This document shows positions 1-53,224 of a stretch of 53,224 nucleotides of DNA, piece by piece. The position numbers and the translations under genes are program-made. The DNA comes from Verrucomicrobiia bacterium (GTDB lineage Bacteria; Verrucomicrobiota; Verrucomicrobiia; Limisphaerales; UBA11358). The notes below the pieces were generated by a model. The model worked only from the letters and a program-made list of their open reading frames with translations. It was not told where the DNA came from and ran no database searches. Position 1 is the first letter of the stretch, and each line of letters begins with the position of its first letter. The DNA lies in contig DATCDZ010000063.1 in the NCBI GenBank assembly GCA_036510395.1, positions 1 through 53,224 on the forward strand, written 5' to 3'.

Positions 1-1925
1 GCCTGCGCGATGGCTTCGGGTGACCACGGCTGCCAGTCAATTCCGCCCGACGGTTCCGCCAAACTCGTCGTGTCCGTCTCGTCAATCATCTCGCGCCAAT
101 GCAATTTGTCTTCAAGCGCATAAACATAACCGCCGGCCAGCAAAATTAAAATAATCGTGAACGCAATTCCTTTTCGTTTGCGACCTCGCTGGACAAACTC
201 GCCGAAAATCCAAGCGGCAAACGCGAGAACGACCAAAAAAACTCCGAGCCAAAAAACGCGCGATCCATAATCGCTTGTGGCGACGCTGAACAGCCACACA
301 ACCGTCGCGAGCATTGGGAAACCCATAGCGATCTTGAATTTTTCCATCCACGCGCCGGGCTTCGGCAGAAATTTAAGCCATGCCGGATTCCAGCTTAACA
401 AAACGTAAGGCGACGCGAGGCCGAGTCCGACGGTGAGAAAAATTGAAACAATAGTAAATGCCGTTTGCGAAAAAGCGAAGCCGAGCGCCGGCGCGAGAAA
501 CGGCGCGGTGCAGGGCGTCGCCAAAGTCGTGGCGAGAACGCCGTTGAAAAATGCGCCGCTCGCGCCGTGCCGCGCCGCGAGATTTCCGGCGGCGTCCAAA
601 GTGCGTCCGCCCAGCGTGGCTTCAAACACGCCGAACAGGTTCAGCGCGACGAGTGTGACAAGCGTGGTGAGGCAGACGAGGAAAACCGGACTGCCGAACT
701 GCATTCCCCAGCCGGCCTGATGTCCGGCGGCTTCGACGCCGATAACGATTGCGGCGAGAACCAGAAATGAAAACAAAACTCCGACGGCATAAATCCCGCC
801 GAGCGCGCGGACGCGGCGCGGCGAACTTCTGGCCTCGCTGACGAAGCCGAGGATTTTCAGCGCGATGACCGGCAGCACGCACGGCATGATGTTCAAAATC
901 AATCCGCCGATGAAGGCGTAGAGCAGCATCAAAGGTAGGACGGGCGTCGCGCCTGTCTCCGCATTTTTTTCAATCAAATTAGAGACAGGCGCGACGCCTG
1001 TCCTACTCTCTGATGACGAATCCGGTGCGGAAGTTGTTTCTCCAACTGAAGATTGGCCGACAACAGGCAAGTTGACTTCAATATTTTCGTGTCCGATGCT
1101 GCCTTCCAATGTGACGATACCGGAAATCTCTTTTGGCCAGTTGCCCGAAAATTTTTTGACGATTTTCCGAAGACAAAAAAGAGCATTTGTGTTCGGAACT
1201 TTTTCGGTTGCGGCTTGGATTTCAAAATTGTCGCTCGCGTCAGGAAAAAAATCTGCCGTATCAATTCTAACTATTTTTGTTTGCCGCAGCACAGTTCCTT
1301 CAATTATCAACGAACGGACATCGCCACCGGCTTGTTTTTCCCATTGCGCGCGGATTGCCCAATTTTCATCACGTCGAGGAATTTTGCTTTTCCACGATTC
1401 AATCGTCGCAGCATCCGCAGAATTTTTCGCCTCGTTGCCGATTTTTAATTTCGCTTCGACATCTTGATTGGCCGGAATGCAAACGTCCTTGCATTCGAGC
1501 CAGGAAACATTTGCTTTCAAATCAATTTCGCCGGACGGCAAATTCGACGCAAGCGTCAATGGCACGATCAGCATGACTTCGTTTGTGTAGCCGTAAGTGG
1601 TGACTTCGATGGGCGGGAATTTTTCCGGCAGTGGCCATTGGATTTCGTCGGCGGAAATTCCCGGCGGAAGTTGCCATTTGATTTCAGTCGCCATTCCAGC
1701 CGCGCCGGGATTTTTCCAGTAAGTGTGCCAGCCGGGTTCCATCTTCAAATCCACGCCGGCGTAAATCGTGTCGCCGGGCTTCGCGGTGTCGGCGGATAAA
1801 AGCAATTTCACCTGCGTGTGGTGCGCGGACGAAAAGCCGCCGCCGATGGACGGCAATGCCGGTTGCGCCCGTGAAGAAATCGCGAGACAAAGGCAGGCTG
1901 AAAAAAGGAAAACGATGCGTCGCAC
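1..1925 (-). CDS. dsbD: DsbD-like thiol:disulfide interchange protein (periplasmic DsbD-alpha domain plus CcdA/DsbD membrane core); the 3' end lies beyond the window edge
   Basis: I checked every codon of this minus-strand frame: it is open from position 1 up to an in-frame stop at 1962-1964, and the first start is GTG at 1925. It is absent from the ORF track because it has no stop in the window. It has a signal peptide (RRIVFLFSACLCLAISS), the DsbD N-domain motifs 'GWHTYWKNPG' and 'WLECKDVCIP', then the membrane-core motifs 'LNIMPCVLPV' and 'LATPCTAPFL'. Confidence 0.8.
   Translation of the reverse strand, partial: MRRIVFLFSACLCLAISSRAQPALPSIGGGFSSAHHTQVKLLLSADTAKPGDTIYAGVDLKMEPGWHTYWKNPGAAGMATEIKWQLPPGISADEIQWPLPEKFPPIEVTTYGYTNEVMLIVPLTLASNLPSGEIDLKANVSWLECKDVCIPANQDVEAKLKIGNEAKNSADAATIESWKSKIPRRDENWAIRAQWEKQAGGDVRSLIIEGTVLRQTKIVRIDTADFFPDASDNFEIQAATEKVPNTNALFCLRKIVKKFSGNWPKEISGIVTLEGSIGHENIEVNLPVVGQSSVGETTSAPDSSSESRTGVAPVSNLIEKNAETGATPVLPLMLLYAFIGGLILNIMPCVLPVIALKILGFVSEARSSPRRVRALGGIYAVGVLFSFLVLAAIVIGVEAAGHQAGWGMQFGSPVFLVCLTTLVTLVALNLFGVFEATLGGRTLDAAGNLAARHGASGAFFNGVLATTLATPCTAPFLAPALGFAFSQTAFTIVSIFLTVGLGLASPYVLLSWNPAWLKFLPKPGAWMEKFKIAMGFPMLATVVWLFSVATSDYGSRVFWLGVFLVVLAFAAWIFGEFVQRGRKRKGIAFTIILILLAGGYVYALEDKLHWREMIDETDTTSLAEPSGGIDWQPWSPEAIAQ
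935..1006. repeat. Family A palindromic element, copy 1 (25-bp arms GTAGGACRGGCGTCGCGCCTGTCTC, 22-nt loop), inside the dsbD reading frame
   Basis: The left arm (935-959) and right arm (982-1006) are reverse complements with one mismatch. A near-identical copy sits at 42211-42280. Confidence 0.9.
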
Positions 1926-1966
1926 GCTTATTAGATGCCAGATTTGCGCGGACGTTTGAAGTTATT

Positions 1967-3997
1967 TCAGTAAGAAGACGTTTTCAAATTCCAATTGTTC
2001 AACAAATCGGCGGGAATTTCCGACAGGAAGCGCGATGGCGATTGAAAGGCATCGTTGCCGGAATTTCCGTAGCCGCTGCGAATCAGCGGATAACTTAAAT
2101 ACAATTCGTTTTTCGCGCGCGTGATGGAAACATAAAACAGTCGCCGTTCTTCTTTCTCGCCGTCGGTGCTGTCCATCGAGCGCGCGGACGGAAACATCCC
2201 GTCGCACAACATGATGACGAACACGACCTCGAACTCCAGGCCTTTCGCCTGATGGATGGTCGAGAGCCGGATTTTTTCCGAATCATCTTTTGGATCGTCC
2301 TCGGCCTCGACATTGGTGAGCAGCGCGAGTTGCGTCAGAAAATCCTCGACGCTGCCGAATTGAAACGCGAACTCCGCCAGTTGCTGCAATTCCTCGATTC
2401 GCCGCGCGTAATTGTCGTAGGTCTCCTTCAGATAATCGTCGTAGCCCGCGTCAATTACGAGCCGCAGCATTTTTGCCGCACTCTTGCGGACGGTTTCGTC
2501 TTCAAGCTGGGCGATCGTCGCGGTGAATTGCGCCCACGCCAGCGTCGCTTTTTTTGGAACGCTCGCGATGGAATCCTGCAACGCGACGGCCAGCGGCGTT
2601 TTGGATTTTGGCGTTTGGATCTCGATTTGAAACGACCGCCATAATTTCTCCGCCGCCTTCGCGCCGACGCCCGGCAGCAATTGCGCCAGCCGCTTGAACG
2701 CGATTTCGTCGCGCGGGTTCGCGATGAATTTCAGAAACGCCGTCGCGTCCTTGATGTGCGCCTGCTCGAAAAAGCGGATGCCGCTAGTGATGGAGAACGG
2801 GATTTGCCGTTTCGTCAGTTCAAGCTGCAATTCCAGCGCGTGAAAATGCGAGCGATACAGCACGGCAACCTGGTTCATGCTCACGCCTTCTTCATGCAAT
2901 TCCAAAACGCGCTGCGCGATAAACGCCGATTGTTGCGCCGCGTCGGTGCAGGCGATGAGCGCTGGCTTCAAACCGGATTTGCGCGACGGCGCGAGTTCTT
3001 TCGCAAATTGATTTACGTTCGCGGAAATCGCGGCGTTGGCGACTTTCAGAATTTCCGGCGTGCTGCGGTAATTGGTTTCGATCTTGAAAACTTTCGCGTT
3101 CGGATAACGCTTGGGAAATTCCAGGATGTTCAAAAAATTCGCGCCGCGCCACGCGTAGATGCTCTGCGCGTCGTCGCCAACGACGGTGACGTTTTTCGTC
3201 CGTGCGGCGAGCAGGTCAATCAGGTCGCCCTGCAACTTGTTCGTGTCCTGATATTCGTCCACGAGGATGAATTGAAATCGCCGCTGATAATGTTCGCGCA
3301 CGTCGGCGTTTTCCTGAAGCAGTTTCAGCCACAGCGCGAGCAGGTCGTCGAAGTCCATGCCGTTCGTCGCGCGCTTGCGTTTGACGTAAAGTTGAAACAA
3401 GCGCGAAATATCCTCGTCGAGTTTATTTTCACCTTCGTATTTTTCGAGCAAGTATCCGTATTGCTCATCCAAAATTTGTTCAACGGTCTTGTGCGTGTTG
3501 ACCGCGAGCGAAAAAATCTCGTTGAGGACTTCGGGTTTCGGAAAATGTGTGCCTTTCGTCTCGATGCCCGCGTCGGCGACGCACGCCTTGATCAAATCCT
3601 TCGCGTCATCGCGGTCGAGGATTGTGAAATCGCGGTGATAACCCAGCGCGTCCGCATGCGAGCGCAAAATCCGCGCGCCGATGGAATGAAATGTGCCGCC
3701 CCAAAGATCGCGCAGCTCGCGTCCGATCAAATCCGAGACGCGCCGCATCATTTCCCCGGCGGCCTTGTTCGTGAACGTGAGCAGCAAAATGCGGTCGGGC
3801 GGAATTCCCTGTTCCAAAAGATAGGCGACGCGGTAGGTGAGCGTGCGCGTCTTGCCCGAACCCGCGCCGGCGATGACGAGCGCCGGGCCGGGTGGCGCGG
3901 TGACGGCGGCGAGTTGCTGCGGATTGAGTTCGCGCGCGTAGTCAATCTGCAGATGAACTGCGGAGTGATACGGCTCAAGAACGTAGTCGCGCGACAT
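1967..3997 (-). CDS. uvrD: UvrD/PcrA-family ATP-dependent DNA helicase
   Basis: Superfamily-1 helicase motifs are present: 'AGAGSGKT', 'LLLTFTNKAAGEM', 'VDEYQDTN', 'VGDDAQSIYAWRGA', 'TIHQAKGLEF'. The ATG at 3997 (MSRDY...) is preferred over the TTG at 4006 used by the track. Confidence 0.92.
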   Translation of the reverse strand: MSRDYVLEPYHSAVHLQIDYARELNPQQLAAVTAPPGPALVIAGAGSGKTRTLTYRVAYLLEQGIPPDRILLLTFTNKAAGEMMRRVSDLIGRELRDLWGGTFHSIGARILRSHADALGYHRDFTILDRDDAKDLIKACVADAGIETKGTHFPKPEVLNEIFSLAVNTHKTVEQILDEQYGYLLEKYEGENKLDEDISRLFQLYVKRKRATNGMDFDDLLALWLKLLQENADVREHYQRRFQFILVDEYQDTNKLQGDLIDLLAARTKNVTVVGDDAQSIYAWRGANFLNILEFPKRYPNAKVFKIETNYRSTPEILKVANAAISANVNQFAKELAPSRKSGLKPALIACTDAAQQSAFIAQRVLELHEEGVSMNQVAVLYRSHFHALELQLELTKRQIPFSITSGIRFFEQAHIKDATAFLKFIANPRDEIAFKRLAQLLPGVGAKAAEKLWRSFQIEIQTPKSKTPLAVALQDSIASVPKKATLAWAQFTATIAQLEDETVRKSAAKMLRLVIDAGYDDYLKETYDNYARRIEELQQLAEFAFQFGSVEDFLTQLALLTNVEAEDDPKDDSEKIRLSTIHQAKGLEFEVVFVIMLCDGMFPSARSMDSTDGEKEERRLFYVSITRAKNELYLSYPLIRSGYGNSGNDAFQSPSRFLSEIPADLLNNWNLKTSSY

Positions 3998-4416
3998 GAA
4001 ACACAATTCAAAGCCGAAACGGGCGATGGCAAAAGGAAAAACTTAAACGAACTTGGAAAGCATGAAATGAGGAAAATCCGTTCCTCGGTTCCTGGCCTCA
4101 TTATTCAATCAACCGGACGTTGTCGCCCTAACCGTCTTGAAATGTGGGCGGAATTTTTCCATCCTGCGCCGTAACCCTGGCCGGCACAATTGCAATCTCA
4201 ACGGCGAATGGAAATGAAACGGCCAAAATCACACGTTAAACATGAGATGGCACGCCAAACCCGTCGCTTCCGCATTTAGATTATGCCGATGGATAATTTT
4301 GTTTCGATTTATCCTAATAAACCGGGAACTCGCGTGTCATACCAGTGAACACGATGTCCTTTGGGACGGCACGCCGGAAAATTTGACCCCGGCCTGACTG
4401 TGAAGGCAAGCCGGAC

Positions 4417-4983
4417 ATGGCCGTGATGCGACCAGACCAAGCCAGCGCGGAAACGCCCAGGTGGGAAACGATCGAGGAGCTGTTCACGGCTCTGGAGGCT
4501 CCGCTGTTGAGTTATGGCCTGCGGCTGACCGGCGAAATCGGCCTCGCGGAGGACGTGGTTCAGGAAGCGTTCATGAAACTTCATTTGCAATTCAAGGAAG
4601 TCCGCGAGCCGCGACGCTGGCTCTACCGCACCGTCCACAACCTCGCGCTTAACCAGCGCCGCCGCACCGCAAAAATCGTCTCGTTCAATTCATCCTCGTC
4701 CGTTGGAAATGAAAATTCTCCCGTCACCGCCGACACCGCCGATCCCGCGCCGCTGCCCGACGAACAAATCTCCCGCATGGAAGGCATCGGCCTCGTGCGC
4801 TTGAGTTTGGGAACGCTTGACGACCGCAGCCGCGAATTGATCCGTTTGAAATTCAACGACGAACTTTCCTACCGTGACATCAGCGCGCGCACTGGAATTT
4901 CCATCAGCAACGTCGGCTACATTTTGCACAACGCGCTGAAAACCATCGGCGATGAACTCGCCAGAACGGGAGTTGTGCCATGA
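4417..4983 (+). CDS. ECF-type RNA polymerase sigma factor (sigma-70 regions 2 and 4)
   Basis: 188 aa. Region 2-like 'EDVVQEAFMKLH...RRWLYRTVHNLALNQRR'. Region 4 HTH 'LIRLKFNDELSYRDISARTGISISNVGYILHNALKTI'. An anti-sigma-like gene follows. Confidence 0.85.
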   Translation: MAVMRPDQASAETPRWETIEELFTALEAPLLSYGLRLTGEIGLAEDVVQEAFMKLHLQFKEVREPRRWLYRTVHNLALNQRRRTAKIVSFNSSSSVGNENSPVTADTADPAPLPDEQISRMEGIGLVRLSLGTLDDRSRELIRLKFNDELSYRDISARTGISISNVGYILHNALKTIGDELARTGVVP

Positions 4984-5007
4984 ATTTTAACTTTCAAATC
5001 CAAAACA

Positions 5008-5080
5008 GTGATCATCCTCGTCCTCATCCTTCATCCTCAATTTTTTCTGTTTCGATCACGAGGATGAGGATGACGAGGAA
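5008..5080. repeat. Family F imperfect hairpin built of TCCTCR / YGAGGA units, in the sigma/anti-sigma spacer
   Basis: 'GATCATCCTCGTCCTCATCCTTCATCCTC' (5010-5038) faces 'GATCACGAGGATGAGGATGACGAGGAA' (5054-5080). The arms are complementary with one indel. Confidence 0.7.
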
Positions 5081-5095
5081 AACCCAGCCTGTGCC

Positions 5096-8000
5096 ATGAA
5101 CCCCGAAAAACCATCACGCGAAGAAATCAAGGCGAAGCTGACCGTGCTGCTGCTGGGCGAACTGCCGGCGGAAGAGGCGCAGTTGCTGCGCTGGGCGATT
5201 TCGCAGGATGCCGCGCTCGGCCAATTGCACGACCGGCTGAAGCTCACGGTTGGTTTCGTGCGCGAAGTTGCCGCGCATCCGGCGGAAGCAGTGCCGGCGC
5301 AGACCGAGCCGCTCAAACTTTCCGGCGAAAAGCGGGAAAAATTGCTCGCGCATTTCAAGACGGTTCGTCCGATTATATTTCTGCCGCCGCTACCGCCGAA
5401 ACGCCGTCAATTCATCTCGCTCTTGGAAATCGCGGCGGTGTTGACGATTGTCGCGGTGCTGGCGGCGATGCTGCTGCCGGCTTTGAGTTCGGCCAAACGC
5501 AAGGCACAAAATATTTCCGCCATGAATCTGGCAAAAGAGCGGGCACTGCAAAATCAAGAAGATCAAAATTCCATGTCAGTGCTTCGGGCAAAAGCAGCGG
5601 CAAACACATTGGATTTGGCAATTCCAAAAACTTCATTTGCTGCGACTGCAACTCCGCCGTCGGCTTCACCGTCCGACGAATCGGAACGCCGTGTGGCTGG
5701 ACTCGAAGCGCATTTTCAAAACGCCAATCCATCCGGGGCGCAGGGAGCGTTGACGCAAAATGTTGGAGACGCCTGGAAAAACCAGACGAAAATCGTTCTG
5801 CCCGCAGGCGGAAATGAAGATAAAGGACTGGCCGCAGCGAGTCCGGCTCCGCCCGAACTTTCAAGCATGGATTTTTCCGGTGGTGCCGTGGCGAGCGACC
5901 GAAATGCTTATGCCGTGCATCTGGATTTTGCCAGTCCTACAGAAGTGACGGAGGCATTGCAGAAAACATTTCCAAGCGGCAACAACTCGCCCGGCGGTGT
6001 ATCGCAGCCACAATCCGACGTGTTGATAACCCGCCAGCAGCAAATGAATTCCTCCAGTTCTTCGTCCACTGCTTCAGGCAACGCAAACGGAAATTCCGGT
6101 GGCAACCCGTTTACGGCACGTTTTGGCGAGCTTGATGGAAATGGCGGCGCACGCGGTGGCGCAGGTGCCGGAGGATTTGGCGGCGGCGGACGCGGTGGCA
6201 GTTCTGCTGGTCCAGTTGGCAACTGGCAAACTAGATCAACTGTAACTTTTTCTCCGTCGCCGGTGGAAAAGCTGAGAATCTCCGGTTCGGCGCGCGAACT
6301 GGAGAACTCAACTCTTTCAGGAGAAGTTGCAGTGAATGACACCGGCGCGCAACCGTCTGACGACAACGGTCGATTTTACGCAAGCACGAAGTCCTATTCC
6401 GATGCCGACCAAAAATCGAAAGAGCCGATGCTCGGTGACTCACCCGCAGCGGGCAGACTTTTTCAAAACGGTCCGGCAAACAAGGGCTTTTACGACGACA
6501 ATTATTCCACAACAGCCAACAGGCCGGCTCCTGGGGTTGGCGGCAGCAGTCCTTCGCTCACCGTGCCGGCTTCGGCGGCCAATCCTTTGAGTGCGTTTCC
6601 GGGGAACACGGCAAGCGGCGGCGGCGCTTCTTCGGACTCGGATCAGTTTATCACCAGCGGACTGCGCAATTCCCCTGAACGCGCTCCTGTTTTTGACACC
6701 ACCGCTGGCACGCGAGTTTTAGGAGATAATACCATCACTTACAACTACGGGAACCTTGTTGGCACATCCAAAATTGACACCGGCAAATTTTATTCCGGCC
6801 AGACGATGGACGTTGCCAGAGGCCAGCTATATTTGATGGCCACCAACAAATTTGAAAACAACGGAACGATTGCGACAACGGATGCCGGCACATTGGTTCA
6901 GGATGGAAAATTGCTTTACGAAGCGGGCAACGTTGACGAATCCGAAGCCAAAGTGCGGCAGGCTTTGAAAAAGGATCCGAACAACGAAGCTGCATTTTAT
7001 TATTTGAATCTGGACGAGCAGGCGCGTTTCGACCGCGATAAGCGTGCGCAGCAAACCGCTTCGCAAGCCGCATTGATGCCACCGCCGCCGGTTGCTCAAA
7101 ATTCCATTCAGGCGCGATTGACGGACGTTGGTGCTCAAAATCAAGCGGTTGCTTCGTCCGCTGCCGCGCCAACCGTTTCGCCATTACCAGTCGCAGCCAC
7201 GCCGCCGCCGGTTGTTGGTGAACCAAAGGCAAAACTCGGAATTGATCTCCAAGGTGGCACTACTGTTACAGTCAATTTGGATCGCACTGCAAATTTACCC
7301 GCGTCCGCGTCAGCCGAAGACCGTCCGCTTCCCAAAACACCTTCGCCCGCGCCGATTCCGCAGCCGGAATTTTTGACGGGCGACAATGCGTTCTCCACCT
7401 TTTCGCTCAATGTCAGCGATGTGTCGTTCAAGCTCGCGGCGGCGAGTTTGCAAAAGAACGTCATGCCGGACGCGGCGTCCATCCGCAGCGAGGAATTCAT
7501 CAACGCCTTCGATTACCGCGATCCCGAACCGGCGGCCGGCGTGCCGGTGGCGTTCGTCTCGGAACGGGCGCGCGACCCGTTTGCGCATAATCGCGATATG
7601 CTCCGTTTTTCCATCAAGACCGCCGCCGCCGGCCGTGAGGCCGGTCGTCCGTTGAACATCGTTTTGCTCCTCGACAATTCCGGCTCGATGGAGCGCGCCG
7701 ACCGCGTGGCGATCATCCACGAGGCGTTGAAGGTGCTGGCGTCGGAGCTTCAGCCGCAGGACACGTTGAGCATCGTCACCTTCGCGCGCACGGCGCGGTT
7801 GTGGGTGGACGGCGCGCGCGGCGACCAGGCGGGCACGGCGGTCAATCAAGTCAGCGATCTCACTCCCCAGGGCGGCACGAACTTGGAAGAGGCGATGAAT
7901 CTTGCCTACGCAACCGCCCGCCGCCATTACCTCGCCAATGGAGTGAACCGCGTCGTCCTGCTTACCGACGGCGCGGCCAATTTGGGAAACGTAAATCCCG

Positions 8001-8725
8001 ATGCGTTGAAACAAAAAGTCGAGTCGTTCCGCAAACAGGGCATCGCGCTCGACTGCTTCGGCATCGGCTGGGAAGGCTACAACGACGATCTGCTCGAAGT
8101 GCTTTCGAGCAATGGCGACGGCCGTTACGGTTTCATCAACACGCCAGAAGCGGCGGCGACGGAATTTGCCGCGCAGCTCGCGGGCGCGTTGCACGTCGCG
8201 GCGGAGGACGTGAAGGTGCAGGTGGAATTCAATCCGCAGCGCGTGATTTCGTGGCGGCAGATCGGCTACGCGAAGCATCAATTGACGAAGGAACAGTTCC
8301 GCGACAACACCGTGGCCGCCGCGCCGATGGCCGCGCGCGAGGCGGGCAACGCGCTTTACACCGTCGAAATAAATCCGCAGGGCGAAGGGCCGGTGGCGAC
8401 CGTGCGCGTGCGTTTTCGGATTCCCGGCACGACGGACGTGAGCGAGCACGAATGGGAAGTGCCGTTCGACGGCACTGCGCCCGCGCTCGAAAAATCCAGC
8501 CCCGCGATGCGCCTCGCCGCCACTGCCAGCGCGTTTTCCGAATGGCTCGCAGCGAGTCCGTATGCGCAGGAGGTGACGACCGACCAGTTGCTGAATTATC
8601 TGAACGGCGTGCCGCAAATTTACGGAGCCGACCCGCGCCCGAAACAACTGGAGACGATGATCCGCGAGGCGCAGAGCATTGCGGGCCAACCGAGCCGGCC
8701 GAATCGGTCGAGTGGAGGATTTTGA
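5096..8725 (+). CDS. Anti-sigma-like N-domain, pilin-like membrane helix, long low-complexity region, TPR, and YfbK-type von Willebrand A domain fusion protein
   Basis: 1209 aa. The N-terminus 'KLTVLLLGELPAEEAQLLRWAI' resembles anti-sigma N-domains. Residues 105-138 'QFISLLEIAAVLTIVAVLAAMLLPALSSAKRKAQ' form the membrane helix. The C-terminus carries 'FSTFSLNVSDVSF...SEEFINAFDY', the vWA MIDAS motif 'LLLDNSGSM', 'GGTNLEEAM', 'VVLLTDGAANLG', and a DUF3520-like 'VKVQVEFNPQRVISWRQIGY'. Confidence 0.75.
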   Translation: MNPEKPSREEIKAKLTVLLLGELPAEEAQLLRWAISQDAALGQLHDRLKLTVGFVREVAAHPAEAVPAQTEPLKLSGEKREKLLAHFKTVRPIIFLPPLPPKRRQFISLLEIAAVLTIVAVLAAMLLPALSSAKRKAQNISAMNLAKERALQNQEDQNSMSVLRAKAAANTLDLAIPKTSFAATATPPSASPSDESERRVAGLEAHFQNANPSGAQGALTQNVGDAWKNQTKIVLPAGGNEDKGLAAASPAPPELSSMDFSGGAVASDRNAYAVHLDFASPTEVTEALQKTFPSGNNSPGGVSQPQSDVLITRQQQMNSSSSSSTASGNANGNSGGNPFTARFGELDGNGGARGGAGAGGFGGGGRGGSSAGPVGNWQTRSTVTFSPSPVEKLRISGSARELENSTLSGEVAVNDTGAQPSDDNGRFYASTKSYSDADQKSKEPMLGDSPAAGRLFQNGPANKGFYDDNYSTTANRPAPGVGGSSPSLTVPASAANPLSAFPGNTASGGGASSDSDQFITSGLRNSPERAPVFDTTAGTRVLGDNTITYNYGNLVGTSKIDTGKFYSGQTMDVARGQLYLMATNKFENNGTIATTDAGTLVQDGKLLYEAGNVDESEAKVRQALKKDPNNEAAFYYLNLDEQARFDRDKRAQQTASQAALMPPPPVAQNSIQARLTDVGAQNQAVASSAAAPTVSPLPVAATPPPVVGEPKAKLGIDLQGGTTVTVNLDRTANLPASASAEDRPLPKTPSPAPIPQPEFLTGDNAFSTFSLNVSDVSFKLAAASLQKNVMPDAASIRSEEFINAFDYRDPEPAAGVPVAFVSERARDPFAHNRDMLRFSIKTAAAGREAGRPLNIVLLLDNSGSMERADRVAIIHEALKVLASELQPQDTLSIVTFARTARLWVDGARGDQAGTAVNQVSDLTPQGGTNLEEAMNLAYATARRHYLANGVNRVVLLTDGAANLGNVNPDALKQKVESFRKQGIALDCFGIGWEGYNDDLLEVLSSNGDGRYGFINTPEAAATEFAAQLAGALHVAAEDVKVQVEFNPQRVISWRQIGYAKHQLTKEQFRDNTVAAAPMAAREAGNALYTVEINPQGEGPVATVRVRFRIPGTTDVSEHEWEVPFDGTAPALEKSSPAMRLAATASAFSEWLAASPYAQEVTTDQLLNYLNGVPQIYGADPRPKQLETMIREAQSIAGQPSRPNRSSGGF

Positions 8726-8737
8726 ACTCAAAATTGT

Positions 8738-10210
8738 ATGAATTCTAACGCTCAACAAATTCTTAAGAAAATTTCCATTTCATTTTTGCTGCTGTTGGTG
8801 GGCCAGCTTTCATTTTCAGTCTTTGCGGCGGACATTGCCGGAACTGTGCTTCTTCCCAACGGTCAACCGGCAGCAGGGGCGCAAGTGGCGCTGGCTGTTC
8901 CAAATTATCCGCTTTATTTGCTTCAAGCGAAAATGCAGTTGGGAGGTGGCTCCAAGGACACTCTGGTCTTGGCGGATGAGGGCGGACACTTTTCCCTGCC
9001 GGCAAATGAGAGCGCGTGGGCAATTGTCGCCATGAATGAAACCGGCTGCACACAAGTTGAAAAGATGGATTTTGAGAATGGCTCAACAATCACGCTCCAG
9101 CCATGGGCGCGAATCGAAGGTGTTCTGCGCGTCGGCACCGGAGTTGGCACCAATCAACAAGTGGTGTTGCAGTCAACCGGCGGCGCAAGATTCTCTTTTG
9201 AATTAGAGGCATTCCAAGACTGGACTGATCGCGATGGTAAATTCGTCTTCACTTGCGTGCCGGCTGGCAATTGGATTATCTCGCACTCGGGCGAGATAAT
9301 CTGGTCAGGCGCGAATGTTACCGTGAAGGCCGGAGAAACTAATCGTGTCACCATCGGCGGCACAGGGCGTCCGGTCATTGGCAGATTGCAGATTCCCGCG
9401 ACCGTGACAAACTCGCCCAACTTTGCGTCTCTTCCTCCTAGTCGCCCGTATGTAAAATCTTCAGATTCAGCGACGAACAGGTCGTTTAATTACCAAGTAG
9501 AATCAACCCTTTATGGCACCAATCGCCAGATTAATGCAAAGATGAATCTCGACGGGACATTTCGCGTGGAAGATGTCACGCCGGGGAAGTGGTGGCTTCT
9601 GTCTGACATCTTGAGTTTCCCTGCTCAGGGTGAGAGCGCAACAACCGTGGCCACGGCTGGCAAAGAATTTATCGTTCCTGAAATGTCCGGTGGTCGCAGT
9701 GACGAGCCTCTGGACCTGGGAACGGTGGAACTACCAATGATTCATTCCCCGCAAGTTGGCGAAGCGGCTCCACCGCTCGAAGTGAAGACCACGGACGGCA
9801 AAACCTTCAATCTTTCCGACCATCGTGGACAATATGTGTTGTTGGACTTCGAGCTTATGGATTTGGGGTTTGGCAAAACAAACCAATCGGTTCAGTCAGC
9901 GTGGGATGCGTTCGGAAAAAATGGCCATCTGGCGATGCTGACTTTGCAGGTGCCATATTTGTCTGGAATGACGGTCTATTTAATCGGCCACGAACCTCAA
10001 TATTCATGGCCACAGGCAAAATTACATGAAGTGCCGTGGTATGAATCGAAGCCGTTGCGCGCCAGTTACGGTCTCCAGACGGATCGTGTTGAAATGGACA
10101 CTAATCTCCCGGCCATTTTTCTGGTCGGCCCGGACGGAAAAATTGTCGCCAAGGGCTTGCGTGGGGATGCCATCAAAGCCGCCGTTGCCGTGGCACTGAA
10201 GAATAAGTAA
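8738..10210 (+). CDS. Secreted protein with carboxypeptidase-regulatory-like beta-sandwich repeats and a C-terminal TlpA/redoxin-like domain that lacks the CxxC motif
   Basis: Signal peptide 'ISISFLLLLVGQLSFSVFA'. 'IAGTVLLPNGQPAAGAQVAL' has a CarboxypepD_reg-like signature. The C-terminus 'GEAAPPLEVKTTDGKTFNLSDHRGQYVLLDFELMDLGFG' matches the redoxin entry strand, but 'ELMDLGFG' occupies the position where 'WATWCGPC' is expected. Confidence 0.6.
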   Translation: MNSNAQQILKKISISFLLLLVGQLSFSVFAADIAGTVLLPNGQPAAGAQVALAVPNYPLYLLQAKMQLGGGSKDTLVLADEGGHFSLPANESAWAIVAMNETGCTQVEKMDFENGSTITLQPWARIEGVLRVGTGVGTNQQVVLQSTGGARFSFELEAFQDWTDRDGKFVFTCVPAGNWIISHSGEIIWSGANVTVKAGETNRVTIGGTGRPVIGRLQIPATVTNSPNFASLPPSRPYVKSSDSATNRSFNYQVESTLYGTNRQINAKMNLDGTFRVEDVTPGKWWLLSDILSFPAQGESATTVATAGKEFIVPEMSGGRSDEPLDLGTVELPMIHSPQVGEAAPPLEVKTTDGKTFNLSDHRGQYVLLDFELMDLGFGKTNQSVQSAWDAFGKNGHLAMLTLQVPYLSGMTVYLIGHEPQYSWPQAKLHEVPWYESKPLRASYGLQTDRVEMDTNLPAIFLVGPDGKIVAKGLRGDAIKAAVAVALKNK

Positions 10211-10299
10211 CACAACGAACGTCACAACTTTTTTACAAACCTTTGACCCGCGCCTGACAGCTTGCGGTCGTTGCGACTGCTAAAAGAACAGATTGAATT

Positions 10300-13200
10300 A
10301 TGAAAACAAAAATCGCCGGCTTATTTTCCGTAGCGCAGAATTGCATTCTGCCGTATCGCAGATTTTTAATCTGCGGCACGGCCGGACTTCAAAAGCGGTT
10401 TGGAATGTTGGATGCCGTGCCGGATGCAATCCGGCGATACGGCAGATTGAAAATCTGCGCTACGCTTTGCGCGCTGGCGTTCCTCGCCACCTCGTGCAGC
10501 ACCATGACGCCAACGCAGTCGCGGAACGTGCCGGTCGGTGGCACCGCGGTGTCGGATTTCAAACTCGTGGGCGATCTGGGCAGTAATGACATCGCGGCGT
10601 TCACGCTCACGGCCAATGTGCGTGTGGAAAATCCATCGGGCGGCTCGCTCGAACTGCTGGCCGGCCCGGTCGCGCTCACAGCCATCGGCGCACATCCGAA
10701 TTGGCAGATTCAGGCAAGCGACAACAAATTCATCGCGACATTTGATCACGGCGGCGTTTTTCCCATTCAGATAAAATTCAACGCCGCCGTCGGGAAGAAT
10801 GACGGCTGGAGCGCGGTCAATTTTCGCGTTGCGCCGGGCATCTTGCAACCCATCGTGCTGCAAGGCCTGCCGGCGGACACGCAATTTCAGTTCGCCAACG
10901 CCGCGCGACCGGAACGCAGCGGCACAAACTTCACGAGCTTTCTGCAAGTGGACGGCGCGGTGAAATTTTCGTGGAAACAGGCGCGCCCCGAAGCCGAGGG
11001 GAAACTTTTTTACGCCGCCGAAATGGAATCGCAGATCAGCATCAGCCCCGGACTCATGAGCCAGACGGCTCTGCTCGACGGAAAAGTGATGCAGGGCGAA
11101 ATGAATCAAATCACGTTGCGATTGCACGGCGACGGCGAAGTGACGCGCGTGGCGGGCGACGAGGTGCTGGCGTGGAACGTCCTGCCGGCGACGAATTCCG
11201 CCGACCGCCTGCTGGTCGTGCAGTTCAACCAGCCGCAGAAGAACGCTTTTGAAATCCAAGTGCAAATGCAAACTCCGCTCGGCGCGTTTCCGCAGTCGGC
11301 GGACGCGATGCAAATCCAGCCGGAAGGCGCAACGCGGTTCGCCGGGCATTTCCGCGTCGTGAACGACGGCGCGGTGCGGCTGGAAGTGTTGCAGGCGAGC
11401 GGGCTTTCGCAGATTTCGCCGGAACAATTTCCCGAGAGCGACGCCGCGCGCGCGGCGTTTCGCGTGACGGGCAGCCAGCGTTTTGCGTATCAATTTTCCA
11501 GCCCGGATTTCGCGCTGAAAATCCAGGCGGACCAAATTTTGCCGGAAGTCTCGGTCTCGCAACTGCTCGCCTATAATCTCGGCGACAGCGAACTCGCGAT
11601 TGACGCGGAGATCGAACTCGACATCCGCGACGCACCGTTGCGCGAAGTGGTGCTGAATGTTCCCAAGGGCTACGCCGTCGCGAGCCTCAATGCCTCGGGC
11701 ATGAGCGATTATTTTTTGCGCGACGGCGAACCGGATTCCGAATTGCGGATCGTTTATGGCCAGCCGGTTTCCGACCGCCAAGTGATCCAACTCCGGCTCG
11801 AACGCAATCAAGCGCTCGGTGAAACGAATTGGACTTTGCCGCGCATTGAAGTGGCGAAGGCAAAATCCACGCGCGGATTCGTCGCGGTGTCGGCGGATGC
11901 GGGTTTTCGTTTGACGGCGGAACACACGCAGTCATTGACCGAAACATCGACGGCATTTTTCCCGCGCAAGGTTGCCGGAATTCAAACGGCGTTTCGTTTG
12001 AGCGACGCCGACTGGCGCGCGACGCTGCGCGCGGAACGTCTGCCGCAGACCGTTTCGGCGGATGTGTTCCATTTATTTTCCATCGGCGAAGGCATCGCGT
12101 ATGGCAGCAGCGTAATGAATTATGTCGTGAGCGGCGCGCCGATGGCGGCGTTCCGCGTGGAATTGTCGGATGAATATTTCAACGTCGAGTTCACCGGCAA
12201 GGACATTCGCGGCTGGCAGAAAACTACGAACGGCTATCTTGTGCAATTAAATACGCCGGTGGCCGGCGCTTACACGCTGCTCGCAACTTACGAGCGGCCG
12301 TTCAAACCGGCGGGCGAGACGCTCGCGTTCACCGGCGCGCGCCCGCTCGACGCGCAATCCGAGCAGGGCCACACCATCATCATCAGCGCGTATCAATTTC
12401 AAGTGAAGGCCGTGGATGTCTCGCCTGGACTGCTCGCGCTGGAACCGGCGGAAGTGCCGTCGGAATACCGGCTCTTTTTCGACGCGCCAATTCTCGCGGC
12501 GTATCAGTATTCGACGCGGCCGTTCGATTTGAAACTCGCATTGAGTCCGCTCGCGCAGGGTAATTCGCTCAATCAAGTCGTGGACCGCGCGGCGCTCGAC
12601 ACGCGCATCTCGAAGGAAGGCCAGGTGCTGACCGACGCGAGCTACTTCGTGAAAAACCGCGGCAACCCGAATTTCCGGCTGACGCTGCCGCACGGAACGG
12701 ATTTGTGGTCGGCCACGGTCAACGGCGCGGCGGTCGTGCCGGTGATTGACGGAACGAATGATTTGATTCCGTTGCCGCAGCGCGCCGACCCCGACGCCGT
12801 GCTGATGATTGATTTGAAACTGGCCGCGACCAATTCAGACAGCGCCACGCGCGCGACTATCGCCGCGCCCGTCGTGGCCGCGCCGGTGATGCTCGCGCAA
12901 TGGAAGATTGAACCGGACGAAGGCCAGCGCCTTGATTATCTCAAAGGTTCGCTCACGCCGGTCGGCGGCGTGACTGACGTTTCAGGTTTCGCGCAACTGG
13001 CGCGGTTATTCAGCGGAGACGAAAGCGGACGCGCGGTGGTTTCGCTTTTTGCGGCGCTGGTATTGATGCTGCTGGCGATGCTGGTGTGGCGTTGGACGGT
13101 TCGTGAAGGCGTCCACAAATTCAGCGCACAGCATATTTTTGGGGCGATGATCGGGCTGGCGGCGATTGTGCTGGCGGCTTTTGTCTTCGCAAATCTTATG

Positions 13201-16200
13201 GACGGAGCAGGCCTTGAAAAAAGTTCCGCGCCGCGCGACGTCACGTTCCTCGCGCCCGTGCAACAGTCCGGCGACGCGTTGACTGTGGAAGTGGCGAATG
13301 TTTCCGAGACGGCTTCGACGGTTGGATATGCCGCGCCGATTTTGCTTTTGGTGCCGGCATTGATTGTTTTGGTCATCGGCTGGATTAAACAAAATTCTTT
13401 GGCGCGAATTCTTGGCTGGATCCTGCTTGCGTGGGCGGCCTTGCGCTGGCAGAACGGCGCGGCGGCGTTTTTTGCCGTGATCGCCGCGTTTCTATTTTTG
13501 CAAGTTTTGATTCCGGCGCTGAAACAATTGTGGCAGTTGCCGGAAAAATCAAAGTCCGAATTGCCGCCGCCGGAAAGCGGTGCGCCGCGCGCCGTCGCGT
13601 CGCTGATCGGTTTGCTGCTGCTTGGCGGCGCGATGGCCGGGCATTGCGAAAGCGCACTGGCGCCCGCCGAGTCCGTCACGCAGCAAATTCGCATCGAAGA
13701 CCAGTTCGCGCTGGCGACGGCGAAAATCCGCTGGCAGGCGGAGAAAGGCCAGGTGCTGCCGCTGCTGTTCGAGCCAGCGGTGATGACCAAAGTTACTTAT
13801 CCGGCGAGCGCGCTGAAACTTGTCCAGGATTCCGATGGTTCAAAACGCGCGCAGCAATTGATCGCACAAAGCAGCGGCACGTTCGACATCGAGGTGCAAT
13901 ATCAAATCCAGGTGACGAAGCTCGACAATCAGAGCGGCTTCACGCTGCCGGTGCCGTCCGGGGTTATCAATCAATTGAATCTCACGCTCGTGAATCTGGA
14001 CGTGGACGTTTTTTCGCCGCAAGCCATTTCCGTGCAGCGCACCACGAGCGGCGCGAACACCGTTGCGACGCTTGTGCTGGCGCCGGGAAATAATACCTGG
14101 ATCAGTTGGCAGCCGCGCAGCCGCGACGTGAAAAATGAGAAGCCGGTTTTTTACGCGGACATTTCGCAGCTTTATGTGCCGTCGGCGGGTGTGATTGAAG
14201 GCGCGCATTTTGTTTCCATCCGTCCGGCGCAAGGCGAATTGAACGAATTGATTTTCAACGTGCCAGCGGGGGCAACGATCACGGATGTCACCAGCGGCGA
14301 ACATATTTCCCCGGCGGATGGAAATTTACAACCGAACTTCCATTACGGACGGATCGTCTCGCTGTGGCGGTTTGATCCCGACACGCGCAAACTTCGCGTG
14401 ACTTTGAACCCGCCGCAATCACGGACGTTCGCAATCGTCATTCGGTCGCAAGTGGCGACTGGAACTTTGCCATTCGAGCAGCGCGTCGGATTGATTTCAG
14501 TTGAAGGCGCGGCGGGACAAATCGGCTTGCTTGGGGTCGCCACGGGAAATGAAGTTCAACTCGACGCCGTTGGCGCTGAAAAATTTTCGGCGATCAACCT
14601 GGAAGATTTTCCGAACGGAGCCGCGTCGGTGCTCGCGGCGCAATTTCCGGGACTGACTGTGCGACGCGCATTTCGTTATTCCGATTCGCAGGCGACGGTG
14701 TTGCTCAAAGCGTCGCCAGTCGAGCCGGACGTGCGCGTCGAGACGCAGGACACGCTTTCGCTCGGCGAAGACCGCACGGTGCTGGCCTCGGCCGCGAACG
14801 TCAACATCACGCGCGCGGGAATTTTCAAATTAAGTTTCGTGATGCCGCCGGGCTTTGACGTGGACACCATCAGCGGCGCGGCATTGAGCCAGTGGACAGA
14901 ATTGAAAACCGGCGCGGGCCGCATCATCACTTTGAACCTGTCCGGCGAGACGGAGGGCGAACAGCAATTCAACATCAGCCTGTCCGGGCCGGGCGTGAAG
15001 GCGACGAATGAATGGATTGTCCCGCAAATAATTTTGCGCGAGGCCGGCAAGCAGCGCGGGACTTTGCTCGTCGTGCCGGAACAGGGAATGCGTTTGCAGG
15101 CCGCGACGCTCGACGGTGTGTCGCAGCTTGACCCGCAAAAATCCGGCATCAGCCAGCCGGGCGTGCTGGCGTTCCGCGTGTCGCAGTCGCCGTGGAACCT
15201 CGCGCTGGACATCGAGCAGGTGGATCCGTGGGTTCAAGTGACGAGCCTGCAGAACGCGACCGTCAACGAGGCACAGGTGAAAATCGCCGCGAACCTGCAA
15301 TATCAAATTGAGAACGCCGGGCTGAAGGCGTTTCACGTTTTGATTCCGGCCAACGCATTGAGCGTGAATTTTCAGGGCGACCAGGTCGCCGGCTTTCAAC
15401 AGGTTGAAGGCGCGGTGACGAACGGTTTGCAGGAATGGGAAATCAAATTGCAGCGGCGCGTCATCGGCCAGTATCTGCTGCAACTGGCTTATCAAACGCT
15501 CATGCCCGACCAGTCGCCGGAAATCGTTTTGCGCGGCGTGCAGGCGGCGGACGTGAACACGCAGCGCGGCTTCGTGACCGTGCAATCCGGCGGACGGCTG
15601 CAATTGCGCGCGGACGACACGCCCGCGTCGCTTCAGCCCGCCGAATGGCAGGGCATCCCGCGCGCGTTGCAGCAGGATTTGCAGACGGTGTCGGCCGGTT
15701 TCGCATATCGCCTCGTCGAGCCAGATTTTCAACTGCCGCTAAAACTTGAGCGCCACGAGGCCGTGAAGCTTCTGCCCGCGCGCGTCAACAACATCACGTT
15801 CACGTCCGTGATTTCCGACACGGGCGTCATGCTGACGCAAGTGCGGCTGGAAATTCTGCCCGGCGACAAGCGCCTGCTGCATCTCACGCTGCCGAAAAAC
15901 GTGGACGCAAAATACTGGTTCGCGTTTGTGAACCAGAACGGCGTCTGGCCGTGGCGCGAAGGCGACGACATTTTAATCCCGCTCGAAGAACAGTCGCGCG
16001 GCAACCAGGCCATTCCGGTGGAAATATTTTTCAGCAGCGACGCCGGCAAGGCGGGCGCAGGCGCGCTCGATCTGGATTTGCTCGCGCCGAAATTTGACCT
16101 GCCGCTGGAAGACATCACCTGGCGCGTGTTCCTCAACGACAAGTGGCAGGTGAAAAAATGGAGCGGCACGCTGCAATTGCAGCAGCAGGAAATTGTTTCC

Positions 16201-16863
16201 ACGCCGGAGGCGATTGACCTTCAAAGTTATCTGGCGAGCGAATCCAGTTTGTGGCAGAAAAAAACGCAGGAAGCCGAACAAATGCTCGCGCTCGGAAATT
16301 CCGCGCTGCAAAACGGCGACCCGCAGCAGGCGCGGCGCGCGTTCCAGTCCGCCTGCGGGTTGTCGCGCAACGACGCCGCGTTCAACGAGGACGCGAGGGT
16401 GGAACTGAACAATTTGAAAGTCCAGCAGGCGTTGGTGGGATTGAGCGCGCGCCAGTCCGCCGTGAACGGCGACAACGACGCGCTCGGCAGGAAGTTCCGC
16501 GACCTGCGGAACAGCAAGAACAACAATTACACGCAGCAGGATGCCCAGCAGATCATTGACAGCAACAGCGCCGACGATAACGCGGCGTTCATGAAGCTGG
16601 CCGACAAGCTCGTCAGGCAGCAAGGCTACGCCGTGAGCAGCCCCGCCGTCATCCGCGCGAACATTCCCGAACAAGGCCGCCTGCTTACATTTAAGCGCTC
16701 GGTGGACGTGGATGAAGAGGCGGATTTGAACATCGGATTGCAAGTGTCCGCCGCCAAAGCCGCGTCGCAGAGCGTGCGTTTCTTCGTGTTGGCGATGACC
16801 GCGCTGGTGCTGGGCGGGTTCGGTCTGCTCGCGCGGGGATTTCGCGGCCAAAAATTTTCATAA
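10300..16863 (+). CDS. Giant (2,187-aa ORF) polytopic envelope protein of unrecognised family; lipoprotein-type signal peptide interrupted by a repeat element; alternative start ATG at 10405
   Basis: One uninterrupted ORF. It has two roughly 850-aa beta-rich halves, each ending in 'LTLP...VNG..V.P...G.D.LIPL'. Six hydrophobic helices (about 13030-13640) separate the halves. A TPR-like segment and a final TM helix ('FFVLAMTALVLGGFGLLA') lie at the C-terminus. Confidence 0.75.
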   Translation: MKTKIAGLFSVAQNCILPYRRFLICGTAGLQKRFGMLDAVPDAIRRYGRLKICATLCALAFLATSCSTMTPTQSRNVPVGGTAVSDFKLVGDLGSNDIAAFTLTANVRVENPSGGSLELLAGPVALTAIGAHPNWQIQASDNKFIATFDHGGVFPIQIKFNAAVGKNDGWSAVNFRVAPGILQPIVLQGLPADTQFQFANAARPERSGTNFTSFLQVDGAVKFSWKQARPEAEGKLFYAAEMESQISISPGLMSQTALLDGKVMQGEMNQITLRLHGDGEVTRVAGDEVLAWNVLPATNSADRLLVVQFNQPQKNAFEIQVQMQTPLGAFPQSADAMQIQPEGATRFAGHFRVVNDGAVRLEVLQASGLSQISPEQFPESDAARAAFRVTGSQRFAYQFSSPDFALKIQADQILPEVSVSQLLAYNLGDSELAIDAEIELDIRDAPLREVVLNVPKGYAVASLNASGMSDYFLRDGEPDSELRIVYGQPVSDRQVIQLRLERNQALGETNWTLPRIEVAKAKSTRGFVAVSADAGFRLTAEHTQSLTETSTAFFPRKVAGIQTAFRLSDADWRATLRAERLPQTVSADVFHLFSIGEGIAYGSSVMNYVVSGAPMAAFRVELSDEYFNVEFTGKDIRGWQKTTNGYLVQLNTPVAGAYTLLATYERPFKPAGETLAFTGARPLDAQSEQGHTIIISAYQFQVKAVDVSPGLLALEPAEVPSEYRLFFDAPILAAYQYSTRPFDLKLALSPLAQGNSLNQVVDRAALDTRISKEGQVLTDASYFVKNRGNPNFRLTLPHGTDLWSATVNGAAVVPVIDGTNDLIPLPQRADPDAVLMIDLKLAATNSDSATRATIAAPVVAAPVMLAQWKIEPDEGQRLDYLKGSLTPVGGVTDVSGFAQLARLFSGDESGRAVVSLFAALVLMLLAMLVWRWTVREGVHKFSAQHIFGAMIGLAAIVLAAFVFANLMDGAGLEKSSAPRDVTFLAPVQQSGDALTVEVANVSETASTVGYAAPILLLVPALIVLVIGWIKQNSLARILGWILLAWAALRWQNGAAAFFAVIAAFLFLQVLIPALKQLWQLPEKSKSELPPPESGAPRAVASLIGLLLLGGAMAGHCESALAPAESVTQQIRIEDQFALATAKIRWQAEKGQVLPLLFEPAVMTKVTYPASALKLVQDSDGSKRAQQLIAQSSGTFDIEVQYQIQVTKLDNQSGFTLPVPSGVINQLNLTLVNLDVDVFSPQAISVQRTTSGANTVATLVLAPGNNTWISWQPRSRDVKNEKPVFYADISQLYVPSAGVIEGAHFVSIRPAQGELNELIFNVPAGATITDVTSGEHISPADGNLQPNFHYGRIVSLWRFDPDTRKLRVTLNPPQSRTFAIVIRSQVATGTLPFEQRVGLISVEGAAGQIGLLGVATGNEVQLDAVGAEKFSAINLEDFPNGAASVLAAQFPGLTVRRAFRYSDSQATVLLKASPVEPDVRVETQDTLSLGEDRTVLASAANVNITRAGIFKLSFVMPPGFDVDTISGAALSQWTELKTGAGRIITLNLSGETEGEQQFNISLSGPGVKATNEWIVPQIILREAGKQRGTLLVVPEQGMRLQAATLDGVSQLDPQKSGISQPGVLAFRVSQSPWNLALDIEQVDPWVQVTSLQNATVNEAQVKIAANLQYQIENAGLKAFHVLIPANALSVNFQGDQVAGFQQVEGAVTNGLQEWEIKLQRRVIGQYLLQLAYQTLMPDQSPEIVLRGVQAADVNTQRGFVTVQSGGRLQLRADDTPASLQPAEWQGIPRALQQDLQTVSAGFAYRLVEPDFQLPLKLERHEAVKLLPARVNNITFTSVISDTGVMLTQVRLEILPGDKRLLHLTLPKNVDAKYWFAFVNQNGVWPWREGDDILIPLEEQSRGNQAIPVEIFFSSDAGKAGAGALDLDLLAPKFDLPLEDITWRVFLNDKWQVKKWSGTLQLQQQEIVSTPEAIDLQSYLASESSLWQKKTQEAEQMLALGNSALQNGDPQQARRAFQSACGLSRNDAAFNEDARVELNNLKVQQALVGLSARQSAVNGDNDALGRKFRDLRNSKNNNYTQQDAQQIIDSNSADDNAAFMKLADKLVRQQGYAVSSPAVIRANIPEQGRLLTFKRSVDVDEEADLNIGLQVSAAKAASQSVRFFVLAMTALVLGGFGLLARGFRGQKFS
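10329..10464. mobile_element. Family E nested palindromic element (about 135 bp; termini GTAGCGCAG...CTGCGCTAC) inserted in the 5' end of the giant gene
   Basis: The 30-nt terminal arms are 'GTAGCGCAGAATTGCATTCTGCCGTATCGC' and its imperfect complement 'GCGATACGGCAGATTGAAAATCTGCGCTAC'. It contains three GCAGAWT...AWTCTGC mini-hairpins and an inner inverted repeat CTGCGGCACGGC/GCCGTGCCGGA. Confidence 0.8.
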
Positions 16864-18300
16864 ATATGGGGAAAATAATCGCGCGATGGCGTCGCGCAAT
16901 TTTGCAGGAAAAATCCTTGCGTCCACCTCGGCCTTCGTCACTTCGTGTGCGGTGGATATTTTTCCCTCGACGATTTTTTCCATTTCCCGCGCGAATTCGC
17001 GGTTGTAGCACTCGACGTTCAATTCAAAATTCAAACGCAAACTGCGCGCGTCCCAGTTGGCCGAGCCGAGCAAAACCCAGTGGCTGTCCACGATCATCAG
17101 CTTGGAGTGGTCGAATGGCGGCGGCGTGAGCCAGGCGTGGCAGCCGCGTTCGAGCACTTGCCACCACATCGCCCGCGACGCCCAATGCACGGGCGGCAGG
17201 TTGTTTTTGGCGGACAAAATAATATCCACGCGCACGCCGCGCAGTGACGCGAGGTTCAGCGCGGTGATGAGCGCGTTGTCCGGCAAAAAATACGGCGTGA
17301 TGATTTTCACGGAATTCTGCGCCTCGGCGAGCGCGGCCAGCAGCGTCCAGCGCGCATTTTCGAAATCGGCGTCCGGCCCGTCGGGAATGACGCGGGCTAT
17401 GACGTCGCCGGTTTCTTTCAATTCCGAAAACCAGATTTCGCCGTCGAGAATTTCCCCGGTCGTGAACGCCCAGTCGTTGGCGAACACCTCCTGCAATTCG
17501 CCGACCACCGGCCCTTCCACACGGAAATGCAAATCCTGCACCGGGCTTTTCGGCTGGTCGGCAAGCACGTTTCCGTGGCGGATGTTGATGCCGCCGGTGA
17601 ATCCGGTTTGCCCGTCCACGACGAGCGATTTGCGGTGATTGCGGAGATTGATGGTGGCCGCACGCCACGGCGTGAAGATGGACGCAGGCAGAAATTTTGC
17701 GAACGGAATCTGCGTGCGCCGCAATTTCCAGGTGATGGGCGGGAACGAATAGCGCGTGCCGGCAGAATCAACCAGCACACGCACGGCCACTCCGCGTTGG
17801 ACGGCGCGTTCGAGCGCGGATACAAATTTTGCCCCGCTCGCGTCGTTGTCGAAAATATAGGTGCAGAGCGTGACGGATTTTTTCGCGGCTTCAATCGCGG
17901 CGAGCATGGCGGGAAACGCGGCGTCGCCGTTGACGAGCGGTTCTATTTTATTTCCCGCCGTGAGCGGCTGATTGGCAACGCGGTTGACGACGCGGGCGAT
18001 GTGCTTGAGATGTTCCGCGCCGTCGTGTTCCGGTTCGCCGAGATTTTCAGGAACGGCGCGGCTGAAGGTTTTATGCACGCCGAGTTCGACGGCGCGGCGG
18101 CGGATGCGGTTGACGCCGAGCGAAAGATAAAGAATCGCGCCGAGAACCGGCACAAACCAGATGATGCCCAGCCAGAGCGTGGCGGCGCGCGAATCGCGCT
18201 TGTTAAGCAACGCGTGAACGGAAGCGAGCAGCGCGGCAAGAAAACCAAAGCCCGCAGCCAGATGCGGCCAGAACTTGGAAAGTTTATCAAGCCAGTCCAT
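16858..18300 (-). CDS. cls: Cardiolipin synthase (PLD superfamily, two HKD motifs)
   Basis: '[19 protein letters not shown]' and '[20 protein letters not shown]', plus two N-terminal TM helices. The ATG at 18300 is preferred; the track start at 18336 is a TTG. Confidence 0.9.
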
Positions 18301-18334
18301 CGCGCACAGTTTCGGCTGAAAATCCGTTGTGCGC

Positions 18335-18544
18335 AAGTGTTTGGAAAGCTTTCAAAAAGCGGCGATTCTGTTGGGCCACGTATCACACGATGCGACATTC
18401 GGTCGCGACGCATTTGCTGGAGCCGGGTTATGCCATCCGGACGGTGCAGGATTTGCCGGGCACGAGGATGTGAGGACGACGCAGATTTACACGCACGTCA
18501 TGCAGAAGCCGGAGATCGGGGCGAGGAGCCCGCTGGACAATTGA
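18335..18544 (+). pseudogene. 3' remnant (about 70 codons, at least 2 frameshifts) of a tyrosine recombinase with an integron-integrase-like C-terminus
   Basis: One frame reads '[27 protein letters not shown]' and then hits a stop. The +1 frame continues '[28 protein letters not shown]'. Joined, they reproduce the box II 'HxLRHSxATHLLExGxDIRTVQxLLGH...TxIYTHV' and the IntI-like tail 'G.RSPLD'. No N-terminal part is present. Confidence 0.6.
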
Positions 18545-18547
18545 AAA

Positions 18548-19951
18548 TCACTGCGCGGCGTAAAACGCATCCACTTTGGCCGCGACATCCCTGTAGCCGA
18601 TGTCGGTTTCGTAGATGATCTTGAACTGCTCCACGGCGTCCTCTTTTTTGTCCGTCTCTTCGAGCACGCAGCCGAGGTTGTAGATCAAATCTTTTTTTTC
18701 GTCGTCAAAGACGAGTTTTTCCTTGATGGCGTTTTGCAAAGTGCGCGCGGCGAGGTCGAACATTTTCCGTTTGGCGAAGCATTGCGCGAGGAGGCTCATT
18801 GCGGCGAGGCGCTTGTGCGGGTTGCCCTGCGCCTTCTGCAATTCGGAAATCGCCTCGCTGATTTTTCCGGCCTGAAAATAAAGCTGCCCCATCTCGAAGC
18901 GGACCGCCAGGTCGGTCGGGAATTTTTCAACGCGCTTCCGACATTCGGCGACCTGAAAATCCAGCTTCTCCGCCTGAAGCCTCGCCAGTTCGTCGGCGTG
19001 TTCCGCGGCAAAAGGGTTCAATCCCGCGATCTGGTGGTCGTAGCGCTTGACGATGGTGTTCGCGATGGCCTGCGCGAGCGAGGAGTCCCCGCCGCCCATC
19101 TCGGAACTCTTGATGCGGTCGTAAAATTCCAGCGCGCGGTCGAACTCCTTTTTGTCCGTGTAAAGCTCCGCAAGCTGGCGCAGGAGCTTGAGGTTGTCCG
19201 GCTCGGTCTGCAGGCGCGCCTCGTATTCTGCAATCAACCGCGCCGCCACGTCTTCTGTCTTCTGCGAGCGTTTTTCCTGTTCGAGGGAGACGGCCTCCTC
19301 TTTGTTCTTGAGGATGTCGCGGTAGGAGCCTTCGCCGCCTTCGAGCGCGTTGTAGCCACCCTCGTCCAGAGTCTTGCGCGCGGACAGGTTTTTCAGTGCC
19401 TGGCTTAAATCGCCGTCGCTGGGATTGTCGCGCAGCAGGTCCAGCACGATTTGTTCAGCGCGCGAACCTTCGCCGATTTCGGAGACGGCGTGGGCGAATT
19501 CAATCGCGAGGTCTTTGTCTTTGGGCGAATTTTTCGCCAGCGTCTCGTAGGACAGCGCCGCCGTGCGCGGCAGTTCCAGCGCAGCCGCCGCCTCGACGAT
19601 GATCCGGTGCGCGGCGGAACTGTTCGGGTCGCCGTTCAAAATCTGCTCGGCGATGGCCATGGCCTCGCCGGGATTTTTGCCCAAAACCATCCTGGCCCTG
19701 GCGACCTGCGGCGACGAACCCGCGCCGCTCATCATTTTTTTGAAGAAGCCGCCGCCGCCGCCGCTGCCGGCCTTCTTGAACTGCTCCGCGCGCAACGCCT
19801 TGCGTCCGGCGTAAAATTCCGGCTCCCTTTGGAGCACCTGGTTGAACAGGTCAATCGCGTAATCAATGTTCTGCCGCTGCGCCGCCTCGGCGGCCTTGGC
19901 GAACAAGGTGCGCGCGTCGCGCGAAATGTCATTGATGTTTTTTTCGGCCAT
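18548..19951 (-). CDS. Tetratricopeptide-repeat protein
   Basis: 467 aa, helical, with repeated TPR-like units (for example 'LAELYTDKKEFDRALEFYDRI' and 'EMGQLYFQAGKISEAISELQKA'). The ATG is confirmed at 19949-19951. Confidence 0.8.
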   Translation of the reverse strand: MAEKNINDISRDARTLFAKAAEAAQRQNIDYAIDLFNQVLQREPEFYAGRKALRAEQFKKAGSGGGGGFFKKMMSGAGSSPQVARARMVLGKNPGEAMAIAEQILNGDPNSSAAHRIIVEAAAALELPRTAALSYETLAKNSPKDKDLAIEFAHAVSEIGEGSRAEQIVLDLLRDNPSDGDLSQALKNLSARKTLDEGGYNALEGGEGSYRDILKNKEEAVSLEQEKRSQKTEDVAARLIAEYEARLQTEPDNLKLLRQLAELYTDKKEFDRALEFYDRIKSSEMGGGDSSLAQAIANTIVKRYDHQIAGLNPFAAEHADELARLQAEKLDFQVAECRKRVEKFPTDLAVRFEMGQLYFQAGKISEAISELQKAQGNPHKRLAAMSLLAQCFAKRKMFDLAARTLQNAIKEKLVFDDEKKDLIYNLGCVLEETDKKEDAVEQFKIIYETDIGYRDVAAKVDAFYAAQ

Positions 19952-19995
19952 GGGATTTCAGTGTTGAATTAAAATTGCGCGTGCAGCCGGAAAAA

Positions 19996-21075
19996 TCAAG
20001 CGCATTGCGCCTTGTGCCGGAGCGCATGGTCAATTAGAACCAGCGCGGTCATCGCCTCGACCATCGGCACGGCGCGCGGCAGCACGCATGGATCATGGCG
20101 TCCGCGGCCCTTGAGCGTCGTGTTTTCAAATTTTTCCGAAACCGTATCTTGCTCGTGCATGACGGTGGCAACGGGCTTGAACGCAATGCGAAAGAAAATC
20201 GTCTCGCCATTTGAAATGCCACCTTGAATGCCGCCGGAACGGTTCGTCGTCGTAAAAACCTTTCCGCCGCGCGAACGAAACGCGTCGTTATGTTCACGGC
20301 CCGTCAAAAGAATTCCGCCGAAACCCGAGCCGGTTTCAAACGCCTTCGACGCCGGCAGGCTCAACATCGCCTTCGCCATATCCGCTTCGAGCTTGTCAAA
20401 AACCGGTTCGCCCCAGCCTGCCGGAACGCCGCGCGCGACGCCTTCGACGATGCCGCCGACGGTGTTGCCTTCGCGCCGCATTTTTTCAATCAGCCGGATC
20501 ATTTTTTCCGCCGCGATTTTGTCGGGGCAGCGGACGATGTTTGATTCGACTTCGGAAAATTTCACCTTGTCGGGATTTATTTCCGCCGAAATTTTCTGGA
20601 CTTGCTTGACGTAAGCCAGAGTTTCCACGCCGAATTTTTCGCGCAGAATTTTCTTCGCGATTGCGCCCGCCGCGACGCGGCCAACCGTTTCGCGCGCGCT
20701 CGCGCGCCCGCCGCCCGCCCACGCGCGGATGCCGTATTTCGCGAAGTAGGTGAAGTCTGCGTGGGACGGACGGAACTTCGTTTTCATTTCCGAATACGCT
20801 TCGGGCCGTGCGTCCTCGTTTTTCACCCAAAGACAAATCGGCGTGCCGAGTGTTTTGCCGCCGAACGTGCCGGAAAGGATTTGCACCGTGTCGGATTCCT
20901 TGCGCGGCGTGACGATTTTGGACTGGCCCGGACGGCGACGGTCGAGGTCAGGCTGGATGTCCGCCTCGCTCAATTTCAATCGAGGCGGGCAGCCATCCAC
21001 GACCACGCCCACGCCGCCGCCGTGCGATTCGCCCCAAGTCGTGATGCGGAACAATTGTCCAAAGCTGCTTGCCAT
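19996..21075 (-). CDS. aroC: Chorismate synthase
   Basis: '[23 protein letters not shown]', '[15 protein letters not shown]', '[18 protein letters not shown]'. Confidence 0.95.
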
Positions 21076-21081
21076 GCCTTG

Positions 21082-21110
21082 ATTGTGCGAAAAAATCGCC
21101 GTGCGGTCAA
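21082..21110 (-). promoter_or_regulatory. Candidate sigma-70-type promoter of aroC (TTGACC-N17-CACAAT), copy a of a duplicated segment
   Basis: Minus strand: TTGACC (21110-21105), a 17-nt spacer, then CACAAT (21087-21082), six nt before the aroC ATG. The core ATTTTTTCGCACAATC is identical to 22285-22300. Confidence 0.4.
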
Positions 21111-21135
21111 CTTATCCGGGTGGGACTTTCATTGT

Positions 21136-22257
21136 TCAATGGCCAGGAAAAGCCCGATAGAAGCGAGTCGGAAACATTGTCACGATTGAGTCAGTAAAAG
21201 TGAAGGGCGGTGTATTTGTGTAAATATTGATCCAATTCATCAAATTGGTTGATGCTTGAACACAAGTTGAATAGTAAGGAGACGGCATTAAAACGGTAAT
21301 TTGAACTGTTTCATTTGTAACAACAGCTTGTAATTCAGGTATTGGTTGAAAGGCTAATGCGGCAGGATGAGGCAATCCAAAGACAAAAGTGCTTCGGACT
21401 CCCTTTGTCGTGAATTCATAGATGTTGCCGCTGCTGTAATCAGCTTCAAACAGATCGCCCGCGCTGTTAAAAACCAAACCATGAGGGAGGGACAATCCGG
21501 AGGCAAAGGTAATATAATTAGACGATAGCACGCCTCCGCTATTGATGAATTCATAAATGTTGCCACTGCCACCGTCTGCCTCAAATAGATCGCCTTTACT
21601 GTCAAAAGCCAAGCCAAATGGACGATACAGCCCGGAGACAAATGTGCTTTCTGCTCCGTTTGTAGTAAATTCATAGATGCTCTGGCTTTCTACATCCGTC
21701 ACATACACATTATTTGAGCGGTCAATGGCCACTGCGGTAGGATTCAGCCCGGAGGCAAATACGCTTCCCACTCCGCTTGACGTAAATTTGTGCATTATGC
21801 CAGTGTTCGCATTATGTGAGCCAAAATCTACTTCAAATAAATTGCCCGCGCTATCGAAGGCCAATCCTTGAGGTTCATACAATCCGGTAGCAAAAGCGAC
21901 ACGGTTGGACAATAGCACGCCACCATGATTGGTAAATTCATAAATGTTGCCACTGCTGACATTGTCTGCTTCAAACAGATTGCCAGCGGTATCAAAGGTC
22001 AACCCGTAAGAAGGACTTAACCCAGAAACGAAGGTGTTTTTCGATCCAGTTGACGTAAATTCAAGAATCAATCCATTTGTTGGCGGCGGCGGCGGAAATC
22101 CAGAAATGTTGGTGCTTCCCAACACAAACAGATTTTGCGCCGATGCCAAAGTGGACAGCAGCATCACTGCTCCCACACAAATCATTCTACCGAATGAATG
22201 GCCTGAAGGGAATACGCCCAGTATATTAGCCTTCATTGCATTAACATTTTTATTCAT
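21136..22257 (-). CDS. Secreted NHL/beta-propeller repeat protein with a C-terminal '...FYR' module
   Basis: It has a signal peptide and six units of about 45 aa of the type 'GNIYEFT..G..STFVSGL..P.GLAFDS.G.LFEAD'. G+C is visibly lower than in its neighbours. Confidence 0.75.
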   Translation of the reverse strand: MNKNVNAMKANILGVFPSGHSFGRMICVGAVMLLSTLASAQNLFVLGSTNISGFPPPPPTNGLILEFTSTGSKNTFVSGLSPSYGLTFDTAGNLFEADNVSSGNIYEFTNHGGVLLSNRVAFATGLYEPQGLAFDSAGNLFEVDFGSHNANTGIMHKFTSSGVGSVFASGLNPTAVAIDRSNNVYVTDVESQSIYEFTTNGAESTFVSGLYRPFGLAFDSKGDLFEADGGSGNIYEFINSGGVLSSNYITFASGLSLPHGLVFNSAGDLFEADYSSGNIYEFTTKGVRSTFVFGLPHPAALAFQPIPELQAVVTNETVQITVLMPSPYYSTCVQASTNLMNWINIYTNTPPFTFTDSIVTMFPTRFYRAFPGH

Positions 22258-22285
22258 CGTATGGAAAAATGCTTGCTATGTGCGG

Positions 22286-22315
22286 ATTGTGCGAAAAAAT
22301 TCGTTGCATTGTCAA
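22286..22315 (-). promoter_or_regulatory. Candidate promoter of the NHL-repeat gene (TTGACA-N18-CACAAT), copy b of the duplicated segment
   Basis: Minus strand: TTGACA (22315-22310) and CACAAT (22291-22286), 28 nt upstream of the ATG at 22257. Confidence 0.4.
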
Positions 22316-22373
22316 ATACGGCGTGAACTTGCCGCTTGAAACTTGGAACTTCAAACGGGAAACTCCCGCGAAC

Positions 22374-23174
22374 ATGAATCGCATCGTTGAGAAATTTGTC
22401 CAACTCAAGAAATCCGCCAAAAAAGGCTTCGTCGTCTATATCGGCGCGGGCGATCCGAACCTCGCCGCCACGCGCGAACTGGCCTTGGCCTTCGACAAAG
22501 CGGGCGTGGATATTCTCGAACTCGGCGTGCCGTTCAGTGATCCGCTCGCGGATGGCTTGGTGAACCAGCTCGCGGCGCAACGCGGTCTGGAATCCAAAAC
22601 CACGCCACCAAAACTTTTGGAAACAATTGCGGCGGTTCGCAAACAATCGCAAATCCCGATTGTCCTCTATATTTACTTCAACCTGATTCACAAGGTCGGA
22701 ATGGAAAAATTTATTCGCGACGCGGCGAAGGCTGGCGTGGACGGCTTGCTCATTTTGGATTTGCCTCCGGAAGAATCGGACAATTACGAAGCGCTGATGA
22801 AAAAGGCCGGGCTCTGCCACATTTATCTCGTTGCGCCGACGACGCCGGAAGATCGCATTGAATTCATCGTGAAACGCGGCAGCGGATTTATTTATTACAT
22901 CTCGCGCGAAGGCGTGACGGGAATGCAAAGCAAGGTCGCGTCGAACCTTGCATCGCAAGTTGCAAAAATCCGCGCGCACACAGATTTGCCGGTTGCCGTC
23001 GGCTTTGGCGTTTCAAATCCTGAACAGGCGAAACTTGTCGCGCAGAACGCGGACGCCGTCGTCGTCGGCAGCGCGGTGGTGAATCAAATCGCCGAACACG
23101 GAAAATCAAAAAATTTGGTCAAGCACGTCGGCAAATTCGTGAAATCGCTGGCCGATGCGGTGAAATCTATTTAA
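22374..23174 (+). CDS. trpA: Tryptophan synthase alpha chain
   Basis: 'FVVYIGAGDPNLAATRELALAFDKAGVDILELGVPFSDPLADGLVNQ', 'YYISREGVTGM', 'PVAVGFGVS'. The ATG at 22374 (MNRIVEKF) is preferred over the track start at 22269. Confidence 0.9.
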   Translation: MNRIVEKFVQLKKSAKKGFVVYIGAGDPNLAATRELALAFDKAGVDILELGVPFSDPLADGLVNQLAAQRGLESKTTPPKLLETIAAVRKQSQIPIVLYIYFNLIHKVGMEKFIRDAAKAGVDGLLILDLPPEESDNYEALMKKAGLCHIYLVAPTTPEDRIEFIVKRGSGFIYYISREGVTGMQSKVASNLASQVAKIRAHTDLPVAVGFGVSNPEQAKLVAQNADAVVVGSAVVNQIAEHGKSKNLVKHVGKFVKSLADAVKSI

Positions 23175-23204
23175 GCCACAGATGAAACACGGATTGAACA
23201 TAGG
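23175..23204. repeat. Family C half-element (CAC[AG]GAT units), left flank of the 23213-23806 gene
   Basis: 'GCCACAGATGAAACACGGATTGAACATAGGC' follows the trpA TAA directly. The 20-mer at 23177-23196 is the reverse complement (19 of 20) of 23808-23827. Confidence 0.8.
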
Positions 23205-23212
23205 CTAAAAAT

Positions 23213-23806
23213 ATGGGAGCAGGCTTTGTCATTTTAATTTGGTTAATTCTTGCCGGAATATACGGCTGTGTTTTCCTTGCCTTCGTTGGCATTTGGTTTT
23301 GGGGGCGAAAGAAAAATATAGCTTGGCTAAAATGGTTGGGAAAAATTCTCGCAATTGGAATGGCTAGTATCGCCATATTTGTAGTTGCGTTTTTAGTCTG
23401 GGGAATTGCTTGTTCCAAGAACCCGCGTTGGGTTTTTAAAGAAACTTTTAACATTGAGCCGCCACCATCCATTTCCAAAATTCAGAGCTCGTTTTATAAT
23501 ATTGCGGATACCGGAGATGTTTATCTTCGATTTCAAACGCCGCAGATAGAATTTGAAAAATTAGTTTCCACAAATTTGGTGAAGAAAACTGCCGAAGAAA
23601 TGGAAAGGGATGCGCCGCACGAAATTGATGGTGGCATTCCAAAATGGTGGGACTATCAAATTCAATCTGATTGGACTTACTATTTGCGAATTTCTCCATC
23701 AGGTGGCAGTCACGCTGGAACAAGAGAGTTTTCCAATGAGACAGAGTATTTTGCTTACAATCCTAAAACACAAATTGCGTATTACCATTTTCTCGGAATT
23801 GACTAA
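23213..23806 (+). CDS. Hypothetical membrane protein (three N-terminal TM helices plus a soluble domain), low-GC
   Basis: 197-aa ORF with ATG at 23213. I recognise no family. It is bracketed by inverted family C arms. Confidence 0.6.
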   Translation: MGAGFVILIWLILAGIYGCVFLAFVGIWFWGRKKNIAWLKWLGKILAIGMASIAIFVVAFLVWGIACSKNPRWVFKETFNIEPPPSISKIQSSFYNIADTGDVYLRFQTPQIEFEKLVSTNLVKKTAEEMERDAPHEIDGGIPKWWDYQIQSDWTYYLRISPSGGSHAGTREFSNETEYFAYNPKTQIAYYHFLGID

Positions 23807-23840
23807 CCAATCTGTGTTTCATCTGTGAAAATCTGTGGCT
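23807..23840. repeat. Family C half-element, right flank (inverted relative to 23175-23204)
   Basis: 'CCAATCTGTGTTTCATCTGTGAAAATCTGTGGCT'. Its reverse complement closely matches the left arm of the hairpin at 40368-40431 over the first ~29 nt. Confidence 0.8.
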
Positions 23841-23848
23841 AAATAATT

Positions 23849-24979
23849 ATGAAAGTTAAACCCGACATCAAAAACCGTTTCGTCATCATCATGGCCGGCG
23901 GACGCGGCGAGCGGTTCTGGCCGTTGAGCCGGGAGAAAATGCCCAAGCAATTGCTCGCGCTGCTGGGCAAAAAATCTTTTTTGCAGGAAGCCGTCGAGCG
24001 CGTGCTGCCAATTGTTCCCGCGAAAAATATTTTCGTCGTCACCAACGAGGCGCAGTTGCCGGAAGTCCGCAAACAGTTGCCGAAAATTCCGAAAGGAAAC
24101 CTGGTCGCCGAGCCAGTTGGCCGCGACACCTCCGCCGCAGTCACACTCGGCGCGGCGCTCGTCGGCGCGCGTTCCACGACGGGCGTGATGGCGGTTTTGC
24201 CTGCGGATCACGTCATTCCCGACGTGAAAAAATTCCAGCAGGTTTTGAGCGACGCGTTTGACGTGGCGGCGCAGGGACAGGCGATTGTTACCATCGGCAT
24301 CAAGCCGACCGAGCCGGCGACGGGCTACGGCTACATTCACACCGGCGCGGAACTGCCCACACCGCCGGGCGCGAAGAAAACGAAGACGATTTTTTTCAAG
24401 GCGGAAAAATTTGTTGAGAAGCCGAATTACGAGACCGCGCTGGATTACGTCAACAGCGGACAGTATCGCTGGAACGCGGGGATGTTTGTCTGGAGTTTCA
24501 TCACGGTCACGAACGGGCTGGAAAAACATCAGCCGGAGATGTTCGCCGCGTGCCAGCGGTGGTTCAAGGTCGCGAACAATCCGGCGAAGCTCGCAAAAAT
24601 TCTGGCGAAGGAATATCCGGCGATCAAAAAAATCTCGATAGATTTTGCGCTGATGGAGCACGCGCAAAATGTCATCGTGGCCGACGGCGCGTTTGAGTGG
24701 GACGACCTCGGCGCGTGGAACGCGCTGTCGCGGCATCTCAAGGCCGACGCGGAAGGCAATTGCGCCGTGGCAGATTTCATCCACGTGGACGCGGCGCGGA
24801 ACATCATCTACGACGCGCGGACGAAAAACCGCACGCCGATCGCGGTGGTCGGTTTGCGCGATTCGATTCTGGTGCAGACGGACGACGCGGTTTTGCTGGC
24901 GCACAAAAGCCAGGCGCAGAAAGTGAAGGAGCTGGTCAGGAAATTGGGCGAGGACGCGCGGTGGAAGAAATTGATTTAA
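23849..24979 (+). CDS. manC: Mannose-1-phosphate guanylyltransferase (NTP-transferase domain only)
   Basis: 'FVIIMAGGRGERFWPLSREKMPKQLL', 'GYGYI', and 'KFVEKPN' motifs of ManC/CpsB-type nucleotidyltransferases. Confidence 0.85.
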   Translation: MKVKPDIKNRFVIIMAGGRGERFWPLSREKMPKQLLALLGKKSFLQEAVERVLPIVPAKNIFVVTNEAQLPEVRKQLPKIPKGNLVAEPVGRDTSAAVTLGAALVGARSTTGVMAVLPADHVIPDVKKFQQVLSDAFDVAAQGQAIVTIGIKPTEPATGYGYIHTGAELPTPPGAKKTKTIFFKAEKFVEKPNYETALDYVNSGQYRWNAGMFVWSFITVTNGLEKHQPEMFAACQRWFKVANNPAKLAKILAKEYPAIKKISIDFALMEHAQNVIVADGAFEWDDLGAWNALSRHLKADAEGNCAVADFIHVDAARNIIYDARTKNRTPIAVVGLRDSILVQTDDAVLLAHKSQAQKVKELVRKLGEDARWKKLI

Positions 24980-25006
24980 CCACGGATGGACGCGGATTTT
25001 TCACCG
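24978..25006. repeat. Family C-like unit array (CACGGAT variant) abutting the manC stop codon
   Basis: 'TAACCACGGATGGACGCGGATTTTTCACC'. A similar 'TTTAACCACGGAT...' string occurs at 46934. Confidence 0.6.
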
Positions 25007-25151
25007 GCGGTTTTAACAATCAGACCGCCGCCGGTTTGATGCCGGTTTGAACGGGCGCGTGCCGTGCGGTTTTGCGCGCCATCCATTCTTGGGCATACAT
25101 TGGCCACCCGGCGATTGTTGCTGGTCTGACCTTCTCGGAAGTTTGTCGCCC

Positions 25152-26522
25152 TTACCGTCCGTTGGTGCTGTTCTGTCTGGGCAGAACGATGCCGAAAACG
25201 GTGCCGTGATTCATCTGGGTTTGATATTGCAGCTCGCCACCGTGTCTCTGGACAATCTGCGCGGCAATGGACACGCCCAAGCCGGTGCCGTCTTTCTTGG
25301 TGGTAAAGAACGGTTGAAAAAGCTGTTTTTCCACTTCTGGCGGGATGCCGATGCCGGTGTCCGCCACTTCAAGGACGGCCACGTCCGTTTCGTGGCCGGC
25401 CAGCAGCTTCCGATCCGGGCGGGCGCGAAGCGTGATGCAGCCGTTGCGGCCGATGCTGTTGACGGCGTTTTGCACCAGGCTTATGACGGCTTGTTTGATC
25501 TGGGCGGCGTCGGCGCGCACCTGCATGGGCGCCAAAATTTCCGTGACCAGCCGGATGTTGACGCCCGCGAGTTGAGGCATGAAAAAATCACGCAGTTCTT
25601 GCAGAAACGTTTCCAGTTTTAGCGTGGCCAGTCTCGGCGAGGACGGGCGGGTCAACGCGAGAAAATCGTCCAGGATGTGTTCGAGACGCACAATTTCCCG
25701 CTCGACAACCTCGGCCTCGGCCCGTTCGGACGAACCGGATTGAAGCTTGTTTTTCTGGAAGGCCATGCCGATTTTAATGGACGTGAGCGGATTGCGAACT
25801 TCATGGGCCGCGTCGGCGGCGAGCAGGCCGATGGAAGCCAGCTTTTCGTGGAGTTCTGCAAAGTTCTGGGTGTGCACCAGCCTGACGCGTAACGGCGCAA
25901 TAAGGTAGCGGTAAACGCCGACGGCCATTGCGGCTCCGAACACAAACAGCAGCCCCAAAGAAATGAGCACCGAGAAATACAAATGTTCCAGCGAGCGGTT
26001 GGCGTGTTGCAGGAGCTGGTTGTGCGACTGGTAATGGGTCCGGGCCAGTGATTGTCCCAAGCCAAACAGACGCTGCGACCGCTCGCGAACGGGCGTGAAG
26101 TCAGCCAATGAAGCACTCCGCCCGTCCAGGAATTCCATTTTGTCGTGAAAATCCCAAATCGCCTGCAAATAGCTGCCGTAGGCGGCGTGGATTTGTCGCA
26201 GCAGGTCCTTTTCGTCCGGAGTCCGCAACACGCTGCTTTGTTCACTGATCCAGACTTCCAAGTCGTGGCTGGCGTTGAGGCTGTTTTGCCAGACGTTTGG
26301 ATCGTGATCCGTGCCGTAGCGAAGCATGGCGCTGTTGAGTTTTCCCAGCGACTCTTCAAATTGATCCATGATCCCGGAACTTTCCGAACCCATGTTGTTC
26401 AGCCGGGACTGAAGTTCCGACACCTGCCGATGGGAATTCAGCGTGATGAGGGCAATCAATGCGCCCATCAATCCCACTGCGAGTCCGAGCGCCGTCAGCC
26501 TGAACCGGATGCCAAAATTCAT
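25152..26522 (-). CDS. Sensor histidine kinase (two TM helices, periplasmic helical sensor, HisKA, HATPase_c); no response regulator in the window
   Basis: H-box 'AADAAHEVRNPLTSI', 'LVQNAVNSI', 'DTGIGIPPE', 'GTGLGVSIAAQIVQRHGGEL'. The ATG at 26520-26522 overlaps the RND stop codon (ATGA). The longer track ORF would run inside the RND gene. Confidence 0.85.
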   Translation of the reverse strand: MNFGIRFRLTALGLAVGLMGALIALITLNSHRQVSELQSRLNNMGSESSGIMDQFEESLGKLNSAMLRYGTDHDPNVWQNSLNASHDLEVWISEQSSVLRTPDEKDLLRQIHAAYGSYLQAIWDFHDKMEFLDGRSASLADFTPVRERSQRLFGLGQSLARTHYQSHNQLLQHANRSLEHLYFSVLISLGLLFVFGAAMAVGVYRYLIAPLRVRLVHTQNFAELHEKLASIGLLAADAAHEVRNPLTSIKIGMAFQKNKLQSGSSERAEAEVVEREIVRLEHILDDFLALTRPSSPRLATLKLETFLQELRDFFMPQLAGVNIRLVTEILAPMQVRADAAQIKQAVISLVQNAVNSIGRNGCITLRARPDRKLLAGHETDVAVLEVADTGIGIPPEVEKQLFQPFFTTKKDGTGLGVSIAAQIVQRHGGELQYQTQMNHGTVFGIVLPRQNSTNGR

Positions 26523-29500
26523 GATGGCTGCGCCGACGGATTGTTTCCGGTTTGAACGGTCATTCGTTTTGAGCGTTTGCGGGTTGTCCATTCTCGAAAT
26601 TTTTCCATGTAAAGGTAAATCACAGGCGTGATGTAGAGAGTCAGTGATTGCGAAACGATGAGTCCGCCGACGACGGTCAGTCCGAGGATGCGGCGGGAGG
26701 AGCCGCCCGAACCGAGGCCAATTGCGATGGGCAACGTCGCCATGAGCGCGGACATTGTGGTCATCATGATTGGACGGAAGCGCAACAGGCAACCTTCGTG
26801 AATCGCGTCAAACGCATTTTTGCCGTGTTCGCGTTGCGCGACGATGGCGAAGTCAATCATCATAATCGCATTTTTTTTCACGATGCCCACGAGCATGATA
26901 AGGCCGACGAACCCGTAAATGTTCAAATCAATGTGGAAGATCATCAGCGTCAAAAGCGCGCCGAATCCCGCCGAAGGCAGGCCGGACAAAATCGTCAGCG
27001 GATGAATGAAGCTTTCGTAAAGGATTCCGAGAATGATGTAGATGATAAAAATGGAAGCGGCGAGCAACATTCCCATTCCTTGAAGGGACGACTGGAAAAC
27101 TTGCGCCGCTCCTTGAAAATTGCCGGAGATGGTGTCGGGCAAATTCGCTTCGCTTTTGATTTTGTTGATTGCGTTCACGGCAGTTCCTAGCGAAGCGCCG
27201 GGCGCGAGGTTGAAGGAAATGGTGACGGCGGGCAACTGGCCGACATGCGAAATGCTGGTCGGGCCAAGACTGCGCGTGAGTTTGGCGACGGCGCTCAACG
27301 GAACAAGGATCGGCGTGCCGTTGGTGTCGGTGGCGGAACTGGTGATGTAAAGGCGCGAGAGCGCGGAGGGTTCCAATTGAAATTGCGGCTCGACTTCAAA
27401 GACAACCCAGTATTCCGCGATGTCGCTGTAAATCGTGGACGCTTGCCGTTCGCCGAACGCGTCGTAAAGCGCGTTTTCAATCTGCTGCGGCGTGACGCGC
27501 AGCGCGGAGGCTTTGTCGCGGTAAATGTCCACAGTGACTTCCGGACTTTTAATTTGCAAATCGCTGGTCACGTCCTGAAAAACGGATTTGTCCGCGGCAA
27601 TTTTATCCATCAAAACCGGCGTCCATTGAAACAGTTTATTCACGTCTGTGTCCGCGAGGCTGTATTGGTAGAGCGACTTCGACGAGTGGCCGCCGATGCG
27701 GATGAGCGGCGGATTTTGCATGAAGACGTTGACGCCGGGAAGTTGCGCGAGCTTGGCACGCAATTCCTGAATGATCTGGTCGGCGTTCAATTTGCGATTT
27801 TCTTTCAGACTCATGAACATCCGGCCTTGATTCAAACTGGAGGACGAGCCGCCCGCGCCGATGGCGGACATGAAGCCGGCGACGTTCGGATCGGCGGCAA
27901 TTATTTTTGAGGCGGCGATCTGATGTTTTTCCATTGCGTCAAAAGAAATGTCTTCCGACGCTTCCGTGCTCACGGAAATCTGGCCGGTGTCTTCGTCCGG
28001 AAAAAATCCTTTCGGAATGATCACGAATAAAAATATGGTCAGAATCAAAATCAAAAATGAAATCATCAGCGTGATGAAACGATGACGCAAAGCAACTTGC
28101 AGCGAGCGATCGTAGCCGTTGCGCACGCGATCAAAAAATCTTTCAAAGACGTTGTAAATTTTGCCGTGCTTTTTTCCTTTTTCCGAATGCACAAAACGGC
28201 TGCACATCATCGGCGTCAACGTCAGCGAAACAAAACCGGATGCCAAAACCGCCACGACAATCGTCACGGCAAATTCGTGCAACAGCCGTCCAAGCAATCC
28301 GCCCATGAACAAAACCGGAATGAAAACCGCCGAAAGCGAAAGCGTCATGGAAATAATCGTGAAACCGATTTCTTTCGCGCCTTTGAACGCCGCTTCCATC
28401 GGCGGCTCGCCCATTTCCATGTGGCGCACGATATTTTCGAGCATGACAATCGCGTCATCCACCACGAAACCGACGCAGAGCGTCAACGCCATGAGCGAAA
28501 GATTATCGAGACTATAATTGAGCAGCGCCATTACCGCGAACGTGCCGATGATGCACATCGGCAGCGCGAGACTTGGGATAATGGTCGCGGACAAATTGCG
28601 CAGAAAAATAAAAATCACCATTACGACGAGGCAGATGGCGAGGCCCAAAGTGGTTTCCACATCGTCCACGGATTTGCGGATGGATTGCGAACGGTCAAAC
28701 AAAATGTCCAGATTTACTCCCGCCGGGAGCCGCTCGTGAAATTGCGGCAACATTTTTTTGATGTTGTCCACCACGGCCACCGTGTTGGCGTCCGGCTGAC
28801 GTTGAATAGCCAGCACAATCGCGCGCGTGCTGTTCGTGCCCGCATAATACCACGCGGCGACTTTGTCGTTTTGCACGCTGTCTAAAACATTTCCCAATTC
28901 TTCGAGCCGCACGGGATTTCCATGGCGATAAGCGACAATCATCGGGCGAAACGCCGCCGCATTTTCAAGCTGCCCGTTTGCCAAAACGGTGAACGCCTGG
29001 TCTTTTCCGTAAAGCGTGCCGAGCGGCTGGTTCACATTGCCCGCTTCAACGGCCTGTTCGACTTGATCAATTCCCAGGCCGTAAGCCGCGAGCTTGTTCG
29101 GGTCCACCTGGATTCGCACCGCATATTCCTGCGAACCATAAACGGAAACCTGCGCGACGCCGCTGACCGTCGAAATTTGTTGGGCGAGCATGTTTTCCGC
29201 GTAGTCGTCCACTTTGGAAAGCGGCATCGTCGTTGACGACATCGCCAGAAACAGAATCGGCGCGTCCGCCGGATTGACTTTCCGGTAACTCGGCGGCGTG
29301 GGCATGTTCGGCGGCAATTGTTTCGCCGCGCGCGCGATGGCCGCGTTCACGTCTTCCGCCGCCGCGTCAATGTCGCGGCTGAGCGAAAATTGGATCGTGA
29401 TTTGAACCGATCCCAGCGAACTGACGGACGACATGGAATCCACGCCGGGAATAATGGAGATTTGTTTTTCCAGCGGCGTGGCGACGGCGGACGCCATCGT

Positions 29501-29671
29501 TTCAGGACTTGCTCCGGACAAACTGGCCGAGACATTGATCGTGGGATAATCCACGCTGGGCAAAGCGCTCACCGGCAATTCGCGATAGCCGATGACGCCG
29601 AACAGCAAAATGCCCGACATGATCAGCGTGGTCATCACCGGGCGGCGGATGAAAAGTTCTGGAACGCTCAT
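26519..29671 (-). CDS. RND efflux transporter, AcrB/HAE1-type inner-membrane pump
   Basis: 1050 aa with a 12-TM, two-large-loop architecture. N-terminus 'LFIRRPVMTTLIMSGILLFGVIGYRELPVSALPSVDYPTI', and 'VVDDAIVMLENI'. Confidence 0.95.
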   Translation of the reverse strand: MSVPELFIRRPVMTTLIMSGILLFGVIGYRELPVSALPSVDYPTINVSASLSGASPETMASAVATPLEKQISIIPGVDSMSSVSSLGSVQITIQFSLSRDIDAAAEDVNAAIARAAKQLPPNMPTPPSYRKVNPADAPILFLAMSSTTMPLSKVDDYAENMLAQQISTVSGVAQVSVYGSQEYAVRIQVDPNKLAAYGLGIDQVEQAVEAGNVNQPLGTLYGKDQAFTVLANGQLENAAAFRPMIVAYRHGNPVRLEELGNVLDSVQNDKVAAWYYAGTNSTRAIVLAIQRQPDANTVAVVDNIKKMLPQFHERLPAGVNLDILFDRSQSIRKSVDDVETTLGLAICLVVMVIFIFLRNLSATIIPSLALPMCIIGTFAVMALLNYSLDNLSLMALTLCVGFVVDDAIVMLENIVRHMEMGEPPMEAAFKGAKEIGFTIISMTLSLSAVFIPVLFMGGLLGRLLHEFAVTIVVAVLASGFVSLTLTPMMCSRFVHSEKGKKHGKIYNVFERFFDRVRNGYDRSLQVALRHRFITLMISFLILILTIFLFVIIPKGFFPDEDTGQISVSTEASEDISFDAMEKHQIAASKIIAADPNVAGFMSAIGAGGSSSSLNQGRMFMSLKENRKLNADQIIQELRAKLAQLPGVNVFMQNPPLIRIGGHSSKSLYQYSLADTDVNKLFQWTPVLMDKIAADKSVFQDVTSDLQIKSPEVTVDIYRDKASALRVTPQQIENALYDAFGERQASTIYSDIAEYWVVFEVEPQFQLEPSALSRLYITSSATDTNGTPILVPLSAVAKLTRSLGPTSISHVGQLPAVTISFNLAPGASLGTAVNAINKIKSEANLPDTISGNFQGAAQVFQSSLQGMGMLLAASIFIIYIILGILYESFIHPLTILSGLPSAGFGALLTLMIFHIDLNIYGFVGLIMLVGIVKKNAIMMIDFAIVAQREHGKNAFDAIHEGCLLRFRPIMMTTMSALMATLPIAIGLGSGGSSRRILGLTVVGGLIVSQSLTLYITPVIYLYMEKFREWTTRKRSKRMTVQTGNNPSAQPS

Positions 29672-29698
29672 GGCAAATTAAGGGAACAGTTTCTTGTT

Positions 29699-30784
29699 TT
29701 AATTCGCCGTCGAATTGGTGGCGGAATCGTTGGAGCTTTTGACACTGACTTTTACATTCGGCGCAAGGCGAAGCTGGCCGTCCGTCACGACCGTTTCATC
29801 CGCCTTCAAACCTTTTTCCACGACCGTTTCGCCGTCATACGCAATGCCAATCGTCACCGGGCGTTCTTCAACCGTTTGGTCGGGCTTCACGACGTAAATG
29901 AACTGGCCGTTCTGCCCGGTCTGAACGGCCTGCGACGGCACGACAACCGCGTTCGTCAATTCTGAAAGTGTCAGCGTGACATTCACATACTGTCCTGGCC
30001 ACAAGGAATTATCTTCATTTGGAAACGTCGCCTTGAGCAAAATCGTGCCGGTCGTCTTGTCCACCGCGTTGTCCACAAAAGTCAGCACGCCCTCCGGCGG
30101 CGGGCCGGCCATGTCTTGAAAAGTCACCGCCGCTTTCAATTTGTGGTCGCGCATCTCCTGCCGGATTTGCGGCAAATATTGTTCGGGCACGGCAAACTCG
30201 ACGTAAATCGGATGGATTTGATTGATCGTGAGCAATGTGTCGTCGGGCGCCTTGACGACGTCGCCTTCGTGAAATTGCAAGCTGCCCGTCACTCCGTCGA
30301 ACGGTGCGCGGATTTCACAGAAGCTCAAATTTAATTTGTCAGACTGCACCGTCGCTGCGAGCGCGTCCATGGCGGCCTTGCTGGTGTCAAATTCATCCTG
30401 CGAAACCAGTTTCTGGCCGAGCAGTTTTTGTTCGCGGTCAAACTGGATTTCCGCGTTTGTCAGTTGCGCCTGGTCGCGCGCCAGCACCGCCTGCTCCGGG
30501 CGCGGGTCAATCGTAAAGAGTGGCGCGTTCGATTTGACCTCCGAACCTTCCTTGAAATGCACCGCGCTGATGAAGCCGCCGATTTGCGAGTGGATCGCCA
30601 CCGACGAGACCGGCGTCACATGGCCGACCGGCGGCGGGTCAATCTGCACCGGCACATTCGTCTCGAACGATTTGGCGACAAGCACCGGCGAGACCGCGAC
30701 CGGGACGCTTTTTTTTACCGAGCAGCCGGCCATTGTCACCGCAACCAGGGCGATGGCTGCCGGAATCAAAACGAATTTTTTCAT
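29699..30784 (-). CDS. RND efflux periplasmic adaptor (MFP/HlyD family) lipoprotein
   Basis: Lipobox 'AVTMAGCS', a coiled-coil hairpin, and beta-barrel motifs ('IRAPFDGVTG', 'GQYVNVTL'). The ATG at 30784 is preferred; the track start at 30802 is a TTG. Confidence 0.9.
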   Translation of the reverse strand: MKKFVLIPAAIALVAVTMAGCSVKKSVPVAVSPVLVAKSFETNVPVQIDPPPVGHVTPVSSVAIHSQIGGFISAVHFKEGSEVKSNAPLFTIDPRPEQAVLARDQAQLTNAEIQFDREQKLLGQKLVSQDEFDTSKAAMDALAATVQSDKLNLSFCEIRAPFDGVTGSLQFHEGDVVKAPDDTLLTINQIHPIYVEFAVPEQYLPQIRQEMRDHKLKAAVTFQDMAGPPPEGVLTFVDNAVDKTTGTILLKATFPNEDNSLWPGQYVNVTLTLSELTNAVVVPSQAVQTGQNGQFIYVVKPDQTVEERPVTIGIAYDGETVVEKGLKADETVVTDGQLRLAPNVKVSVKSSNDSATNSTAN

Positions 30785-30791
30785 GATGTTT

Positions 30792-31439
30792 TCATTTCGC
30801 AAAATGGATTTTGACGGGCTGCGCGTTCATGGGGCTGAACGCCGCCGCGAATTTTTTCAAAAATGCCGCGTGGGCGCGCTGAAATTTCAGGTCGTCCACG
30901 GTCTGCCCCATGATGAACCGCGTCAATTGCGGAAACGCCATCGGGAACATCGTCAGCGACTGCATCGCCAGCGCCAGATGCCGCGCGTCGAATTCGGCCG
31001 ACAATTCCCCGCGCTCCTGCCGCTGGCAGAGACGCTTGAGCCACTCCGCCGACAGCGCCCGCCGCTGGTCCTCGTCAATCACCCTTTTCCCGTCGCTTTG
31101 CAGCGCCTCCCATTGGAGCAGGCGTATCCAGTCCGCGTCGGTGCACGCGGTTTTGAACCAGAACGGCAGCCGTTCCGCCGGATCGCTGGACAGATTCAGT
31201 CCCCATGCGCGCCGCTCGGCGATTTTTTGGTGCAGGATTGCACGGAACAGTTTTTCCTTGTTTCCGAAATAATGGTAGAGCATCCGCTTGTTGATCGCCG
31301 CCCGTCGCGCGATCAGGTCCACGCGCGCGCCGGCGAATCCTTTCGAGGCGAATTCCTTCAGCGCGGCGGACAAAATCCGTTCGCGCGTGCGCCCGGGATT
31401 GCGCTTCGCGCCGCCGTCAGTTTTGACTGGTCTGGCCAT
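30792..31439 (-). CDS. TetR-family transcriptional regulator
   Basis: HTH 'TRERILSAALKEFASKGFAGARVDLIARRAAINKRMLYHYFGNKEKLF'. The start is either the ATG at 31439 or the ATG at 31460. Confidence 0.88.
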   Translation of the reverse strand: MARPVKTDGGAKRNPGRTRERILSAALKEFASKGFAGARVDLIARRAAINKRMLYHYFGNKEKLFRAILHQKIAERRAWGLNLSSDPAERLPFWFKTACTDADWIRLLQWEALQSDGKRVIDEDQRRALSAEWLKRLCQRQERGELSAEFDARHLALAMQSLTMFPMAFPQLTRFIMGQTVDDLKFQRAHAAFLKKFAAAFSPMNAQPVKIHFAK

Positions 31440-31446
31440 GCGTTCG

Positions 31447-31474
31447 ACATAAGTAACCATCAAGTTACTTGTGA
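31447..31474. promoter_or_regulatory. Candidate TetR operator: inverted repeat ACATAAGTAAC-N6-GTTACTTGTGA
   Basis: The arms are complementary at 9 of 11 positions, with a perfect AAGTAAC/GTTACTT core. It lies at or just upstream of the tetR start. Confidence 0.4.
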
Positions 31475-31490
31475 CGCAAGCCCTTTTTGA

Positions 31491-32333
31491 TCAATCTGCG
31501 CGCGGCGGATTTTGGGCGGGCGCGCCTTTCAAACGGTTGCGCTCCCCGATGTCCCGCTTCATTTTTTCCGCCGCCTCATCGGAGAGGCCGTGCGAAATGG
31601 AAAGGCCGAAACGGCGTTTGAGGTATTCGTCGAGCCGGATCCATTCGCCATCGTCCTTTACCTGTCCGGTCCAGGCGCACACGGTGACGATCTGCCGCAG
31701 TTTTTCGAGCCGGATCAGAATGGTGACGATGGCGATGAGCGCGATGGCGGTCACGCCGACCAAAACCAGCGACGCGGTCTGGTCGAAAATGAACCTGTCC
31801 TCGGCGTCCTTCTGCCGTCCGGCCAGCAGTTCTGTTTCCTGTTCGCGCATCTGAAACAGCACGACGCGGGTTTCGCTCATAGTGTCCCGTCCTTCGTCTG
31901 TCAGTTGGATCGCCGTCGCGCCTGTGGAACTGGTTTTTCCGGGCACATCTTTTTTGGGGTCAAGCGCCAGCCGTTTTGCGACGAGGCCGTCAAGTTCATC
32001 AAGGTTGGTCTGCTGTTCCGGGTTGTCGGCGGCGAGGATTTTCAACTGTGCGATGTCGTTGTGGAAGGTCGCCTTGGCGTCGTCATACTGCTGGAAATAA
32101 TCGTTGTGTCCGGTCAGCAGCCAGCCGCGCCGTCCAGTTTCGGCTTCCGCGATATGCGTCTGAGACACCGCGAGGATGTCCAGGAATTTATAGGTGCGGG
32201 TAACGGAGGCAAACGCGGCACTGAACTGGCCGTTCGTCTCGTGCGTGACCCAGACTGCCGCCAGCAGCGCGAGCACGGGCAGGGTCAGTCCGAGCCAGAA
32301 TGCGGTCTTGCGGATGCGCTGGGTTGGTAGCAT
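31491..32333 (-). CDS. CHASE3-domain membrane protein with a short cytoplasmic tail and no recognisable output domain
   Basis: N-terminal TM, then CHASE3-like 'FASVTRTYKFLDILAVSQTHIAEAETGRRGWLLTGHNDYFQQYDDA', a second TM, and the tail 'VCAWTGQVKDDGEWIRLDEYLKRRFGLSISHGLSDEA'. The ATG at 32333 avoids overlapping gatA. Confidence 0.75.
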   Translation of the reverse strand: MLPTQRIRKTAFWLGLTLPVLALLAAVWVTHETNGQFSAAFASVTRTYKFLDILAVSQTHIAEAETGRRGWLLTGHNDYFQQYDDAKATFHNDIAQLKILAADNPEQQTNLDELDGLVAKRLALDPKKDVPGKTSSTGATAIQLTDEGRDTMSETRVVLFQMREQETELLAGRQKDAEDRFIFDQTASLVLVGVTAIALIAIVTILIRLEKLRQIVTVCAWTGQVKDDGEWIRLDEYLKRRFGLSISHGLSDEAAEKMKRDIGERNRLKGAPAQNPPRAD

Positions 32334-32347
32334 GGGAACTTTCCGAC

Positions 32348-33826
32348 TCAAAGCACCGGCCTGTCTCTGTGCCACAATGTATTCTGCTCAAAGGCGTTCG
32401 CAATCTTCAAGAGCATTTCCTCGCCAAACGGCCTGCCGAGCAGTTGCAGGCCGACGGGCAGCTTTGGCGACCTGGTGAAACCGCACGGGATGCTGATGCC
32501 GCAAATGCCCGCGAGATTGCACGAGATTGTGAAAATGTCGGACAAATACATTTGTAACGGGTCGTCCGATTTTTCGCCGATCTTGAACGCCGCCGTCGGC
32601 GTGGTCGGCGTGACGATCGCATCCACCGTTTCAAATGCCTTGAGAAAATCGTTGCGGATGAGCGTGCGGACCTTTTGCGCCCGCAGGTAATATGCGTCAT
32701 AATAGCCGCTGCTCAAAACGTAGGTGCCGAGAATGATCCGGCGTTTCACCTCGTCGCCGAAACCCGCGCCGCGAGTTTTGCTGTAAAGTTCCGCCGGATC
32801 ATTTCCGTCAACTCGTGCGCCGTAGCGGATGCCGTCGAAGCGGGCGAGGTTTGCCGACGCCTCGGCGGTCGCGACGATGTAGTAAGTGGCGACGGCATAA
32901 TCCGTGTGCGGCAAAGAAATTTCCACGATCTCCGCGCCGAGTGCCTGAAATTTTTTCACTGCGGCGTCCACGGCGGCTTTCACTTCCGCGTCAAGGCCGC
33001 CGATCCTGTATTCCTTTGGCAGACCGAGCTTGAGGCCTTTGATTGTTGGCCCGTCCGGCGAGGACTTGAGCGCGGCGGCATAATTCGGAACCGGCTGCGG
33101 CACGCTTGTGGAATCGCGCGGATCAACGCCGCTCAAAACGCCGAGCAACGTCGCCGCATCCGAAACATTTTTTGTGAGCGGCCCGATTTGGTCGAGCGAA
33201 CTGGCAAACGCGACGAGGCCATAGCGCGAAACGCGCCCGTAAGTCGGCTTCAAACCGACGCAGCCGCACAGCGCGGCCGGCTGGCGGATGGAGCCGCCCG
33301 TGTCCGAGCCGAGCGACGCGACGCACTCGTCCGCCGCGACCGCCGCCGCCGAGCCGCCGGACGAACCGCCGGGAATACGCGAAATGTCCCACGGATTGCG
33401 CGTCACGCCGAACGCGGAATTTTCCGTCGAGCTGCCCATCGCGAATTCGTCCATGTTGCACCGGCCAAAAACTACCGCGCCCGCTGATTTCAATTTTTCA
33501 ACCACGGTCGCGTCGTAGGGCGAGATGAATTTGCCGAGGATTTTCGACGCGCAATTAAGCGGCTGGTTTTTGACGGCGAGAACGTCCTTGATTGCAATTG
33601 GAATTCCCAAAAGGGGCTGTTGCGCGTGCGTCGCGCCCGCAGAAATTCGTTTGTCCGCCGCATCCGCCTGCGCGAGCGCGTCGGCGGAATCGTAGCTGAT
33701 GAAGGCGTGGATTTTTCCGTCCACGCGCGCAATCTGGTCGAGGCACGACTGCACGGCCTCGCGCGCGGAGACTTCGCGCCTGGCGAGTTTCGCGGACAGT
33801 TCGGAAATGGTCAGTTGATTAAGCAT
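32348..33826 (-). CDS. gatA: Glutamyl/aspartyl-tRNA amidotransferase subunit A
   Basis: Amidase signature '[13 protein letters not shown]', '[14 protein letters not shown]', N-terminus '[20 protein letters not shown]'. Confidence 0.95.
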
Positions 33827-33832
33827 TTTTCA

Positions 33833-33924
33833 TCCGCAGATGACGCAGATTTTCGCAGATTAAAAATCTGAAATTGGTGAAACTGGTTTGAAAAAAATCT
33901 GCGTTCATCTGTGAAATCTGCGGA
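33833..33924. repeat. Family C-type 92-bp palindromic element (three NNNGCAGAT units per arm) filling the gatC-gatA spacer
   Basis: The left arm TCCGCAGATGACGCAGATTTTCGCAGATT faces AAATCTGCGTTCATCTGTGAAATCTGCGGA. The outermost 9 bp are perfectly complementary. Confidence 0.8.
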
Positions 33925-33925
33925 T

Positions 33926-34213
33926 TTATTCCACAATCTTTGGCGCGATGAAAAGTCCGTTGGCTTGTTTGGGCGCGTTGCGCATGGCTTCGTCGTGCGA
34001 AATTGACGGGCGGATTTCGTCGGCGCGCGTGACGTTGACCATCGGGACGGCGTGCGCGGTCGGCTCGACATCGGTCACGTCAAGTTCTTTCAGTTTTTCG
34101 ATGTAGCCAAGAATCCCGCCGAGTTGTGCGGCGAGTTTTTTTTCCTCGTCGGGCGTGAGCGAGATGCGCGCGAGGTGCGCGACGTATTTGATGTCAATTT
34201 CTGCGGTTGCCAT
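33926..34213 (-). CDS. gatC: Glutamyl/aspartyl-tRNA amidotransferase subunit C
   Basis: 'IKYVAHLARISLTPDEEKKLAAQLGGILGYIEKLKELDVTDVEPTAH'. ATG at 34213. Confidence 0.9.
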   Translation of the reverse strand: MATAEIDIKYVAHLARISLTPDEEKKLAAQLGGILGYIEKLKELDVTDVEPTAHAVPMVNVTRADEIRPSISHDEAMRNAPKQANGLFIAPKIVE

Positions 34214-34289
34214 GCAGGGAAAACTAAAGTCCAACACCCAAAGTTGAAAGCCAAAAGTCGGCTGGAAGAATATCCGATTGAATTTTCCG

Positions 34290-34676
34290 CTACTTCAATC
34301 GCGTAAAAATCACTTTGCGGTGCTGGTTGTTTCCCGGTGCGGTCATGGTCACGTCCATCTTGTCGCCGTGAATTTGGACTTCACAACGGAATGAAATCAC
34401 CGGCTCATTTGTGTCGCCTGTGTCTATTTCCAGATTCATATGATTGCCATCCGTGAAAATATATTTTCCGTTCTGTTTTTGATTTTGAGGGTTGATGGCT
34501 GTGCCGTCTTTGAGGAACTCAATAATCTCCTTCGTTGCTTGCGCCTGCCATGTTCCAATGATGGCGGCGCTGGCCTTCTTCGAGCAGGATGAAAATGCCA
34601 AAACCGCGCAGCAGCCCATCAGTGCAACGATGAATAGAAAAGAACTCCGACTGTAATTCCTCAATGGAGTGTTCAT
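34290..34676 (-). CDS. Small lipoprotein, hypothetical
   Basis: Lipobox 'LAFSSC'. ATG at 34676, four nt after the ptsH stop. Low-GC. I recognise no family. Confidence 0.6.
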   Translation of the reverse strand: MNTPLRNYSRSSFLFIVALMGCCAVLAFSSCSKKASAAIIGTWQAQATKEIIEFLKDGTAINPQNQKQNGKYIFTDGNHMNLEIDTGDTNEPVISFRCEVQIHGDKMDVTMTAPGNNQHRKVIFTRLK

Positions 34677-34680
34677 GGAT

Positions 34681-34986
34681 TTATTCCTCGTCAAACTTCC
34701 GTTTCACCAGCGCCTCAATCTCGGCGGCGGCCAGTTGCGCGTCCGCGCCGTGGCAGTGGATGGTGAGTTTGCTGCCGGGGCCTGCGGCGAGCATCATCAA
34801 GCCCATGATGCTTTTGCCGTTGATTTTTTCGCCGTCCTTTTCCACGAAGATGTCGCAGCCGAAGCGGTTGGCGGTCTTGACAAAAAGCGCCGCTGGCCGG
34901 GCGTGGATGCCCAGCTTGTTCAATATCACCATCTCTTTTGTAAAGACGTTGCCGTCCGTTTTTTTTGCGCTCATCGGCTTGCTCAT
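34681..34986 (-). CDS. ptsH: Phosphocarrier protein HPr
   Basis: 'LGIHARPAALFV' (catalytic His) and 'INGKSIMGLMML' (regulatory Ser). Confidence 0.9.
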   Translation of the reverse strand: MSKPMSAKKTDGNVFTKEMVILNKLGIHARPAALFVKTANRFGCDIFVEKDGEKINGKSIMGLMMLAAGPGSKLTIHCHGADAQLAAAEIEALVKRKFDEE

Positions 34987-35026
34987 TTTACGTTAAACCA
35001 TGCGGGACAAATTGGCCATTGATTTT

Positions 35027-35980
35027 TTACGGCTGCTGCTGGCTGGCCAGGCTCATGTGCGCGATGAGGCGGTCGTTCAATTCCTTCGCGGCGTTCTGGC
35101 CGGACATTTTCAATTTCGTCTGATATGCGGCGACCTCGACGAGCCGCGCAAGATCGCGTCCGGGACGCACGGGGATGATGATGTGCGGGATGTCCGCGTC
35201 CAGGATTTTCACGAACTCCTGCTCCATGCCGACGCGGTCCACGTCCGCGACTTCATCCCACAGCTTGAGTGTGACGACGAGGTCGAGGGTTTTTTCCTTG
35301 CGGACGCTTTTGACGCCGAACATGGCGGCGACATTGATGATGCCGATACCGCGAATCTCCATGTGGTTGCGCGTCAAATCCGAACCGGTGCCCAGGACGT
35401 CGCGTCCGCCGACCAGCGTGACTTTTGTCACGTCATCGGACACAAGGCTGTAGCCGCGTTCAATGAGCGCAAGGACGGCCTCGCTTTTGCCGATGCCGCT
35501 GTCGCCGCGGATCATCACGCCCACGCCGAGGATGTCCACCATGCTGCCGATTTCCGTGCCGCGCGGCGCGAACATCATCTCCAGTTCGAGCGTCGCGTTG
35601 TTGATGAACTTCATCGTCACCAGCGGGCTTTGAAAAACCGGCACGCCCGCATTTTCGGCGGCGGCGAGAAATTCCCTGTCCGGCTTCAAGCTGCGGCTGA
35701 AGACGATGCACGGAATTTTGCAGAGGAAAAAATCCGCGTAACGCGCCGCACGCTCCGCCGCCGAGAGCGACCGCAGATAATAAACCTCCGCGTGGCCGAA
35801 AACCTGCACGCGCTTGTAGGCGAAATACTGCGTGAAACCGCTCAACGCAAGGCCGGGCCGGTTGACCGTTGGCTCGCGGATGACGCGCTTCAAGCCGCGT
35901 CCGCCCGCCAGCAGCCGCATCTGCAACGCGGCGGCGTGCTCCTTGAAAAACTGTTCAACCGTGATGGACGGGCGTGCCAT
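35027..35980 (-). CDS. hprK: HPr kinase/phosphorylase
   Basis: P-loop 'GDSGIGKSEAVLALIERGYSLVSDD', 'LEMRGIG'-like 'HMEIRGIGIINV'. Confidence 0.92.
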   Translation of the reverse strand: MARPSITVEQFFKEHAAALQMRLLAGGRGLKRVIREPTVNRPGLALSGFTQYFAYKRVQVFGHAEVYYLRSLSAAERAARYADFFLCKIPCIVFSRSLKPDREFLAAAENAGVPVFQSPLVTMKFINNATLELEMMFAPRGTEIGSMVDILGVGVMIRGDSGIGKSEAVLALIERGYSLVSDDVTKVTLVGGRDVLGTGSDLTRNHMEIRGIGIINVAAMFGVKSVRKEKTLDLVVTLKLWDEVADVDRVGMEQEFVKILDADIPHIIIPVRPGRDLARLVEVAAYQTKLKMSGQNAAKELNDRLIAHMSLASQQQP

Positions 35981-35983
35981 GTG

Positions 35984-36065
35984 AATTTTCAGTTTTTAGT
36001 CTTGAATTTTAAGTTGAACCGTTGCGTGCAAATTAGCTGAAAATTAAAAACTTAAAACCTAAAAC
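35984..36065. repeat. Family G AT-rich self-complementary element in the lptB-hprK spacer
   Basis: There are two perfect 9-bp complementary pairs: AATTTTCAG (35984-35992) with CTGAAAATT (36037-36045), and TTTTAAGTT (36007-36015) with AACTTAAAA (36049-36057). Confidence 0.6.
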
Positions 36066-36862
36066 TAAATGTTAAACTCCGGCCCAAGATAAATTTCGCG
36101 CGCCTTCGGGTCGTTCGCCAGAAATTCCGCCGAGCCTTCCACCAGCACCTGGCCTTTGTAAATGATGTAGCCGCGGTCAATGATTTTCAGCATCTCGCGG
36201 ACATCATGGTCCGTTATTAAAATTCCCAATCCGCGCTCCTTCAGCCGCCGGATGATTTTCCCGACCTCATATTTCGCAATCGGGTCAATTCCCGCAAACG
36301 GCTCGTCCAGCAAAAGAAGTTTCGGGCTTGTGACCAGCGCCCGCGTGATTTCCAGCCGCCGCTTTTCGCCGCCGCTCAATTGATACGCCTTGCTCCTGGC
36401 AACCGGCGTCAAATCCAGTTCCTCCAATAAATACTTTAGACGCACTGCGCGTTCGTCCGCCGACAGTTTGCACGTTTCGAGAATCGCCAGGATGTTTTCC
36501 TCGACGGAAAGTTTTCGGAAGACCGACGGCTCCTGCGTCAGATAGCCGATGCCCAGCCGCGCGCGTTTGTGCATCGGCAAAGCCGCGATCTCGCGCCCGG
36601 AAAACTTCACCCCGCCCTCGTCCGGCTTCACCACGCCGACGACCATGTTGAACGTCGTCGTCTTGCCCGCGCCGTTCGGGCCGAGCAGCCCGACAATTTC
36701 GCCCGCGTTCACGCTGACCGAAACGCCGTCCACTACGCGCCTGCCGCCGTATTGCTTCGCCAGTTTTTCCGTGGAGAGCAAAACTTGTCTTGTTGCAGTC
36801 GTTGTCGGAGTGATTACGACGGACTTCAATTCAGGCTTTGATTGTGGGTCGTTCGTTGCCAT
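36065..36862 (-). CDS. lptB: LPS export ABC transporter ATP-binding protein
   Basis: Walker A 'GPNGAGKTT', signature 'LSGGEKRRLEITRAL', Walker B 'LLLDEPFAGIDP'. It sits in the context lptC-lptA-lptB. Confidence 0.92.
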   Translation of the reverse strand: MATNDPQSKPELKSVVITPTTTATRQVLLSTEKLAKQYGGRRVVDGVSVSVNAGEIVGLLGPNGAGKTTTFNMVVGVVKPDEGGVKFSGREIAALPMHKRARLGIGYLTQEPSVFRKLSVEENILAILETCKLSADERAVRLKYLLEELDLTPVARSKAYQLSGGEKRRLEITRALVTSPKLLLLDEPFAGIDPIAKYEVGKIIRRLKERGLGILITDHDVREMLKIIDRGYIIYKGQVLVEGSAEFLANDPKAREIYLGPEFNI

Positions 36863-37465
36863 TCAAAACAATTTTGGCGCGGGCAGTCCGTTCGTGTTTG
36901 CGCCCGCGCCACCAAGATTTTCGCCGGACATGTGGGGACTGGACTCCCGGATGTGGCCGTTGGCCCGGTCCCAGACAATCACGTTGGCGGTGTTCGTGCC
37001 CTGCGCGTTGACAATCTGCGGATTGCCCGTGAGCGTGACCGTGTCGTTCGTCACCGATCCCTGCACGTTGTAGTCATAAACCGCCTTGTCGCAGGTGACA
37101 TGGTTTGTCGCGCCCTTTTCATCCGTGGCGTCAATCACCACGTTTGTCTCGGCGACGATGTGGTTGATGCGCCCGCCTGCCGGCGAAAAGCCTGCAGTGA
37201 TCTGCGCGCAGGTTAATTTAAGCTGCGGATTGTCCACGCGCACGTTGCCGTGATAAACCATCTGCCGCGTCTCGTTGTAATAATCCCAACTGTCCGAGGA
37301 AATATCCGTAGTCACTACCGGCTTCGGTTGCGGCGGCGGCGGCGCGTTCGTCGTCACCAGCGCGAGAATTTCCGCTACGGTGTTCGTGTTCGGCGCGTTT
37401 GTCTGCGCACGCAAAATCCCCGCTGCCGCCAGGGCGGACAATGCAATGAGATGAATTTTTTTCAC
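36863..37465 (-). CDS. lptA: LptA/OstA-like periplasmic LPS transport protein
   Basis: OstA-like beta-jellyroll pattern ('VYHGNVRVDNPQLKLTCAQI', 'HVTCDKAVYDY'). The GTG at 37465 gives the signal peptide KKIHLIALSALAAAGILRAQ and overlaps the lptC-like stop (GTGA). Confidence 0.8.
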   Translation of the reverse strand: MKKIHLIALSALAAAGILRAQTNAPNTNTVAEILALVTTNAPPPPQPKPVVTTDISSDSWDYYNETRQMVYHGNVRVDNPQLKLTCAQITAGFSPAGGRINHIVAETNVVIDATDEKGATNHVTCDKAVYDYNVQGSVTNDTVTLTGNPQIVNAQGTNTANVIVWDRANGHIRESSPHMSGENLGGAGANTNGLPAPKLF

Positions 37466-37920
37466 AAATCGGTTTTGCTTTCGAGCGCGCCTTTGATCAC
37501 GGTTTGGACATGATTTGAAATGGTGAGCCATTGGTTCTTCTGCCGCCACAAAAAACCGTCGCCCTCGATCTGGAGGTTTCCGTCGCCCGTCCGCAATTGC
37601 AGATGCCCCACCGAACTCGCCACGCCGTTCTGCATATCATAAACACATTCCGGCGCTTCCGCGATGTAATTGGTTTTGCCGTCCAAGTCAAAATCCTCGA
37701 GCTTGAGCTGCTTGATGGCGAGCAGCCCGCTCGCCAGCAGCGACGCCGACGCGCCCGACATCCGCGACTTCATCTGCCGCTCGTGCGGTGCTTCAAAATA
37801 TGACACCGACGAAAAATCGCTTGTGGAACCCCCGCCGGTTTGCTGCGCGCGAATGTTCAGGACGGCAAAAAAAATTGAAACCGCCAGCGCCGCAAAAATC
37901 AGTTCCTTCCAGCGCGGCAT
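37462..37920 (-). CDS. lptC: LptC-like membrane-anchored protein
   Basis: ATG at 37920 gives 'MPRWKELIFAALAVSIFFAVL' (a single TM), followed by an LptC-like beta-rich domain. Its position between kdsC and lptA supports the call. Confidence 0.65.
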   Translation of the reverse strand: MPRWKELIFAALAVSIFFAVLNIRAQQTGGGSTSDFSSVSYFEAPHERQMKSRMSGASASLLASGLLAIKQLKLEDFDLDGKTNYIAEAPECVYDMQNGVASSVGHLQLRTGDGNLQIEGDGFLWRQKNQWLTISNHVQTVIKGALESKTDL

Positions 37921-37982
37921 TTTTCTCCGCGAGCCGCAATTGCACTCGACCCCCGGCTTTCGGCCTTCGGCTGGTTTTATTT

Positions 37983-38525
37983 TCATTCCGAGTAATGCCC
38001 GACGAATGAATCCCATTTTCCCTGCGCCTTCAAAATCATTTCAATCACTTCGCGGATCGCGCCGCGCCCGCCCGCCGCGCGCGTGGTAAAATCCGCCTTT
38101 GCCTTCGCCTCGTCCACGCCGTCCGCGACCGCAACGGAAAATCCTGCCCGGCTCAACGGCCCCAAATCCACGATGTCGTCCCCGACAAAACAAACGTCGT
38201 TCCAGCTCATTTTTTCCCGCGCCAGAAGTTCTTCAATCGCGCCCGTCTTGCTCAAACGGTCGCCCTGCTGGACGAGAAAATGGATTTTCAATTCCTTCGC
38301 GCGCATTTTTGTGGCCGGCGACGGACGCGCCGAGACCCAGCCTATTTTCAAGCCCGCGCGACGCGCCAGCACGAGGCCGAGGCCGTCGCGGATATTGAAC
38401 CGCTTGAATTCGCGCTCGCCGCCGATGAAAATCGAGCCGTCGGTCAAAACGCCGTCCACGTCGCACAAGAATAATTTTATGCGCGCCAGTTTCTCTTTCA
38501 GCGTGGATGAAATCGTTTTGGGCAT
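37983..38525 (-). CDS. kdsC: KDO 8-phosphate phosphatase (HAD-IIIA)
   Basis: 'LFLCDVDGVLTDG', 'GDDIVDL'. It lies adjacent to kdsA. Confidence 0.88.
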   Translation of the reverse strand: MPKTISSTLKEKLARIKLFLCDVDGVLTDGSIFIGGEREFKRFNIRDGLGLVLARRAGLKIGWVSARPSPATKMRAKELKIHFLVQQGDRLSKTGAIEELLAREKMSWNDVCFVGDDIVDLGPLSRAGFSVAVADGVDEAKAKADFTTRAAGGRGAIREVIEMILKAQGKWDSFVGHYSE

Positions 38526-39341
38526 TTAGCGGATGGCGTTGAAAATTTTCAGCAAATTTTTCAGCAATGCCGACGTTTCGCCGAGCGGGATCATGTTCGG
38601 CCCGTCGCTCAAGGCCTTGTCCGGCTGTGGATGCGTTTCGAGAAAAATTCCGTCAGCGCCCGCCGCTAGGGCGCAACGCGCGAGCACCGGCGCAAATTCG
38701 CGCTGGCCGCTCGATTTGTCGCCGCCGCCGCCGGGCAATTGCACAGAATGCGTGGCGTCGAACACGACCGGAAAGCCGAACGATTTCATGATCGGAATCG
38801 AGCGCATGTCGGCAACGAGATTGTTGTAGCCAAAAGTCGTGCCGCGCTCGGTCAGCAGGATTTTTTTTGCGCCCGCGAGCCGTGCTTTTTCCGCGACGCG
38901 CCCCATTTCCTGCGGCGAAAGGAATTGTCCTTTTTTCAGGTTCACAATTTTTCCCGTCGCGACGGCGGCCTCGATCAAATCCGTCTGGCGGCAGAGAAAC
39001 GCGGGGATCTGCAAAATGTCCGCAACTTCGGCTGCTGCGACGACTTGAGCCTCGCTGTGAACGTCGGTCAAAACCGGCAGGTCAAATTCCGTGCGGACTT
39101 TTGCGAGGATTTTCAGGCCGTTTTCAATTCCGGGACCGCGAAAAGATTTTGCGGACGTGCGGTTGGCCTTGTCGAAACTGGCCTTGAAAACGTAAAAAAT
39201 GCCGAGCGACGCGCAGGTTTTTTTGAGCGACGCGGCGACTTGCAGGCACAGCTTTTCATTTTCAATCACGCACGGCCCGGCGATCAAAAACAACCGGCGC
39301 GGCGAATTGAGTTTTTTCCAGATATCGGCGGCATTGAACAC
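38526..39341 (-). CDS. kdsA: 2-dehydro-3-deoxyphosphooctonate aldolase (KDO8P synthase)
   Basis: '[11 protein letters not shown]', '[12 protein letters not shown]', '[13 protein letters not shown]'. GTG start at 39341. Confidence 0.92.
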
Positions 39342-39432
39342 GCGGAAGTTTTAGCAGCGCGGCGGGGGAAAGTAAATGGCGGCGAACCGGCAATTTAAGA
39401 ATTCCTTTTTCCCGGCTTTTGGTGTTTAATCC

Positions 39433-40356
39433 ATGGCGGACGACGCGGCCATGAAACTCCTTTTCTCCGAACAAAATTCCGATTACGAGAACTACCAGTT
39501 TCCGTATGCGGTCTGGGCGTTTCCCGAAGCGGGCGAAACTCCGGCGGATATTTTCAACGCAGGCTTCCTGCCATCGTCGCGCAATCTCGACCGGTTTTAT
39601 CTGTGCCGCCAGGTGCGCGTGAACCTCGCGAAGTTCAAACCGTCGTCGGAGAACCGCCGGATTTTGCGCAAAGGCAAAGGAATCAATGTCGAATTGGTTC
39701 CGCGTGAAAAATATGATTACAGTTCCGGTCGGCGCGAATTTTTCAAGACCTACGCCGACATCAAGTTCGGCAAGGACGTGATGACCTTCGAGCGGCTCGA
39801 CGCCCTGTTCGTCTCGCCCATCATCTCGCATCTGCTCGTGTTCACGGATTTGGAAACGGAAAAGGAAATCGGCGTCGCGACAATTTATCTGGAAGGCAAG
39901 TCGCGGTGGGGCGAGGCTACTGACGAGCCGCCTTTGCAAAACTTTGGCGCGTCGCGTTCGGCTCGCGGGGACGCTCGCCCCACCAAATCACAGGAAGGCA
40001 AGTCGCTCGCGTTTTATTACTACGCGTTCTACGACCTGAATTATTACGCGCGAAATCTGGGAATGTTCATGATGACCTCTGCGGCGGCGCTGTTCGCGGA
40101 GCGCGGCTGCAAACATCTTTACCTCGGCACGTGCTATTCGGACAACGCGCTCTACAAGACGCAGTTCGCCGGCGCGGAATTTTTCAACGGCTTCCGCTGG
40201 TCGGACGACCTGGACGAGCTGAAATTCATCATCCAGCGCGACAAAAAGAATTTGTCCCAGCACCTGCTCGAAACGGAGGAGTTCCGTGAAAAGTTTTACG
40301 GCGGCGATCTCGAAAAAATGACGGACGCGGGCGAGTTCCGGGTGAAGGTGAAGTGA
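39433..40356 (+). CDS. Arginyl/leucyl-tRNA-protein transferase-like protein (Ate1/Bpt C-terminal fold), carrying a 34-codon repeat insertion
   Basis: 'FYLCRQVRVNLAKFKPSSENRRILRK' and 'YYAFYDLNYYARNLGMFMMTSAAALFAERGCKHLYLGTCYSDNALYKTQF' match the Bpt/ATE_C core pattern. The Cys-rich N-motif is not evident. Confidence 0.65.
   Translation: MADDAAMKLLFSEQNSDYENYQFPYAVWAFPEAGETPADIFNAGFLPSSRNLDRFYLCRQVRVNLAKFKPSSENRRILRKGKGINVELVPREKYDYSSGRREFFKTYADIKFGKDVMTFERLDALFVSPIISHLLVFTDLETEKEIGVATIYLEGKSRWGEATDEPPLQNFGASRSARGDARPTKSQEGKSLAFYYYAFYDLNYYARNLGMFMMTSAAALFAERGCKHLYLGTCYSDNALYKTQFAGAEFFNGFRWSDDLDELKFIIQRDKKNLSQHLLETEEFREKFYGGDLEKMTDAGEFRVKVK
39905..39992. mobile_element. Family D nested palindromic element (11-bp perfect termini GGTGGGGCGAG/CTCGCCCCACC) flanked by a 14-bp direct repeat
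   Basis: The direct repeat GGAAGGCAAGTCGC occurs at 39891-39904 and 39993-40006. An inner inverted repeat CGAGCCG/CGGCTCG is present. Repeat-to-repeat spacing is 102 nt. Confidence 0.85.
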
Positions 40357-40367
40357 GCACGGTTTTT

Positions 40368-40431
40368 GCCGCAGATTTTCGCAGATGAAACACAGATAGA
40401 ACATCTGTGTAAATTTGTGTCCATCTGTGGC
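40368..40431. repeat. Family C complete hairpin between convergent genes
   Basis: 'GCCGCAGATTTTCGCAGATGAAACACAGATAGAAC' faces 'ATCTGTGTAAATTTGTGTCCATCTGTGGC'. The TAG stop of the 474-aa gene abuts its end. Confidence 0.8.
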
Positions 40432-41855
40432 TAGTTATTCCAGACCCAGTCACCTTTTGTGTAATCCATGCCGCCGTTTTTTGTATGCGGTGAAACTTCC
40501 TTGCCGCCGTCATCCGTTTCATTCCAGCCGATGGAGTAGAGCAAAAATTTCCCATCGTCCGTGCGACGATAATGCAACGGCTCACCGCCGATGATGTCGT
40601 GCGGAATCTTCTTGATGAACTGCGGCGCGAGCTCGTCGAGCGTTTCGGGATATTCGCCGTTTGCAAGACGGTAACGCTCCAACGCGCAGGCGATTTGCGC
40701 TTCGTTTGCCAGCGTTTGAGTGTGCGCGACTGTTTGCATTGTCTTGGTAAAGCTGGGAATGCCAATAGCCGCTAACATTCCAAAGAGCGAATGACGATCC
40801 AAGGAGGTCATGAGATCAGACATGGCACGTTCAATTTTTTGAGGCGACACGACTTCGTCCGTCGGCACGAAACTCTCAATGGGACTTTGTATCAATACGG
40901 CATAGACAACCATGTTCTGATAAACCCAGCCACGCGGCATAAGATCATATCCATATGATTTAAGATTTTCCATTTTTTGCCAAAATGTTTTGTGAGACGG
41001 CGTTCCAGTTCCAACCGAATTAATTTCCCTAAAATTCACTATTTCAGCCGTGTGACAGACGGAAGCTTGTTCTGCTTTAAGCGCTTCAGCTACGAACGGC
41101 ACCAAAGAAACGGATTTTAATTGCTCTTGGAGTGCGATGAGTTGCGGTTCCTGCCATGCGTGTTTCTGAAAACCATAGGCGATGGTGTTCACATAAAGTC
41201 CGGTGACGGCGACATTGACCATCGCTGCGACCAAAGTCATCGGCTTGCCGGTTGGCGCGCCTTCTAAAAATTTTCGCGAGTCATTGAGCAAAGTCACTTC
41301 GCTCAACGCTTTTTCCGGCTGGCCAAGCATCAAATAACACTTCGTGCGTTGAGCAAGGACTTGCGCCAACGCCCTTGTAGAAATGAAATTTGGAATCGGA
41401 ATCTCGAATGGCTTTGAATAGTCACCGTCCATCCGCGCATAAGGACGTTTCAATGCTTCGCGAATCAAATCGAAGTCCGGCTCAAACTGATCGCTCCAAG
41501 AAATAAAGTCCGCTGCCGCTGTCTTATTTGTGATCACTGCGACTAAAATCGCATTGGTCGCAAGTGTGTGAAGTTCATTTTTGTGCTGTGCGCCTCTTAT
41601 ACTTACAAACCAATCCTGCATCTTTGGCGCGGCAAAAAAATTCTGGTCAGCCGGCACGGGCGGCGGAATGTAGGCGTTCCAATCCAACACCGCGCCTTTG
41701 GCTTCGAGTTCGCGTTTGCAATTTTCCCACGCGCGTTTGCCGCGCCAGTCCTCCTCGGCGTAAAGAAGAGCAATCAATGTGGCGAGAACCGCCAGCGTGA
41801 TCAAAATCCGTCGCGGCCATCGCCAGCCTGATTTGGTTTTTGGTGTTTCGTTCAT
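40431..41855 (-). CDS. Membrane-anchored hypothetical protein downstream of the ECF sigma/anti-sigma-like pair
   Basis: 474 aa, N-terminal TM 'ILITLAVLATLIALLY', low-GC. I recognise no family. Confidence 0.65.
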   Translation of the reverse strand: MNETPKTKSGWRWPRRILITLAVLATLIALLYAEEDWRGKRAWENCKRELEAKGAVLDWNAYIPPPVPADQNFFAAPKMQDWFVSIRGAQHKNELHTLATNAILVAVITNKTAAADFISWSDQFEPDFDLIREALKRPYARMDGDYSKPFEIPIPNFISTRALAQVLAQRTKCYLMLGQPEKALSEVTLLNDSRKFLEGAPTGKPMTLVAAMVNVAVTGLYVNTIAYGFQKHAWQEPQLIALQEQLKSVSLVPFVAEALKAEQASVCHTAEIVNFREINSVGTGTPSHKTFWQKMENLKSYGYDLMPRGWVYQNMVVYAVLIQSPIESFVPTDEVVSPQKIERAMSDLMTSLDRHSLFGMLAAIGIPSFTKTMQTVAHTQTLANEAQIACALERYRLANGEYPETLDELAPQFIKKIPHDIIGGEPLHYRRTDDGKFLLYSIGWNETDDGGKEVSPHTKNGGMDYTKGDWVWNN

Positions 41856-41866
41856 AATTTCATTTT

Positions 41867-41930
41867 GTAGGAGTCGAGGTCACGAGACTCTAATTTATTT
41901 TAGTCACAGACTCCTTACGTCGTCTCCTAC
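41867..41930. repeat. Family B hairpin element, copy 1 (GTAGGAGTCGAGGTCACGAGACTC ... GACTCCTTACGTCGTCTCCTAC)
   Basis: An imperfect palindrome whose terminal CTCCTAC contains the TAG stop (41927-41929) of the upstream gene. Related copies lie at 43496, 44175 and 51123. Confidence 0.8.
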
Positions 41931-42358
41931 GTCATCAAAGTTTCAAAGCGCCGTTCGCTGCTTGGTCGCGGCGAAAATGATTTCTGCGGCTCGGCAATGC
42001 GCGGTTCATTGGACCCGATCAATTCGGCCAGCAATTTTTCCTGCTGACGGAACGCCAGGATCATTTCCGGCGATGGCGCCGGAGATTTCCGCGCCATCAT
42101 TTCAGCCGGGTCGCGCTGCGAGAAATTGACGGCGAAAATCAAAATCCAAACGGCGGCCAAACCCGTCCAAATCCGGCGGCACGGAAAAATCAATTCGCGC
42201 CAAAGCAAAAGTAGGACAGGCGTCGCGCCTGTCTCTGATTTTTCTTTTTCAAATGGAGACAGGCGCGACGCCTGTCCTACAATTTCACGGCGGATCGCAT
42301 CCAATTTCGGCTCCACGTTTTCGTGACGGGCAAATAAAATTTCTCTTGGCGTTTTCAT
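41927..42358 (-). CDS. Small single-pass membrane protein, putative anti-sigma partner; contains family A element copy 2
   Basis: Its start overlaps the sigma-factor stop (ATGA at 42355-42358). It has a TM helix 'IWTGLAAVWILIFAVNF'. The anti-sigma role is inferred from position only. Confidence 0.55.
   Translation of the reverse strand: MKTPREILFARHENVEPKLDAIRREIVGQASRLSPFEKEKSETGATPVLLLLWRELIFPCRRIWTGLAAVWILIFAVNFSQRDPAEMMARKSPAPSPEMILAFRQQEKLLAELIGSNEPRIAEPQKSFSPRPSSERRFETLMT
42211..42280. repeat. Family A palindromic element, copy 2 (perfect 25-bp stem, 20-nt loop), inside a reading frame
   Basis: GTAGGACAGGCGTCGCGCCTGTCTC (42211-42235) is the exact reverse complement of 42256-42280. Confidence 0.9.
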
Positions 42359-42906
42359 TTTTTCTCCTCCAGTAATTTTCGCAATGCGCGTTTGGCGTAG
42401 TGCAATCGTGACTTGACAGTGCCAATTTGCGTTTCGGTGATGTGCGCGATTTCTTCGATTGAAAAATCCTCAACGAAGTGCAGCAGCAAAACCGAGCGTT
42501 GCGGCATCGGCAGTTGATTCAGCAGGTTCATAAATTCGGCTTCCTGTTCGCGGCGGATGAGCAAGTCGTCCGGGCTGTTTTCAAATTCGTCCGGCGGTTC
42601 CGGAATTTCATCGAACAAAATCTCCTTGCCGCCGTGCTTTCGCCAAAGCTGGATGGTTTTCTGGTGCGCGATGCCGAAGAGCCAGCCGCCGAATTTTTCG
42701 TCGTCGCGCAGGCCGCCGATGTGCCGGACGGCGGCGATGAAGGTCTCCTGCACGAGGTCGAGGCTCGTCTGCTCGTTGTGGACCAGTTCAAAAACATAGA
42801 CGTAAAGCGGCAGTTGATAGCGGCGGAAAAGCGCGTCCCAGGCCTCCGGATTTCCTTCGCGGGCCTGTTGCACGGGCAATTGTTCGGCTATAGCCACTGC
42901 CAGCAT
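42355..42906 (-). CDS. ECF-type RNA polymerase sigma factor
   Basis: 'LYVYVFELVHNEQTSLDLVQETFIAAVRHI' (region 2) and 'LLLHFVEDFSIEEIAHITETQIGTVKSRLHYAKRAL' (region 4). Confidence 0.88.
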   Translation of the reverse strand: MLAVAIAEQLPVQQAREGNPEAWDALFRRYQLPLYVYVFELVHNEQTSLDLVQETFIAAVRHIGGLRDDEKFGGWLFGIAHQKTIQLWRKHGGKEILFDEIPEPPDEFENSPDDLLIRREQEAEFMNLLNQLPMPQRSVLLLHFVEDFSIEEIAHITETQIGTVKSRLHYAKRALRKLLEEKK

Positions 42907-43002
42907 TTATACCGAGTAGAATGCGCGAGGCGAGAAAAGGTTCAATTGATTTGAAAATTTCCGCAGTTGCCAAGTCCGTGTCAATCGCGCTAAATAAAAG
43001 GA

Positions 43003-43491
43003 ATGCCAACGGTCGCCGAACAACTGCGCGCGGCGCGCGAAGCGAAAAAACTCACGGTGCAGCAGGTCGCCGACGCGACGAAAATCCGCACCGACCACAT
43101 CCGCGCGCTCGAAGAGGGAAACTTCAACCTGTTTTCCGCGCCGATTTACATCCGCGGCTCGGTGAAAAATTACGCGACGATGCTCAAGCTGAACGTGCCG
43201 CAGCTCATGCTCGCGTTGGACGAGGAGCTGGGCCGCACGGAAAAATTCAGCGAGCCGCCGCCGCTCACCGAAGAGACCAAGTCGCCGTTCGACCATGTTT
43301 TTTTTCTGCTCTCGAAGGTGAATTTGCAGGTCGTGCTGATCGCCGGGGGAATTCTTGCGATCGCCGTGATTCTGGGCGTCGCGCATTGGGCGTTGCGGCG
43401 GCACAACAACGCCAATCCGCTCGGCAATCTGCCGCCCGCCGTTTATCAATCCGCCGATTCCGGCGACACGCTGCCGCTGCCGAAAAAATAA
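43003..43491 (+). CDS. RodZ-like helix-turn-helix membrane protein
   Basis: 'LRAAREAKKLTVQQVADATKIRTDHIRALEEGNFNLFSAPIYIRGSVKNYA' followed by a TM helix. Confidence 0.7.
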   Translation: MPTVAEQLRAAREAKKLTVQQVADATKIRTDHIRALEEGNFNLFSAPIYIRGSVKNYATMLKLNVPQLMLALDEELGRTEKFSEPPPLTEETKSPFDHVFFLLSKVNLQVVLIAGGILAIAVILGVAHWALRRHNNANPLGNLPPAVYQSADSGDTLPLPKK

Positions 43492-43495
43492 TTTC

Positions 43496-43556
43496 GCAAG
43501 AGTCGAGGTAACGAGATCAATTCCAAAAATCAGAGGCTTCTTGCGTCGTTTCCTGC
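43496..43556. repeat. Family B hairpin element, degenerate copy 2, between convergent genes
   Basis: 'GCAAGAGTCGAGGTAACGAGATC ... GAGGCTTCTTGCGTCGTTTCCTGC'. Confidence 0.6.
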
Positions 43557-43560
43557 ATTT

Positions 43561-44163
43561 TCAAACGTCGTTAAGGTAAATCTCGCGGTTGCGCCACAAA
43601 TAAATCATGCCGGACGCCACCGTCAGCGTGACCGTCACCCACAACATGATTTCCGCAAACAGCGGCAGCCAGCCGGCGAACAATTTTTGCAGCGGCGGAT
43701 TCCATTCGATGTTCGCGTCCACCAGCAGCAGCGCGATGATGGCGATGATTTGTGAAATCGTCTTGTGCTTGCCGAATCTTTCAGCCGCCAGCACGACGTT
43801 TTTCGACGCCGCCAGCAGACGCAATCCGGTGATGGCCAGTTCGCGCGCGACAATGACGATGACCATCCATGCGGCGACCTTGACCGGCGCGGCGGGGTGC
43901 AGATGCGTGCTCTCGACAAACGCGATGAATGCGGAGCAGGTCATTATTTTGTCGGCCAGCGGGTCCATCAGGATGCCGAAATTGGTGATGAGGCCGCGTG
44001 CCCGCGCGATGTGCCCGTCGAAAAAATCCGTCACGCCCGCCGCGCAGAAAAAAACCAGCGCCAGCGTGTTTCGAAACGGAACCGGCCAGGGACAGAACAG
44101 CGCGCAAAGAAAAAGAACCGTCAATGCGAAGCGCGAGGCCGTCAATTTATTCGGCAGGTTCAT
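43561..44163 (-). CDS. pgsA: CDP-diacylglycerol--glycerol-3-phosphate 3-phosphatidyltransferase
   Basis: CDP-alcohol phosphatidyltransferase motif 'DFFDGHIARARGLITNFGILMDPLADK'. Confidence 0.88.
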   Translation of the reverse strand: MNLPNKLTASRFALTVLFLCALFCPWPVPFRNTLALVFFCAAGVTDFFDGHIARARGLITNFGILMDPLADKIMTCSAFIAFVESTHLHPAAPVKVAAWMVIVIVARELAITGLRLLAASKNVVLAAERFGKHKTISQIIAIIALLLVDANIEWNPPLQKLFAGWLPLFAEIMLWVTVTLTVASGMIYLWRNREIYLNDV

Positions 44164-44174
44164 TTTTCTAAATT

Positions 44175-44243
44175 GTAGGAGACGACGTGAGGAGTCTCAC
44201 TATTCAAAATCAAAAGTTTAAGCCTCGTTACCTCGGCTGCTAC
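44175..44243. repeat. Family B hairpin element, copy 3 (opposite orientation), flanked by AAATT/AAATT
   Basis: 'GTAGGAGACGACGTGAGGAGTCTC ... AGCCTCGTTACCTCGGCTGCTAC'. A 5-bp direct repeat AAATT lies at 44170-44174 and 44244-44248. Confidence 0.8.
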
Positions 44244-44247
44244 AAAT

Positions 44248-45468
44248 TCACGCGCCAAACTTGTCGAACATCTTCGCATTGGCCTGCATCAGGCGCATGA
44301 GAAATTTCGATTCAAAAACGCCGAGCGAGCCGATGTTCGCGCCGGTTTCGGTGAAGCGCTCCAGCTTGTCGGAGCCGGAAAATTCCGAGTGCAGCAGCAC
44401 CGGCTGCGGATGCCACGAGTGGCCTTTGACGGCGACGGGCGTCGAATGGTCGCCGGTGATGACGAGCACGTCGGGCTTTTTCCGCAGAAAAACAGGCAGC
44501 GCGTCATCGAAGTATTCGATGGCCTTCATCTTGGCGACGAAATCGCCGTCTTCGCCCGCCTTGTCCGTGTATTTGTAGTGGATGAAAAAGAAATCGAAGT
44601 TATCGTATTCCTTGAGGTAAAGCTCGAACTGCTGCTGGATGGTCTGCGCTTCGATTTTTTTCATGCCGACGAGCTGTGCGAGTCCTTTATACATCGGATA
44701 AACGGCGAGGCACGCGGGCTTCAATTTGTAGCGCTCCTCGAACAGCGGGATGTGCGGCTGGTGCGCGATGCCGCGCATGAGAAAACCGTTCGCCGGATGC
44801 TCTTTTGAAATGACCGGCAGCGCGGCCTTGTAAAAATCCGCGACGAGCGCGGCCATTTTTTTCTGGCCGGAATTATTTTCGTCGCGCGGATGAACGGTTG
44901 GAATCGGAAATCCTTCGCGGTTCGGATCGGCGTCGGTCAGCGGGCCTTCGAGTCCCTTGCCGCGAAAGATGACGACGAAGCGGTGTTCCTTTCCGGCCTT
45001 GATTAAAATTTCCGTGTCGCCGATTTTTTTGATTTTGGCCGTGAGCAGCGCGACCAGTTTCTCGCAGACTTCGGTCGCGATTCTTCCGGCGCGGCGGTCG
45101 GTGACAATTCCCTTTTCGTCGAGCGTGGCGAAATTCGCGCGGGCGCAAACGTCGCCCGGTTTCAACTCGATGCCGAGGCCGAGCGCCTCGATGACGCCGC
45201 GGCCGACTTGAAATTCCAGCGGGTCGTAACCGAAAAGCCCCAGATGTCCCGGCCCGCTGCCGGGCGTGATGCCGGGCGCGACGGGAATCATGCGGCCTTG
45301 AGCGGAATCCTTCGCGAGCTTGTCGAGGTTTGGCGTCGAGGCGGCTTCGAGCGGCGTGAGATAATTCTGTTCCTTCGTCGCAATGTCGCCGAGGCCGTCA
45401 AGCACGATGAGTGCGAGCTTGGCTTTTGTTTTAAGTGTCAGTTCGGAATAAATTGTGTCCAAATTCAT
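44248..45468 (-). CDS. apgM: Cofactor-independent phosphoglycerate mutase, archaeal type
   Basis: 'LIVLDGLGD', 'TPNLDKLA', and 'ITGDHSTP' motifs. 406 aa. Confidence 0.85.
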   Translation of the reverse strand: MNLDTIYSELTLKTKAKLALIVLDGLGDIATKEQNYLTPLEAASTPNLDKLAKDSAQGRMIPVAPGITPGSGPGHLGLFGYDPLEFQVGRGVIEALGLGIELKPGDVCARANFATLDEKGIVTDRRAGRIATEVCEKLVALLTAKIKKIGDTEILIKAGKEHRFVVIFRGKGLEGPLTDADPNREGFPIPTVHPRDENNSGQKKMAALVADFYKAALPVISKEHPANGFLMRGIAHQPHIPLFEERYKLKPACLAVYPMYKGLAQLVGMKKIEAQTIQQQFELYLKEYDNFDFFFIHYKYTDKAGEDGDFVAKMKAIEYFDDALPVFLRKKPDVLVITGDHSTPVAVKGHSWHPQPVLLHSEFSGSDKLERFTETGANIGSLGVFESKFLMRLMQANAKMFDKFGA

Positions 45469-45529
45469 GGGTCTAATTTGCGAGGAAGCGGGTGCGAGCG
45501 CAATGCGATTCCGCGCGCGCCTTTAAGAA

Positions 45530-46021
45530 TTATTTCTTGTCGCGGCTGTGGACGAGCAGACCGGTCTGATAAACGAGATAATAGCCGACGGTCAGCGCCA
45601 AAATGAAAAGCGTCAGAGGGCTTTGGAACGGCACTCCGAGATTTGGCGGCGCCGACGCGTTGCCGGAGGAAATATATTTGTAGAGAAAGCGCCCGACGAA
45701 CAAAACTGACAGCGCGATGCCGATGTGCATATTGGGCGTGTAAAAATGGCCTTCGTCGGTCGTTTCAAATTTCGTGAGACGCAACCCGACCAAGCCCAGC
45801 AATCCGCCGAGCAGCAGCCCGCCGCCGAAACCGAGCAGCAAACTGATGTTTTGCAACGACGTGCTGACGATCAAAATGCTGACTGCGGACAAAATGACGA
45901 TGGAAGTGATCGCGCGGCGCGGGCGCAACGGCTGCCTGCCGATGTTGCGGCGGATGCGCCGGAAAATGCTCCAGGCAAAAATGCCGATGATCACAATGGT
46001 GCCGAAATGCTGCGATGACAT
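45530..46021 (-). CDS. Four-TM membrane protein, hypothetical (possibly DUF1453/CcdC-like)
   Basis: 163 aa with four hydrophobic helices and a basic loop 'FRRIRRNIGRQPLRPRR'. The family assignment is uncertain. Confidence 0.55.
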   Translation of the reverse strand: MSSQHFGTIVIIGIFAWSIFRRIRRNIGRQPLRPRRAITSIVILSAVSILIVSTSLQNISLLLGFGGGLLLGGLLGLVGLRLTKFETTDEGHFYTPNMHIGIALSVLFVGRFLYKYISSGNASAPPNLGVPFQSPLTLFILALTVGYYLVYQTGLLVHSRDKK

Positions 46022-46061
46022 TGGCGGAGGTTAAAATTTCAATCCGGCTTGTCGAGAGGAA

Positions 46062-46925
46062 TCACTTTCCCTCAACGCCTTTGAGATAGGCAAAAATGAG
46101 TTCCGGCAAATCGCGGCTGTATCCGCCTTCGAGCAGGCTGAAGAACGGGATTTTCAACGCGCACAATTCCCGGCCGAGCCAATGAAAATCTTCCGCGAGC
46201 AAAGCGCCGTCGGCTAGCGGGTCGCGCTCGTAGGCGTCGAATCCGGCGGACACGGCGACGAGGCCGGGCGAGAAATTCTTCAAGTCGTCCAGCGCGCGGG
46301 CGAGAGTGGCGCGCCAGGTTTCGCGCGGCGCGGACGGCGCGACGGGATAATTGAAACAATTTTCGCCGATATTTTTTCCGCCGGTGCCGGGATACGCTGG
46401 AAACTGATGGACGGAAAAAAAGGCGACGCCTTCGCGGTCGAGTAAAACGTCCTCCGTGCCATTGCCGTGGTGAACGTCGAAATCAAAAACGGCGACGCGT
46501 TTCGCGCCGGCCGCAAGGGCTTCGAGAACGGCGATGGCGATGTTGTTCAAATAGCAGAAGCCCATGGATTGTCCGCGCGTGGCGTGATGGCCGGGCGGAC
46601 GCATGAGACTGAAAACATTTTCGCCGCTGCGGGCGAACTGTAAGGCGTCGAGCGCGGCGGCGGCGGAAGCGCGGGCGCAATCGGAAATGTTTTCAAAAAA
46701 CGGCGTGTCGTTGTCGAAGTCGCGGGGGATTTTCAACCGCGCGAGCATTTCGGGCGAATGGGCGCGGAGGATTTGACCGTCGGAAATGGCTGCCGGAACA
46801 ATCCATTTAACCGGGATTTCATTTTGATTTTTCAACCGCGCGACCGTGGCGGTGATTCGCGCGGGACGCTCGGGATGGGCGTAGCGCGAATAGCCGGCAC
46901 ATTTTTCATCGGTGATGATTGTCAC
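46062..46925 (-). CDS. Histone deacetylase-family (arginase/HDAC fold) deacylase
   Basis: 'RPPGHHA', 'DFDVHHGNGT', 'GGY'. GTG start at 46925. Confidence 0.85.
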   Translation of the reverse strand: MTIITDEKCAGYSRYAHPERPARITATVARLKNQNEIPVKWIVPAAISDGQILRAHSPEMLARLKIPRDFDNDTPFFENISDCARASAAAALDALQFARSGENVFSLMRPPGHHATRGQSMGFCYLNNIAIAVLEALAAGAKRVAVFDFDVHHGNGTEDVLLDREGVAFFSVHQFPAYPGTGGKNIGENCFNYPVAPSAPRETWRATLARALDDLKNFSPGLVAVSAGFDAYERDPLADGALLAEDFHWLGRELCALKIPFFSLLEGGYSRDLPELIFAYLKGVEGK

Positions 46926-46933
46926 GCGAAAAA

Positions 46934-46970
46934 TTTAACCACGGATTAACACGGATGGACACGAATTTTG
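46934..46970. repeat. Family C-like unit array (CACGGAT variant) in a divergent intergenic region
   Basis: 'TTTAACCACGGATTAACACGGATGGACACGAATTTTG'. Confidence 0.6.
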
Positions 46971-47012
46971 TCGGCAACCGCGGCGATTCGTCTAAACTGT
47001 CCGGCGGAAAAC

Positions 47013-48041
47013 ATGAAACTAAAGTTTTTTTCAATCGCCGTTGCGCTTGGCGCGTTTGCCTTCAATGCCGGTGCGTGGGATTATGAGGGGCATCGCGCGA
47101 TCAACCAACTGGCGCTGGCGTCGCTGCCGGATGATTTCGGCATCCAGATGACGCCCGCGCTCAAGGGGCGCATCGCGTTTCTCGCGGGCGAGCCGGACCG
47201 CTGGCGGAATGTTTCGGACCTGCCGTTGAAGCATTTCAACGGGCCGGATCATTACTTTGACATGGAGGACTTGAAACTTTACGGACTGACGCCGGAAACG
47301 CTGCCGATCATGCGCTACGATTTTGTCGCCGACATCGTGAAGGCGCGCTTGGCGCATCCCGGGAGATTTCCGCCAATTGACCCGGACAGGGACGCCGACC
47401 ACACGCGCGAACTGGCCGGATTTCTGCCGTGGGCGATCACGGAGAATTACGAAAAATTGAAATCGGATTTCACCGTGTTGAAGACGCTCAGGCAATACGG
47501 CGGCACGCCCGAGGAAGTCGCCAACGCGCAGGCAGACATTGCTTATGTGATGGGCGTGCTGGGGCATTACGTCGGCGACGGTTCGCAGCCGCTGCACACG
47601 TCGAAGTATTTCAACGGCTGGGATCGGAACGACAACCCGAAGGGCTACACGACGCGGCAGACGTTTCACGCGTGGGTTGACGGCGGCTATTTCAAGAAGA
47701 CCGGCGGAATCAAGGTTGAAACGCTCGTCGGAAAAATAAATCCGGCGGCGCACATTCCGAACGCGGGCGACCCGGAGGCGTTTTTCCGTTATGTCGTCGC
47801 GTATCTCGTCGAGCAGGACAAATTCGTCGAGCCGCTTTATGAAATGGAAAAGAACGGCCAGCTTACCGGCGAAGACGGCAAGGGCATGGACGGCGTGCCG
47901 TTTCTCGACGGGCAGCTTGTGAAGGCCGGCCAGATGCTCGGCAACATCTGGCTGACCGCGTGGCTTGAGTCGTCTGATGAAGACACTTACCTCAAAAGAG
48001 ATCTGCAACACCGAAACGCAACGAATCCGCAGTCAAACTAG
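47013..48041 (+). CDS. Secreted S1/P1 nuclease-like or zinc phospholipase C-like metalloenzyme
   Basis: Signal peptide MKLKFFSIAVALGAFAFNAGA, then 'WDYEGHRAINQLA' and 'GHYVGDGSQPLHTS' metal-ligand-like motifs. The subfamily is uncertain. Confidence 0.55.
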   Translation: MKLKFFSIAVALGAFAFNAGAWDYEGHRAINQLALASLPDDFGIQMTPALKGRIAFLAGEPDRWRNVSDLPLKHFNGPDHYFDMEDLKLYGLTPETLPIMRYDFVADIVKARLAHPGRFPPIDPDRDADHTRELAGFLPWAITENYEKLKSDFTVLKTLRQYGGTPEEVANAQADIAYVMGVLGHYVGDGSQPLHTSKYFNGWDRNDNPKGYTTRQTFHAWVDGGYFKKTGGIKVETLVGKINPAAHIPNAGDPEAFFRYVVAYLVEQDKFVEPLYEMEKNGQLTGEDGKGMDGVPFLDGQLVKAGQMLGNIWLTAWLESSDEDTYLKRDLQHRNATNPQSN

Positions 48042-48215
48042 CGTTTGTTGTTCGCGGTCAAGTCCGTCTTTGGGCCGAAAGCGATTCTCCGCCCTTCCAA
48101 AACCGATGTTAAGCTAGCGGAAATTAAAATTATCCAAGCCGCGAAATGTTCTTGGAAAAATCCCGCGAACCGCCACCCTGTTGCCCAAGTCAACGAATCG
48201 AATTAACTTGACCAC

Positions 48216-48644
48216 ATGAAAAACGATATGGGAAAAGTCACGACGATGATCAAAGTCGCAAATTGGGATGACCTCGCTTTGCTGGCCGCAGGCGCGCGCA
48301 CGGAAAAACCGCGCGCCATGGAAACCAACGCGCTCGTGGACACGGGCGCGGTGAAATTCTATTTGAAATCTTCAATCATCCGCGAACTCGGACTCCGGCC
48401 TGTCGGTCAAATCCAGATGCGCACCATGTCCAACCGCTCGGAATCGCGGACGGTTTTTTCGCCCGTCGCGCTGGAGATTCAGGGGCGCACCGGCAGGTTT
48501 GACGTGGTGGAGATTCCCGATTCACTGCCGAACATCGTCGGCCAGATTCCGCTGGAAGATTTGGATTGGGTGGTGGATTGCCGCAATCAAAAGCTGATTC
48601 CCAATCCCGAACACAAAAACGGCGAGCTGGCGGATGAGTTTTAG
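48216..48644 (+). CDS. Stand-alone retropepsin-like (clan AA) aspartic protease
   Basis: 142 aa with 'ALVDTGAV' (the D-T-G catalytic triplet), a later 'IVGQIPLEDL' flap/dimer-like segment, and no TM or signal peptide. Confidence 0.65.
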   Translation: MKNDMGKVTTMIKVANWDDLALLAAGARTEKPRAMETNALVDTGAVKFYLKSSIIRELGLRPVGQIQMRTMSNRSESRTVFSPVALEIQGRTGRFDVVEIPDSLPNIVGQIPLEDLDWVVDCRNQKLIPNPEHKNGELADEF

Positions 48645-48718
48645 CGCTTGTAATTACGGCATAACCGCCCGATAAAATTGGTCAATTGGTCACGAAATCT
48701 TCGCAAACGAACGATTGG

Positions 48719-51103
48719 CTATTTCTTCAAACGGTAAAACATCGCGCCGCTTGAAATCGAATTCGTAACAACGTAGTTGTTTCCAACGATGACCGGGGAT
48801 GCTGCCGCCGACCAGACTGATGTTGCCGACAATGTGGTGGAATTTTGCAGGCTAAAGCCGGTCGCGTTCGTTAGCCAAAAAAGAACGATTTTATTTCCCG
48901 CAGACTGGAAACCAAGTATCGGCAAAGTGTAAATCACGGTGATGGTGCTTTGGTTCGCGTTGCCAGCGGTGTCGCGAGCCGCGATGGTGACAACATTCGT
49001 TCCGGTTTGCAGCGAGACGCCCGTGATGCTCCAAGCGGTGGTGCCAGTTGCAGTGCCGTTGTCGCCACGATTGTTGCTCCAAGTCACTTGGGCAATGCCG
49101 ACAATATCGCTGGCCGTGCCGCCAAAATTGATGTTGCCGGAATAATTGGTGTAAATCAGAAGCGTTGTCGGCGAAGTAATGTTTATCGTCGGCGGCATGG
49201 TGGCGTAAATCACCGCCAATGTGGCTTGGCCGGTATTTCCGGTGGCATCGTGCGCTGTAACAGTGATTGTGTTCGTTCCGCTTTGCAGGGCAACGCCGGT
49301 AACGCTCCAAGCGGTTGTGCCGGTTGCGGTGCCGCTGCCGCCACGATTATTGCTCCAAGTCACCTGCGTCACGCCAACATTGTCGCCCGCCGTGCCACCG
49401 AGATTGATGCTGCTGACGTTGGTGGAATAAAGCGCGCCAGTCGTCGGTGAAGTGATGCTGATGGTTGGCGGCGTCGTGTCCGGCGGATTGTAGATGACTG
49501 TGAGGGCGGCTTGCGCAGTGTTGCTCACCGTGTCGTAAGCCGTGACTGAAATCACGTTGGTGCCGCTCTGCAAACCGATGCCATTGGCGATCCACGCCGT
49601 TGTTCCGCTGGCGGTGCCGCTGCCGCCGCGATTGTTGCTCCAGGTTATCCGCGCAACTCCAAGAGTGTCGCTGGCAGTGCCGCCCAGATTTATGCTGCCG
49701 GAAGCGGTTGTGTAATTTGAAGCCGTTGTCGGCGAGGTAATCGCAATCGCCGTGTTCAATGCAGTCACAAGCCCAACCTGATAGCCGCCGGATGAAGGTT
49801 GAGTTAAAACGTAACCGCCTGAAATTGAATTTGAAAATGCCATGTATGCCGTGCTGGCGCCCGCGACGGAGTCGGTCAATTGGATGCCGCCGCAACTCGC
49901 GTTTAGTTTTGAATAAGAATAGGTGCCGATGCCGTTCAATCCTCCGCCACTGATTGATGTTATGGTGTAACCGTTCCCTGAAACAGCCGTTGAAAAAGTG
50001 AAGCTGCCATTGGCAGCATACGGGTAGACACCGCTCGTCACAGTGATATAAAAACCTTGCCCGGCGATTGAATTGGGAACTGGATCCGTGAGCGTGGCAA
50101 AATCGCCGGTTTGGGTGTATTGCCCAGATGTTCCGGTGCTTAAAGCGTAGCTTCCCAAGAGCGGAGTGAAATAAAAGAAACTGCCTTTGATTGAACCGTT
50201 GATGCTGTCGGAAAAATTGATTGTTCCAGCAGCGCCATTTCTCGAATAAGAATAGCTGCCGCTGCCGCTGGTGACATCTCCAAGGCCGATCACCTGATAA
50301 CTGCTTCCCGAATTGGCTGGCAGAAAAAGAAAATAGCCGCTGCTGGCAAGAGGCGGCGTGCCGGAGGATACGACGGCAAGAAATGTGTTTCCGGCAATAG
50401 AAGAAGGTGCCTGCGCTGTTAAGAGTGCTATGTTGCCAAACTGGTAGTTACCTGAGGAAGGCTGTGTTGCAAGATAGTCGCCGGACACCGAATTTGAAAA
50501 AACCAAATACGCGGTTTCGCTGCCTCCAACCGAGTCGTTTAATTGGATGATGCCACAGGTTGCGTTTGGTTCGGAATAAGAATAGGTTCCGTAGCTGTTT
50601 GTTCCTCCGGCGCTGATTGCTGTGGTCGTGTATGTGCTTCCTGAAGTGGCAACTGTAAATACAGCGCCGTCGTCCTGCACACTGATATAAAATTTTTGTC
50701 CGACAATCGAAGTCGGAACCGGGTTCGTGAACATGATGAAGTCGCCATTTTGGTAGCTGCCTAAAGCAGGCACTGTAACAGAATTCGTTCCGGACAAAGA
50801 ATTGGCAAATACAAATTTTAGATTTCCAGAAATGCCTGGAAGGGTGAAAGCTGCGGTGCCGGTTGCGCCGGAAGCCGTATAAGAAGAATATGTGCCGGGT
50901 TCGGTTGAACCATCTTCGTTAAAGATTTGCAAGCCGTTGCCCGAATTTGCCGGCACGAAAAGATAAAAGCCGAATCCATCGCCGCCTGTGATTTCCACGC
51001 CAAAAGTTTTTCCGGCGATAGAGGCGGATGCTTGCGCATTCGCCGAATCAAGCGACAGCACAACCATCAAAGCCACCGCAATCGCGAGAATTTTTCGTTT
51101 CAT
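48719..51103 (-). CDS. Secreted multi-repeat surface protein (two large N-terminal repeats, three Ig-like repeats, C-terminal '...FYRLKK' module)
   Basis: ATG at 51103 gives the signal peptide MKRKILAIAVALMVVLSLDSANA. The track N-extension (to 51166) is translated family B repeat. Confidence 0.8.
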   Translation of the reverse strand: MKRKILAIAVALMVVLSLDSANAQASASIAGKTFGVEITGGDGFGFYLFVPANSGNGLQIFNEDGSTEPGTYSSYTASGATGTAAFTLPGISGNLKFVFANSLSGTNSVTVPALGSYQNGDFIMFTNPVPTSIVGQKFYISVQDDGAVFTVATSGSTYTTTAISAGGTNSYGTYSYSEPNATCGIIQLNDSVGGSETAYLVFSNSVSGDYLATQPSSGNYQFGNIALLTAQAPSSIAGNTFLAVVSSGTPPLASSGYFLFLPANSGSSYQVIGLGDVTSGSGSYSYSRNGAAGTINFSDSINGSIKGSFFYFTPLLGSYALSTGTSGQYTQTGDFATLTDPVPNSIAGQGFYITVTSGVYPYAANGSFTFSTAVSGNGYTITSISGGGLNGIGTYSYSKLNASCGGIQLTDSVAGASTAYMAFSNSISGGYVLTQPSSGGYQVGLVTALNTAIAITSPTTASNYTTASGSINLGGTASDTLGVARITWSNNRGGSGTASGTTAWIANGIGLQSGTNVISVTAYDTVSNTAQAALTVIYNPPDTTPPTISITSPTTGALYSTNVSSINLGGTAGDNVGVTQVTWSNNRGGSGTATGTTAWSVTGVALQSGTNTITVTAHDATGNTGQATLAVIYATMPPTINITSPTTLLIYTNYSGNINFGGTASDIVGIAQVTWSNNRGDNGTATGTTAWSITGVSLQTGTNVVTIAARDTAGNANQSTITVIYTLPILGFQSAGNKIVLFWLTNATGFSLQNSTTLSATSVWSAAASPVIVGNNYVVTNSISSGAMFYRLKK
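48920..49741 (-). repeat. Three tandem coding repeats (95, 92 and 87 codons) of an Ig-like unit
   Basis: 'ITSPTT..Y....S.IN.GGTA.D.VG...VTWSNNRG..GTA.GTTAW...G..LQ.GTN...V.A.D..GN..Q..L.VIY' occurs three times. Confidence 0.85.
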
Positions 51104-51122
51104 TTTGTTCCTTCGTTTTTCC

Positions 51123-51200
51123 GTAGGAGACGACGTCAGGAGTCTCTGAATCATTTCCGGTTTCATATTTTAATCAGAGTCTCGTCACCTCGACTCCTAC
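51123..51200. repeat. Family B hairpin element, copy 4
   Basis: 'GTAGGAGACGACGTCAGGAGTCTC ... GAGTCTCGTCACCTCGACTCCTAC'. The terminal CTCCTAC contains the hicA TAG stop (51197-51199). Confidence 0.85.
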
Positions 51201-51415
51201 TTTACGGCGTCCAAAAAATCCTGTAATTCCACGCCGCCGTCGCGCAGCGCGCCTTTGAGAGTGTAGCGGTCCACTTCATCGTGAAAGGGAAAAACAATCC
51301 GTCGTCCGTCGGGATGCTGAATTTTTACATGGCTGCCCTTGCGATGAATCTCGACAAACCCAAGCCGTTGCAAGACCGCCAAAACCCGCCGTCCTGACAA
51401 CAACGGCAGCTTCAT
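51197..51415 (-). CDS. hicA: HicA-family mRNA interferase toxin
   Basis: 'LSGRRVLAVLQRLGFVEIHRKGSHVKIQHPDGRRIVFPFH'. Its start overlaps the hicB stop (ATGA). Confidence 0.85.
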   Translation of the reverse strand: MKLPLLSGRRVLAVLQRLGFVEIHRKGSHVKIQHPDGRRIVFPFHDEVDRYTLKGALRDGGVELQDFLDAVK

Positions 51416-51615
51416 ACCATCATTTCAACGACTTCGCGTTCATCGTTCAGGCTCAATTCTTCCGGTGCCGGCTCCAGATATAAATCAATGGCTTCGCGGA
51501 TGTTTTTCAACGCCGCATCGCGCGTCTTGCCTTGCGACCAGCAACTTTTCAGCGACGGACAATGAGCCACGAAACAGCCGTCCTCGCCATGTTCCAGAAC
51601 GATTTTCAAAGTCAT
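51412..51615 (-). CDS. hicB: HicB-family antitoxin (UPF0150 domain only)
   Basis: 'EDGCFVAHCPSLKSCWSQGKTRDAALKNIREAIDLYLE'. Confidence 0.8.
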   Translation of the reverse strand: MTLKIVLEHGEDGCFVAHCPSLKSCWSQGKTRDAALKNIREAIDLYLEPAPEELSLNDEREVVEMMV

Positions 51616-51624
51616 GTCATCAAA

Positions 51625-51661
51625 GTGCTGTTTTCCTTGACAAATTCAAGCCAAAAAGCAC
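51625..51661. promoter_or_regulatory. Inverted repeat GTGCTGTTTT...AAAAAGCAC around a TTGACA hexamer; possible operator in the hicB/XRE divergent region
   Basis: GTGCT.TTTT (51625-51634) faces AAAAAGCAC (51653-51661). TTGACA lies at 51637-51642. I found no convincing -10 hexamer. Confidence 0.25.
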
Positions 51662-51735
51662 GGTTTGTTTATCCAGCCCTTCATGCAAGTATTCTGGCAT
51701 CCGGCGTCAAGCGTCTTTTTCGGTATTCCTTTCCT

Positions 51736-51990
51736 GTGCCGGTTGCAAAACTAAACGATGCTATCAGTTCTCAAGTCGCGTGTCTGCTAAAAGTGGAGCG
51801 TGAAAAGCGCGGCCTTTCCCTGAACGTGCTGGCCCAAAAAGCCGGTTTGTCGCGTCAAACCGTCAGTTACGTTGAACAGGAAGTGCAAAATCCAACGCTG
51901 GACACATTGCTCCGAATCACATCAGTTTTGGAAATTGACCTCGGAAAAATTATTTGTAAAGCACGGAAAGCTGCGGTCATACAGAAATAA
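51736..51990 (+). CDS. XRE-family helix-turn-helix regulator
   Basis: 'EREKRGLSLNVLAQKAGLSRQTVSYVEQEVQNPTLDTLLRITSVLEIDL'. The start is uncertain: GTG at 51736 is the first start clear of hicB, and the track ORF opens at 51532. Confidence 0.7.
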   Translation: MPVAKLNDAISSQVACLLKVEREKRGLSLNVLAQKAGLSRQTVSYVEQEVQNPTLDTLLRITSVLEIDLGKIICKARKAAVIQK

Positions 51991-52174
51991 GCATCTGGTT
52001 TTTTTCGGCAAATTCCTCGGCGATCATGTCGAACACGTCGTGAAGTTCGTGCTGCGCCTCTTCCGGCGTGCGCCCGATGGCGTGGCAGCCTTCTTCAATC
52101 GCGGGAACGTAGGCGACGTAACTGCCGTTGTCATCGCGCCGGCAAATGACTTGATAATCGAACAGCGTCTTCAC
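51977..52174 (-). CDS. Second HicB-like (UPF0150) protein with no adjacent HicA
   Basis: 'DDNGSYVAYVPAIEEGCHAIGRTPEEAQHELHDVFDMIAEEF'. GTG start at 52174. It overlaps the XRE gene tail-to-tail by 14 nt. Confidence 0.7.
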   Translation of the reverse strand: MKTLFDYQVICRRDDNGSYVAYVPAIEEGCHAIGRTPEEAQHELHDVFDMIAEEFAEKNQMLISV

Positions 52175-52213
52175 TGGATGAAATTAACATTTCCCAAACG
52201 CGCGGTCAAAGCG

Positions 52214-52299
52214 TTTTACTCTGCCGTCGCCAACTCCATGTCGCGCGTGTAATACAAAATCCGGCCGCAGCTTGAGCAGGTCACAATCTCCTTCTGGGC
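52214..52299. repeat. 86-bp direct repeat, copy 1: an orphan duplicate of the last 27 codons plus stop of the COG1579 gene
   Basis: It aligns without gaps to 52831-52916 at an offset of 617 nt, with 6 mismatches. On the minus strand it translates to AQKEIVTCSSCGRILYYTRDMELATAE*. Confidence 0.9.
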
Positions 52300-52527
52300 T
52301 CAACGCTTGCTGGCGTGCAACACGGTCAGGCCTACCACTTCGTCGTTTTCGTAGCGCACGACAACATCGTCGTCGGTCATCTCGCTGTCGGTGGCGTGGC
52401 TGGGCTTTTTGAAATTGATATACAGCACATCCGCCCCGGCGTCGTAGGATGACCAGAGATAATTGTGCGGCGACCGCCTCACGGCGGGCATCAGCTTCAA
52501 AAATTCGTTGATCTCGGCTACGGCCAT
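52300..52527 (-). CDS. DUF2283-like small protein (putative antitoxin)
   Basis: 'SYDAGADVLYINFKKP...DDDVVVRYENDEVVGLTVLHAS' matches the DUF2283 pattern (YD.e.D.LYI ... GieIl.as). Confidence 0.65.
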   Translation of the reverse strand: MAVAEINEFLKLMPAVRRSPHNYLWSSYDAGADVLYINFKKPSHATDSEMTDDDVVVRYENDEVVGLTVLHASKR

Positions 52528-52820
52528 AATTGTTTTTTCCGGTTGAGCGAGGCTTCGCGGCGCGTCAGAAAAGCGGTGATGACAAAGCCGTCGTCAGCGT
52601 CCTCACGATACACGGCCACGAGGATTTTGCCATCTGTTTGTTTTTTGAGCGCAAGCAGTTCGTCCGCGCCACCGGCCAGAATCCGTTCCGGTTTGGAAAC
52701 GGTTTCCAGCACATCCCATTTCAAACCGGCAAGCTCGGCGTGTTCCTCGGTGATGTGCGACCATCGTTCATCCGTGAGGCGAATGGCAGCGCCGTTTCTG
52801 GATGTCACGGTTTCGGTCAT
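52518..52820 (-). CDS. Small conserved protein, probable toxin partner of the DUF2283 protein (family not firmly recognised)
   Basis: 100 aa: 'IRLTDERWSHITEEHAEL...VLETVSKPERI...ILVAVYRE..DDGFVITAFLTRR'. It overlaps the downstream gene by 10 nt. Confidence 0.55.
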   Translation of the reverse strand: MTETVTSRNGAAIRLTDERWSHITEEHAELAGLKWDVLETVSKPERILAGGADELLALKKQTDGKILVAVYREDADDGFVITAFLTRREASLNRKKQLWP

Positions 52821-52830
52821 GGACTTTCAA

Positions 52831-52916
52831 TTTCACTCCGCCGTCGCCAGTTCCATGTCGCGCGTGTAATACAAAATCCGGCCGCAGCTTGAGCAGGTCA
52901 CGATCTCCTTCTGCGC
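52831..52916. repeat. 86-bp direct repeat, copy 2: the functional 3' end of the COG1579 gene
   Basis: See 52214-52299. Confidence 0.9.
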
Positions 52917-53224
52917 CTGGCACGACACGATCAACTGCGCCTGCAATTTCATGTGGCAGCCGCCGCAGACTCCGTGGTCTATGCCCACCACCGCGTTGTC
53001 GCCCTTGCTTTTGAGAAGCCGGTCGTAACGGTTGCGCGCGGATTCATCCACGCCGGACGCCAGTTCCGCGCGGCCCGACTGCAACGCGGCGAGTTCCTTC
53101 TTGAAATTTTCCTCGCGCTGGCCGAGTTCGGCGATCAGGCTGTCGGCAAGTTTCTTCGCCTCGTTCGCCTCGGCGGTCGCAAGGACAACATCTTTTTGCG
53201 CCGCCTCGGCCTGTTCCATCAAAA
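52833..53224 (-). CDS. COG1579-type coiled-coil / C4 zinc-ribbon protein; the 5' end probably lies beyond the window edge
   Basis: A coiled-coil region is followed by 'GVCGGCHMKL...VTCSSCGRILY' (two CxxC pairs). The frame stays open to the window edge. Confidence 0.75.
   Translation of the reverse strand, partial: LMEQAEAAQKDVVLATAEANEAKKLADSLIAELGQREENFKKELAALQSGRAELASGVDESARNRYDRLLKSKGDNAVVGIDHGVCGGCHMKLQAQLIVSCQAQKEIVTCSSCGRILYYTRDMELATAE

Follow-up and report, generated by a model that had tools for sequence, protein, structure and literature searches.

A RAYT-associated GTAG-REP cluster inserted in frame in the signal peptide of a giant verrucomicrobial lipoprotein gene

The stretch of verrucomicrobial DNA analysed here (53,224 nt; hereafter the window) carries at positions 10330-10463 an insertion that interrupts the signal peptide of a giant predicted lipoprotein gene. 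The inserted element is a GTAG-REP cluster, BIME/REPIN-like and RAYT-associated, and the copies collected here delineate, along with its RAYT partner, a 134-nt four-hairpin REP composite that is widespread in Verrucomicrobia. We consider it likely, though well short of certain, that the cluster was mobilised by a RAYT and inserted recently, without a target-site duplication (TSD), in the h-region, and that it is translated through from the ancestral ATG as part of a pre-sequence that is subsequently removed.

Results

The affected gene (10300-16863, plus strand) is predicted to encode a lipoprotein of 2187 aa with no Pfam domain, and orthologues are found in many Verrucomicrobia MAGs. Its N-terminus reads MKTKIAGLFS-[VAQNCILPYRRFLICGTAGLQKRFGMLDAVPDAIRRYGRLKICAT]-LCALAFLATSC, and the frame set by the ancestral ATG (10300) runs through the element without a stop codon. 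The ancestral start and first ten codons (MKTKIAGLFS; 10300-10329, plus strand), of which the first 18 nt are identical to those of empty-site relatives, lie to the left of the element. To its right (10464-10497, plus strand), where ...FLATSCSTMT is conserved in orthologues, follow what is left of the original signal peptide (LCALAFLATS) and the lipobox Cys codon (10495-10497). The element splits the original h-region (IAASIL|CALVFLATS in the uninterrupted form) and does not border it. A 5' leader or promoter region of ~78 nt (10222-10299, plus strand) is near-invariant in relatives and contiguous with the start codon, indicating that the 5' end of the giant gene is intact. The ORF is likewise intact over its 2187 codons, with 70-87% identity to orthologues, and the gene is probably functional.

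A first-pass annotation of the sequence had proposed an insertion and expected an empty site in relatives, which was found. Orthologues start with MKAKIAASILCALVFLATSC or MKTKIASALLCALAFLATSC and lack the element, and query coverage was at most 94% in every one of the 120 best homologues. Eight close relatives (contigs L120 and L123-L129) have kept the leader, the start codon and ATGAAAACAAAAATCGCC but lack the element, which points to a recent insertion in the window gene; among all sampled relatives it is private to the window lineage.

The signal peptide is 20 aa long in all eight empty-site relatives, and the orthologues' 20-aa peptides fit the SPase II lipoprotein pattern (MKTK / IAASILCALVFLA / TSC). 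The net difference between the window gene and these relatives is 46 codons (138 nt), corresponding to the 134-nt core plus four junction bases, and the inserted length at the window junction can be given as 135 or 138 nt. The GTAG...CTAC core of 134 nt is no multiple of three; the in-frame insert counts 45 codons because its last codon, ACG, takes one base from the flank. The earlier proposal of a 135-nt element, deletion of which would restore a 21-aa lipoprotein signal peptide, was correct as to the in-frame insert of 45 codons, whereas the conserved core measures 134 nt and the peptide of the empty-site relatives 20 aa. One observation that speaks against the main reading is that the 134-nt core leaves one or four extra junction bases unaccounted for.

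The element matches the family model over its full length (positions 1-134; nhmmer, E = 2.8e-31) and is composed of four hairpin units and a variable spacer, none of which is assigned to a strand. The head GTAGC (10330-10334) is followed by SL1 (10335-10351; GCAGAAT-TGC-ATTCTGC), which has a perfect 7-bp stem, and the head GTATC (10353-10357) by the A-type hairpin SL2 (10358-10374; GCAGATT-TTT-AATCTGC). Beyond the central spacer (10375-10418), whose columns are unconserved in the family alignment and which contains an in-frame ATG (10405-10407), as had been noted earlier, SL3 (10419-10435; GCCGGAT-GCA-ATCCGGC), the C-type partner of SL2, is followed by GATAC (10436-10440), and SL4 (10442-10458; GCAGATT-GAA-AATCTGC) by GCTAC (10459-10463). 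Each hairpin shows covariation across the family, and all four are perfect in the window copy, the latter being consistent with a young insertion.

The description of the element as a palindrome with imperfect terminal inverted repeats was confirmed. The arms (10329-10359 and 10434-10464) are 31 nt each, 90% complementary and separated by 74 nt, and a 30-nt arm pattern with up to three mismatches matched only these two arms in the 53 kb (0.00 expected from 100 shuffles). The RNA fold of the element was predicted at -74 kcal/mol compared to -41.6 +/- 3.5 in shuffles (z = -9.4). The 53-kb window contains a single copy of the element and no RAYT gene, an Rfam scan of the entire window at gathering thresholds gave no match, and a scan around the element gave no terminator-like or promoter-like site beyond chance.

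Outside the window, further copies had been predicted, and the family is indeed dispersed over at least 119 loci, nearly all in Verrucomicrobia MAGs with several per MAG. In the nhmmer family search, 129 loci yielded 161 copies; 108 are full length, the most frequent length being 134 nt, and only a handful lie inside convincing long ORFs. The family unit has four REP hairpins, an outer and an inner pair, mirrored about a variable spacer, and its conserved length suggests that the entire composite is the unit. Of 91 copies, 84 carry the GTAG head. One and only one inner hairpin is of the GCCGA type in 65 of 68 copies, and the inner units are non-complementary in 67 of 68. The local hairpins are under Watson-Crick covariation: 97.6% of their positions are paired across the family with nearly no G-U pairs, and 229 double-change cells were counted compared to 60 in shuffles, the observed value being reached in none of 500 shuffles. 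For the long hairpin no covariation was detected, although its long-range pairs are 83% paired, and a single long hairpin was therefore rejected as the selected structure. Among 91 copies, TSD counts were at chance for lengths of 1-5 nt, and the flanks revealed no conserved target motif beyond G as the first flanking base (62% of cases).

Family copies flank RAYT genes in three MAGs. These genes were located by inspecting the ORFs between neighbouring element copies, using NF047646, the NCBIfam model for REP-associated tyrosine transposases (cut-off 80 bits). Two ORFs with full-length elements on both sides, L031:3342-4106 and L040:2793-3548, scored 92 and 88 bits, respectively, and match PF01797, and a third, partial RAYT copy is located at L009:7802-7999. 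The HUH and Tyr motifs could be recognised.

In-frame copies were also identified in other genes. An orthologue of the giant gene (L058; 70% identity over 2170 aa) carries an independent 102-nt copy, in frame and mid-gene at aa 1074 (L058:4145-4246), with a precise junction relative to the window, which is empty at the same place (between 13651 and 13652 in the aligned region 13642-13662, plus strand). In L115, a 117-nt copy is embedded in a CARDB-domain ORF that spans 2665 codons or more. The family is present in 10 of 120 M16-peptidase homologues, where the filled form is MKNFYQMIMGGVFKN-[VAQ...RRYSRVQLCAT, 45 aa]-ILLLATALCFPASAQ and the empty form MKNFNQLILGGVLLLLSAFGFQASAQ; the ancestral ATG of the M16 genes overlaps the stop of the upstream gene (ATGA), and at each of the three loci inspected as DNA (L020, L130, and L131) the frame stays open from this start across the element. 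The CusB-like adaptors P0241, P0247, P0259, and P0313 have the element immediately ahead of the h-region, read in the same frame. The frame VAQ...RYGRLxxCAT is common to the signal-peptide copies of the window, M16 and CusB-like genes, and the M16 and CusB-like insertions persist across proteins that are 68-88% identical, their inner hairpins decayed and their frame kept. Judged by sequence, such landings recur in signal peptides of secreted proteins, namely the giant lipoprotein, the M16 peptidase and the CusB-like adaptor.

A PPC-domain protein (L080) has a candidate 114-nt copy between MRLIQTRRRASG and an h-region. Four "long ORFs" through copies (L043, L106, L100, and L088) were considered spurious high-GC frames or upstream over-extensions and were left out of the counts.

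Querying 1.84 billion representative proteins with the 45-aa element translation (phmmer) yielded 96 matches, nearly all of them ORFs of 57-280 aa, and the short ORFs are miscalled intergenic copies. In none of the 96 was the element followed by a hydrophobic core plus a further 100 residues or more, so the search has no bearing on signal-peptide bias. Protein-database evidence for frame retention is skewed towards open frames, since gene callers hide broken ones. Moreover, ~62% of the family copies are stop-free in the frame of the window gene and one third of insert lengths are in phase, and an open frame alone is thus weak evidence.

Discussion

GTAG-tagged REPs, BIMEs and REPINs are reportedly mobilised by RAYTs, and the family described here resembles them in several respects. 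It has a GTAG head followed by a 7-bp stem-loop and lacks a TSD, as GTAG REPs do, it is multi-copy in related MAGs, its units are inverted around a variable spacer as in BIMEs and REPINs, the heterodimer rule for its inner units is reminiscent of the Y and Z REPs of BIMEs, and its transposase gene flanked by repeats is like a "REPtron". Unlike a single REP or a simple doublet, however, the family unit is a fixed four-hairpin composite with GTAGC heads outside and GTATC heads inside, and of the traits of a REPIN it shows inverted units and a highly stable predicted hairpin, with long-range pairing that lacks covariation. A MITE of the TIR/TSD type, with a transposase such as IS630/Tc1 or IS5, was rejected: the arms resemble TIRs, yet TSDs are absent and the partner transposase is of the Y1/RAYT type. 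No new kind of element or mechanism is revealed, the known kind being GTAG-REP/RAYT.

According to excerpts of Di Nocera 2013 (PMC3733652), GTAG REPs were already known from Verrucomicrobia (Opitutus terrae), and intragenic REP dimers or clusters encode 20-82 aa and are in excess at the NH2 termini of ORFs; a specific link to signal peptides is not described for GTAG REPs in these excerpts. Compared to the GTAG REPs covered there, the element of the window gene is preceded by the ancestral start, and the ancestral start of the M16 genes is translationally coupled. The first-pass annotation had called the element RPE-like. RPEs are palindromes of 100-150 nt that conserved protein genes tolerate as in-frame insertions (Ogata et al. 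2000, as cited in passages of PMC2229807 and PMC3733652), NH2-terminal RPE-1 decorations are reported in the same passages to be expressed in vivo, and RPE-4 and RPE-6 are described in part of PMC3733652 as CGTC-type and Rickettsia-specific. The likeness holds for behaviour, with other copies lying in frame within large genes, the orthologue L058 among them, but not for family membership, as there is no sequence relationship and the head is GTAG, the partner a RAYT and the host verrucomicrobial. In enterobacteria, small palindromic mobile elements (ERIC, YPAL/RU-2) have open frames that are fused in frame to genes (Delihas 2007/2008, PMC2229807), and YPAL supplies part of the predicted signal peptide of Yersinia YPO1552 (PMC2229807). 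These MITEs are of the TIR/TSD type (TA duplication) and create putative new proteins, whereas the window element is a RAYT-type REP cluster without TSD that interrupts a pre-existing conserved signal peptide.

In the reading that we favour, the giant gene would still be translated from the ancestral ATG at 10300 and the 45 element-encoded residues would act as an extended n-region. SL4 and adjacent bases (10432-10464) encode RRYGRLKICAT in the frame of the giant gene, so the 3' arm of the element could supply positive charges (RRYGRLK) and four apolar residues (ICAT) and thereby rebuild a 14-residue h-region (ICATLCALAFLATS) before the lipobox Cys, in agreement with the earlier view that the basic stretch recreates the n/h junction. 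The window protein keeps the h-region and lipobox with RRYGRLK in front, and hydropathy and charge analysis gave a net charge of +8 upstream, followed by a 14-residue hydrophobic core. Signal peptidase II would then remove the entire pre-sequence and leave the mature protein unchanged, and this would explain the permissiveness of signal peptides as landing sites. A working analogy for the long extension is the ESPR of autotransporters, a long N-terminal extension before a normal n-h-c signal peptide, with export still taking place; the ESPR is a conserved motif with its own function and shows no homology to the window case, which is a mobile-element insertion. Counted from 10300 the lipobox Cys is residue 66, and counted from ATG 10405 it is residue 31. 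PROSITE-style rules place the lipoprotein Cys within about 35 residues of the start, and a 66-residue lipoprotein signal peptide is unusual, an observation that speaks against translation from the ancestral start.

Alternatively, the insertion may have disabled the original start and signal peptide, so that the protein is made from ATG 10405 (MLDAVPDAIRRYGRLKICATLCALAFLATSC) with a 31-aa signal peptide and the open frame upstream is incidental. This ATG is in frame with the giant gene and could be accessible in the spacer, outside the four conserved hairpins, and the 31-aa peptide has a net charge of +2 and a normal hydrophobic core. Neither start has a Shine-Dalgarno motif, and an upstream frame would be open by chance fairly often. 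However, the first seven residues from ATG 10405 (MLDAVPD) carry no positive charge, and the window retains an intact conserved leader, ancestral ATG and first six codons. Furthermore, the ATG is not a family feature, the consensus having none there, and an internal Met occurs in only two of the ten other signal-peptide copies seen as protein, these two being closely related, whereas most are without it and yet in phase with the ancestral start. Its location in the variable spacer and its absence from most other signal-peptide copies indicate that a new start is not needed, and the M16 frame, open from the coupled ATGA through the element, suggests that the ancestral start remains in use. Hence the earlier explanation, that the insertion was tolerated because the element donates a new start, was not borne out, and we regard exclusive use of ATG 10405 as unlikely; initiation there may also occur alongside the ancestral start but is not required.

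A further possibility is that export of the giant lipoprotein is impaired and the gene is heading to decay, its intact ORF reflecting only the youth of the insertion. The private occurrence of the insertion, its perfect hairpins and the atypically long signal peptide would fit such a damaging or neutral hit in transit, but the uninterrupted ORF with its identity to orthologues, and the equivalent M16 and CusB-like insertions that persisted with their frame kept despite decayed inner hairpins, make it improbable. We attach equally little credence to the hairpin cluster being kept at this site for a role in RNA or DNA, such as a translation throttle, mRNA stabiliser, attenuator, or gyrase or IHF site. 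A very stable predicted fold does sit 30 nt downstream of the start codon, and REPs are reported as post-transcriptional elements, with 5'-end REPs elsewhere thought to be non-coding control elements (excerpts of PMC3733652). In contrast, promoter-like and terminator-like sites do not exceed chance, relatives manage without the element, the inner hairpins have decayed in older orthologous copies, and the Watson-Crick-only covariation is more indicative of a family-wide DNA-level or both-strand constraint (transposase recognition) than of a local RNA function. Finally, misjoins in MAGs often arise at repeats, but a chimeric join can practically be dismissed, as the flanks are two halves of one signal peptide and gene (leader and 10 codons on the left, the rest of the signal peptide and 2121 codons on the right) and collinear with relatives, and the same architecture is seen for other genes in independent assemblies.

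With translation from the ancestral start as the preferred reading, the element accounts for the odd 66-residue N-terminus of the giant gene, and start-codon and lipoprotein predictions will fail at this locus for a trivial reason. The pairs of filled and empty sites are clean and include one orthologous giant gene that was hit twice, independently and in frame, and the findings suggest that intragenic REPs survive in parts of proteins that are cut off, such as signal peptides, or in loops. If this survival rule holds, it would be useful for the annotation of PVC genomes and for understanding the tolerance of Sec and Lol to n-region length. More tentatively, REP clusters and other interspersed repeats might time and again find a safe harbour in the cleavable signal peptides of verrucomicrobial secreted proteins and lipoproteins. 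Translation from the ancestral start would turn them into disposable n-region extensions, and signal peptides would form a hidden reservoir of mobile DNA within coding sequence; insertion would be nearly neutral because the REP arm, in the VAQ...RYGRLxxCAT frame, mimics an n/h junction. If true, signal-peptide safe harbours would be a systematic source of mis-annotated starts and missed signal peptides in Verrucomicrobia genomes.

Insertion in the Signal Peptide of the Giant Lipoprotein

The element lies within an ORF of 2187 aa (10300-16863, +) encoding a giant predicted lipoprotein with the N-terminus MKTKIAGLFS-VAQNCILPYRRFLICGTAGLQKRFGMLDAVPDAIRRYGRLKICAT-LCALAFLATSCSTMT. Its arms (10329-10359 and 10434-10464; 31 nt each) are 90% complementary, the palindrome and its in-frame position are as described in the first-pass annotation, and the conserved core, GTAG...CTAC, spans 134 nt (10330-10463). 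In a 53-kb scan, the 30-nt arm pattern (up to three mismatches) matched these two arms only, whereas shuffles expect none. The element folds at -74 kcal/mol compared to -41.6 ± 3.5 in shuffles (z = -9.4), and no Rfam model was found for 10330-10463.

A search with the first 700 aa of the giant protein returned 163 homologues, nearly all from Verrucomicrobia MAGs and the best with 87% identity. Query coverage was at most 94% in every one of the best 120 of these, and homologue N-termini were ordinary 20-aa lipoprotein signal peptides, e.g., MKAKIAASILCALVFLATSC and MKTKIASALLCALAFLATSC. A metagenome scan using a downstream 29-mer as probe gave seven contigs, and these as well as the closest orthologue contig, L120 (ena:ERZ25039472 contig_12562), all carried ATGAAAACAAAAATCGCC and lacked the element (8/8). 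Compared to all eight empty-site contigs, the window has 46 extra codons, placed within the old h-region. The 135-nt deletion proposed in the first-pass annotation leaves a 21-aa signal peptide, as compared to 20 aa in the relatives; with a core of 134 nt, this leaves 1 or 4 bases at the junction without assignment to element or flank. The empty sites thus show that the element is an insertion, as had been claimed, and a recent one. In L120, gene calling breaks the giant gene into several short genes (one of 1046 aa and fragments), which suggests frameshift errors of that assembly and makes homologue protein lengths unreliable.

The giant gene is preceded by ~78 nt (10222-10299; TCACAAnTTTTTTACAAACCTTTGACCCGCGCCTGACAACTGGCGGTCGTTGCGACTGCTAAAAGAAC...) that are nearly invariant in six relatives and shared by all eight empty-site contigs, while sequence further upstream differs. 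This stretch is a candidate for a conserved promoter or leader, and the ECF sigma factor (4417-4983) and VWA/YfbK protein (5096-8725) encoded upstream make dependence on an ECF sigma a possibility.

Element Family and Transposase Partner

Scanning one genome per species for the exact pattern GTAGCGCAGA-N8-CTGCCGTATCGC revealed at least 119 loci, nearly all in Verrucomicrobia MAGs and often several per MAG. An nhmmer family model identified 161 copies in the collected loci, of which 108 were full length (134 nt, n = 35; 133 nt, n = 20; 132 nt, n = 18); a shorter class measures 114-117 nt, and the 53-kb window holds one copy. Loci in MAGs labelled Bifidobacterium/Bifidobacteriaceae (L006, L031, L038), Alphaproteobacteria (L021) and Limnocylindrales (L025, L075) are probably mis-binned contigs and not horizontal spread.

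The family has the architecture GTAGC-[GCAGAxT-3 or 4 nt-AxTCTGC]-C-GTATC-[GCxGAxT-3 nt-AxTCxGC]-spacer-mirror image. In a 68-sequence alignment, the four local hairpins were 97.6% paired, G-U pairs were almost absent, and double-change cells numbered 229 compared to 60 in shuffles (0/500 shuffles reached the observed value); covariation for a single long hairpin was looked for in the same alignment and not found. The two inner hairpins differ systematically, one being of the GCCGA type and the other of the GC[A/G]GA type in 65/68 copies (columns 31/43 vs. 93/105), which prevents perfect long-range pairing; they resemble the Y and Z REPs of BIMEs and may follow a BIME-like Y/Z rule. The Watson-Crick-only covariation favours recognition of DNA hairpins by the transposase over an RNA role for the copy in the giant gene, around which no promoter-like or terminator-like sites were found above chance.

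ORFs of ~250 aa between neighbouring element copies in L031 and L040 matched the REP-associated tyrosine transposase (RAYT) model NF047646 (92 and 88 bits; cut-off 80) as well as Pfam Y1_Tnp, and a third, partial RAYT copy with visible HUH and Tyr motifs adjoins elements in L009. The first flanking base of family copies is G in 62%. Taken together, the GTAG heads and hairpins, the lack of a target-site duplication at the copies examined and the RAYT genes between copies indicate that the element is a RAYT-type GTAG-REP cluster and not an RPE, although first annotated as RPE-like; the last two features also rule out a TIR/TSD MITE.

Recurrent Insertion Within Genes

In an M16 zinc peptidase, a 134-nt copy (L020:1567-1700) occupies the signal peptide and shares its reading frame with the window copy (MKNFYQMIMGGVFKN-[45 aa VAQ...RRYSRVQLCAT]-ILLLATALCFPASAQ). 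Among the best 120 M16 homologues, the GTAG-REP family is found at that place in 10 (insert of 45 aa in five proteins, 44 aa in one), a different repeat (NENSPAFQRR...SPEGT...PGVKTPGYFQLFLRNKG) in 17 and a third in at least one; empty signal peptides read MKNFNQLILGGVLLLLSAFGFQASAQ. Protein-database evidence for frame retention is biased; three loci (L020, L130, L131) were checked in DNA. In all three, the M16 start codon overlaps the stop of the upstream M16 gene (ATGA) and the frame is open from this start through the element, including L130, for which the gene caller had picked a downstream ATG. These older copies have mismatched inner hairpins, with the frame kept.

In CusB-like RND adaptors (the group around L096; canonical signal peptide MNSKLKLIFAGTLLVAAIGLGVFAADN), the h-region of four proteins (P0241, P0247, P0259, P0313) is immediately preceded by VAQ...RYGRLxVCAT, and further homologues have other repeat families at this place. 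Interspersed repeats of at least three to five unrelated families are found in the signal-peptide region of the M16 (P0121-P0160) and CusB-like (P0241-P0360) proteins, which makes it a hot spot; P0141 and P0143, for instance, hold partly deleted in-frame remnants. When representative proteins were searched with the 45-aa element translation, most hits were short miscalled ORFs, and the search is no measure of signal-peptide bias.

Full-length copies are stop-free in ~62% and 56% of cases in the two frames avoiding the TAG of GTAG, hence the family can readily be read through. Two mid-gene copies were convincing: one of 117 nt (L115:4482-4598) in a CARDB-domain ORF that spans at least 2665 codons, and an in-frame one of 102 nt (L058:4145-4246; DATCBW010000320.1) at residue 1074, just after a hydrophobic segment. 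The L058 host is an orthologue of the window's giant protein (70% identity over 2170 aa); its junction is precise (GAAA|GTAG...CTAC|CGGCG), and the window is the empty site (13651/13652). With the signal-peptide copy of the window, one and the same orthologous gene has thus been struck twice, independently and both times in frame.

Probable Synthesis of the Giant Lipoprotein

In the window, the ancestral ATG, first codons and leader are intact and the frame is open through the element, whose 3' arm contributes RRYGRLK and then ICAT. The resulting N-terminus has an n-region of net charge +8, a 14-residue hydrophobic core and the lipobox Cys at residue 66. Most likely, translation starts at 10300, the element-encoded residues would extend the n-region, and signal peptidase II would remove the whole pre-sequence, element part included, leaving the mature protein unchanged. 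Initiation at ATG 10405, the rescue start of the first-pass annotation, is possible, as this codon sits in the spacer outside the conserved hairpins; however, it is copy-specific and no feature of the family, an internal Met occurring in only two (P0121 and P0122) of the ten M16 and CusB-like signal-peptide copies.

Other Repeats in the Window

Head-out dimers of a second GTAG-REP family (GTAGGACAGGCGTCGCGCCTGTCTC ... GAGACAGGCGCGACGCCTGTCCTAC) occupy 935-1006 and 42211-42280, and a third GTAG-headed palindromic family (GTAGGAGACGACGTCAGGAGTCTC...) is present as two dimers and one single unit (41867-41931, 44175-44198, 51122-51200). An interspersed repeat (ATCTGTGTTTCATCTGTGAAAATCTGTGGC) has inverted copies 16.5 kb apart (23810-23843 and 40364-40397). 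Diverged tandem repeats of ~276-285 nt and 330 nt (48929-49763 and 49773-50645) within the 815-aa ORF 48719-51166 (-) suggest that it encodes a repeat-domain protein, and an 86-nt direct repeat near the window end (52214-52299 and 52831-52916; 93% identity, 617 nt apart) may mark a duplicated small gene.

Relation to Known Intragenic Repeats

GTAG REP families, some of them in the PVC group, and REPtrons were described by Di Nocera et al. (2013; PMC3733652); the richest set of intragenic GTAG REPs was that of Opitutus terrae, dimers or clusters of REPs encoded 20-82 aa, and the authors suspected that an excess at ORF NH2 termini was for the most part non-coding. Delihas (PMC2229807) reviewed MITEs fused in frame to genes, one case being a signal peptide derived in part from YPAL, and the in-frame RPEs of Ogata et al. 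are summarised in both papers. The present analysis adds a definition of the 134-nt composite of four hairpins and of the RAYT that accompanies it in uncultured Verrucomicrobia, a giant gene with reciprocal filled and empty sites, and evidence that NH2-terminal copies in secreted proteins keep the phase of a start that is demonstrably ancestral and, in one family of these proteins, translationally coupled.

What the first reader, a model, noticed from the sequence alone, without database searches (positions are those of the whole stretch)
39891..40006. Palindromic element with a 14-bp target-site duplication inserted in-frame in the conserved core of an Ate/Bpt-like transferase
Seen in sequence:
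- GGAAGGCAAGTCGC occurs twice, at 39891-39904 and 39993-40006, exactly 102 nt (34 codons) apart.
- It flanks an 88-bp nested palindrome with perfect 11-bp termini (GGTGGGGCGAG/CTCGCCCCACC).
- Removing one repeat copy plus the element restores '...ATIYLEGKS|LAFYYYAFYD...', which is the conserved segment just before the 'Y.F.DP'-type core motif of Bpt/ATE_C proteins.
- The insert encodes 'RWGEATDEPPLQNFGASRSARGDARPTKSQEGKS'.

This is the clearest insertion footprint in the window, and it again preserves the reading frame.
Basis: seen in the sequence. Interest (0 to 1): 0.7.

Follow-up and report, generated by a model that had tools for sequence, protein, structure and literature searches.

The report
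Palindromic repeat inserted inside a transferase gene
An 88-base copy of a palindromic repeat that is scattered through soil Verrucomicrobia genomes sits in-frame in a surface turn of an arginyltransferase-like gene, which is a documented kind of event (repeats inside genes) with an unusual flanking duplication.

Summary
GGAAGGCAAGTCGC occurs at 39891-39904 and 39993-40006. Between the copies lie an 80-nt palindrome (39905-39984, perfect 11-bp termini) and an 8-nt non-palindromic tail.

It is a true insertion. 184 of 192 orthologues have the empty site YLE-GKS-LAF, and one empty allele matches the restored DNA over the 30 nt spanning the junction.

The element belongs to a dispersed family in Limisphaerales / Verrucomicrobia subdivision 3 MAGs: a left arm GGTGGGGCGAGGCTNCTGACGAGCC, a spacer of 0 or 30 nt, and a right arm GGCTCGCGRGGACGCTCGCCCCACC. 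The window's left arm is the commonest variant.

Many copies lie in-frame inside housekeeping genes (MutL, UvrA, LeuRS, PheT, MiaB, ArgJ, PanC). A sister repeat flanks a REP-associated tyrosine transposase. I therefore read it as a REP-dimer/REPIN-like element.

- Long flanking duplications are exceptional, seen at 3 of 94 copies, and bare cores show no duplication. The 14-nt repeat is real but not a family hallmark.
- Four other orthologues carry a 12-13-aa remnant (right arm plus tail) at the same turn, and two more carry unrelated small palindromes there.

The host gene remains under purifying selection (dN/dS 0.08). This is a new member of a known kind, of moderate interest.

The parts
39433..40356 (+). 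Host gene: Ate/Bpt-like (arginyltransferase-like, GNAT-fold) protein of 307 aa from the first ATG. Orthologues start at 39451 (MKLLFSEQ).
   Evidence: ORF. Pfam ATE_C E = 1.6e-3 and NCBIfam arginyltransferase E = 2e-10, both below cutoff. 2740 homologues. Foldseek top hits are ATE1. dN/dS = 0.083 against the other insert-bearing allele.
39891..39904 (+). Left copy of the 14-nt direct repeat GGAAGGCAAGTCGC. This is host sequence, codons (L)EGKS.
   Evidence: It abuts the left arm with no gap.
39905..39929 (+). Left arm GGTGGGGCGAGGCTACTGACGAGCC, a REP-like unit with a GTGG tag.
   Evidence: It is identical to the commonest family variant, 42 of 126 hits. It shares 20 of 25 nt with the repeat that flanks a REP-associated tyrosine transposase in L122.
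39930..39959 (+). 30-nt spacer GCCTTTGCAAAACTTTGGCGCGTCGCGTTC, in the 'A' orientation.
   Evidence: The 30-nt spacer class holds 19 of 95 full copies. It is homologous to the spacers of L025, L092 and L015.
39960..39984 (+). Right arm GGCTCGCGGGGACGCTCGCCCCACC.
   Evidence: A family right arm is present within 160 nt of 95 of 128 left arms. The same arm alone is retained in the short alleles L002, L125, L003 and L126.
39985..39992 (+). 8-nt non-palindromic tail AAATCACA between the right arm and the right repeat copy.
   Evidence: The tail AAATC(A/G)(CAG)GAA is shared with the short alleles. 28 of 92 family copies begin (G/A)AAA just 3' of CCCCACC.
39993..40006 (+). Right copy of the 14-nt direct repeat. 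It supplies the EGKS that precedes LAFYYY.
   Evidence: In the short alleles the corresponding GGC reads AAY.

Best explanation
The 88 nt at 39905-39992 are one copy of a small non-coding palindromic repeat, a REP-dimer or REPIN-like element. The family is dispersed through genomes of Limisphaerales / Verrucomicrobia subdivision 3.

A copy landed in the tight G-K-S turn between two beta-strands of an Ate/Bpt-like transferase. Together with 14 duplicated host bases it adds exactly 34 codons, so the gene stays open. The extra peptide is carried as a disordered surface loop, and the protein has stayed under purifying selection since.

Shown:
- It is an insertion.
- It belongs to the family.
- It preserves the frame.
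- It is as old as the split between the window lineage and L001.
- Selection on the host gene has continued.

Inferred:
- The family is moved by a REP-associated tyrosine (HUH, Y1) transposase acting on single-stranded hairpin DNA, a mechanism that makes no target duplication.
- The 14-nt repeat here is a by-product of how this one insertion was repaired or filled in. Survival inside a gene required the total added length to be a multiple of three.
- The short alleles in other lineages are in-frame deletion derivatives of the same event. They lost the left repeat copy and can no longer excise precisely. The full copy, flanked by direct repeats and able to form a hairpin, can revert to the empty site.
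- The insert haplotype has moved between lineages by homologous recombination.
For: Insertion:
- 107 of 120, then 184 of 192, orthologues have a 3-aa turn.
- The closest empty allele, L004, is 92.9% identical in DNA and syntenic.

Family:
- 42 of 126 hits are identical to the window's left arm.
- 95 of 128 left arms have the right arm in cis, with spacer modes of 0 nt (33 copies) and 30 nt (19 copies).
- The asymmetry between the arms is the same in all copies.

In-frame copies inside genes are common:
- 24 other copies sit in stop-free frames extending more than 100 codons on both sides.
- Pfam confirms MutL, UvrA, MiaB, LeuRS, RibD, ArgJ, PanC, an RlmI-like methyltransferase and PheT.

Transposase link:
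- In L122 an ORF passes NCBIfam NF047646, REP-associated tyrosine transposase, at 80.8 bits against a cutoff of 80.
- Within 500 nt of it lie three copies of GGTGGGGCGAGGCTGCCGCCGAGCC.

No duplication at the family level.

Tolerated by the host:
- dN/dS = 0.083 between the two insert-bearing alleles at dS = 0.31.
- The insert (model residues 149-183) has pLDDT 26-28 and lies between strands 138-148 and 185-194.

Site history:
- Short and long alleles share the right arm plus AAATCA(CAG)GAA.
- They also share the linked upstream SNPs GCGACAATT.
- L002 (short) and L127 (empty) are 96.9% identical.

Precedent: Di Nocera et al. 2013 (PMC3733652) report REPs inside genes. These are most numerous in the verrucomicrobium Opitutus terrae, include a GTGG-tagged variant, and include dimers encoding 20-30 aa.
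Against: - This copy has a perfect 14-nt flanking repeat, which an HUH-type single-strand insertion should not produce.
- L092 has a 24-nt repeat with the same geometry.
- Three copies with outer tails have 8-9-nt duplications, which look like the work of a DDE transposase.
- Single arms fold weakly: -2.4 and -4.7 kcal/mol, no better than shuffles. They are therefore poor stand-alone REP hairpins.
- The tag is GTGG, not GTAG.
- The transposase link rests on a sister sub-family in one MAG labelled Akkermansia sp. No such gene is in the window or in the Limisphaerales loci fetched.
- No second copy lies in the 53-kb window or in about 37 kb of orthologous loci, so copy number in this genome is unknown.
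- Deriving the short alleles from the long one also requires GGC to become AAY, or the reverse, at the right junction. Homology of the tail to other family tails is weak.
Confidence: 0.7

Rival explanations
1. It is a classical MITE. A DDE transposase recognised the 11-bp terminal inverted repeats, made staggered cuts 14 bp apart, and gap repair produced a true target-site duplication.
For: Perfect 11-bp termini and an exact 14-nt flanking repeat. Three copies with outer tails have 8-9-nt duplications: L020 AATTCGCGG, L025 CCCATTTTT and L072 TGTTGCCG.
Against: - Repeat lengths are not fixed (8, 9, 14, 24 nt).
- 89 of 92 other full copies show none, and no offset from 0 to 4 nt gives an excess of duplications of 3 nt or more.
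- The right terminus is 8 nt away from the repeat.
- No IS with these ends was seen in about 870 kb of loci.
- The clear 8-9-nt duplications flank outer GGTAGTGGTAC tails, not the core that is present here.
Confidence: 0.15
2. It is a templated insertion made by replication template switching. A stalled nascent strand copied a family element from elsewhere, using short microhomology. It then resumed 14 nt upstream on the original template, which duplicated the flank and truncated the element's tails.
For: - Flanking repeats vary in length (14 nt here, 24 nt in L092). In both cases they abut the left arm exactly and lie beyond a partial or full right tail.
- This copy lacks the left TTT/tail seen in many 30-nt-spacer copies.
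- The host sequence just downstream (TCGCGTT) also occurs at the end of the spacer.
Against: There is no direct evidence. It does not explain how the other copies, which lack repeats, spread. The microhomologies are short and could be chance.
Confidence: 0.1
3. The segment is an ancestral or functionally recruited loop of the transferase, lost in most orthologues and not a mobile insertion.
For: Insert-bearing alleles are scattered over the gene tree. The arms are unchanged (0 of 50 positions) between the window and L001, while the spacer, tail and repeats differ at 7 of 66. The gene is under purifying selection.
Against: The same nucleotide sequence occurs in dozens of unrelated genes and in intergenic DNA. 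184 of 192 orthologues lack it. The loop is modelled as disordered. Conservation of the arms is equally explained by conversion from other copies or by a constraint at the DNA level.
Confidence: 0.04

Closest known systems
REP / REPIN elements with RAYT (REP-associated tyrosine transposases); GTAG-tagged REPs of Di Nocera et al. 2013 (PMC3733652), including REP dimers inside genes of Opitutus terrae
   Same: - Short GC-rich palindromic units occur mostly as inverted dimers with variable spacers.
- The 5' tag is of the GTAG type; a GTGG variant is documented in O. terrae.
- Copies are dispersed and mostly show no target duplication.
- A sister repeat lies next to a gene that passes the NCBIfam RAYT model.
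- Copies inside genes are in-frame and encode about 17-30 aa. DNA-repair and tRNA-synthetase genes are among the hosts (paper).
   Different: - The sequence is unrelated to the O. terrae peptides listed in that paper.
- The two arms are consistently different from each other in their central 9 nt.
- Single arms fold poorly.
- This copy has a 14-nt flanking repeat.
- A subset has outer tails with 8-9-nt duplications.
- No RAYT has been shown for this sub-family or this genome.
Rickettsia palindromic elements (RPE)
   Same: Palindromic repeats inserted in-frame into protein-coding genes that remain functional, adding a surface peptide.
   Different: The phylum is different and there is no sequence relationship (from my own knowledge, not tested by alignment). 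RPEs are about 100-150 nt. The family here also abounds between genes and has a candidate transposase link.
Bacterial MITEs (Correia/NEMIS, RUP, ERIC, Nezha)
   Same: Terminal inverted repeats, small size, no coding capacity and occasional target duplications.
   Different: MITEs give a duplication of fixed length set by the parent transposase. Here most copies have none, and the lengths seen are 8, 9, 14 and 24 nt.

Membership tests
REP / REPIN (RAYT-mobilised) | The unit is a short (20-40 nt) imperfect palindrome able to form a stem-loop on its own | tested here: inconclusive
   The arms are 25 nt. The left arm folds at -2.4 kcal/mol and the right arm at -4.7 kcal/mol, no better than shuffles. 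The 50-nt dimer folds at -16.4 kcal/mol, z = -2.8.
REP / REPIN (RAYT-mobilised) | Conserved 5' tetranucleotide tag (GTAG or CGTC) | tested here: inconclusive
   The tag is GTGG (G-GTGG-GGCGAG). Di Nocera et al. 2013 report GTAG mutated to GTGG in most O. terrae GTAG-20 elements. The scan pattern fixed this tag, so GTAG variants of the family were not sampled.
REP / REPIN (RAYT-mobilised) | Two units in inverted orientation form the replicating doublet | tested here: met
   95 of 128 left arms have the right arm within 160 nt. The spacer modes are 0 and 30 nt.
REP / REPIN (RAYT-mobilised) | Many copies within one genome | tested here: inconclusive
There is only one copy in this 53-kb window and none in 37 kb of orthologous loci. 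No whole genome could be scanned.
REP / REPIN (RAYT-mobilised) | A cognate RAYT gene flanked by the repeats (REPtron) | tested here: inconclusive
   L122 ORF 905-1435(-) passes NF047646 at 80.8 bits against a cutoff of 80. It has three sister repeats at 434-859. That is a different sub-family in a MAG labelled Akkermansia sp. None was found in the window or in the Limisphaerales loci.
REP / REPIN (RAYT-mobilised) | Insertion without target-site duplication | tested here: inconclusive
   Met at the family level: no flank repeat above control in 91 of 94 copies, and none of 3 nt or more at offsets 0-4. Not met by this copy, which has a 14-nt repeat.
MITE (DDE-transposase derived) | Terminal inverted repeats | tested here: met
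   Perfect 11-bp termini.
MITE (DDE-transposase derived) | Target-site duplication of a fixed, family-specific length directly abutting both ends | tested here: not met
   The lengths seen are 8, 9, 9, 14 and 24 nt, and most copies have none. Here the right repeat copy is 8 nt away from the terminus.
MITE (DDE-transposase derived) | A parent IS with matching ends | not tested
   No systematic search was made. None was noticed in the loci.
Rickettsia palindromic elements | In-frame insertion in genes that stay functional | tested here: met
   The frame is kept. dN/dS = 0.083. Nine housekeeping hosts were confirmed.
Rickettsia palindromic elements | Sequence membership in RPE-1 to RPE-8 of Rickettsia | not tested
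   The phylum is different and no RPE sequences were at hand. Rfam gave no match to the region.
ATE_C / Bpt aminoacyl-tRNA-protein transferase (host protein) | Passes the curated family model | tested here: not met
   Pfam ATE_C scores 19.5 bits against a cutoff of 25. The best NCBIfam arginyltransferase model scores 40 bits against 170. Fold-level support only: ATE1 top hits with probability 1.0 but TM 0.33, from a model with pLDDT 50.

The most novel reading that the evidence does not exclude
The turn of this transferase may be an actively targeted site, not merely a tolerant one. It carries the full dimer in one clade and a right-arm remnant in at least three other lineages. It also carries two unrelated small palindromes in further lineages (L128 CCGGGCCCAGCCCGG, L129 CCCCTCCAAGGAGGGG).

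The arms have not changed at any of 50 positions over dS = 0.31, while neighbouring insert bases changed at 7 of 66. This would fit a family that homes to particular DNA structures or sequences inside genes and whose arms are kept by selection at the DNA or RNA level. The variable-length flank duplications would then reflect an undescribed insertion route.
Probability: 0.12. Interest if true: 0.65.

Novelty: new member of a known kind. Interest (0 to 1): 0.35.

Why it matters
It adds a clear, datable example from uncultured soil and peat Verrucomicrobia to a small set of cases in which palindromic repeats colonise protein-coding genes without destroying them. The other cases are the Rickettsia RPEs and the Opitutus REPs.

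The locus offers empty, full and remnant alleles of the same site. It therefore gives a natural series for studying how such inserts arise, decay or excise, and how proteins gain loops.

For annotation, it explains the length variation and the odd 'WGEATDEP...ARGDARPT' peptides found in many Limisphaerales proteins.

Tried and rejected
- Other copies in the window or orthologous loci: none found.
- Rfam over the region: only sub-threshold noise. I considered a hammerhead-like reading of CTGACGAG and dropped it, because there is no GAAA or stem III and no Rfam hit.
- Two metagenome scans, one for the insert junction pattern and one for the window-specific spacer: both returned 0 hits, and the collection evidently lacks even L002.
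- A protein search with the 54-aa insert peptide failed for lack of indexed words.
- A sequence search of the PDB with the family profile found nothing relevant.
- The AF2 model is poor (pLDDT 50) because the alignment is shallow. Only its secondary structure and coarse fold were used.
- A short target duplication abutting bare cores, tested at offsets 0-4: none.
- Homology of the 15-nt tail to other family tails: only a weak A-rich signal. The alternative parse, a 95-nt element with a 7-nt duplication AAGTCGC and later homogenisation of AAY to GGC, therefore stays open.
- The scan pattern turned out to match only the left-arm type. Right arms were then found in cis.
- The 24 of 93 copies inside long ORFs is not an enrichment over random positions in gene-dense genomes. 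It shows only that such copies keep the frame.

Full report
**1. Observation**

- The 14-nt repeat GGAAGGCAAGTCGC is present exactly twice, at 39891-39904 and 39993-40006, 102 nt apart.
- Between the copies, inverted arms at 39905-39930 and 39959-39984 are 77% complementary and have perfect 11-nt termini.
- The palindrome proper is 80 nt. Eight further bases, AAATCACA (39985-39992), separate it from the right repeat copy, so the right end is not flush.
- The ORF 39433-40356 (+) reads through and encodes the quoted 34 aa.
- The 80-nt core folds as DNA at -23.4 kcal/mol, z = -2.6. The wider 128-nt region folded as RNA is unremarkable for this GC-rich sequence, z = -0.18.

**2. It is an insertion**

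- The host protein has 2740 homologues.
- Of the 192 sequences retrieved in two searches, 184 have a 3-aa turn, mostly YLE-GKS/GKA-LAFYYY.
- Deleting 102 nt from the window reproduces the DNA of the empty allele L127 over the 30 nt spanning the junction.
- The nearest relative with an empty site, L004, is syntenic and 92.9% identical in DNA.
- One other allele carries the same long insert: P0001/L001, 91.8% identical in DNA and syntenic. This independent assembly rules out an assembly artefact.

**3. It belongs to a dispersed family**

Nearly all are MAGs of Verrucomicrobiota, labelled Limisphaerales or 'subdivision 3'. A few bins carry labels of other phyla, such as Bifidobacteriaceae, which may be mislabelled.
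- 42 of 126 hits are identical to the window's left arm.
- The right arm GGCTCGCG(A/G)GGACGCTCGCCCCACC lies within 160 nt downstream of 95 of 128 left arms. The spacer is 0 nt in 33 copies and 30 nt in 19, the window among the latter.
- The two arms differ in their central 9 nt in the same way in all copies.
- The 30-nt spacer occurs in both orientations relative to the arms: 11 copies one way and 9 the other.
- Rfam has no match to the region.

**4. Copies inside genes are frequent**

- 24 other copies lie in stop-free frames extending more than 100 codons on both sides.
- Pfam confirms nine hosts: MutL, UvrA, MiaB, LeuRS, RibD, ArgJ, PanC, an RlmI-like methyltransferase and PheT. In ArgJ and PanC the domain match runs across the insert.
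- All stop-free frames are used, giving WGEATDEP..AR(E/G)DARPT, GGASV..LVSSLAPP and VGRASSRAGSS.ASPH.
- Several inserts occupy the same site in orthologous genes of different MAGs.
- This matches Di Nocera et al. 2013 (PMC3733652). They report REPs inside genes, most numerous in the verrucomicrobium Opitutus terrae. They also report dimers encoding 20-30 aa, hosts that include repair genes and tRNA synthetases, and a GTGG-tagged variant. The O. terrae peptides they list are unrelated in sequence to these.

**5. Mobilisation**

- In L122, from a MAG labelled Akkermansia sp., an ORF passes the NCBIfam model for REP-associated tyrosine transposase (80.8 bits, cutoff 80). Within 500 nt of it are three copies of GGTGGGGCGAGGCTGCCGCCGAGCC, which shares 20 of 25 nt with the window's left arm. 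This links the arm type to RAYT, but only through a sister sub-family. No such gene is in the window.
- Across the family there is no target duplication. Among 94 full copies only the window (14 nt), its orthologue L001 (12 nt) and L092 (24 nt) have a flank repeat above the control maximum of 10 nt.
- No offset from 0 to 4 nt gives an excess of duplications of 3 nt or more.
- Three copies have extra outer tails (GGTAGTGGTAC..TTTT | core | (G/A)AAA..GTACCACTACC) and show 8-9-nt duplications outside those tails.
- Single arms fold weakly, whereas the dimer folds well.
- My reading is a REP-dimer/REPIN-like element moved by an HUH-type enzyme. That step is inferred. The 14-nt repeat is an atypical by-product of this insertion. 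Since 88 + 14 = 102 = 34 codons, only events that restore the frame can survive in this gene.
- A DDE-type MITE and a template-switch insertion remain as rivals.

**6. Site history**

- Four orthologues carry a 12-13-aa insert at the same turn: P0002/L002, P0003/L125, P0050/L126 and P0054/L003. Each consists of the last 1-2 spacer bases, the right arm, and the tail AAATC(A/G)(CAG)GA(A/C)AAY placed before AAG.
- These alleles are scattered among empty alleles on the gene tree.
- L002 (short) and L127 (empty) are 96.9% identical. The insert-bearing alleles of the close group share the SNPs GCGACAATT immediately upstream, against GCCACG(A/C)TT in the empty alleles. This suggests the insert haplotype spreads by homologous recombination.
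- The shared tail argues that the long and short forms descend from one event. The short forms would then be in-frame 60- or 63-nt deletions that removed the left repeat copy. They can no longer excise precisely, whereas the full copy can.
- The difference between GGC (long form) and AAY (short forms) at the right junction is unexplained. An alternative parse is a 95-nt element with a 7-nt duplication AAGTCGC that was later homogenised. This cannot be excluded, because the tail's homology to other family tails is weak.
- Two further orthologues carry unrelated small palindromes in the same turn.

**7. Consequences for the host**

- The protein is Ate/Bpt-like only at low stringency. A sequence search of the PDB found nothing.
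- A low-confidence AF2 model (pLDDT 50) places the insert, itself at pLDDT 26-28, between strands 138-148 and 185-194. Its best structural matches are ATE1 and other aminoacyl-tRNA transferases of the GNAT fold.
- Between the two insert-bearing alleles dS = 0.31 and dN/dS = 0.083, the same as against the empty allele L004. The gene has therefore stayed functional since the insertion.
- Within the insert the arms differ at 0 of 50 positions. The spacer, tail and repeats differ at 7 of 66. The arms are thus held constant, either by conversion from other copies or by a constraint at the DNA or RNA level.

**8. Verdict**

- The finding is real and largely correctly read.
- It is a new member of a known kind: REP-type palindromic repeats inserted in-frame inside genes.
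- Two features deserve follow-up: the atypical flanking duplication, and the repeated occupation of the same protein turn.
- Interest is moderate.

Noticed in passing
window 935-1006 and 42211-42280: Two copies of a different, GTAG-tagged REPIN-like doublet. The arms are GTAGGACAGGCGTCGCGCCTGTCTC and its complement, 96-100% complementary, with a 20-22-nt loop. Both appear to lie between genes.
   Followed up: partly
window 10329-10464 and 33832-33925: Further palindromic clusters built on GCAGATT...AATCTGC hairpins, with arms of 30-40 nt at 80-90% complementarity. This genome carries several repeat families.
   Followed up: no
L128 1627-1692 and L129 510-581 (orthologues P0178, P0184): The same beta-turn of the transferase carries unrelated small palindromes, CCGGGCCCAGCCCGG and CCCCTCCAAGGAGGGG. 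Both are inserted after GGC AAA and both end ..CGAAT before TC.
   Followed up: partly
L020, L025, L030, L035, L070, L088, L092, L106, L114 and other 30-nt-spacer copies: The 30-nt spacer occurs in both orientations relative to the fixed arm asymmetry, 11 copies against 9. This is a flip/flop arrangement that suggests inversion or hairpin-mediated copying of the loop.
   Followed up: partly
L020, L025, L072: Copies with outer tails (GGTAGTGGTAC..TTTT | core | (G/A)AAA..GTACCACTACC) are flanked by 8-9-nt direct repeats: AATTCGCGG, CCCATTTTT and TGTTGCCG. L092 has a 24-nt repeat with the same geometry as the window.
   Followed up: partly
L122 434-1435: A gene that passes the REP-associated tyrosine transposase model (905-1435, minus strand). 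Three copies of the sister repeat GGTGGGGCGAGGCTGCCGCCGAGCC lie just downstream, at 434-458, 636-660 and 835-859.
   Followed up: partly
L024/L079 (ArgJ); L021/L042/L081 (LeuRS); L039/L045; L099/L105/L121: Family copies occupy the same position in orthologous genes of different MAGs. The inserts are therefore either old and stable or recurrent at preferred sites.
   Followed up: no
L002 9336-10004, L003 1217-4993, L127 462-3004, L128 501-1191: Between the alanine racemase gene and the transferase gene, orthologous loci carry variable toxin-antitoxin or defence-like cassettes: PIN/PhdYeFM, HEPN/nucleotidyltransferase, HNH and an N6/N4 methyltransferase. In L128 the contig does not reach the racemase gene. 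The window clade has KdsA/KdsC upstream instead.
   Followed up: no
window 39905-39929 and 39960-39984 versus L001 2601-2625 and 2656-2680: The arms are identical in the two lineages (0 of 50 positions), although the gene has dS = 0.31 and the rest of the insert differs at 7 of 66 positions.
   Followed up: partly

Follow-up and report, generated by a model that had tools for sequence, protein, structure and literature searches.

A putative toxin-antitoxin cassette between two copies of its host gene's 3′ end in a Verrucomicrobiia genome

Phage 21 and e14 (both at icd of E. coli) and streptococcal ICEs (at rpsI, rplL, guaA or similar genes) integrate into the 3′ ends of protein genes, for which they bring a replacement end. 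The insert then lies between direct repeats made of the 3′ end; the gene remains whole, and an orphan copy with mainly silent differences is left behind. The locus described here shares these features; however, while those elements are kilobases long, encode their own site-specific integrase and use one att site, the insert here measures 0.5 kb, is recombinase-free, and recurs at many unrelated genes between repeats of about 59–803 nt. Direct repeats of tens to hundreds of bp are also made by IS1634 and IS1549. Their target duplications are long and variable as in the present case, but both elements carry terminal inverted repeats and a DDE transposase, and the cassette has neither. Toxin-antitoxin (TA) pairs are common integron cargo, and integron cassettes resemble our cassette, a compact reading-frame unit for which no promoter-like match was found. 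While in integron cassettes an attC site follows the stop codon, in most contexts studied here the stop codon is directly followed by a duplicate of the upstream gene's 3′ end, and no integron integrase was found in the regions checked (window 40431–53224 and locus L001). Campbell-type insertion-duplication by homologous recombination, familiar from laboratory mutagenesis, has further features in common with our loci: a single segment of the empty site is doubled around the insert, the copies look like donor and recipient alleles, an inter-strain breakpoint lies inside the repeat, and no enzyme of the element is needed.

Compact TA islets are thought to spread via homologous recombination at flanking core genes, while their integration was said to “remain unclear” (PMC13617665, 2026). 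In that model the arms are two different core genes, whereas here a single gene's end supplies both arms, and the cassette is therefore independent of its variable downstream neighbour. We found in the literature neither a described equivalent nor a description of same-gene-tail arms as a natural, recurrent trait of a cassette family. For one family, these loci offer a testable answer to how TA pairs come to sit alone between core genes.

The window is a stretch of 53,224 nt from a Verrucomicrobiia bacterium (GenBank assembly GCA_036510395.1, contig DATCDZ010000063.1); loci in other sequences are given L numbers. The features are listed in the table.

Features of the cassette locus in the window
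Feature	Position	Strand	Remarks
Host gene, 3′ part	52833..53224	-	CT398/CdsZ-like coiled-coil and C4 zinc-ribbon protein; 5′ part past window end
Gene-proximal repeat copy	52831..52916	-	Last 27 codons, TGA stop (52833-52835) and 2 nt; completes the working gene
Leader, 12 nt, AATTGAAAGTCC	52821..52832	-	From host stop codon to cassette ATG
Putative toxin gene (cassette gene 1)	52518..52820	-	100 aa; predicted BrnT/RelE-like (BECR-fold) RNase shape
DUF2283 gene (cassette gene 2)	52300..52527	-	75 aa; putative antitoxin; Pfam DUF2283, E = 6e-13
Orphan repeat copy	52214..52299	-	27 codons, TAA (52216-52218) and 2 nt; former 3′ end of the zinc-ribbon gene, displaced by the insertion
Native downstream flank, 31 nt, AACGCTTTGACCGCGCGTTTGGGAAATGTTA	52185..52215	-	Still joined to the orphan copy

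A repeat search of the window returned an ungapped direct repeat of 86 nt with 93% identity, both copies of which encode AQKEIVTCSSCGRILYYTRDMELATAE followed by a stop codon. They differ at six positions, five of which are synonymous codon changes (GCC/GCG, ATT/ATC, GAG/GAA, TTG/CTG and GCA/GCG), and the sixth exchanges TAA for TGA. Search and translation thus agree with what a preliminary description of this DNA had stated about the repeat. Its account of the 531 nt between the copies (52300–52830), said to contain a DUF2283-like gene and a partner of 100 aa, was also correct, with the addition of 10 of the 12 leader nucleotides; from start codon to stop codon the cassette measures 521 nt. 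The TGA of the DUF2283 gene (52300–52302) directly adjoins the orphan copy, which is intact in the window and lies in the same reading frame. No third copy of the repeat and no degenerate att site were found elsewhere in the window, and the search of positions 1–48700 returned internal gene repeats only, with no further repeat-bracketed cassette.

As short metagenome contigs can collapse or duplicate repeats, we considered whether the gene pair is simply resident, and the repeat due to chance, to tandem duplication in place or to faulty assembly. Both copies with the same six differences are present in the independent assemblies L002 (JGI), L001 (ENA) and L003; the window is 100% identical to L002 and 99.6% identical to L001 over 6,080 nt. 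Locus L043 contains a diverged version of the repeat–cassette–repeat structure, which brings the number of independent assemblies with this structure to four. An artefact, one of the outcomes that would have overturned the preliminary description by its own account, is thereby ruled out. Random placement of the six differences, with the counts of transitions and transversions matched, left the protein unchanged in 0.2% of 20,000 trials (P = 0.002), a codon-aware test of the kind that had been proposed. Together with the empty sites and the cassettes at other genes described below, these results leave an explanation without mobility practically negligible.

The host gene product matches Zn_ribbon_9 (Pfam, E = 1.3e-11), CT398_CC weakly and the NCBIfam model CdsZ below cut-off. 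The full-length gene (242 aa) is found in L001 at 4736–5464, and the protein has more than 7,500 homologues, the nearest of them from Verrucomicrobiae. The two cassette genes are co-oriented and overlap by 10 nt, and at all complete cassette loci the DUF2283 gene follows the toxin gene. Type II modules such as BrnTA and HigBA, with toxins of the RelE/BrnT/HigB fold, likewise consist of a pair of small genes that overlap and share their orientation, the toxin gene preceding the antitoxin gene. An AlphaFold model of the putative toxin (pLDDT 73) had the BrnT RNase toxin as its top match in the PDB (probability 0.99, E = 0.03, TM 0.50–0.62), followed by HigB and RelE, whereas its Pfam matches, PBECR2 (E = 0.004) and DUF4258 (E = 0.02), were both below cut-off. 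Some toxin homologues have a precomputed PF18810 assignment, and NCBI lists one under the name PBECR2 nuclease. The pair may be called a putative toxin-antitoxin module, toxin first, as judged from sequence and predicted fold; the antitoxin role of DUF2283 is equally putative. Scans for Rfam families, promoters and terminators at the locus returned nothing over background and no promoter-like match for the cassette. The cassette genes are clustered with HicAB-type modules; in L043, the neighbouring HicB-like and HicA genes are not flanked by repeats.

Toxin homologues numbered 1,102 at E ≤ 1e-5, and about 10 contexts were examined. Related cassettes were found in Verrucomicrobia at the ends of at least six unrelated housekeeping genes, the zinc-ribbon gene included, and in three other contexts; the hosts are peat and soil Verrucomicrobiota. 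Each time the bracketing repeat consisted of local sequence. Besides the zinc-ribbon gene, the tails concerned were those of a carB-like CPSase_L gene (repeat of 122–126 nt, 85–89% identity), ThiC (281 nt, 90%), purC (59 nt, 80%), LpxD (58 nt, 81%; about 105 nt counting a decayed stretch) and a gene of the sulfite/nitrite-reductase family (NIR_SIR, L172; 24 nt, then about 40 nt past a gap). The repeat measured 92 nt in the intergenic context L165/L166, 258 nt in L187/L188 and 803 nt in L186, and the cassette of L164 has no adjacent repeat of its own. The same two genes at at least six different gene ends support the view that the cassette is mobile. Between sites the cassettes share 70–91% nucleotide identity; many insertion events are therefore old, and non-coding ends of the element could have eroded past recognition.

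The order of events became apparent from the empty sites, which the preliminary description had suggested looking for in relatives. In the related genome L154, the zinc-ribbon gene is intact and has the tail type of the orphan copy (ATT, GAG TTG, TAA), and the 31 nt right after its stop codon match the flank of the orphan copy in the window with 2 mismatches, where similarity stops. Locus L193, which has neither cassette nor orphan copy, aligns with L001 at 99.5% identity along 5,467 nt that end 3 nt past the stop codon, with no homology beyond; its tail differs from the gene-proximal copy at two positions (ATT and TAA). Both empty sites have a single tail. Among the other 160 zinc-ribbon loci, only L043 contained a genuine second copy of the tail, as the second matches in L005 and L144 were not real. 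Because tail and flank of L154 match the orphan copy, and the homology of L193 ends at the stop codon, the orphan copy represents the old gene end and, we infer, the gene-proximal copy arrived with the cassette. This incoming copy keeps the gene whole. The repeat is thus well supported as the two edges of an insertion, in which a TA cassette entered at the 3′ end of the zinc-ribbon gene, left the old end as an orphan and brought a second allele of the end along. In L043 the orphan copy has decayed: three of four substitutions change an amino acid, and the stretch upstream of the substitutions is 9 nt longer than in the window. Orphan copies are therefore not always refreshed by recombination. 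Of the alternatives offered in the preliminary description, mobilisation in trans or a relic, a simple relic is disfavoured by the intact orphan copy in the window, even though that of L043 is decaying.

Across sites, the repeat copies differ by 3–20%, mainly at silent sites, and the stop codon is kept in all orphan copies. The bias toward silent sites was significant in repeat pairs at five targets, with P < 5e-5 for the carB-like tails of L167 and L170 and for ThiC, and P = 0.0017 for purC. The proposal that the two copies diverged while each was part of a functional gene therefore holds for the window and extends to four other targets; the substitution patterns support two alleles that each evolved inside a working gene. 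The loci L167 and L170 are identical across 3901–4562, a stretch that spans a 44-nt element (element X), an additional (third) copy of the tail (B), the cassette and the orphan copy up to its nucleotide 40. Past 4562, mismatches climb through the remaining orphan copy, and there is zero homology after its stop codon. Judging from this alignment, the difference between the two loci is a homologous-recombination breakpoint inside the orphan copy.

The preliminary description had interpreted the locus as an integrating element with its own replacement of the target gene's end, flanked by attL and attR. The insertion that brings a copy of the gene end was borne out by L154 and L193; the att sites were not. 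For such sites, an integrase supplied in trans would insert an integrase-less, CIME-like element whose attP carries the replacement 3′ end. This would account for an architecture like that of elements integrating in a gene 3′ end and restoring the gene, including the silent differences between the copies, and for the precision with which the cassette ends on its right side; the cassette of L191 is also followed, at a distance of about 2.2 kb downstream, by a tyrosine-recombinase gene. On the other hand, the cassette occupies at least six unrelated targets and three other contexts whose repeats are unrelated, and pairwise comparison and inspection revealed no att core common to all of them. The length of the repeats varies between about 59 and 803 nt. 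No integrase or recombinase was found between the repeats, as already stated in the preliminary description, and its suggested search for a cognate recombinase gave none in window 40431–53224, which takes in roughly 12.8 kb on the downstream side of the zinc-ribbon gene, or in the 4.7 kb that precede the gene in L001. In eight cassette copies, the best score for terminal inverted repeats was no better than that of shuffled sequence. The unrelated targets, the lack of terminal inverted repeats and the lack of a nearby integrase argue against an attL/attR element, and the junction of L167 and L170 at a variable point within the orphan copy is what homologous exchange predicts. We consider site-specific integration in trans quite unlikely. 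Orphan gene ends with purely silent differences hence need not be att sites of an integrase. Searches of IMG/VR (with a single protein and a profile) and of a phage collection gave no matches to the cassette, and a plasmid collection gave only distant matches from Leptospira (33% identity).

Alternatively, the insertion itself might duplicate a long and variable target, either by a transposase acting in trans (similar to that of IS1634 or IS1549) or by replication template switching, which would copy the cassette in and resume upstream, and the silent differences would follow later through allelic recombination of either copy. Repeats of local sequence at each new target would then come for free. 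The cassette ends are precise, and fossils of former targets sit on the left side only in the subfamily without extra post-stop sequence, as though the unit were constant at its 3′ end and variable at its 5′ end. Yet the cassettes lack terminal inverted repeats and a transposase nearby, the repeats reach 258–803 nt, and their range of about 59–803 nt is at odds with the characteristic duplication length of a DDE transposon or MITE. An upstream copy that ends exactly at stop codons is unexpected for a DNA transposase. The almost purely silent divergence of 3–20% and the kept orphan stops require a second process anyway. Duplicative insertion appears rather unlikely, if less so than an integrase in trans.

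Our preferred reading, to which we assign a probability of roughly 60%, is an insertion with a duplicated tail that then spread by homologous recombination with the tail as homology arm. Once enclosed by a conserved tail on either side, the cassette would share homology at its left and right edges with any genome that has the gene, and DNA consisting of gene tail, cassette and tail could enter a naive strain through ordinary homologous recombination. This might take place by a double crossover, on the left in the gene and on the right between the orphan tail and the tail of the recipient, or by a Campbell-type single crossover of a circle of tail and cassette; neither a circular form nor a product of excision was seen. 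Invasion would not depend on the downstream sequence, which is hypervariable here; because two conserved copies of the gene end enclose it, the cassette could therefore be carried into any strain that has the gene, even with hypervariable neighbours. Each transfer would leave one donor-derived tail and one tail that is partly recipient-derived, which would account for copies that diverge only in the manner of two functional alleles. A recombinase of its own would be unnecessary, and toxin-antitoxin addiction might then retain the cassette. Homologous recombination covers the spread among genomes that share a target, but not the origin of the duplicated state at a new gene.

The first insertion joins the cassette, sometimes together with a piece of a former target's tail, directly after the stop codon of the new target at four of the six gene sites (zinc-ribbon, carB-like, ThiC and purC), where the target's stop codon is also the limit of the upstream repeat copy. 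At the other end, the downstream copy begins 0–19 nt past the stop codon of the DUF2283 gene in seven contexts, with cassettes that lack extra post-stop sequence. In a subfamily with a TAA stop, it begins 108 nt (L187/L188) or 387 nt (L186) past this codon. Homology between sites comprises the two reading frames only, from positions −2 to +1 at the start codon to −7 to +9 at the stop codon, and extends further upstream solely where leaders are related; in the window, the TGA of the DUF2283 gene ends the mobile unit. The great precision of the right end, and a junction placed immediately behind the target stop, suggest a specific step, which could involve a trans-acting enzyme or a defined intermediate, either linear or circular.

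Beyond spread by homologous recombination, the family might represent an undescribed type of mobility, in which a TA unit without recombinase, inverted repeats or att core is inserted exactly after the host stop codon, uses the duplicated tail as an arm, and hops between gene ends while keeping fossils of former targets in front. We put this forward as a possibility only, with clearly less confidence than our preferred reading. A new and specific step of insertion would then underlie the junctions at stop codons, and this step might be tied to the mRNA cleavage that the fold of the toxin model makes conceivable. If the first insertion is indeed stop-codon-specific, it would be a new kind of mobility.

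Such junctions could also arise by way of RNA, if mRNAs were cleaved at their stop codons, perhaps by the RelE/BrnT-like toxin itself, and the pieces were ligated, copied into DNA by reverse transcription and brought into the genome by recombination. In favour of this, a stop codon marks each of the two junctions (target stop, leader and cassette, DUF2283 stop, target tail), the 5′ end of the unit varies while its 3′ end is fixed, and the toxin model is similar to mRNA endonucleases that depend on the ribosome. However, no reverse transcriptase was found near any examined cassette locus, the nucleotides at the junctions are, by our reading, not those expected if codons were cleaved after their second base, and the orphan copy is in the DUF2283 frame in the window, L043 and L167 but out of frame in L172 and L192. 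To our knowledge, RNA-mediated insertion of this type has no precedent, and we regard it as very improbable. Given the same lack of a constant frame, and the decay of the orphan copy in L043, translation of this copy by read-through of the DUF2283 stop is not supported.

Two further candidates were considered. An integron-like GTTRRRY core is present at the right junction in the window and L164, but absent from L043, L165, L167, L172 and L183, and was rejected. A shared target motif seemed possible because the zinc-ribbon and carB-like tails both end in ...TGGCGACGGCG...AATTGAAA, yet the ELATAE-type ending is native to many cassette-free zinc-ribbon genes.

Two leaders bear on hopping between sites. 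At the NIR_SIR site (L172), the leader AAATTGAAAGCCC corresponds to that of the window; this 13-nt match was reached in 1 of 300 shuffles, and homology between the window and L172 begins at −13. The 178-nt leader at the LpxD site (L183) holds a decayed carB-like tail, with a local alignment score of 37 that none of 300 shuffles reached. The source of this fossil may be either the carB-like tail in its gene copy or an orphan copy preceded by a cassette end, as in a former tandem array; the two alignments are both plausible. In practice, tail duplications of this kind disrupt assembly from short reads and may be called as small, spurious genes during annotation. Relative to the cassette, a 19-nt core of element X is found on the left in L167–171 but on the right in L186–190, an indirect hint of a circular or linear intermediate.

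The window locus seems to belong to a family of toxin-antitoxin cassettes, apparently not described before, that carry no recombinase and lie between duplicated gene ends; it is related to insertion-duplication and to the known elements that integrate at the 3' ends of genes. A repeat search of the window bore out the preliminary description of a direct repeat around a two-gene cassette: both copies translate on the minus strand to AQKEIVTCSSCGRILYYTRDMELATAE followed by a stop codon, and their six differences comprise five synonymous codon changes and an exchange of TAA and TGA. When as many transitions and as many transversions as observed were placed randomly, only 0.2% of simulations left the peptide unaltered. 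As described, the 531-nt interval holds a gene for a 100-aa protein and its DUF2283 partner, together with most of a 12-nt leader. The gene-proximal copy is the true end of a 242-aa coiled-coil and zinc-ribbon gene of the CT398/CdsZ type. An assembly artefact had been considered; as the same two-copy structure with the same six differences recurs in independent assemblies (L002, 100% identity; L001, 99.6%; L003), the repeat is not of that kind. The 100-aa protein models with modest confidence as an RNase toxin of BrnT/RelE/HigB-like fold, so that the label 'TA-like' was fair, and we infer that the pair acts as toxin and antitoxin.

Features of the window and repeats around the toxin and DUF2283 pair at other sites, with comparison of the two tail copies
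Feature or site	Locus	Position in window	Repeat length	Identity	Codons	Nucleotide differences	Amino-acid changes	P
Zinc-ribbon tail repeat, orphan and gene-proximal copies	window	52214-52299; 52831-52916	86 nt, ungapped	93%				
100-aa gene, between repeat copies	window	52518-52820						
75-aa DUF2283 gene, 10-nt overlap with 100-aa gene	window	52300-52527						
Addiction-type gene cluster	window	51197-52174						
Imperfect palindrome	window	51123-51201						
815-aa protein gene	window	48719-51166						
After 516-aa carB-like CPSase_L gene	L167-171		122-126 nt	85-89%				
carB-like tail pair	L167				39	15	2	< 5e-5
carB-like tail pair	L170				39	18	2	< 5e-5
After sulfite/nitrite-reductase-family (NIR_SIR) gene	L172-177		24 nt, gap, then about 40 nt	96% for the 24 nt				
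After lpxD	L183-185		58 nt (about 105 nt with decayed stretch)	81%				
After thiC	L192		281 nt	90%	93	31	10	< 5e-5
After purC	L191		59 nt	80%	19	13	3	0.0017
Other context, intergenic repeat	L165/166		92 nt	88%				
Other context	L187/188		258 nt	97%				
Other context	L186		803 nt	95%				

A total of 1,102 homologues of the 100-aa protein reach E <= 1e-5, many of them 70-93% identical. Besides the window's own two cassette proteins, the contigs of nine homologues were looked up; the comparison covers about ten cassette contexts, all from metagenome assemblies. At all five other target genes and in three other contexts, direct repeats of local sequence bracket the cassette. In L169 (1-3430), compared with L167, the carB-like gene is cut down to its last ~470 nt before the cassette, a DNA methylase and an HNH gene standing in place of the remainder; gene tail, cassette and orphan therefore also occur as a block away from an intact target. 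One cassette, in L164, has no repeat of its own and is nested in another repeat pair, within which a DUF433 gene pair lies as well. In this locus a repeat of ~55 nt (3290-3354 and 4729-4792), which corresponds to the end and downstream flank of a neighbouring NHL-repeat gene, brackets the DUF433 gene and a 77-aa gene on the opposite strand, one copy abutting the stop codon of the latter; duplicated gene ends may therefore harbour other toxin-antitoxin families likewise. One of the nine homologues, a 113-aa toxin variant (L178-L182), was set aside, as no DUF2283 gene adjoins it; in L180 and L182 a DruA-like gene and an IS66-family transposase come after it, and several contigs of this set stop near the variant gene.

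The carB-like, ThiC and purC pairs likewise show an excess of silent differences. All ten amino-acid changes of the ThiC pair fall within the last third of the tail, its orphan is still a 98-aa open frame, and the stop codon is retained in all orphans. The excess thus supports the earlier proposal that both copies evolved inside working genes, and the pattern characterises the cassette family, not just the window locus.

In the seven contexts whose cassette carries no extra sequence after the DUF2283 stop, the downstream repeat copy begins 0-19 nt past that stop; in a TAA-stop subfamily it begins 108 nt (L187/188) or 387 nt (L186) past it. For the zinc-ribbon, carB-like, ThiC and purC sites, the end of the upstream copy coincides with the stop codon of the target. 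Cassettes of different sites are homologous only within the two reading frames, from start codon to stop codon, and no inverted repeats occur at the cassette ends. There is no integrase near the window locus; the cassette had no match in IMG/VR or a phage collection, and a plasmid collection gave distant matches only. The initial reading of the copies as attL and attR fails on three traits that define such elements: a recombinase nearby, a common core and a fixed repeat length are all lacking.

Orphan tails are often arranged as if translatable (window 52216-52302; L167 4525-4644; L192 3521-3817), the orphan of L172 being an exception. The ATG of a 98-aa ThiC fragment overlaps the DUF2283 stop in L192 (TGATGA), a 39-aa orphan frame begins 4 nt past that stop in L167, and the orphans of the window, L043 and L167 share the reading frame of the DUF2283 TGA. 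The ends of two unrelated target tails are alike at the DNA level (L167 4625-4660 and window 52821-52860): the carB-like orphan end TGGCGACGGCGAAGAATTGAAA resembles the end of the zinc-ribbon copy and leader TGGCGACGGCGGAGTGAAATTGAAA, with a score of 30 that 0 of 300 shuffles reached. This likeness could be due to chance, target preference or a carried fragment.

Among 160 loci with relatives of the zinc-ribbon gene, fetched from Verrucomicrobiota genomes and peat and soil metagenomes only, a genuine second tail copy with cassette was present in L001, L002 and L043 alone. An uninterrupted gene end was found in L154, where the intact zinc-ribbon gene has a tail (ATT, GAG TTG, TAA) that matches the window orphan, and the 31 nt after it match the orphan's flank; similarity to the flank ends beyond those 31 nt. 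L193, belonging to the same sample set, is 99.5% identical to L001 over 5,467 nt, ending 3 nt past the zinc-ribbon stop codon; it has neither cassette nor orphan, and nothing in common with L001 further on. It follows that the orphan represents the old end of the gene with its native flank still attached, and that the cassette, together with its leader and the gene-proximal copy, is the newcomer. Among close strains, DNA downstream of the zinc-ribbon gene is hypervariable. The cassette was also found beside another allele: L043, whose zinc-ribbon protein is 83% identical, carries the same cassette (89.5% nucleotide identity) at the same position. Its orphan is decayed: three of four substitutions are non-synonymous, and the sequence preceding these substitutions exceeds that of the window by 9 nt.

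Within the zinc-ribbon gene (nt 481-640), L193 (5481-5640) and L001 (5216-5375) show 25 differences in 160 nt, and are 99.5% identical outside this segment. Homologues have two types of the segment, DRLLKSKGDNAVVGID and ERLLKGKGDNVVVGIN; it looks like a recombination tract ending near the cassette.

Several cassettes bear traces of movement. L167 and L170 have a near-identical upstream backbone, and no difference separates them over the cassette and the initial 40 nt of the orphan; across the remaining orphan mismatches build up, and no homology exists past its stop codon. This pattern places a homologous exchange point inside the orphan tail, through which the cassette is linked to two different downstream contexts. 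At the LpxD site, a decayed carB-like tail is preserved in the 178-nt leader, and therefore the cassette moved from a carB-like site to lpxD, carrying the tail of its former target. The L167 group has a third tail copy of 55 nt immediately before the cassette, and a 13-nt leader is common to the window and the NIR_SIR site. The 19-nt core of a 44-nt element 'X' was found nowhere in the 1.6 Mb of fetched DNA except beside the cassette, on its left in L167-171 and on its right in L186-190; a circular permutation would account for this placement, and so would capture of the native flank of the carB-like gene.

In the best-supported model, the duplicated tail serves as a homology arm that travels with the cassette. 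Flanked on either side by a conserved gene end, the cassette could enter any genome having that gene; a double crossover would suffice, as would a Campbell-type single crossover of a circle of tail plus cassette, and variable downstream DNA would be no obstacle. Each transfer would leave one donor-derived and one partly recipient-derived tail, which would account for the silent-site differences. The model extends a published idea in which toxin-antitoxin islets spread by recombining at the core genes that flank them (PMC13617665). How a cassette first inserts at a new gene, with junctions at the target's stop and the DUF2283 stop, falls outside it. Candidate routes for this step, of lower probability, are duplicative insertion (by template switching or by a transposase supplied in trans), integration by an integrase supplied in trans, and an RNA-based route.

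Directly past the window orphan lies a cluster of small addiction-type genes. It comprises a HicB-like gene of 65 aa (73 aa in L043, there followed by a HicA gene), a HicB/HicA pair and, encoded on the opposite strand, an XRE-type HTH gene. The DNA that follows the zinc-ribbon gene looks like a hotspot where toxin-antitoxin modules accrete. Between hicA and the gene of an 815-aa secreted protein is an imperfect palindrome with arms of ~27 nt (GTAGGAGACGACGTCAGGAGTCTCTGA ... TCAGAGTCTCGTCACCTCGACTCCTAC). A related motif, GTAGCAGCCGACGTGAG..., is part of the repeat bracketing the L165 cassette, and the palindrome may represent a dispersed, REP-like element in these genomes. The 815-aa protein has bacterial Ig-like domains, and its gene contains several internal direct repeats of 200-210 nt with 67-74% identity.
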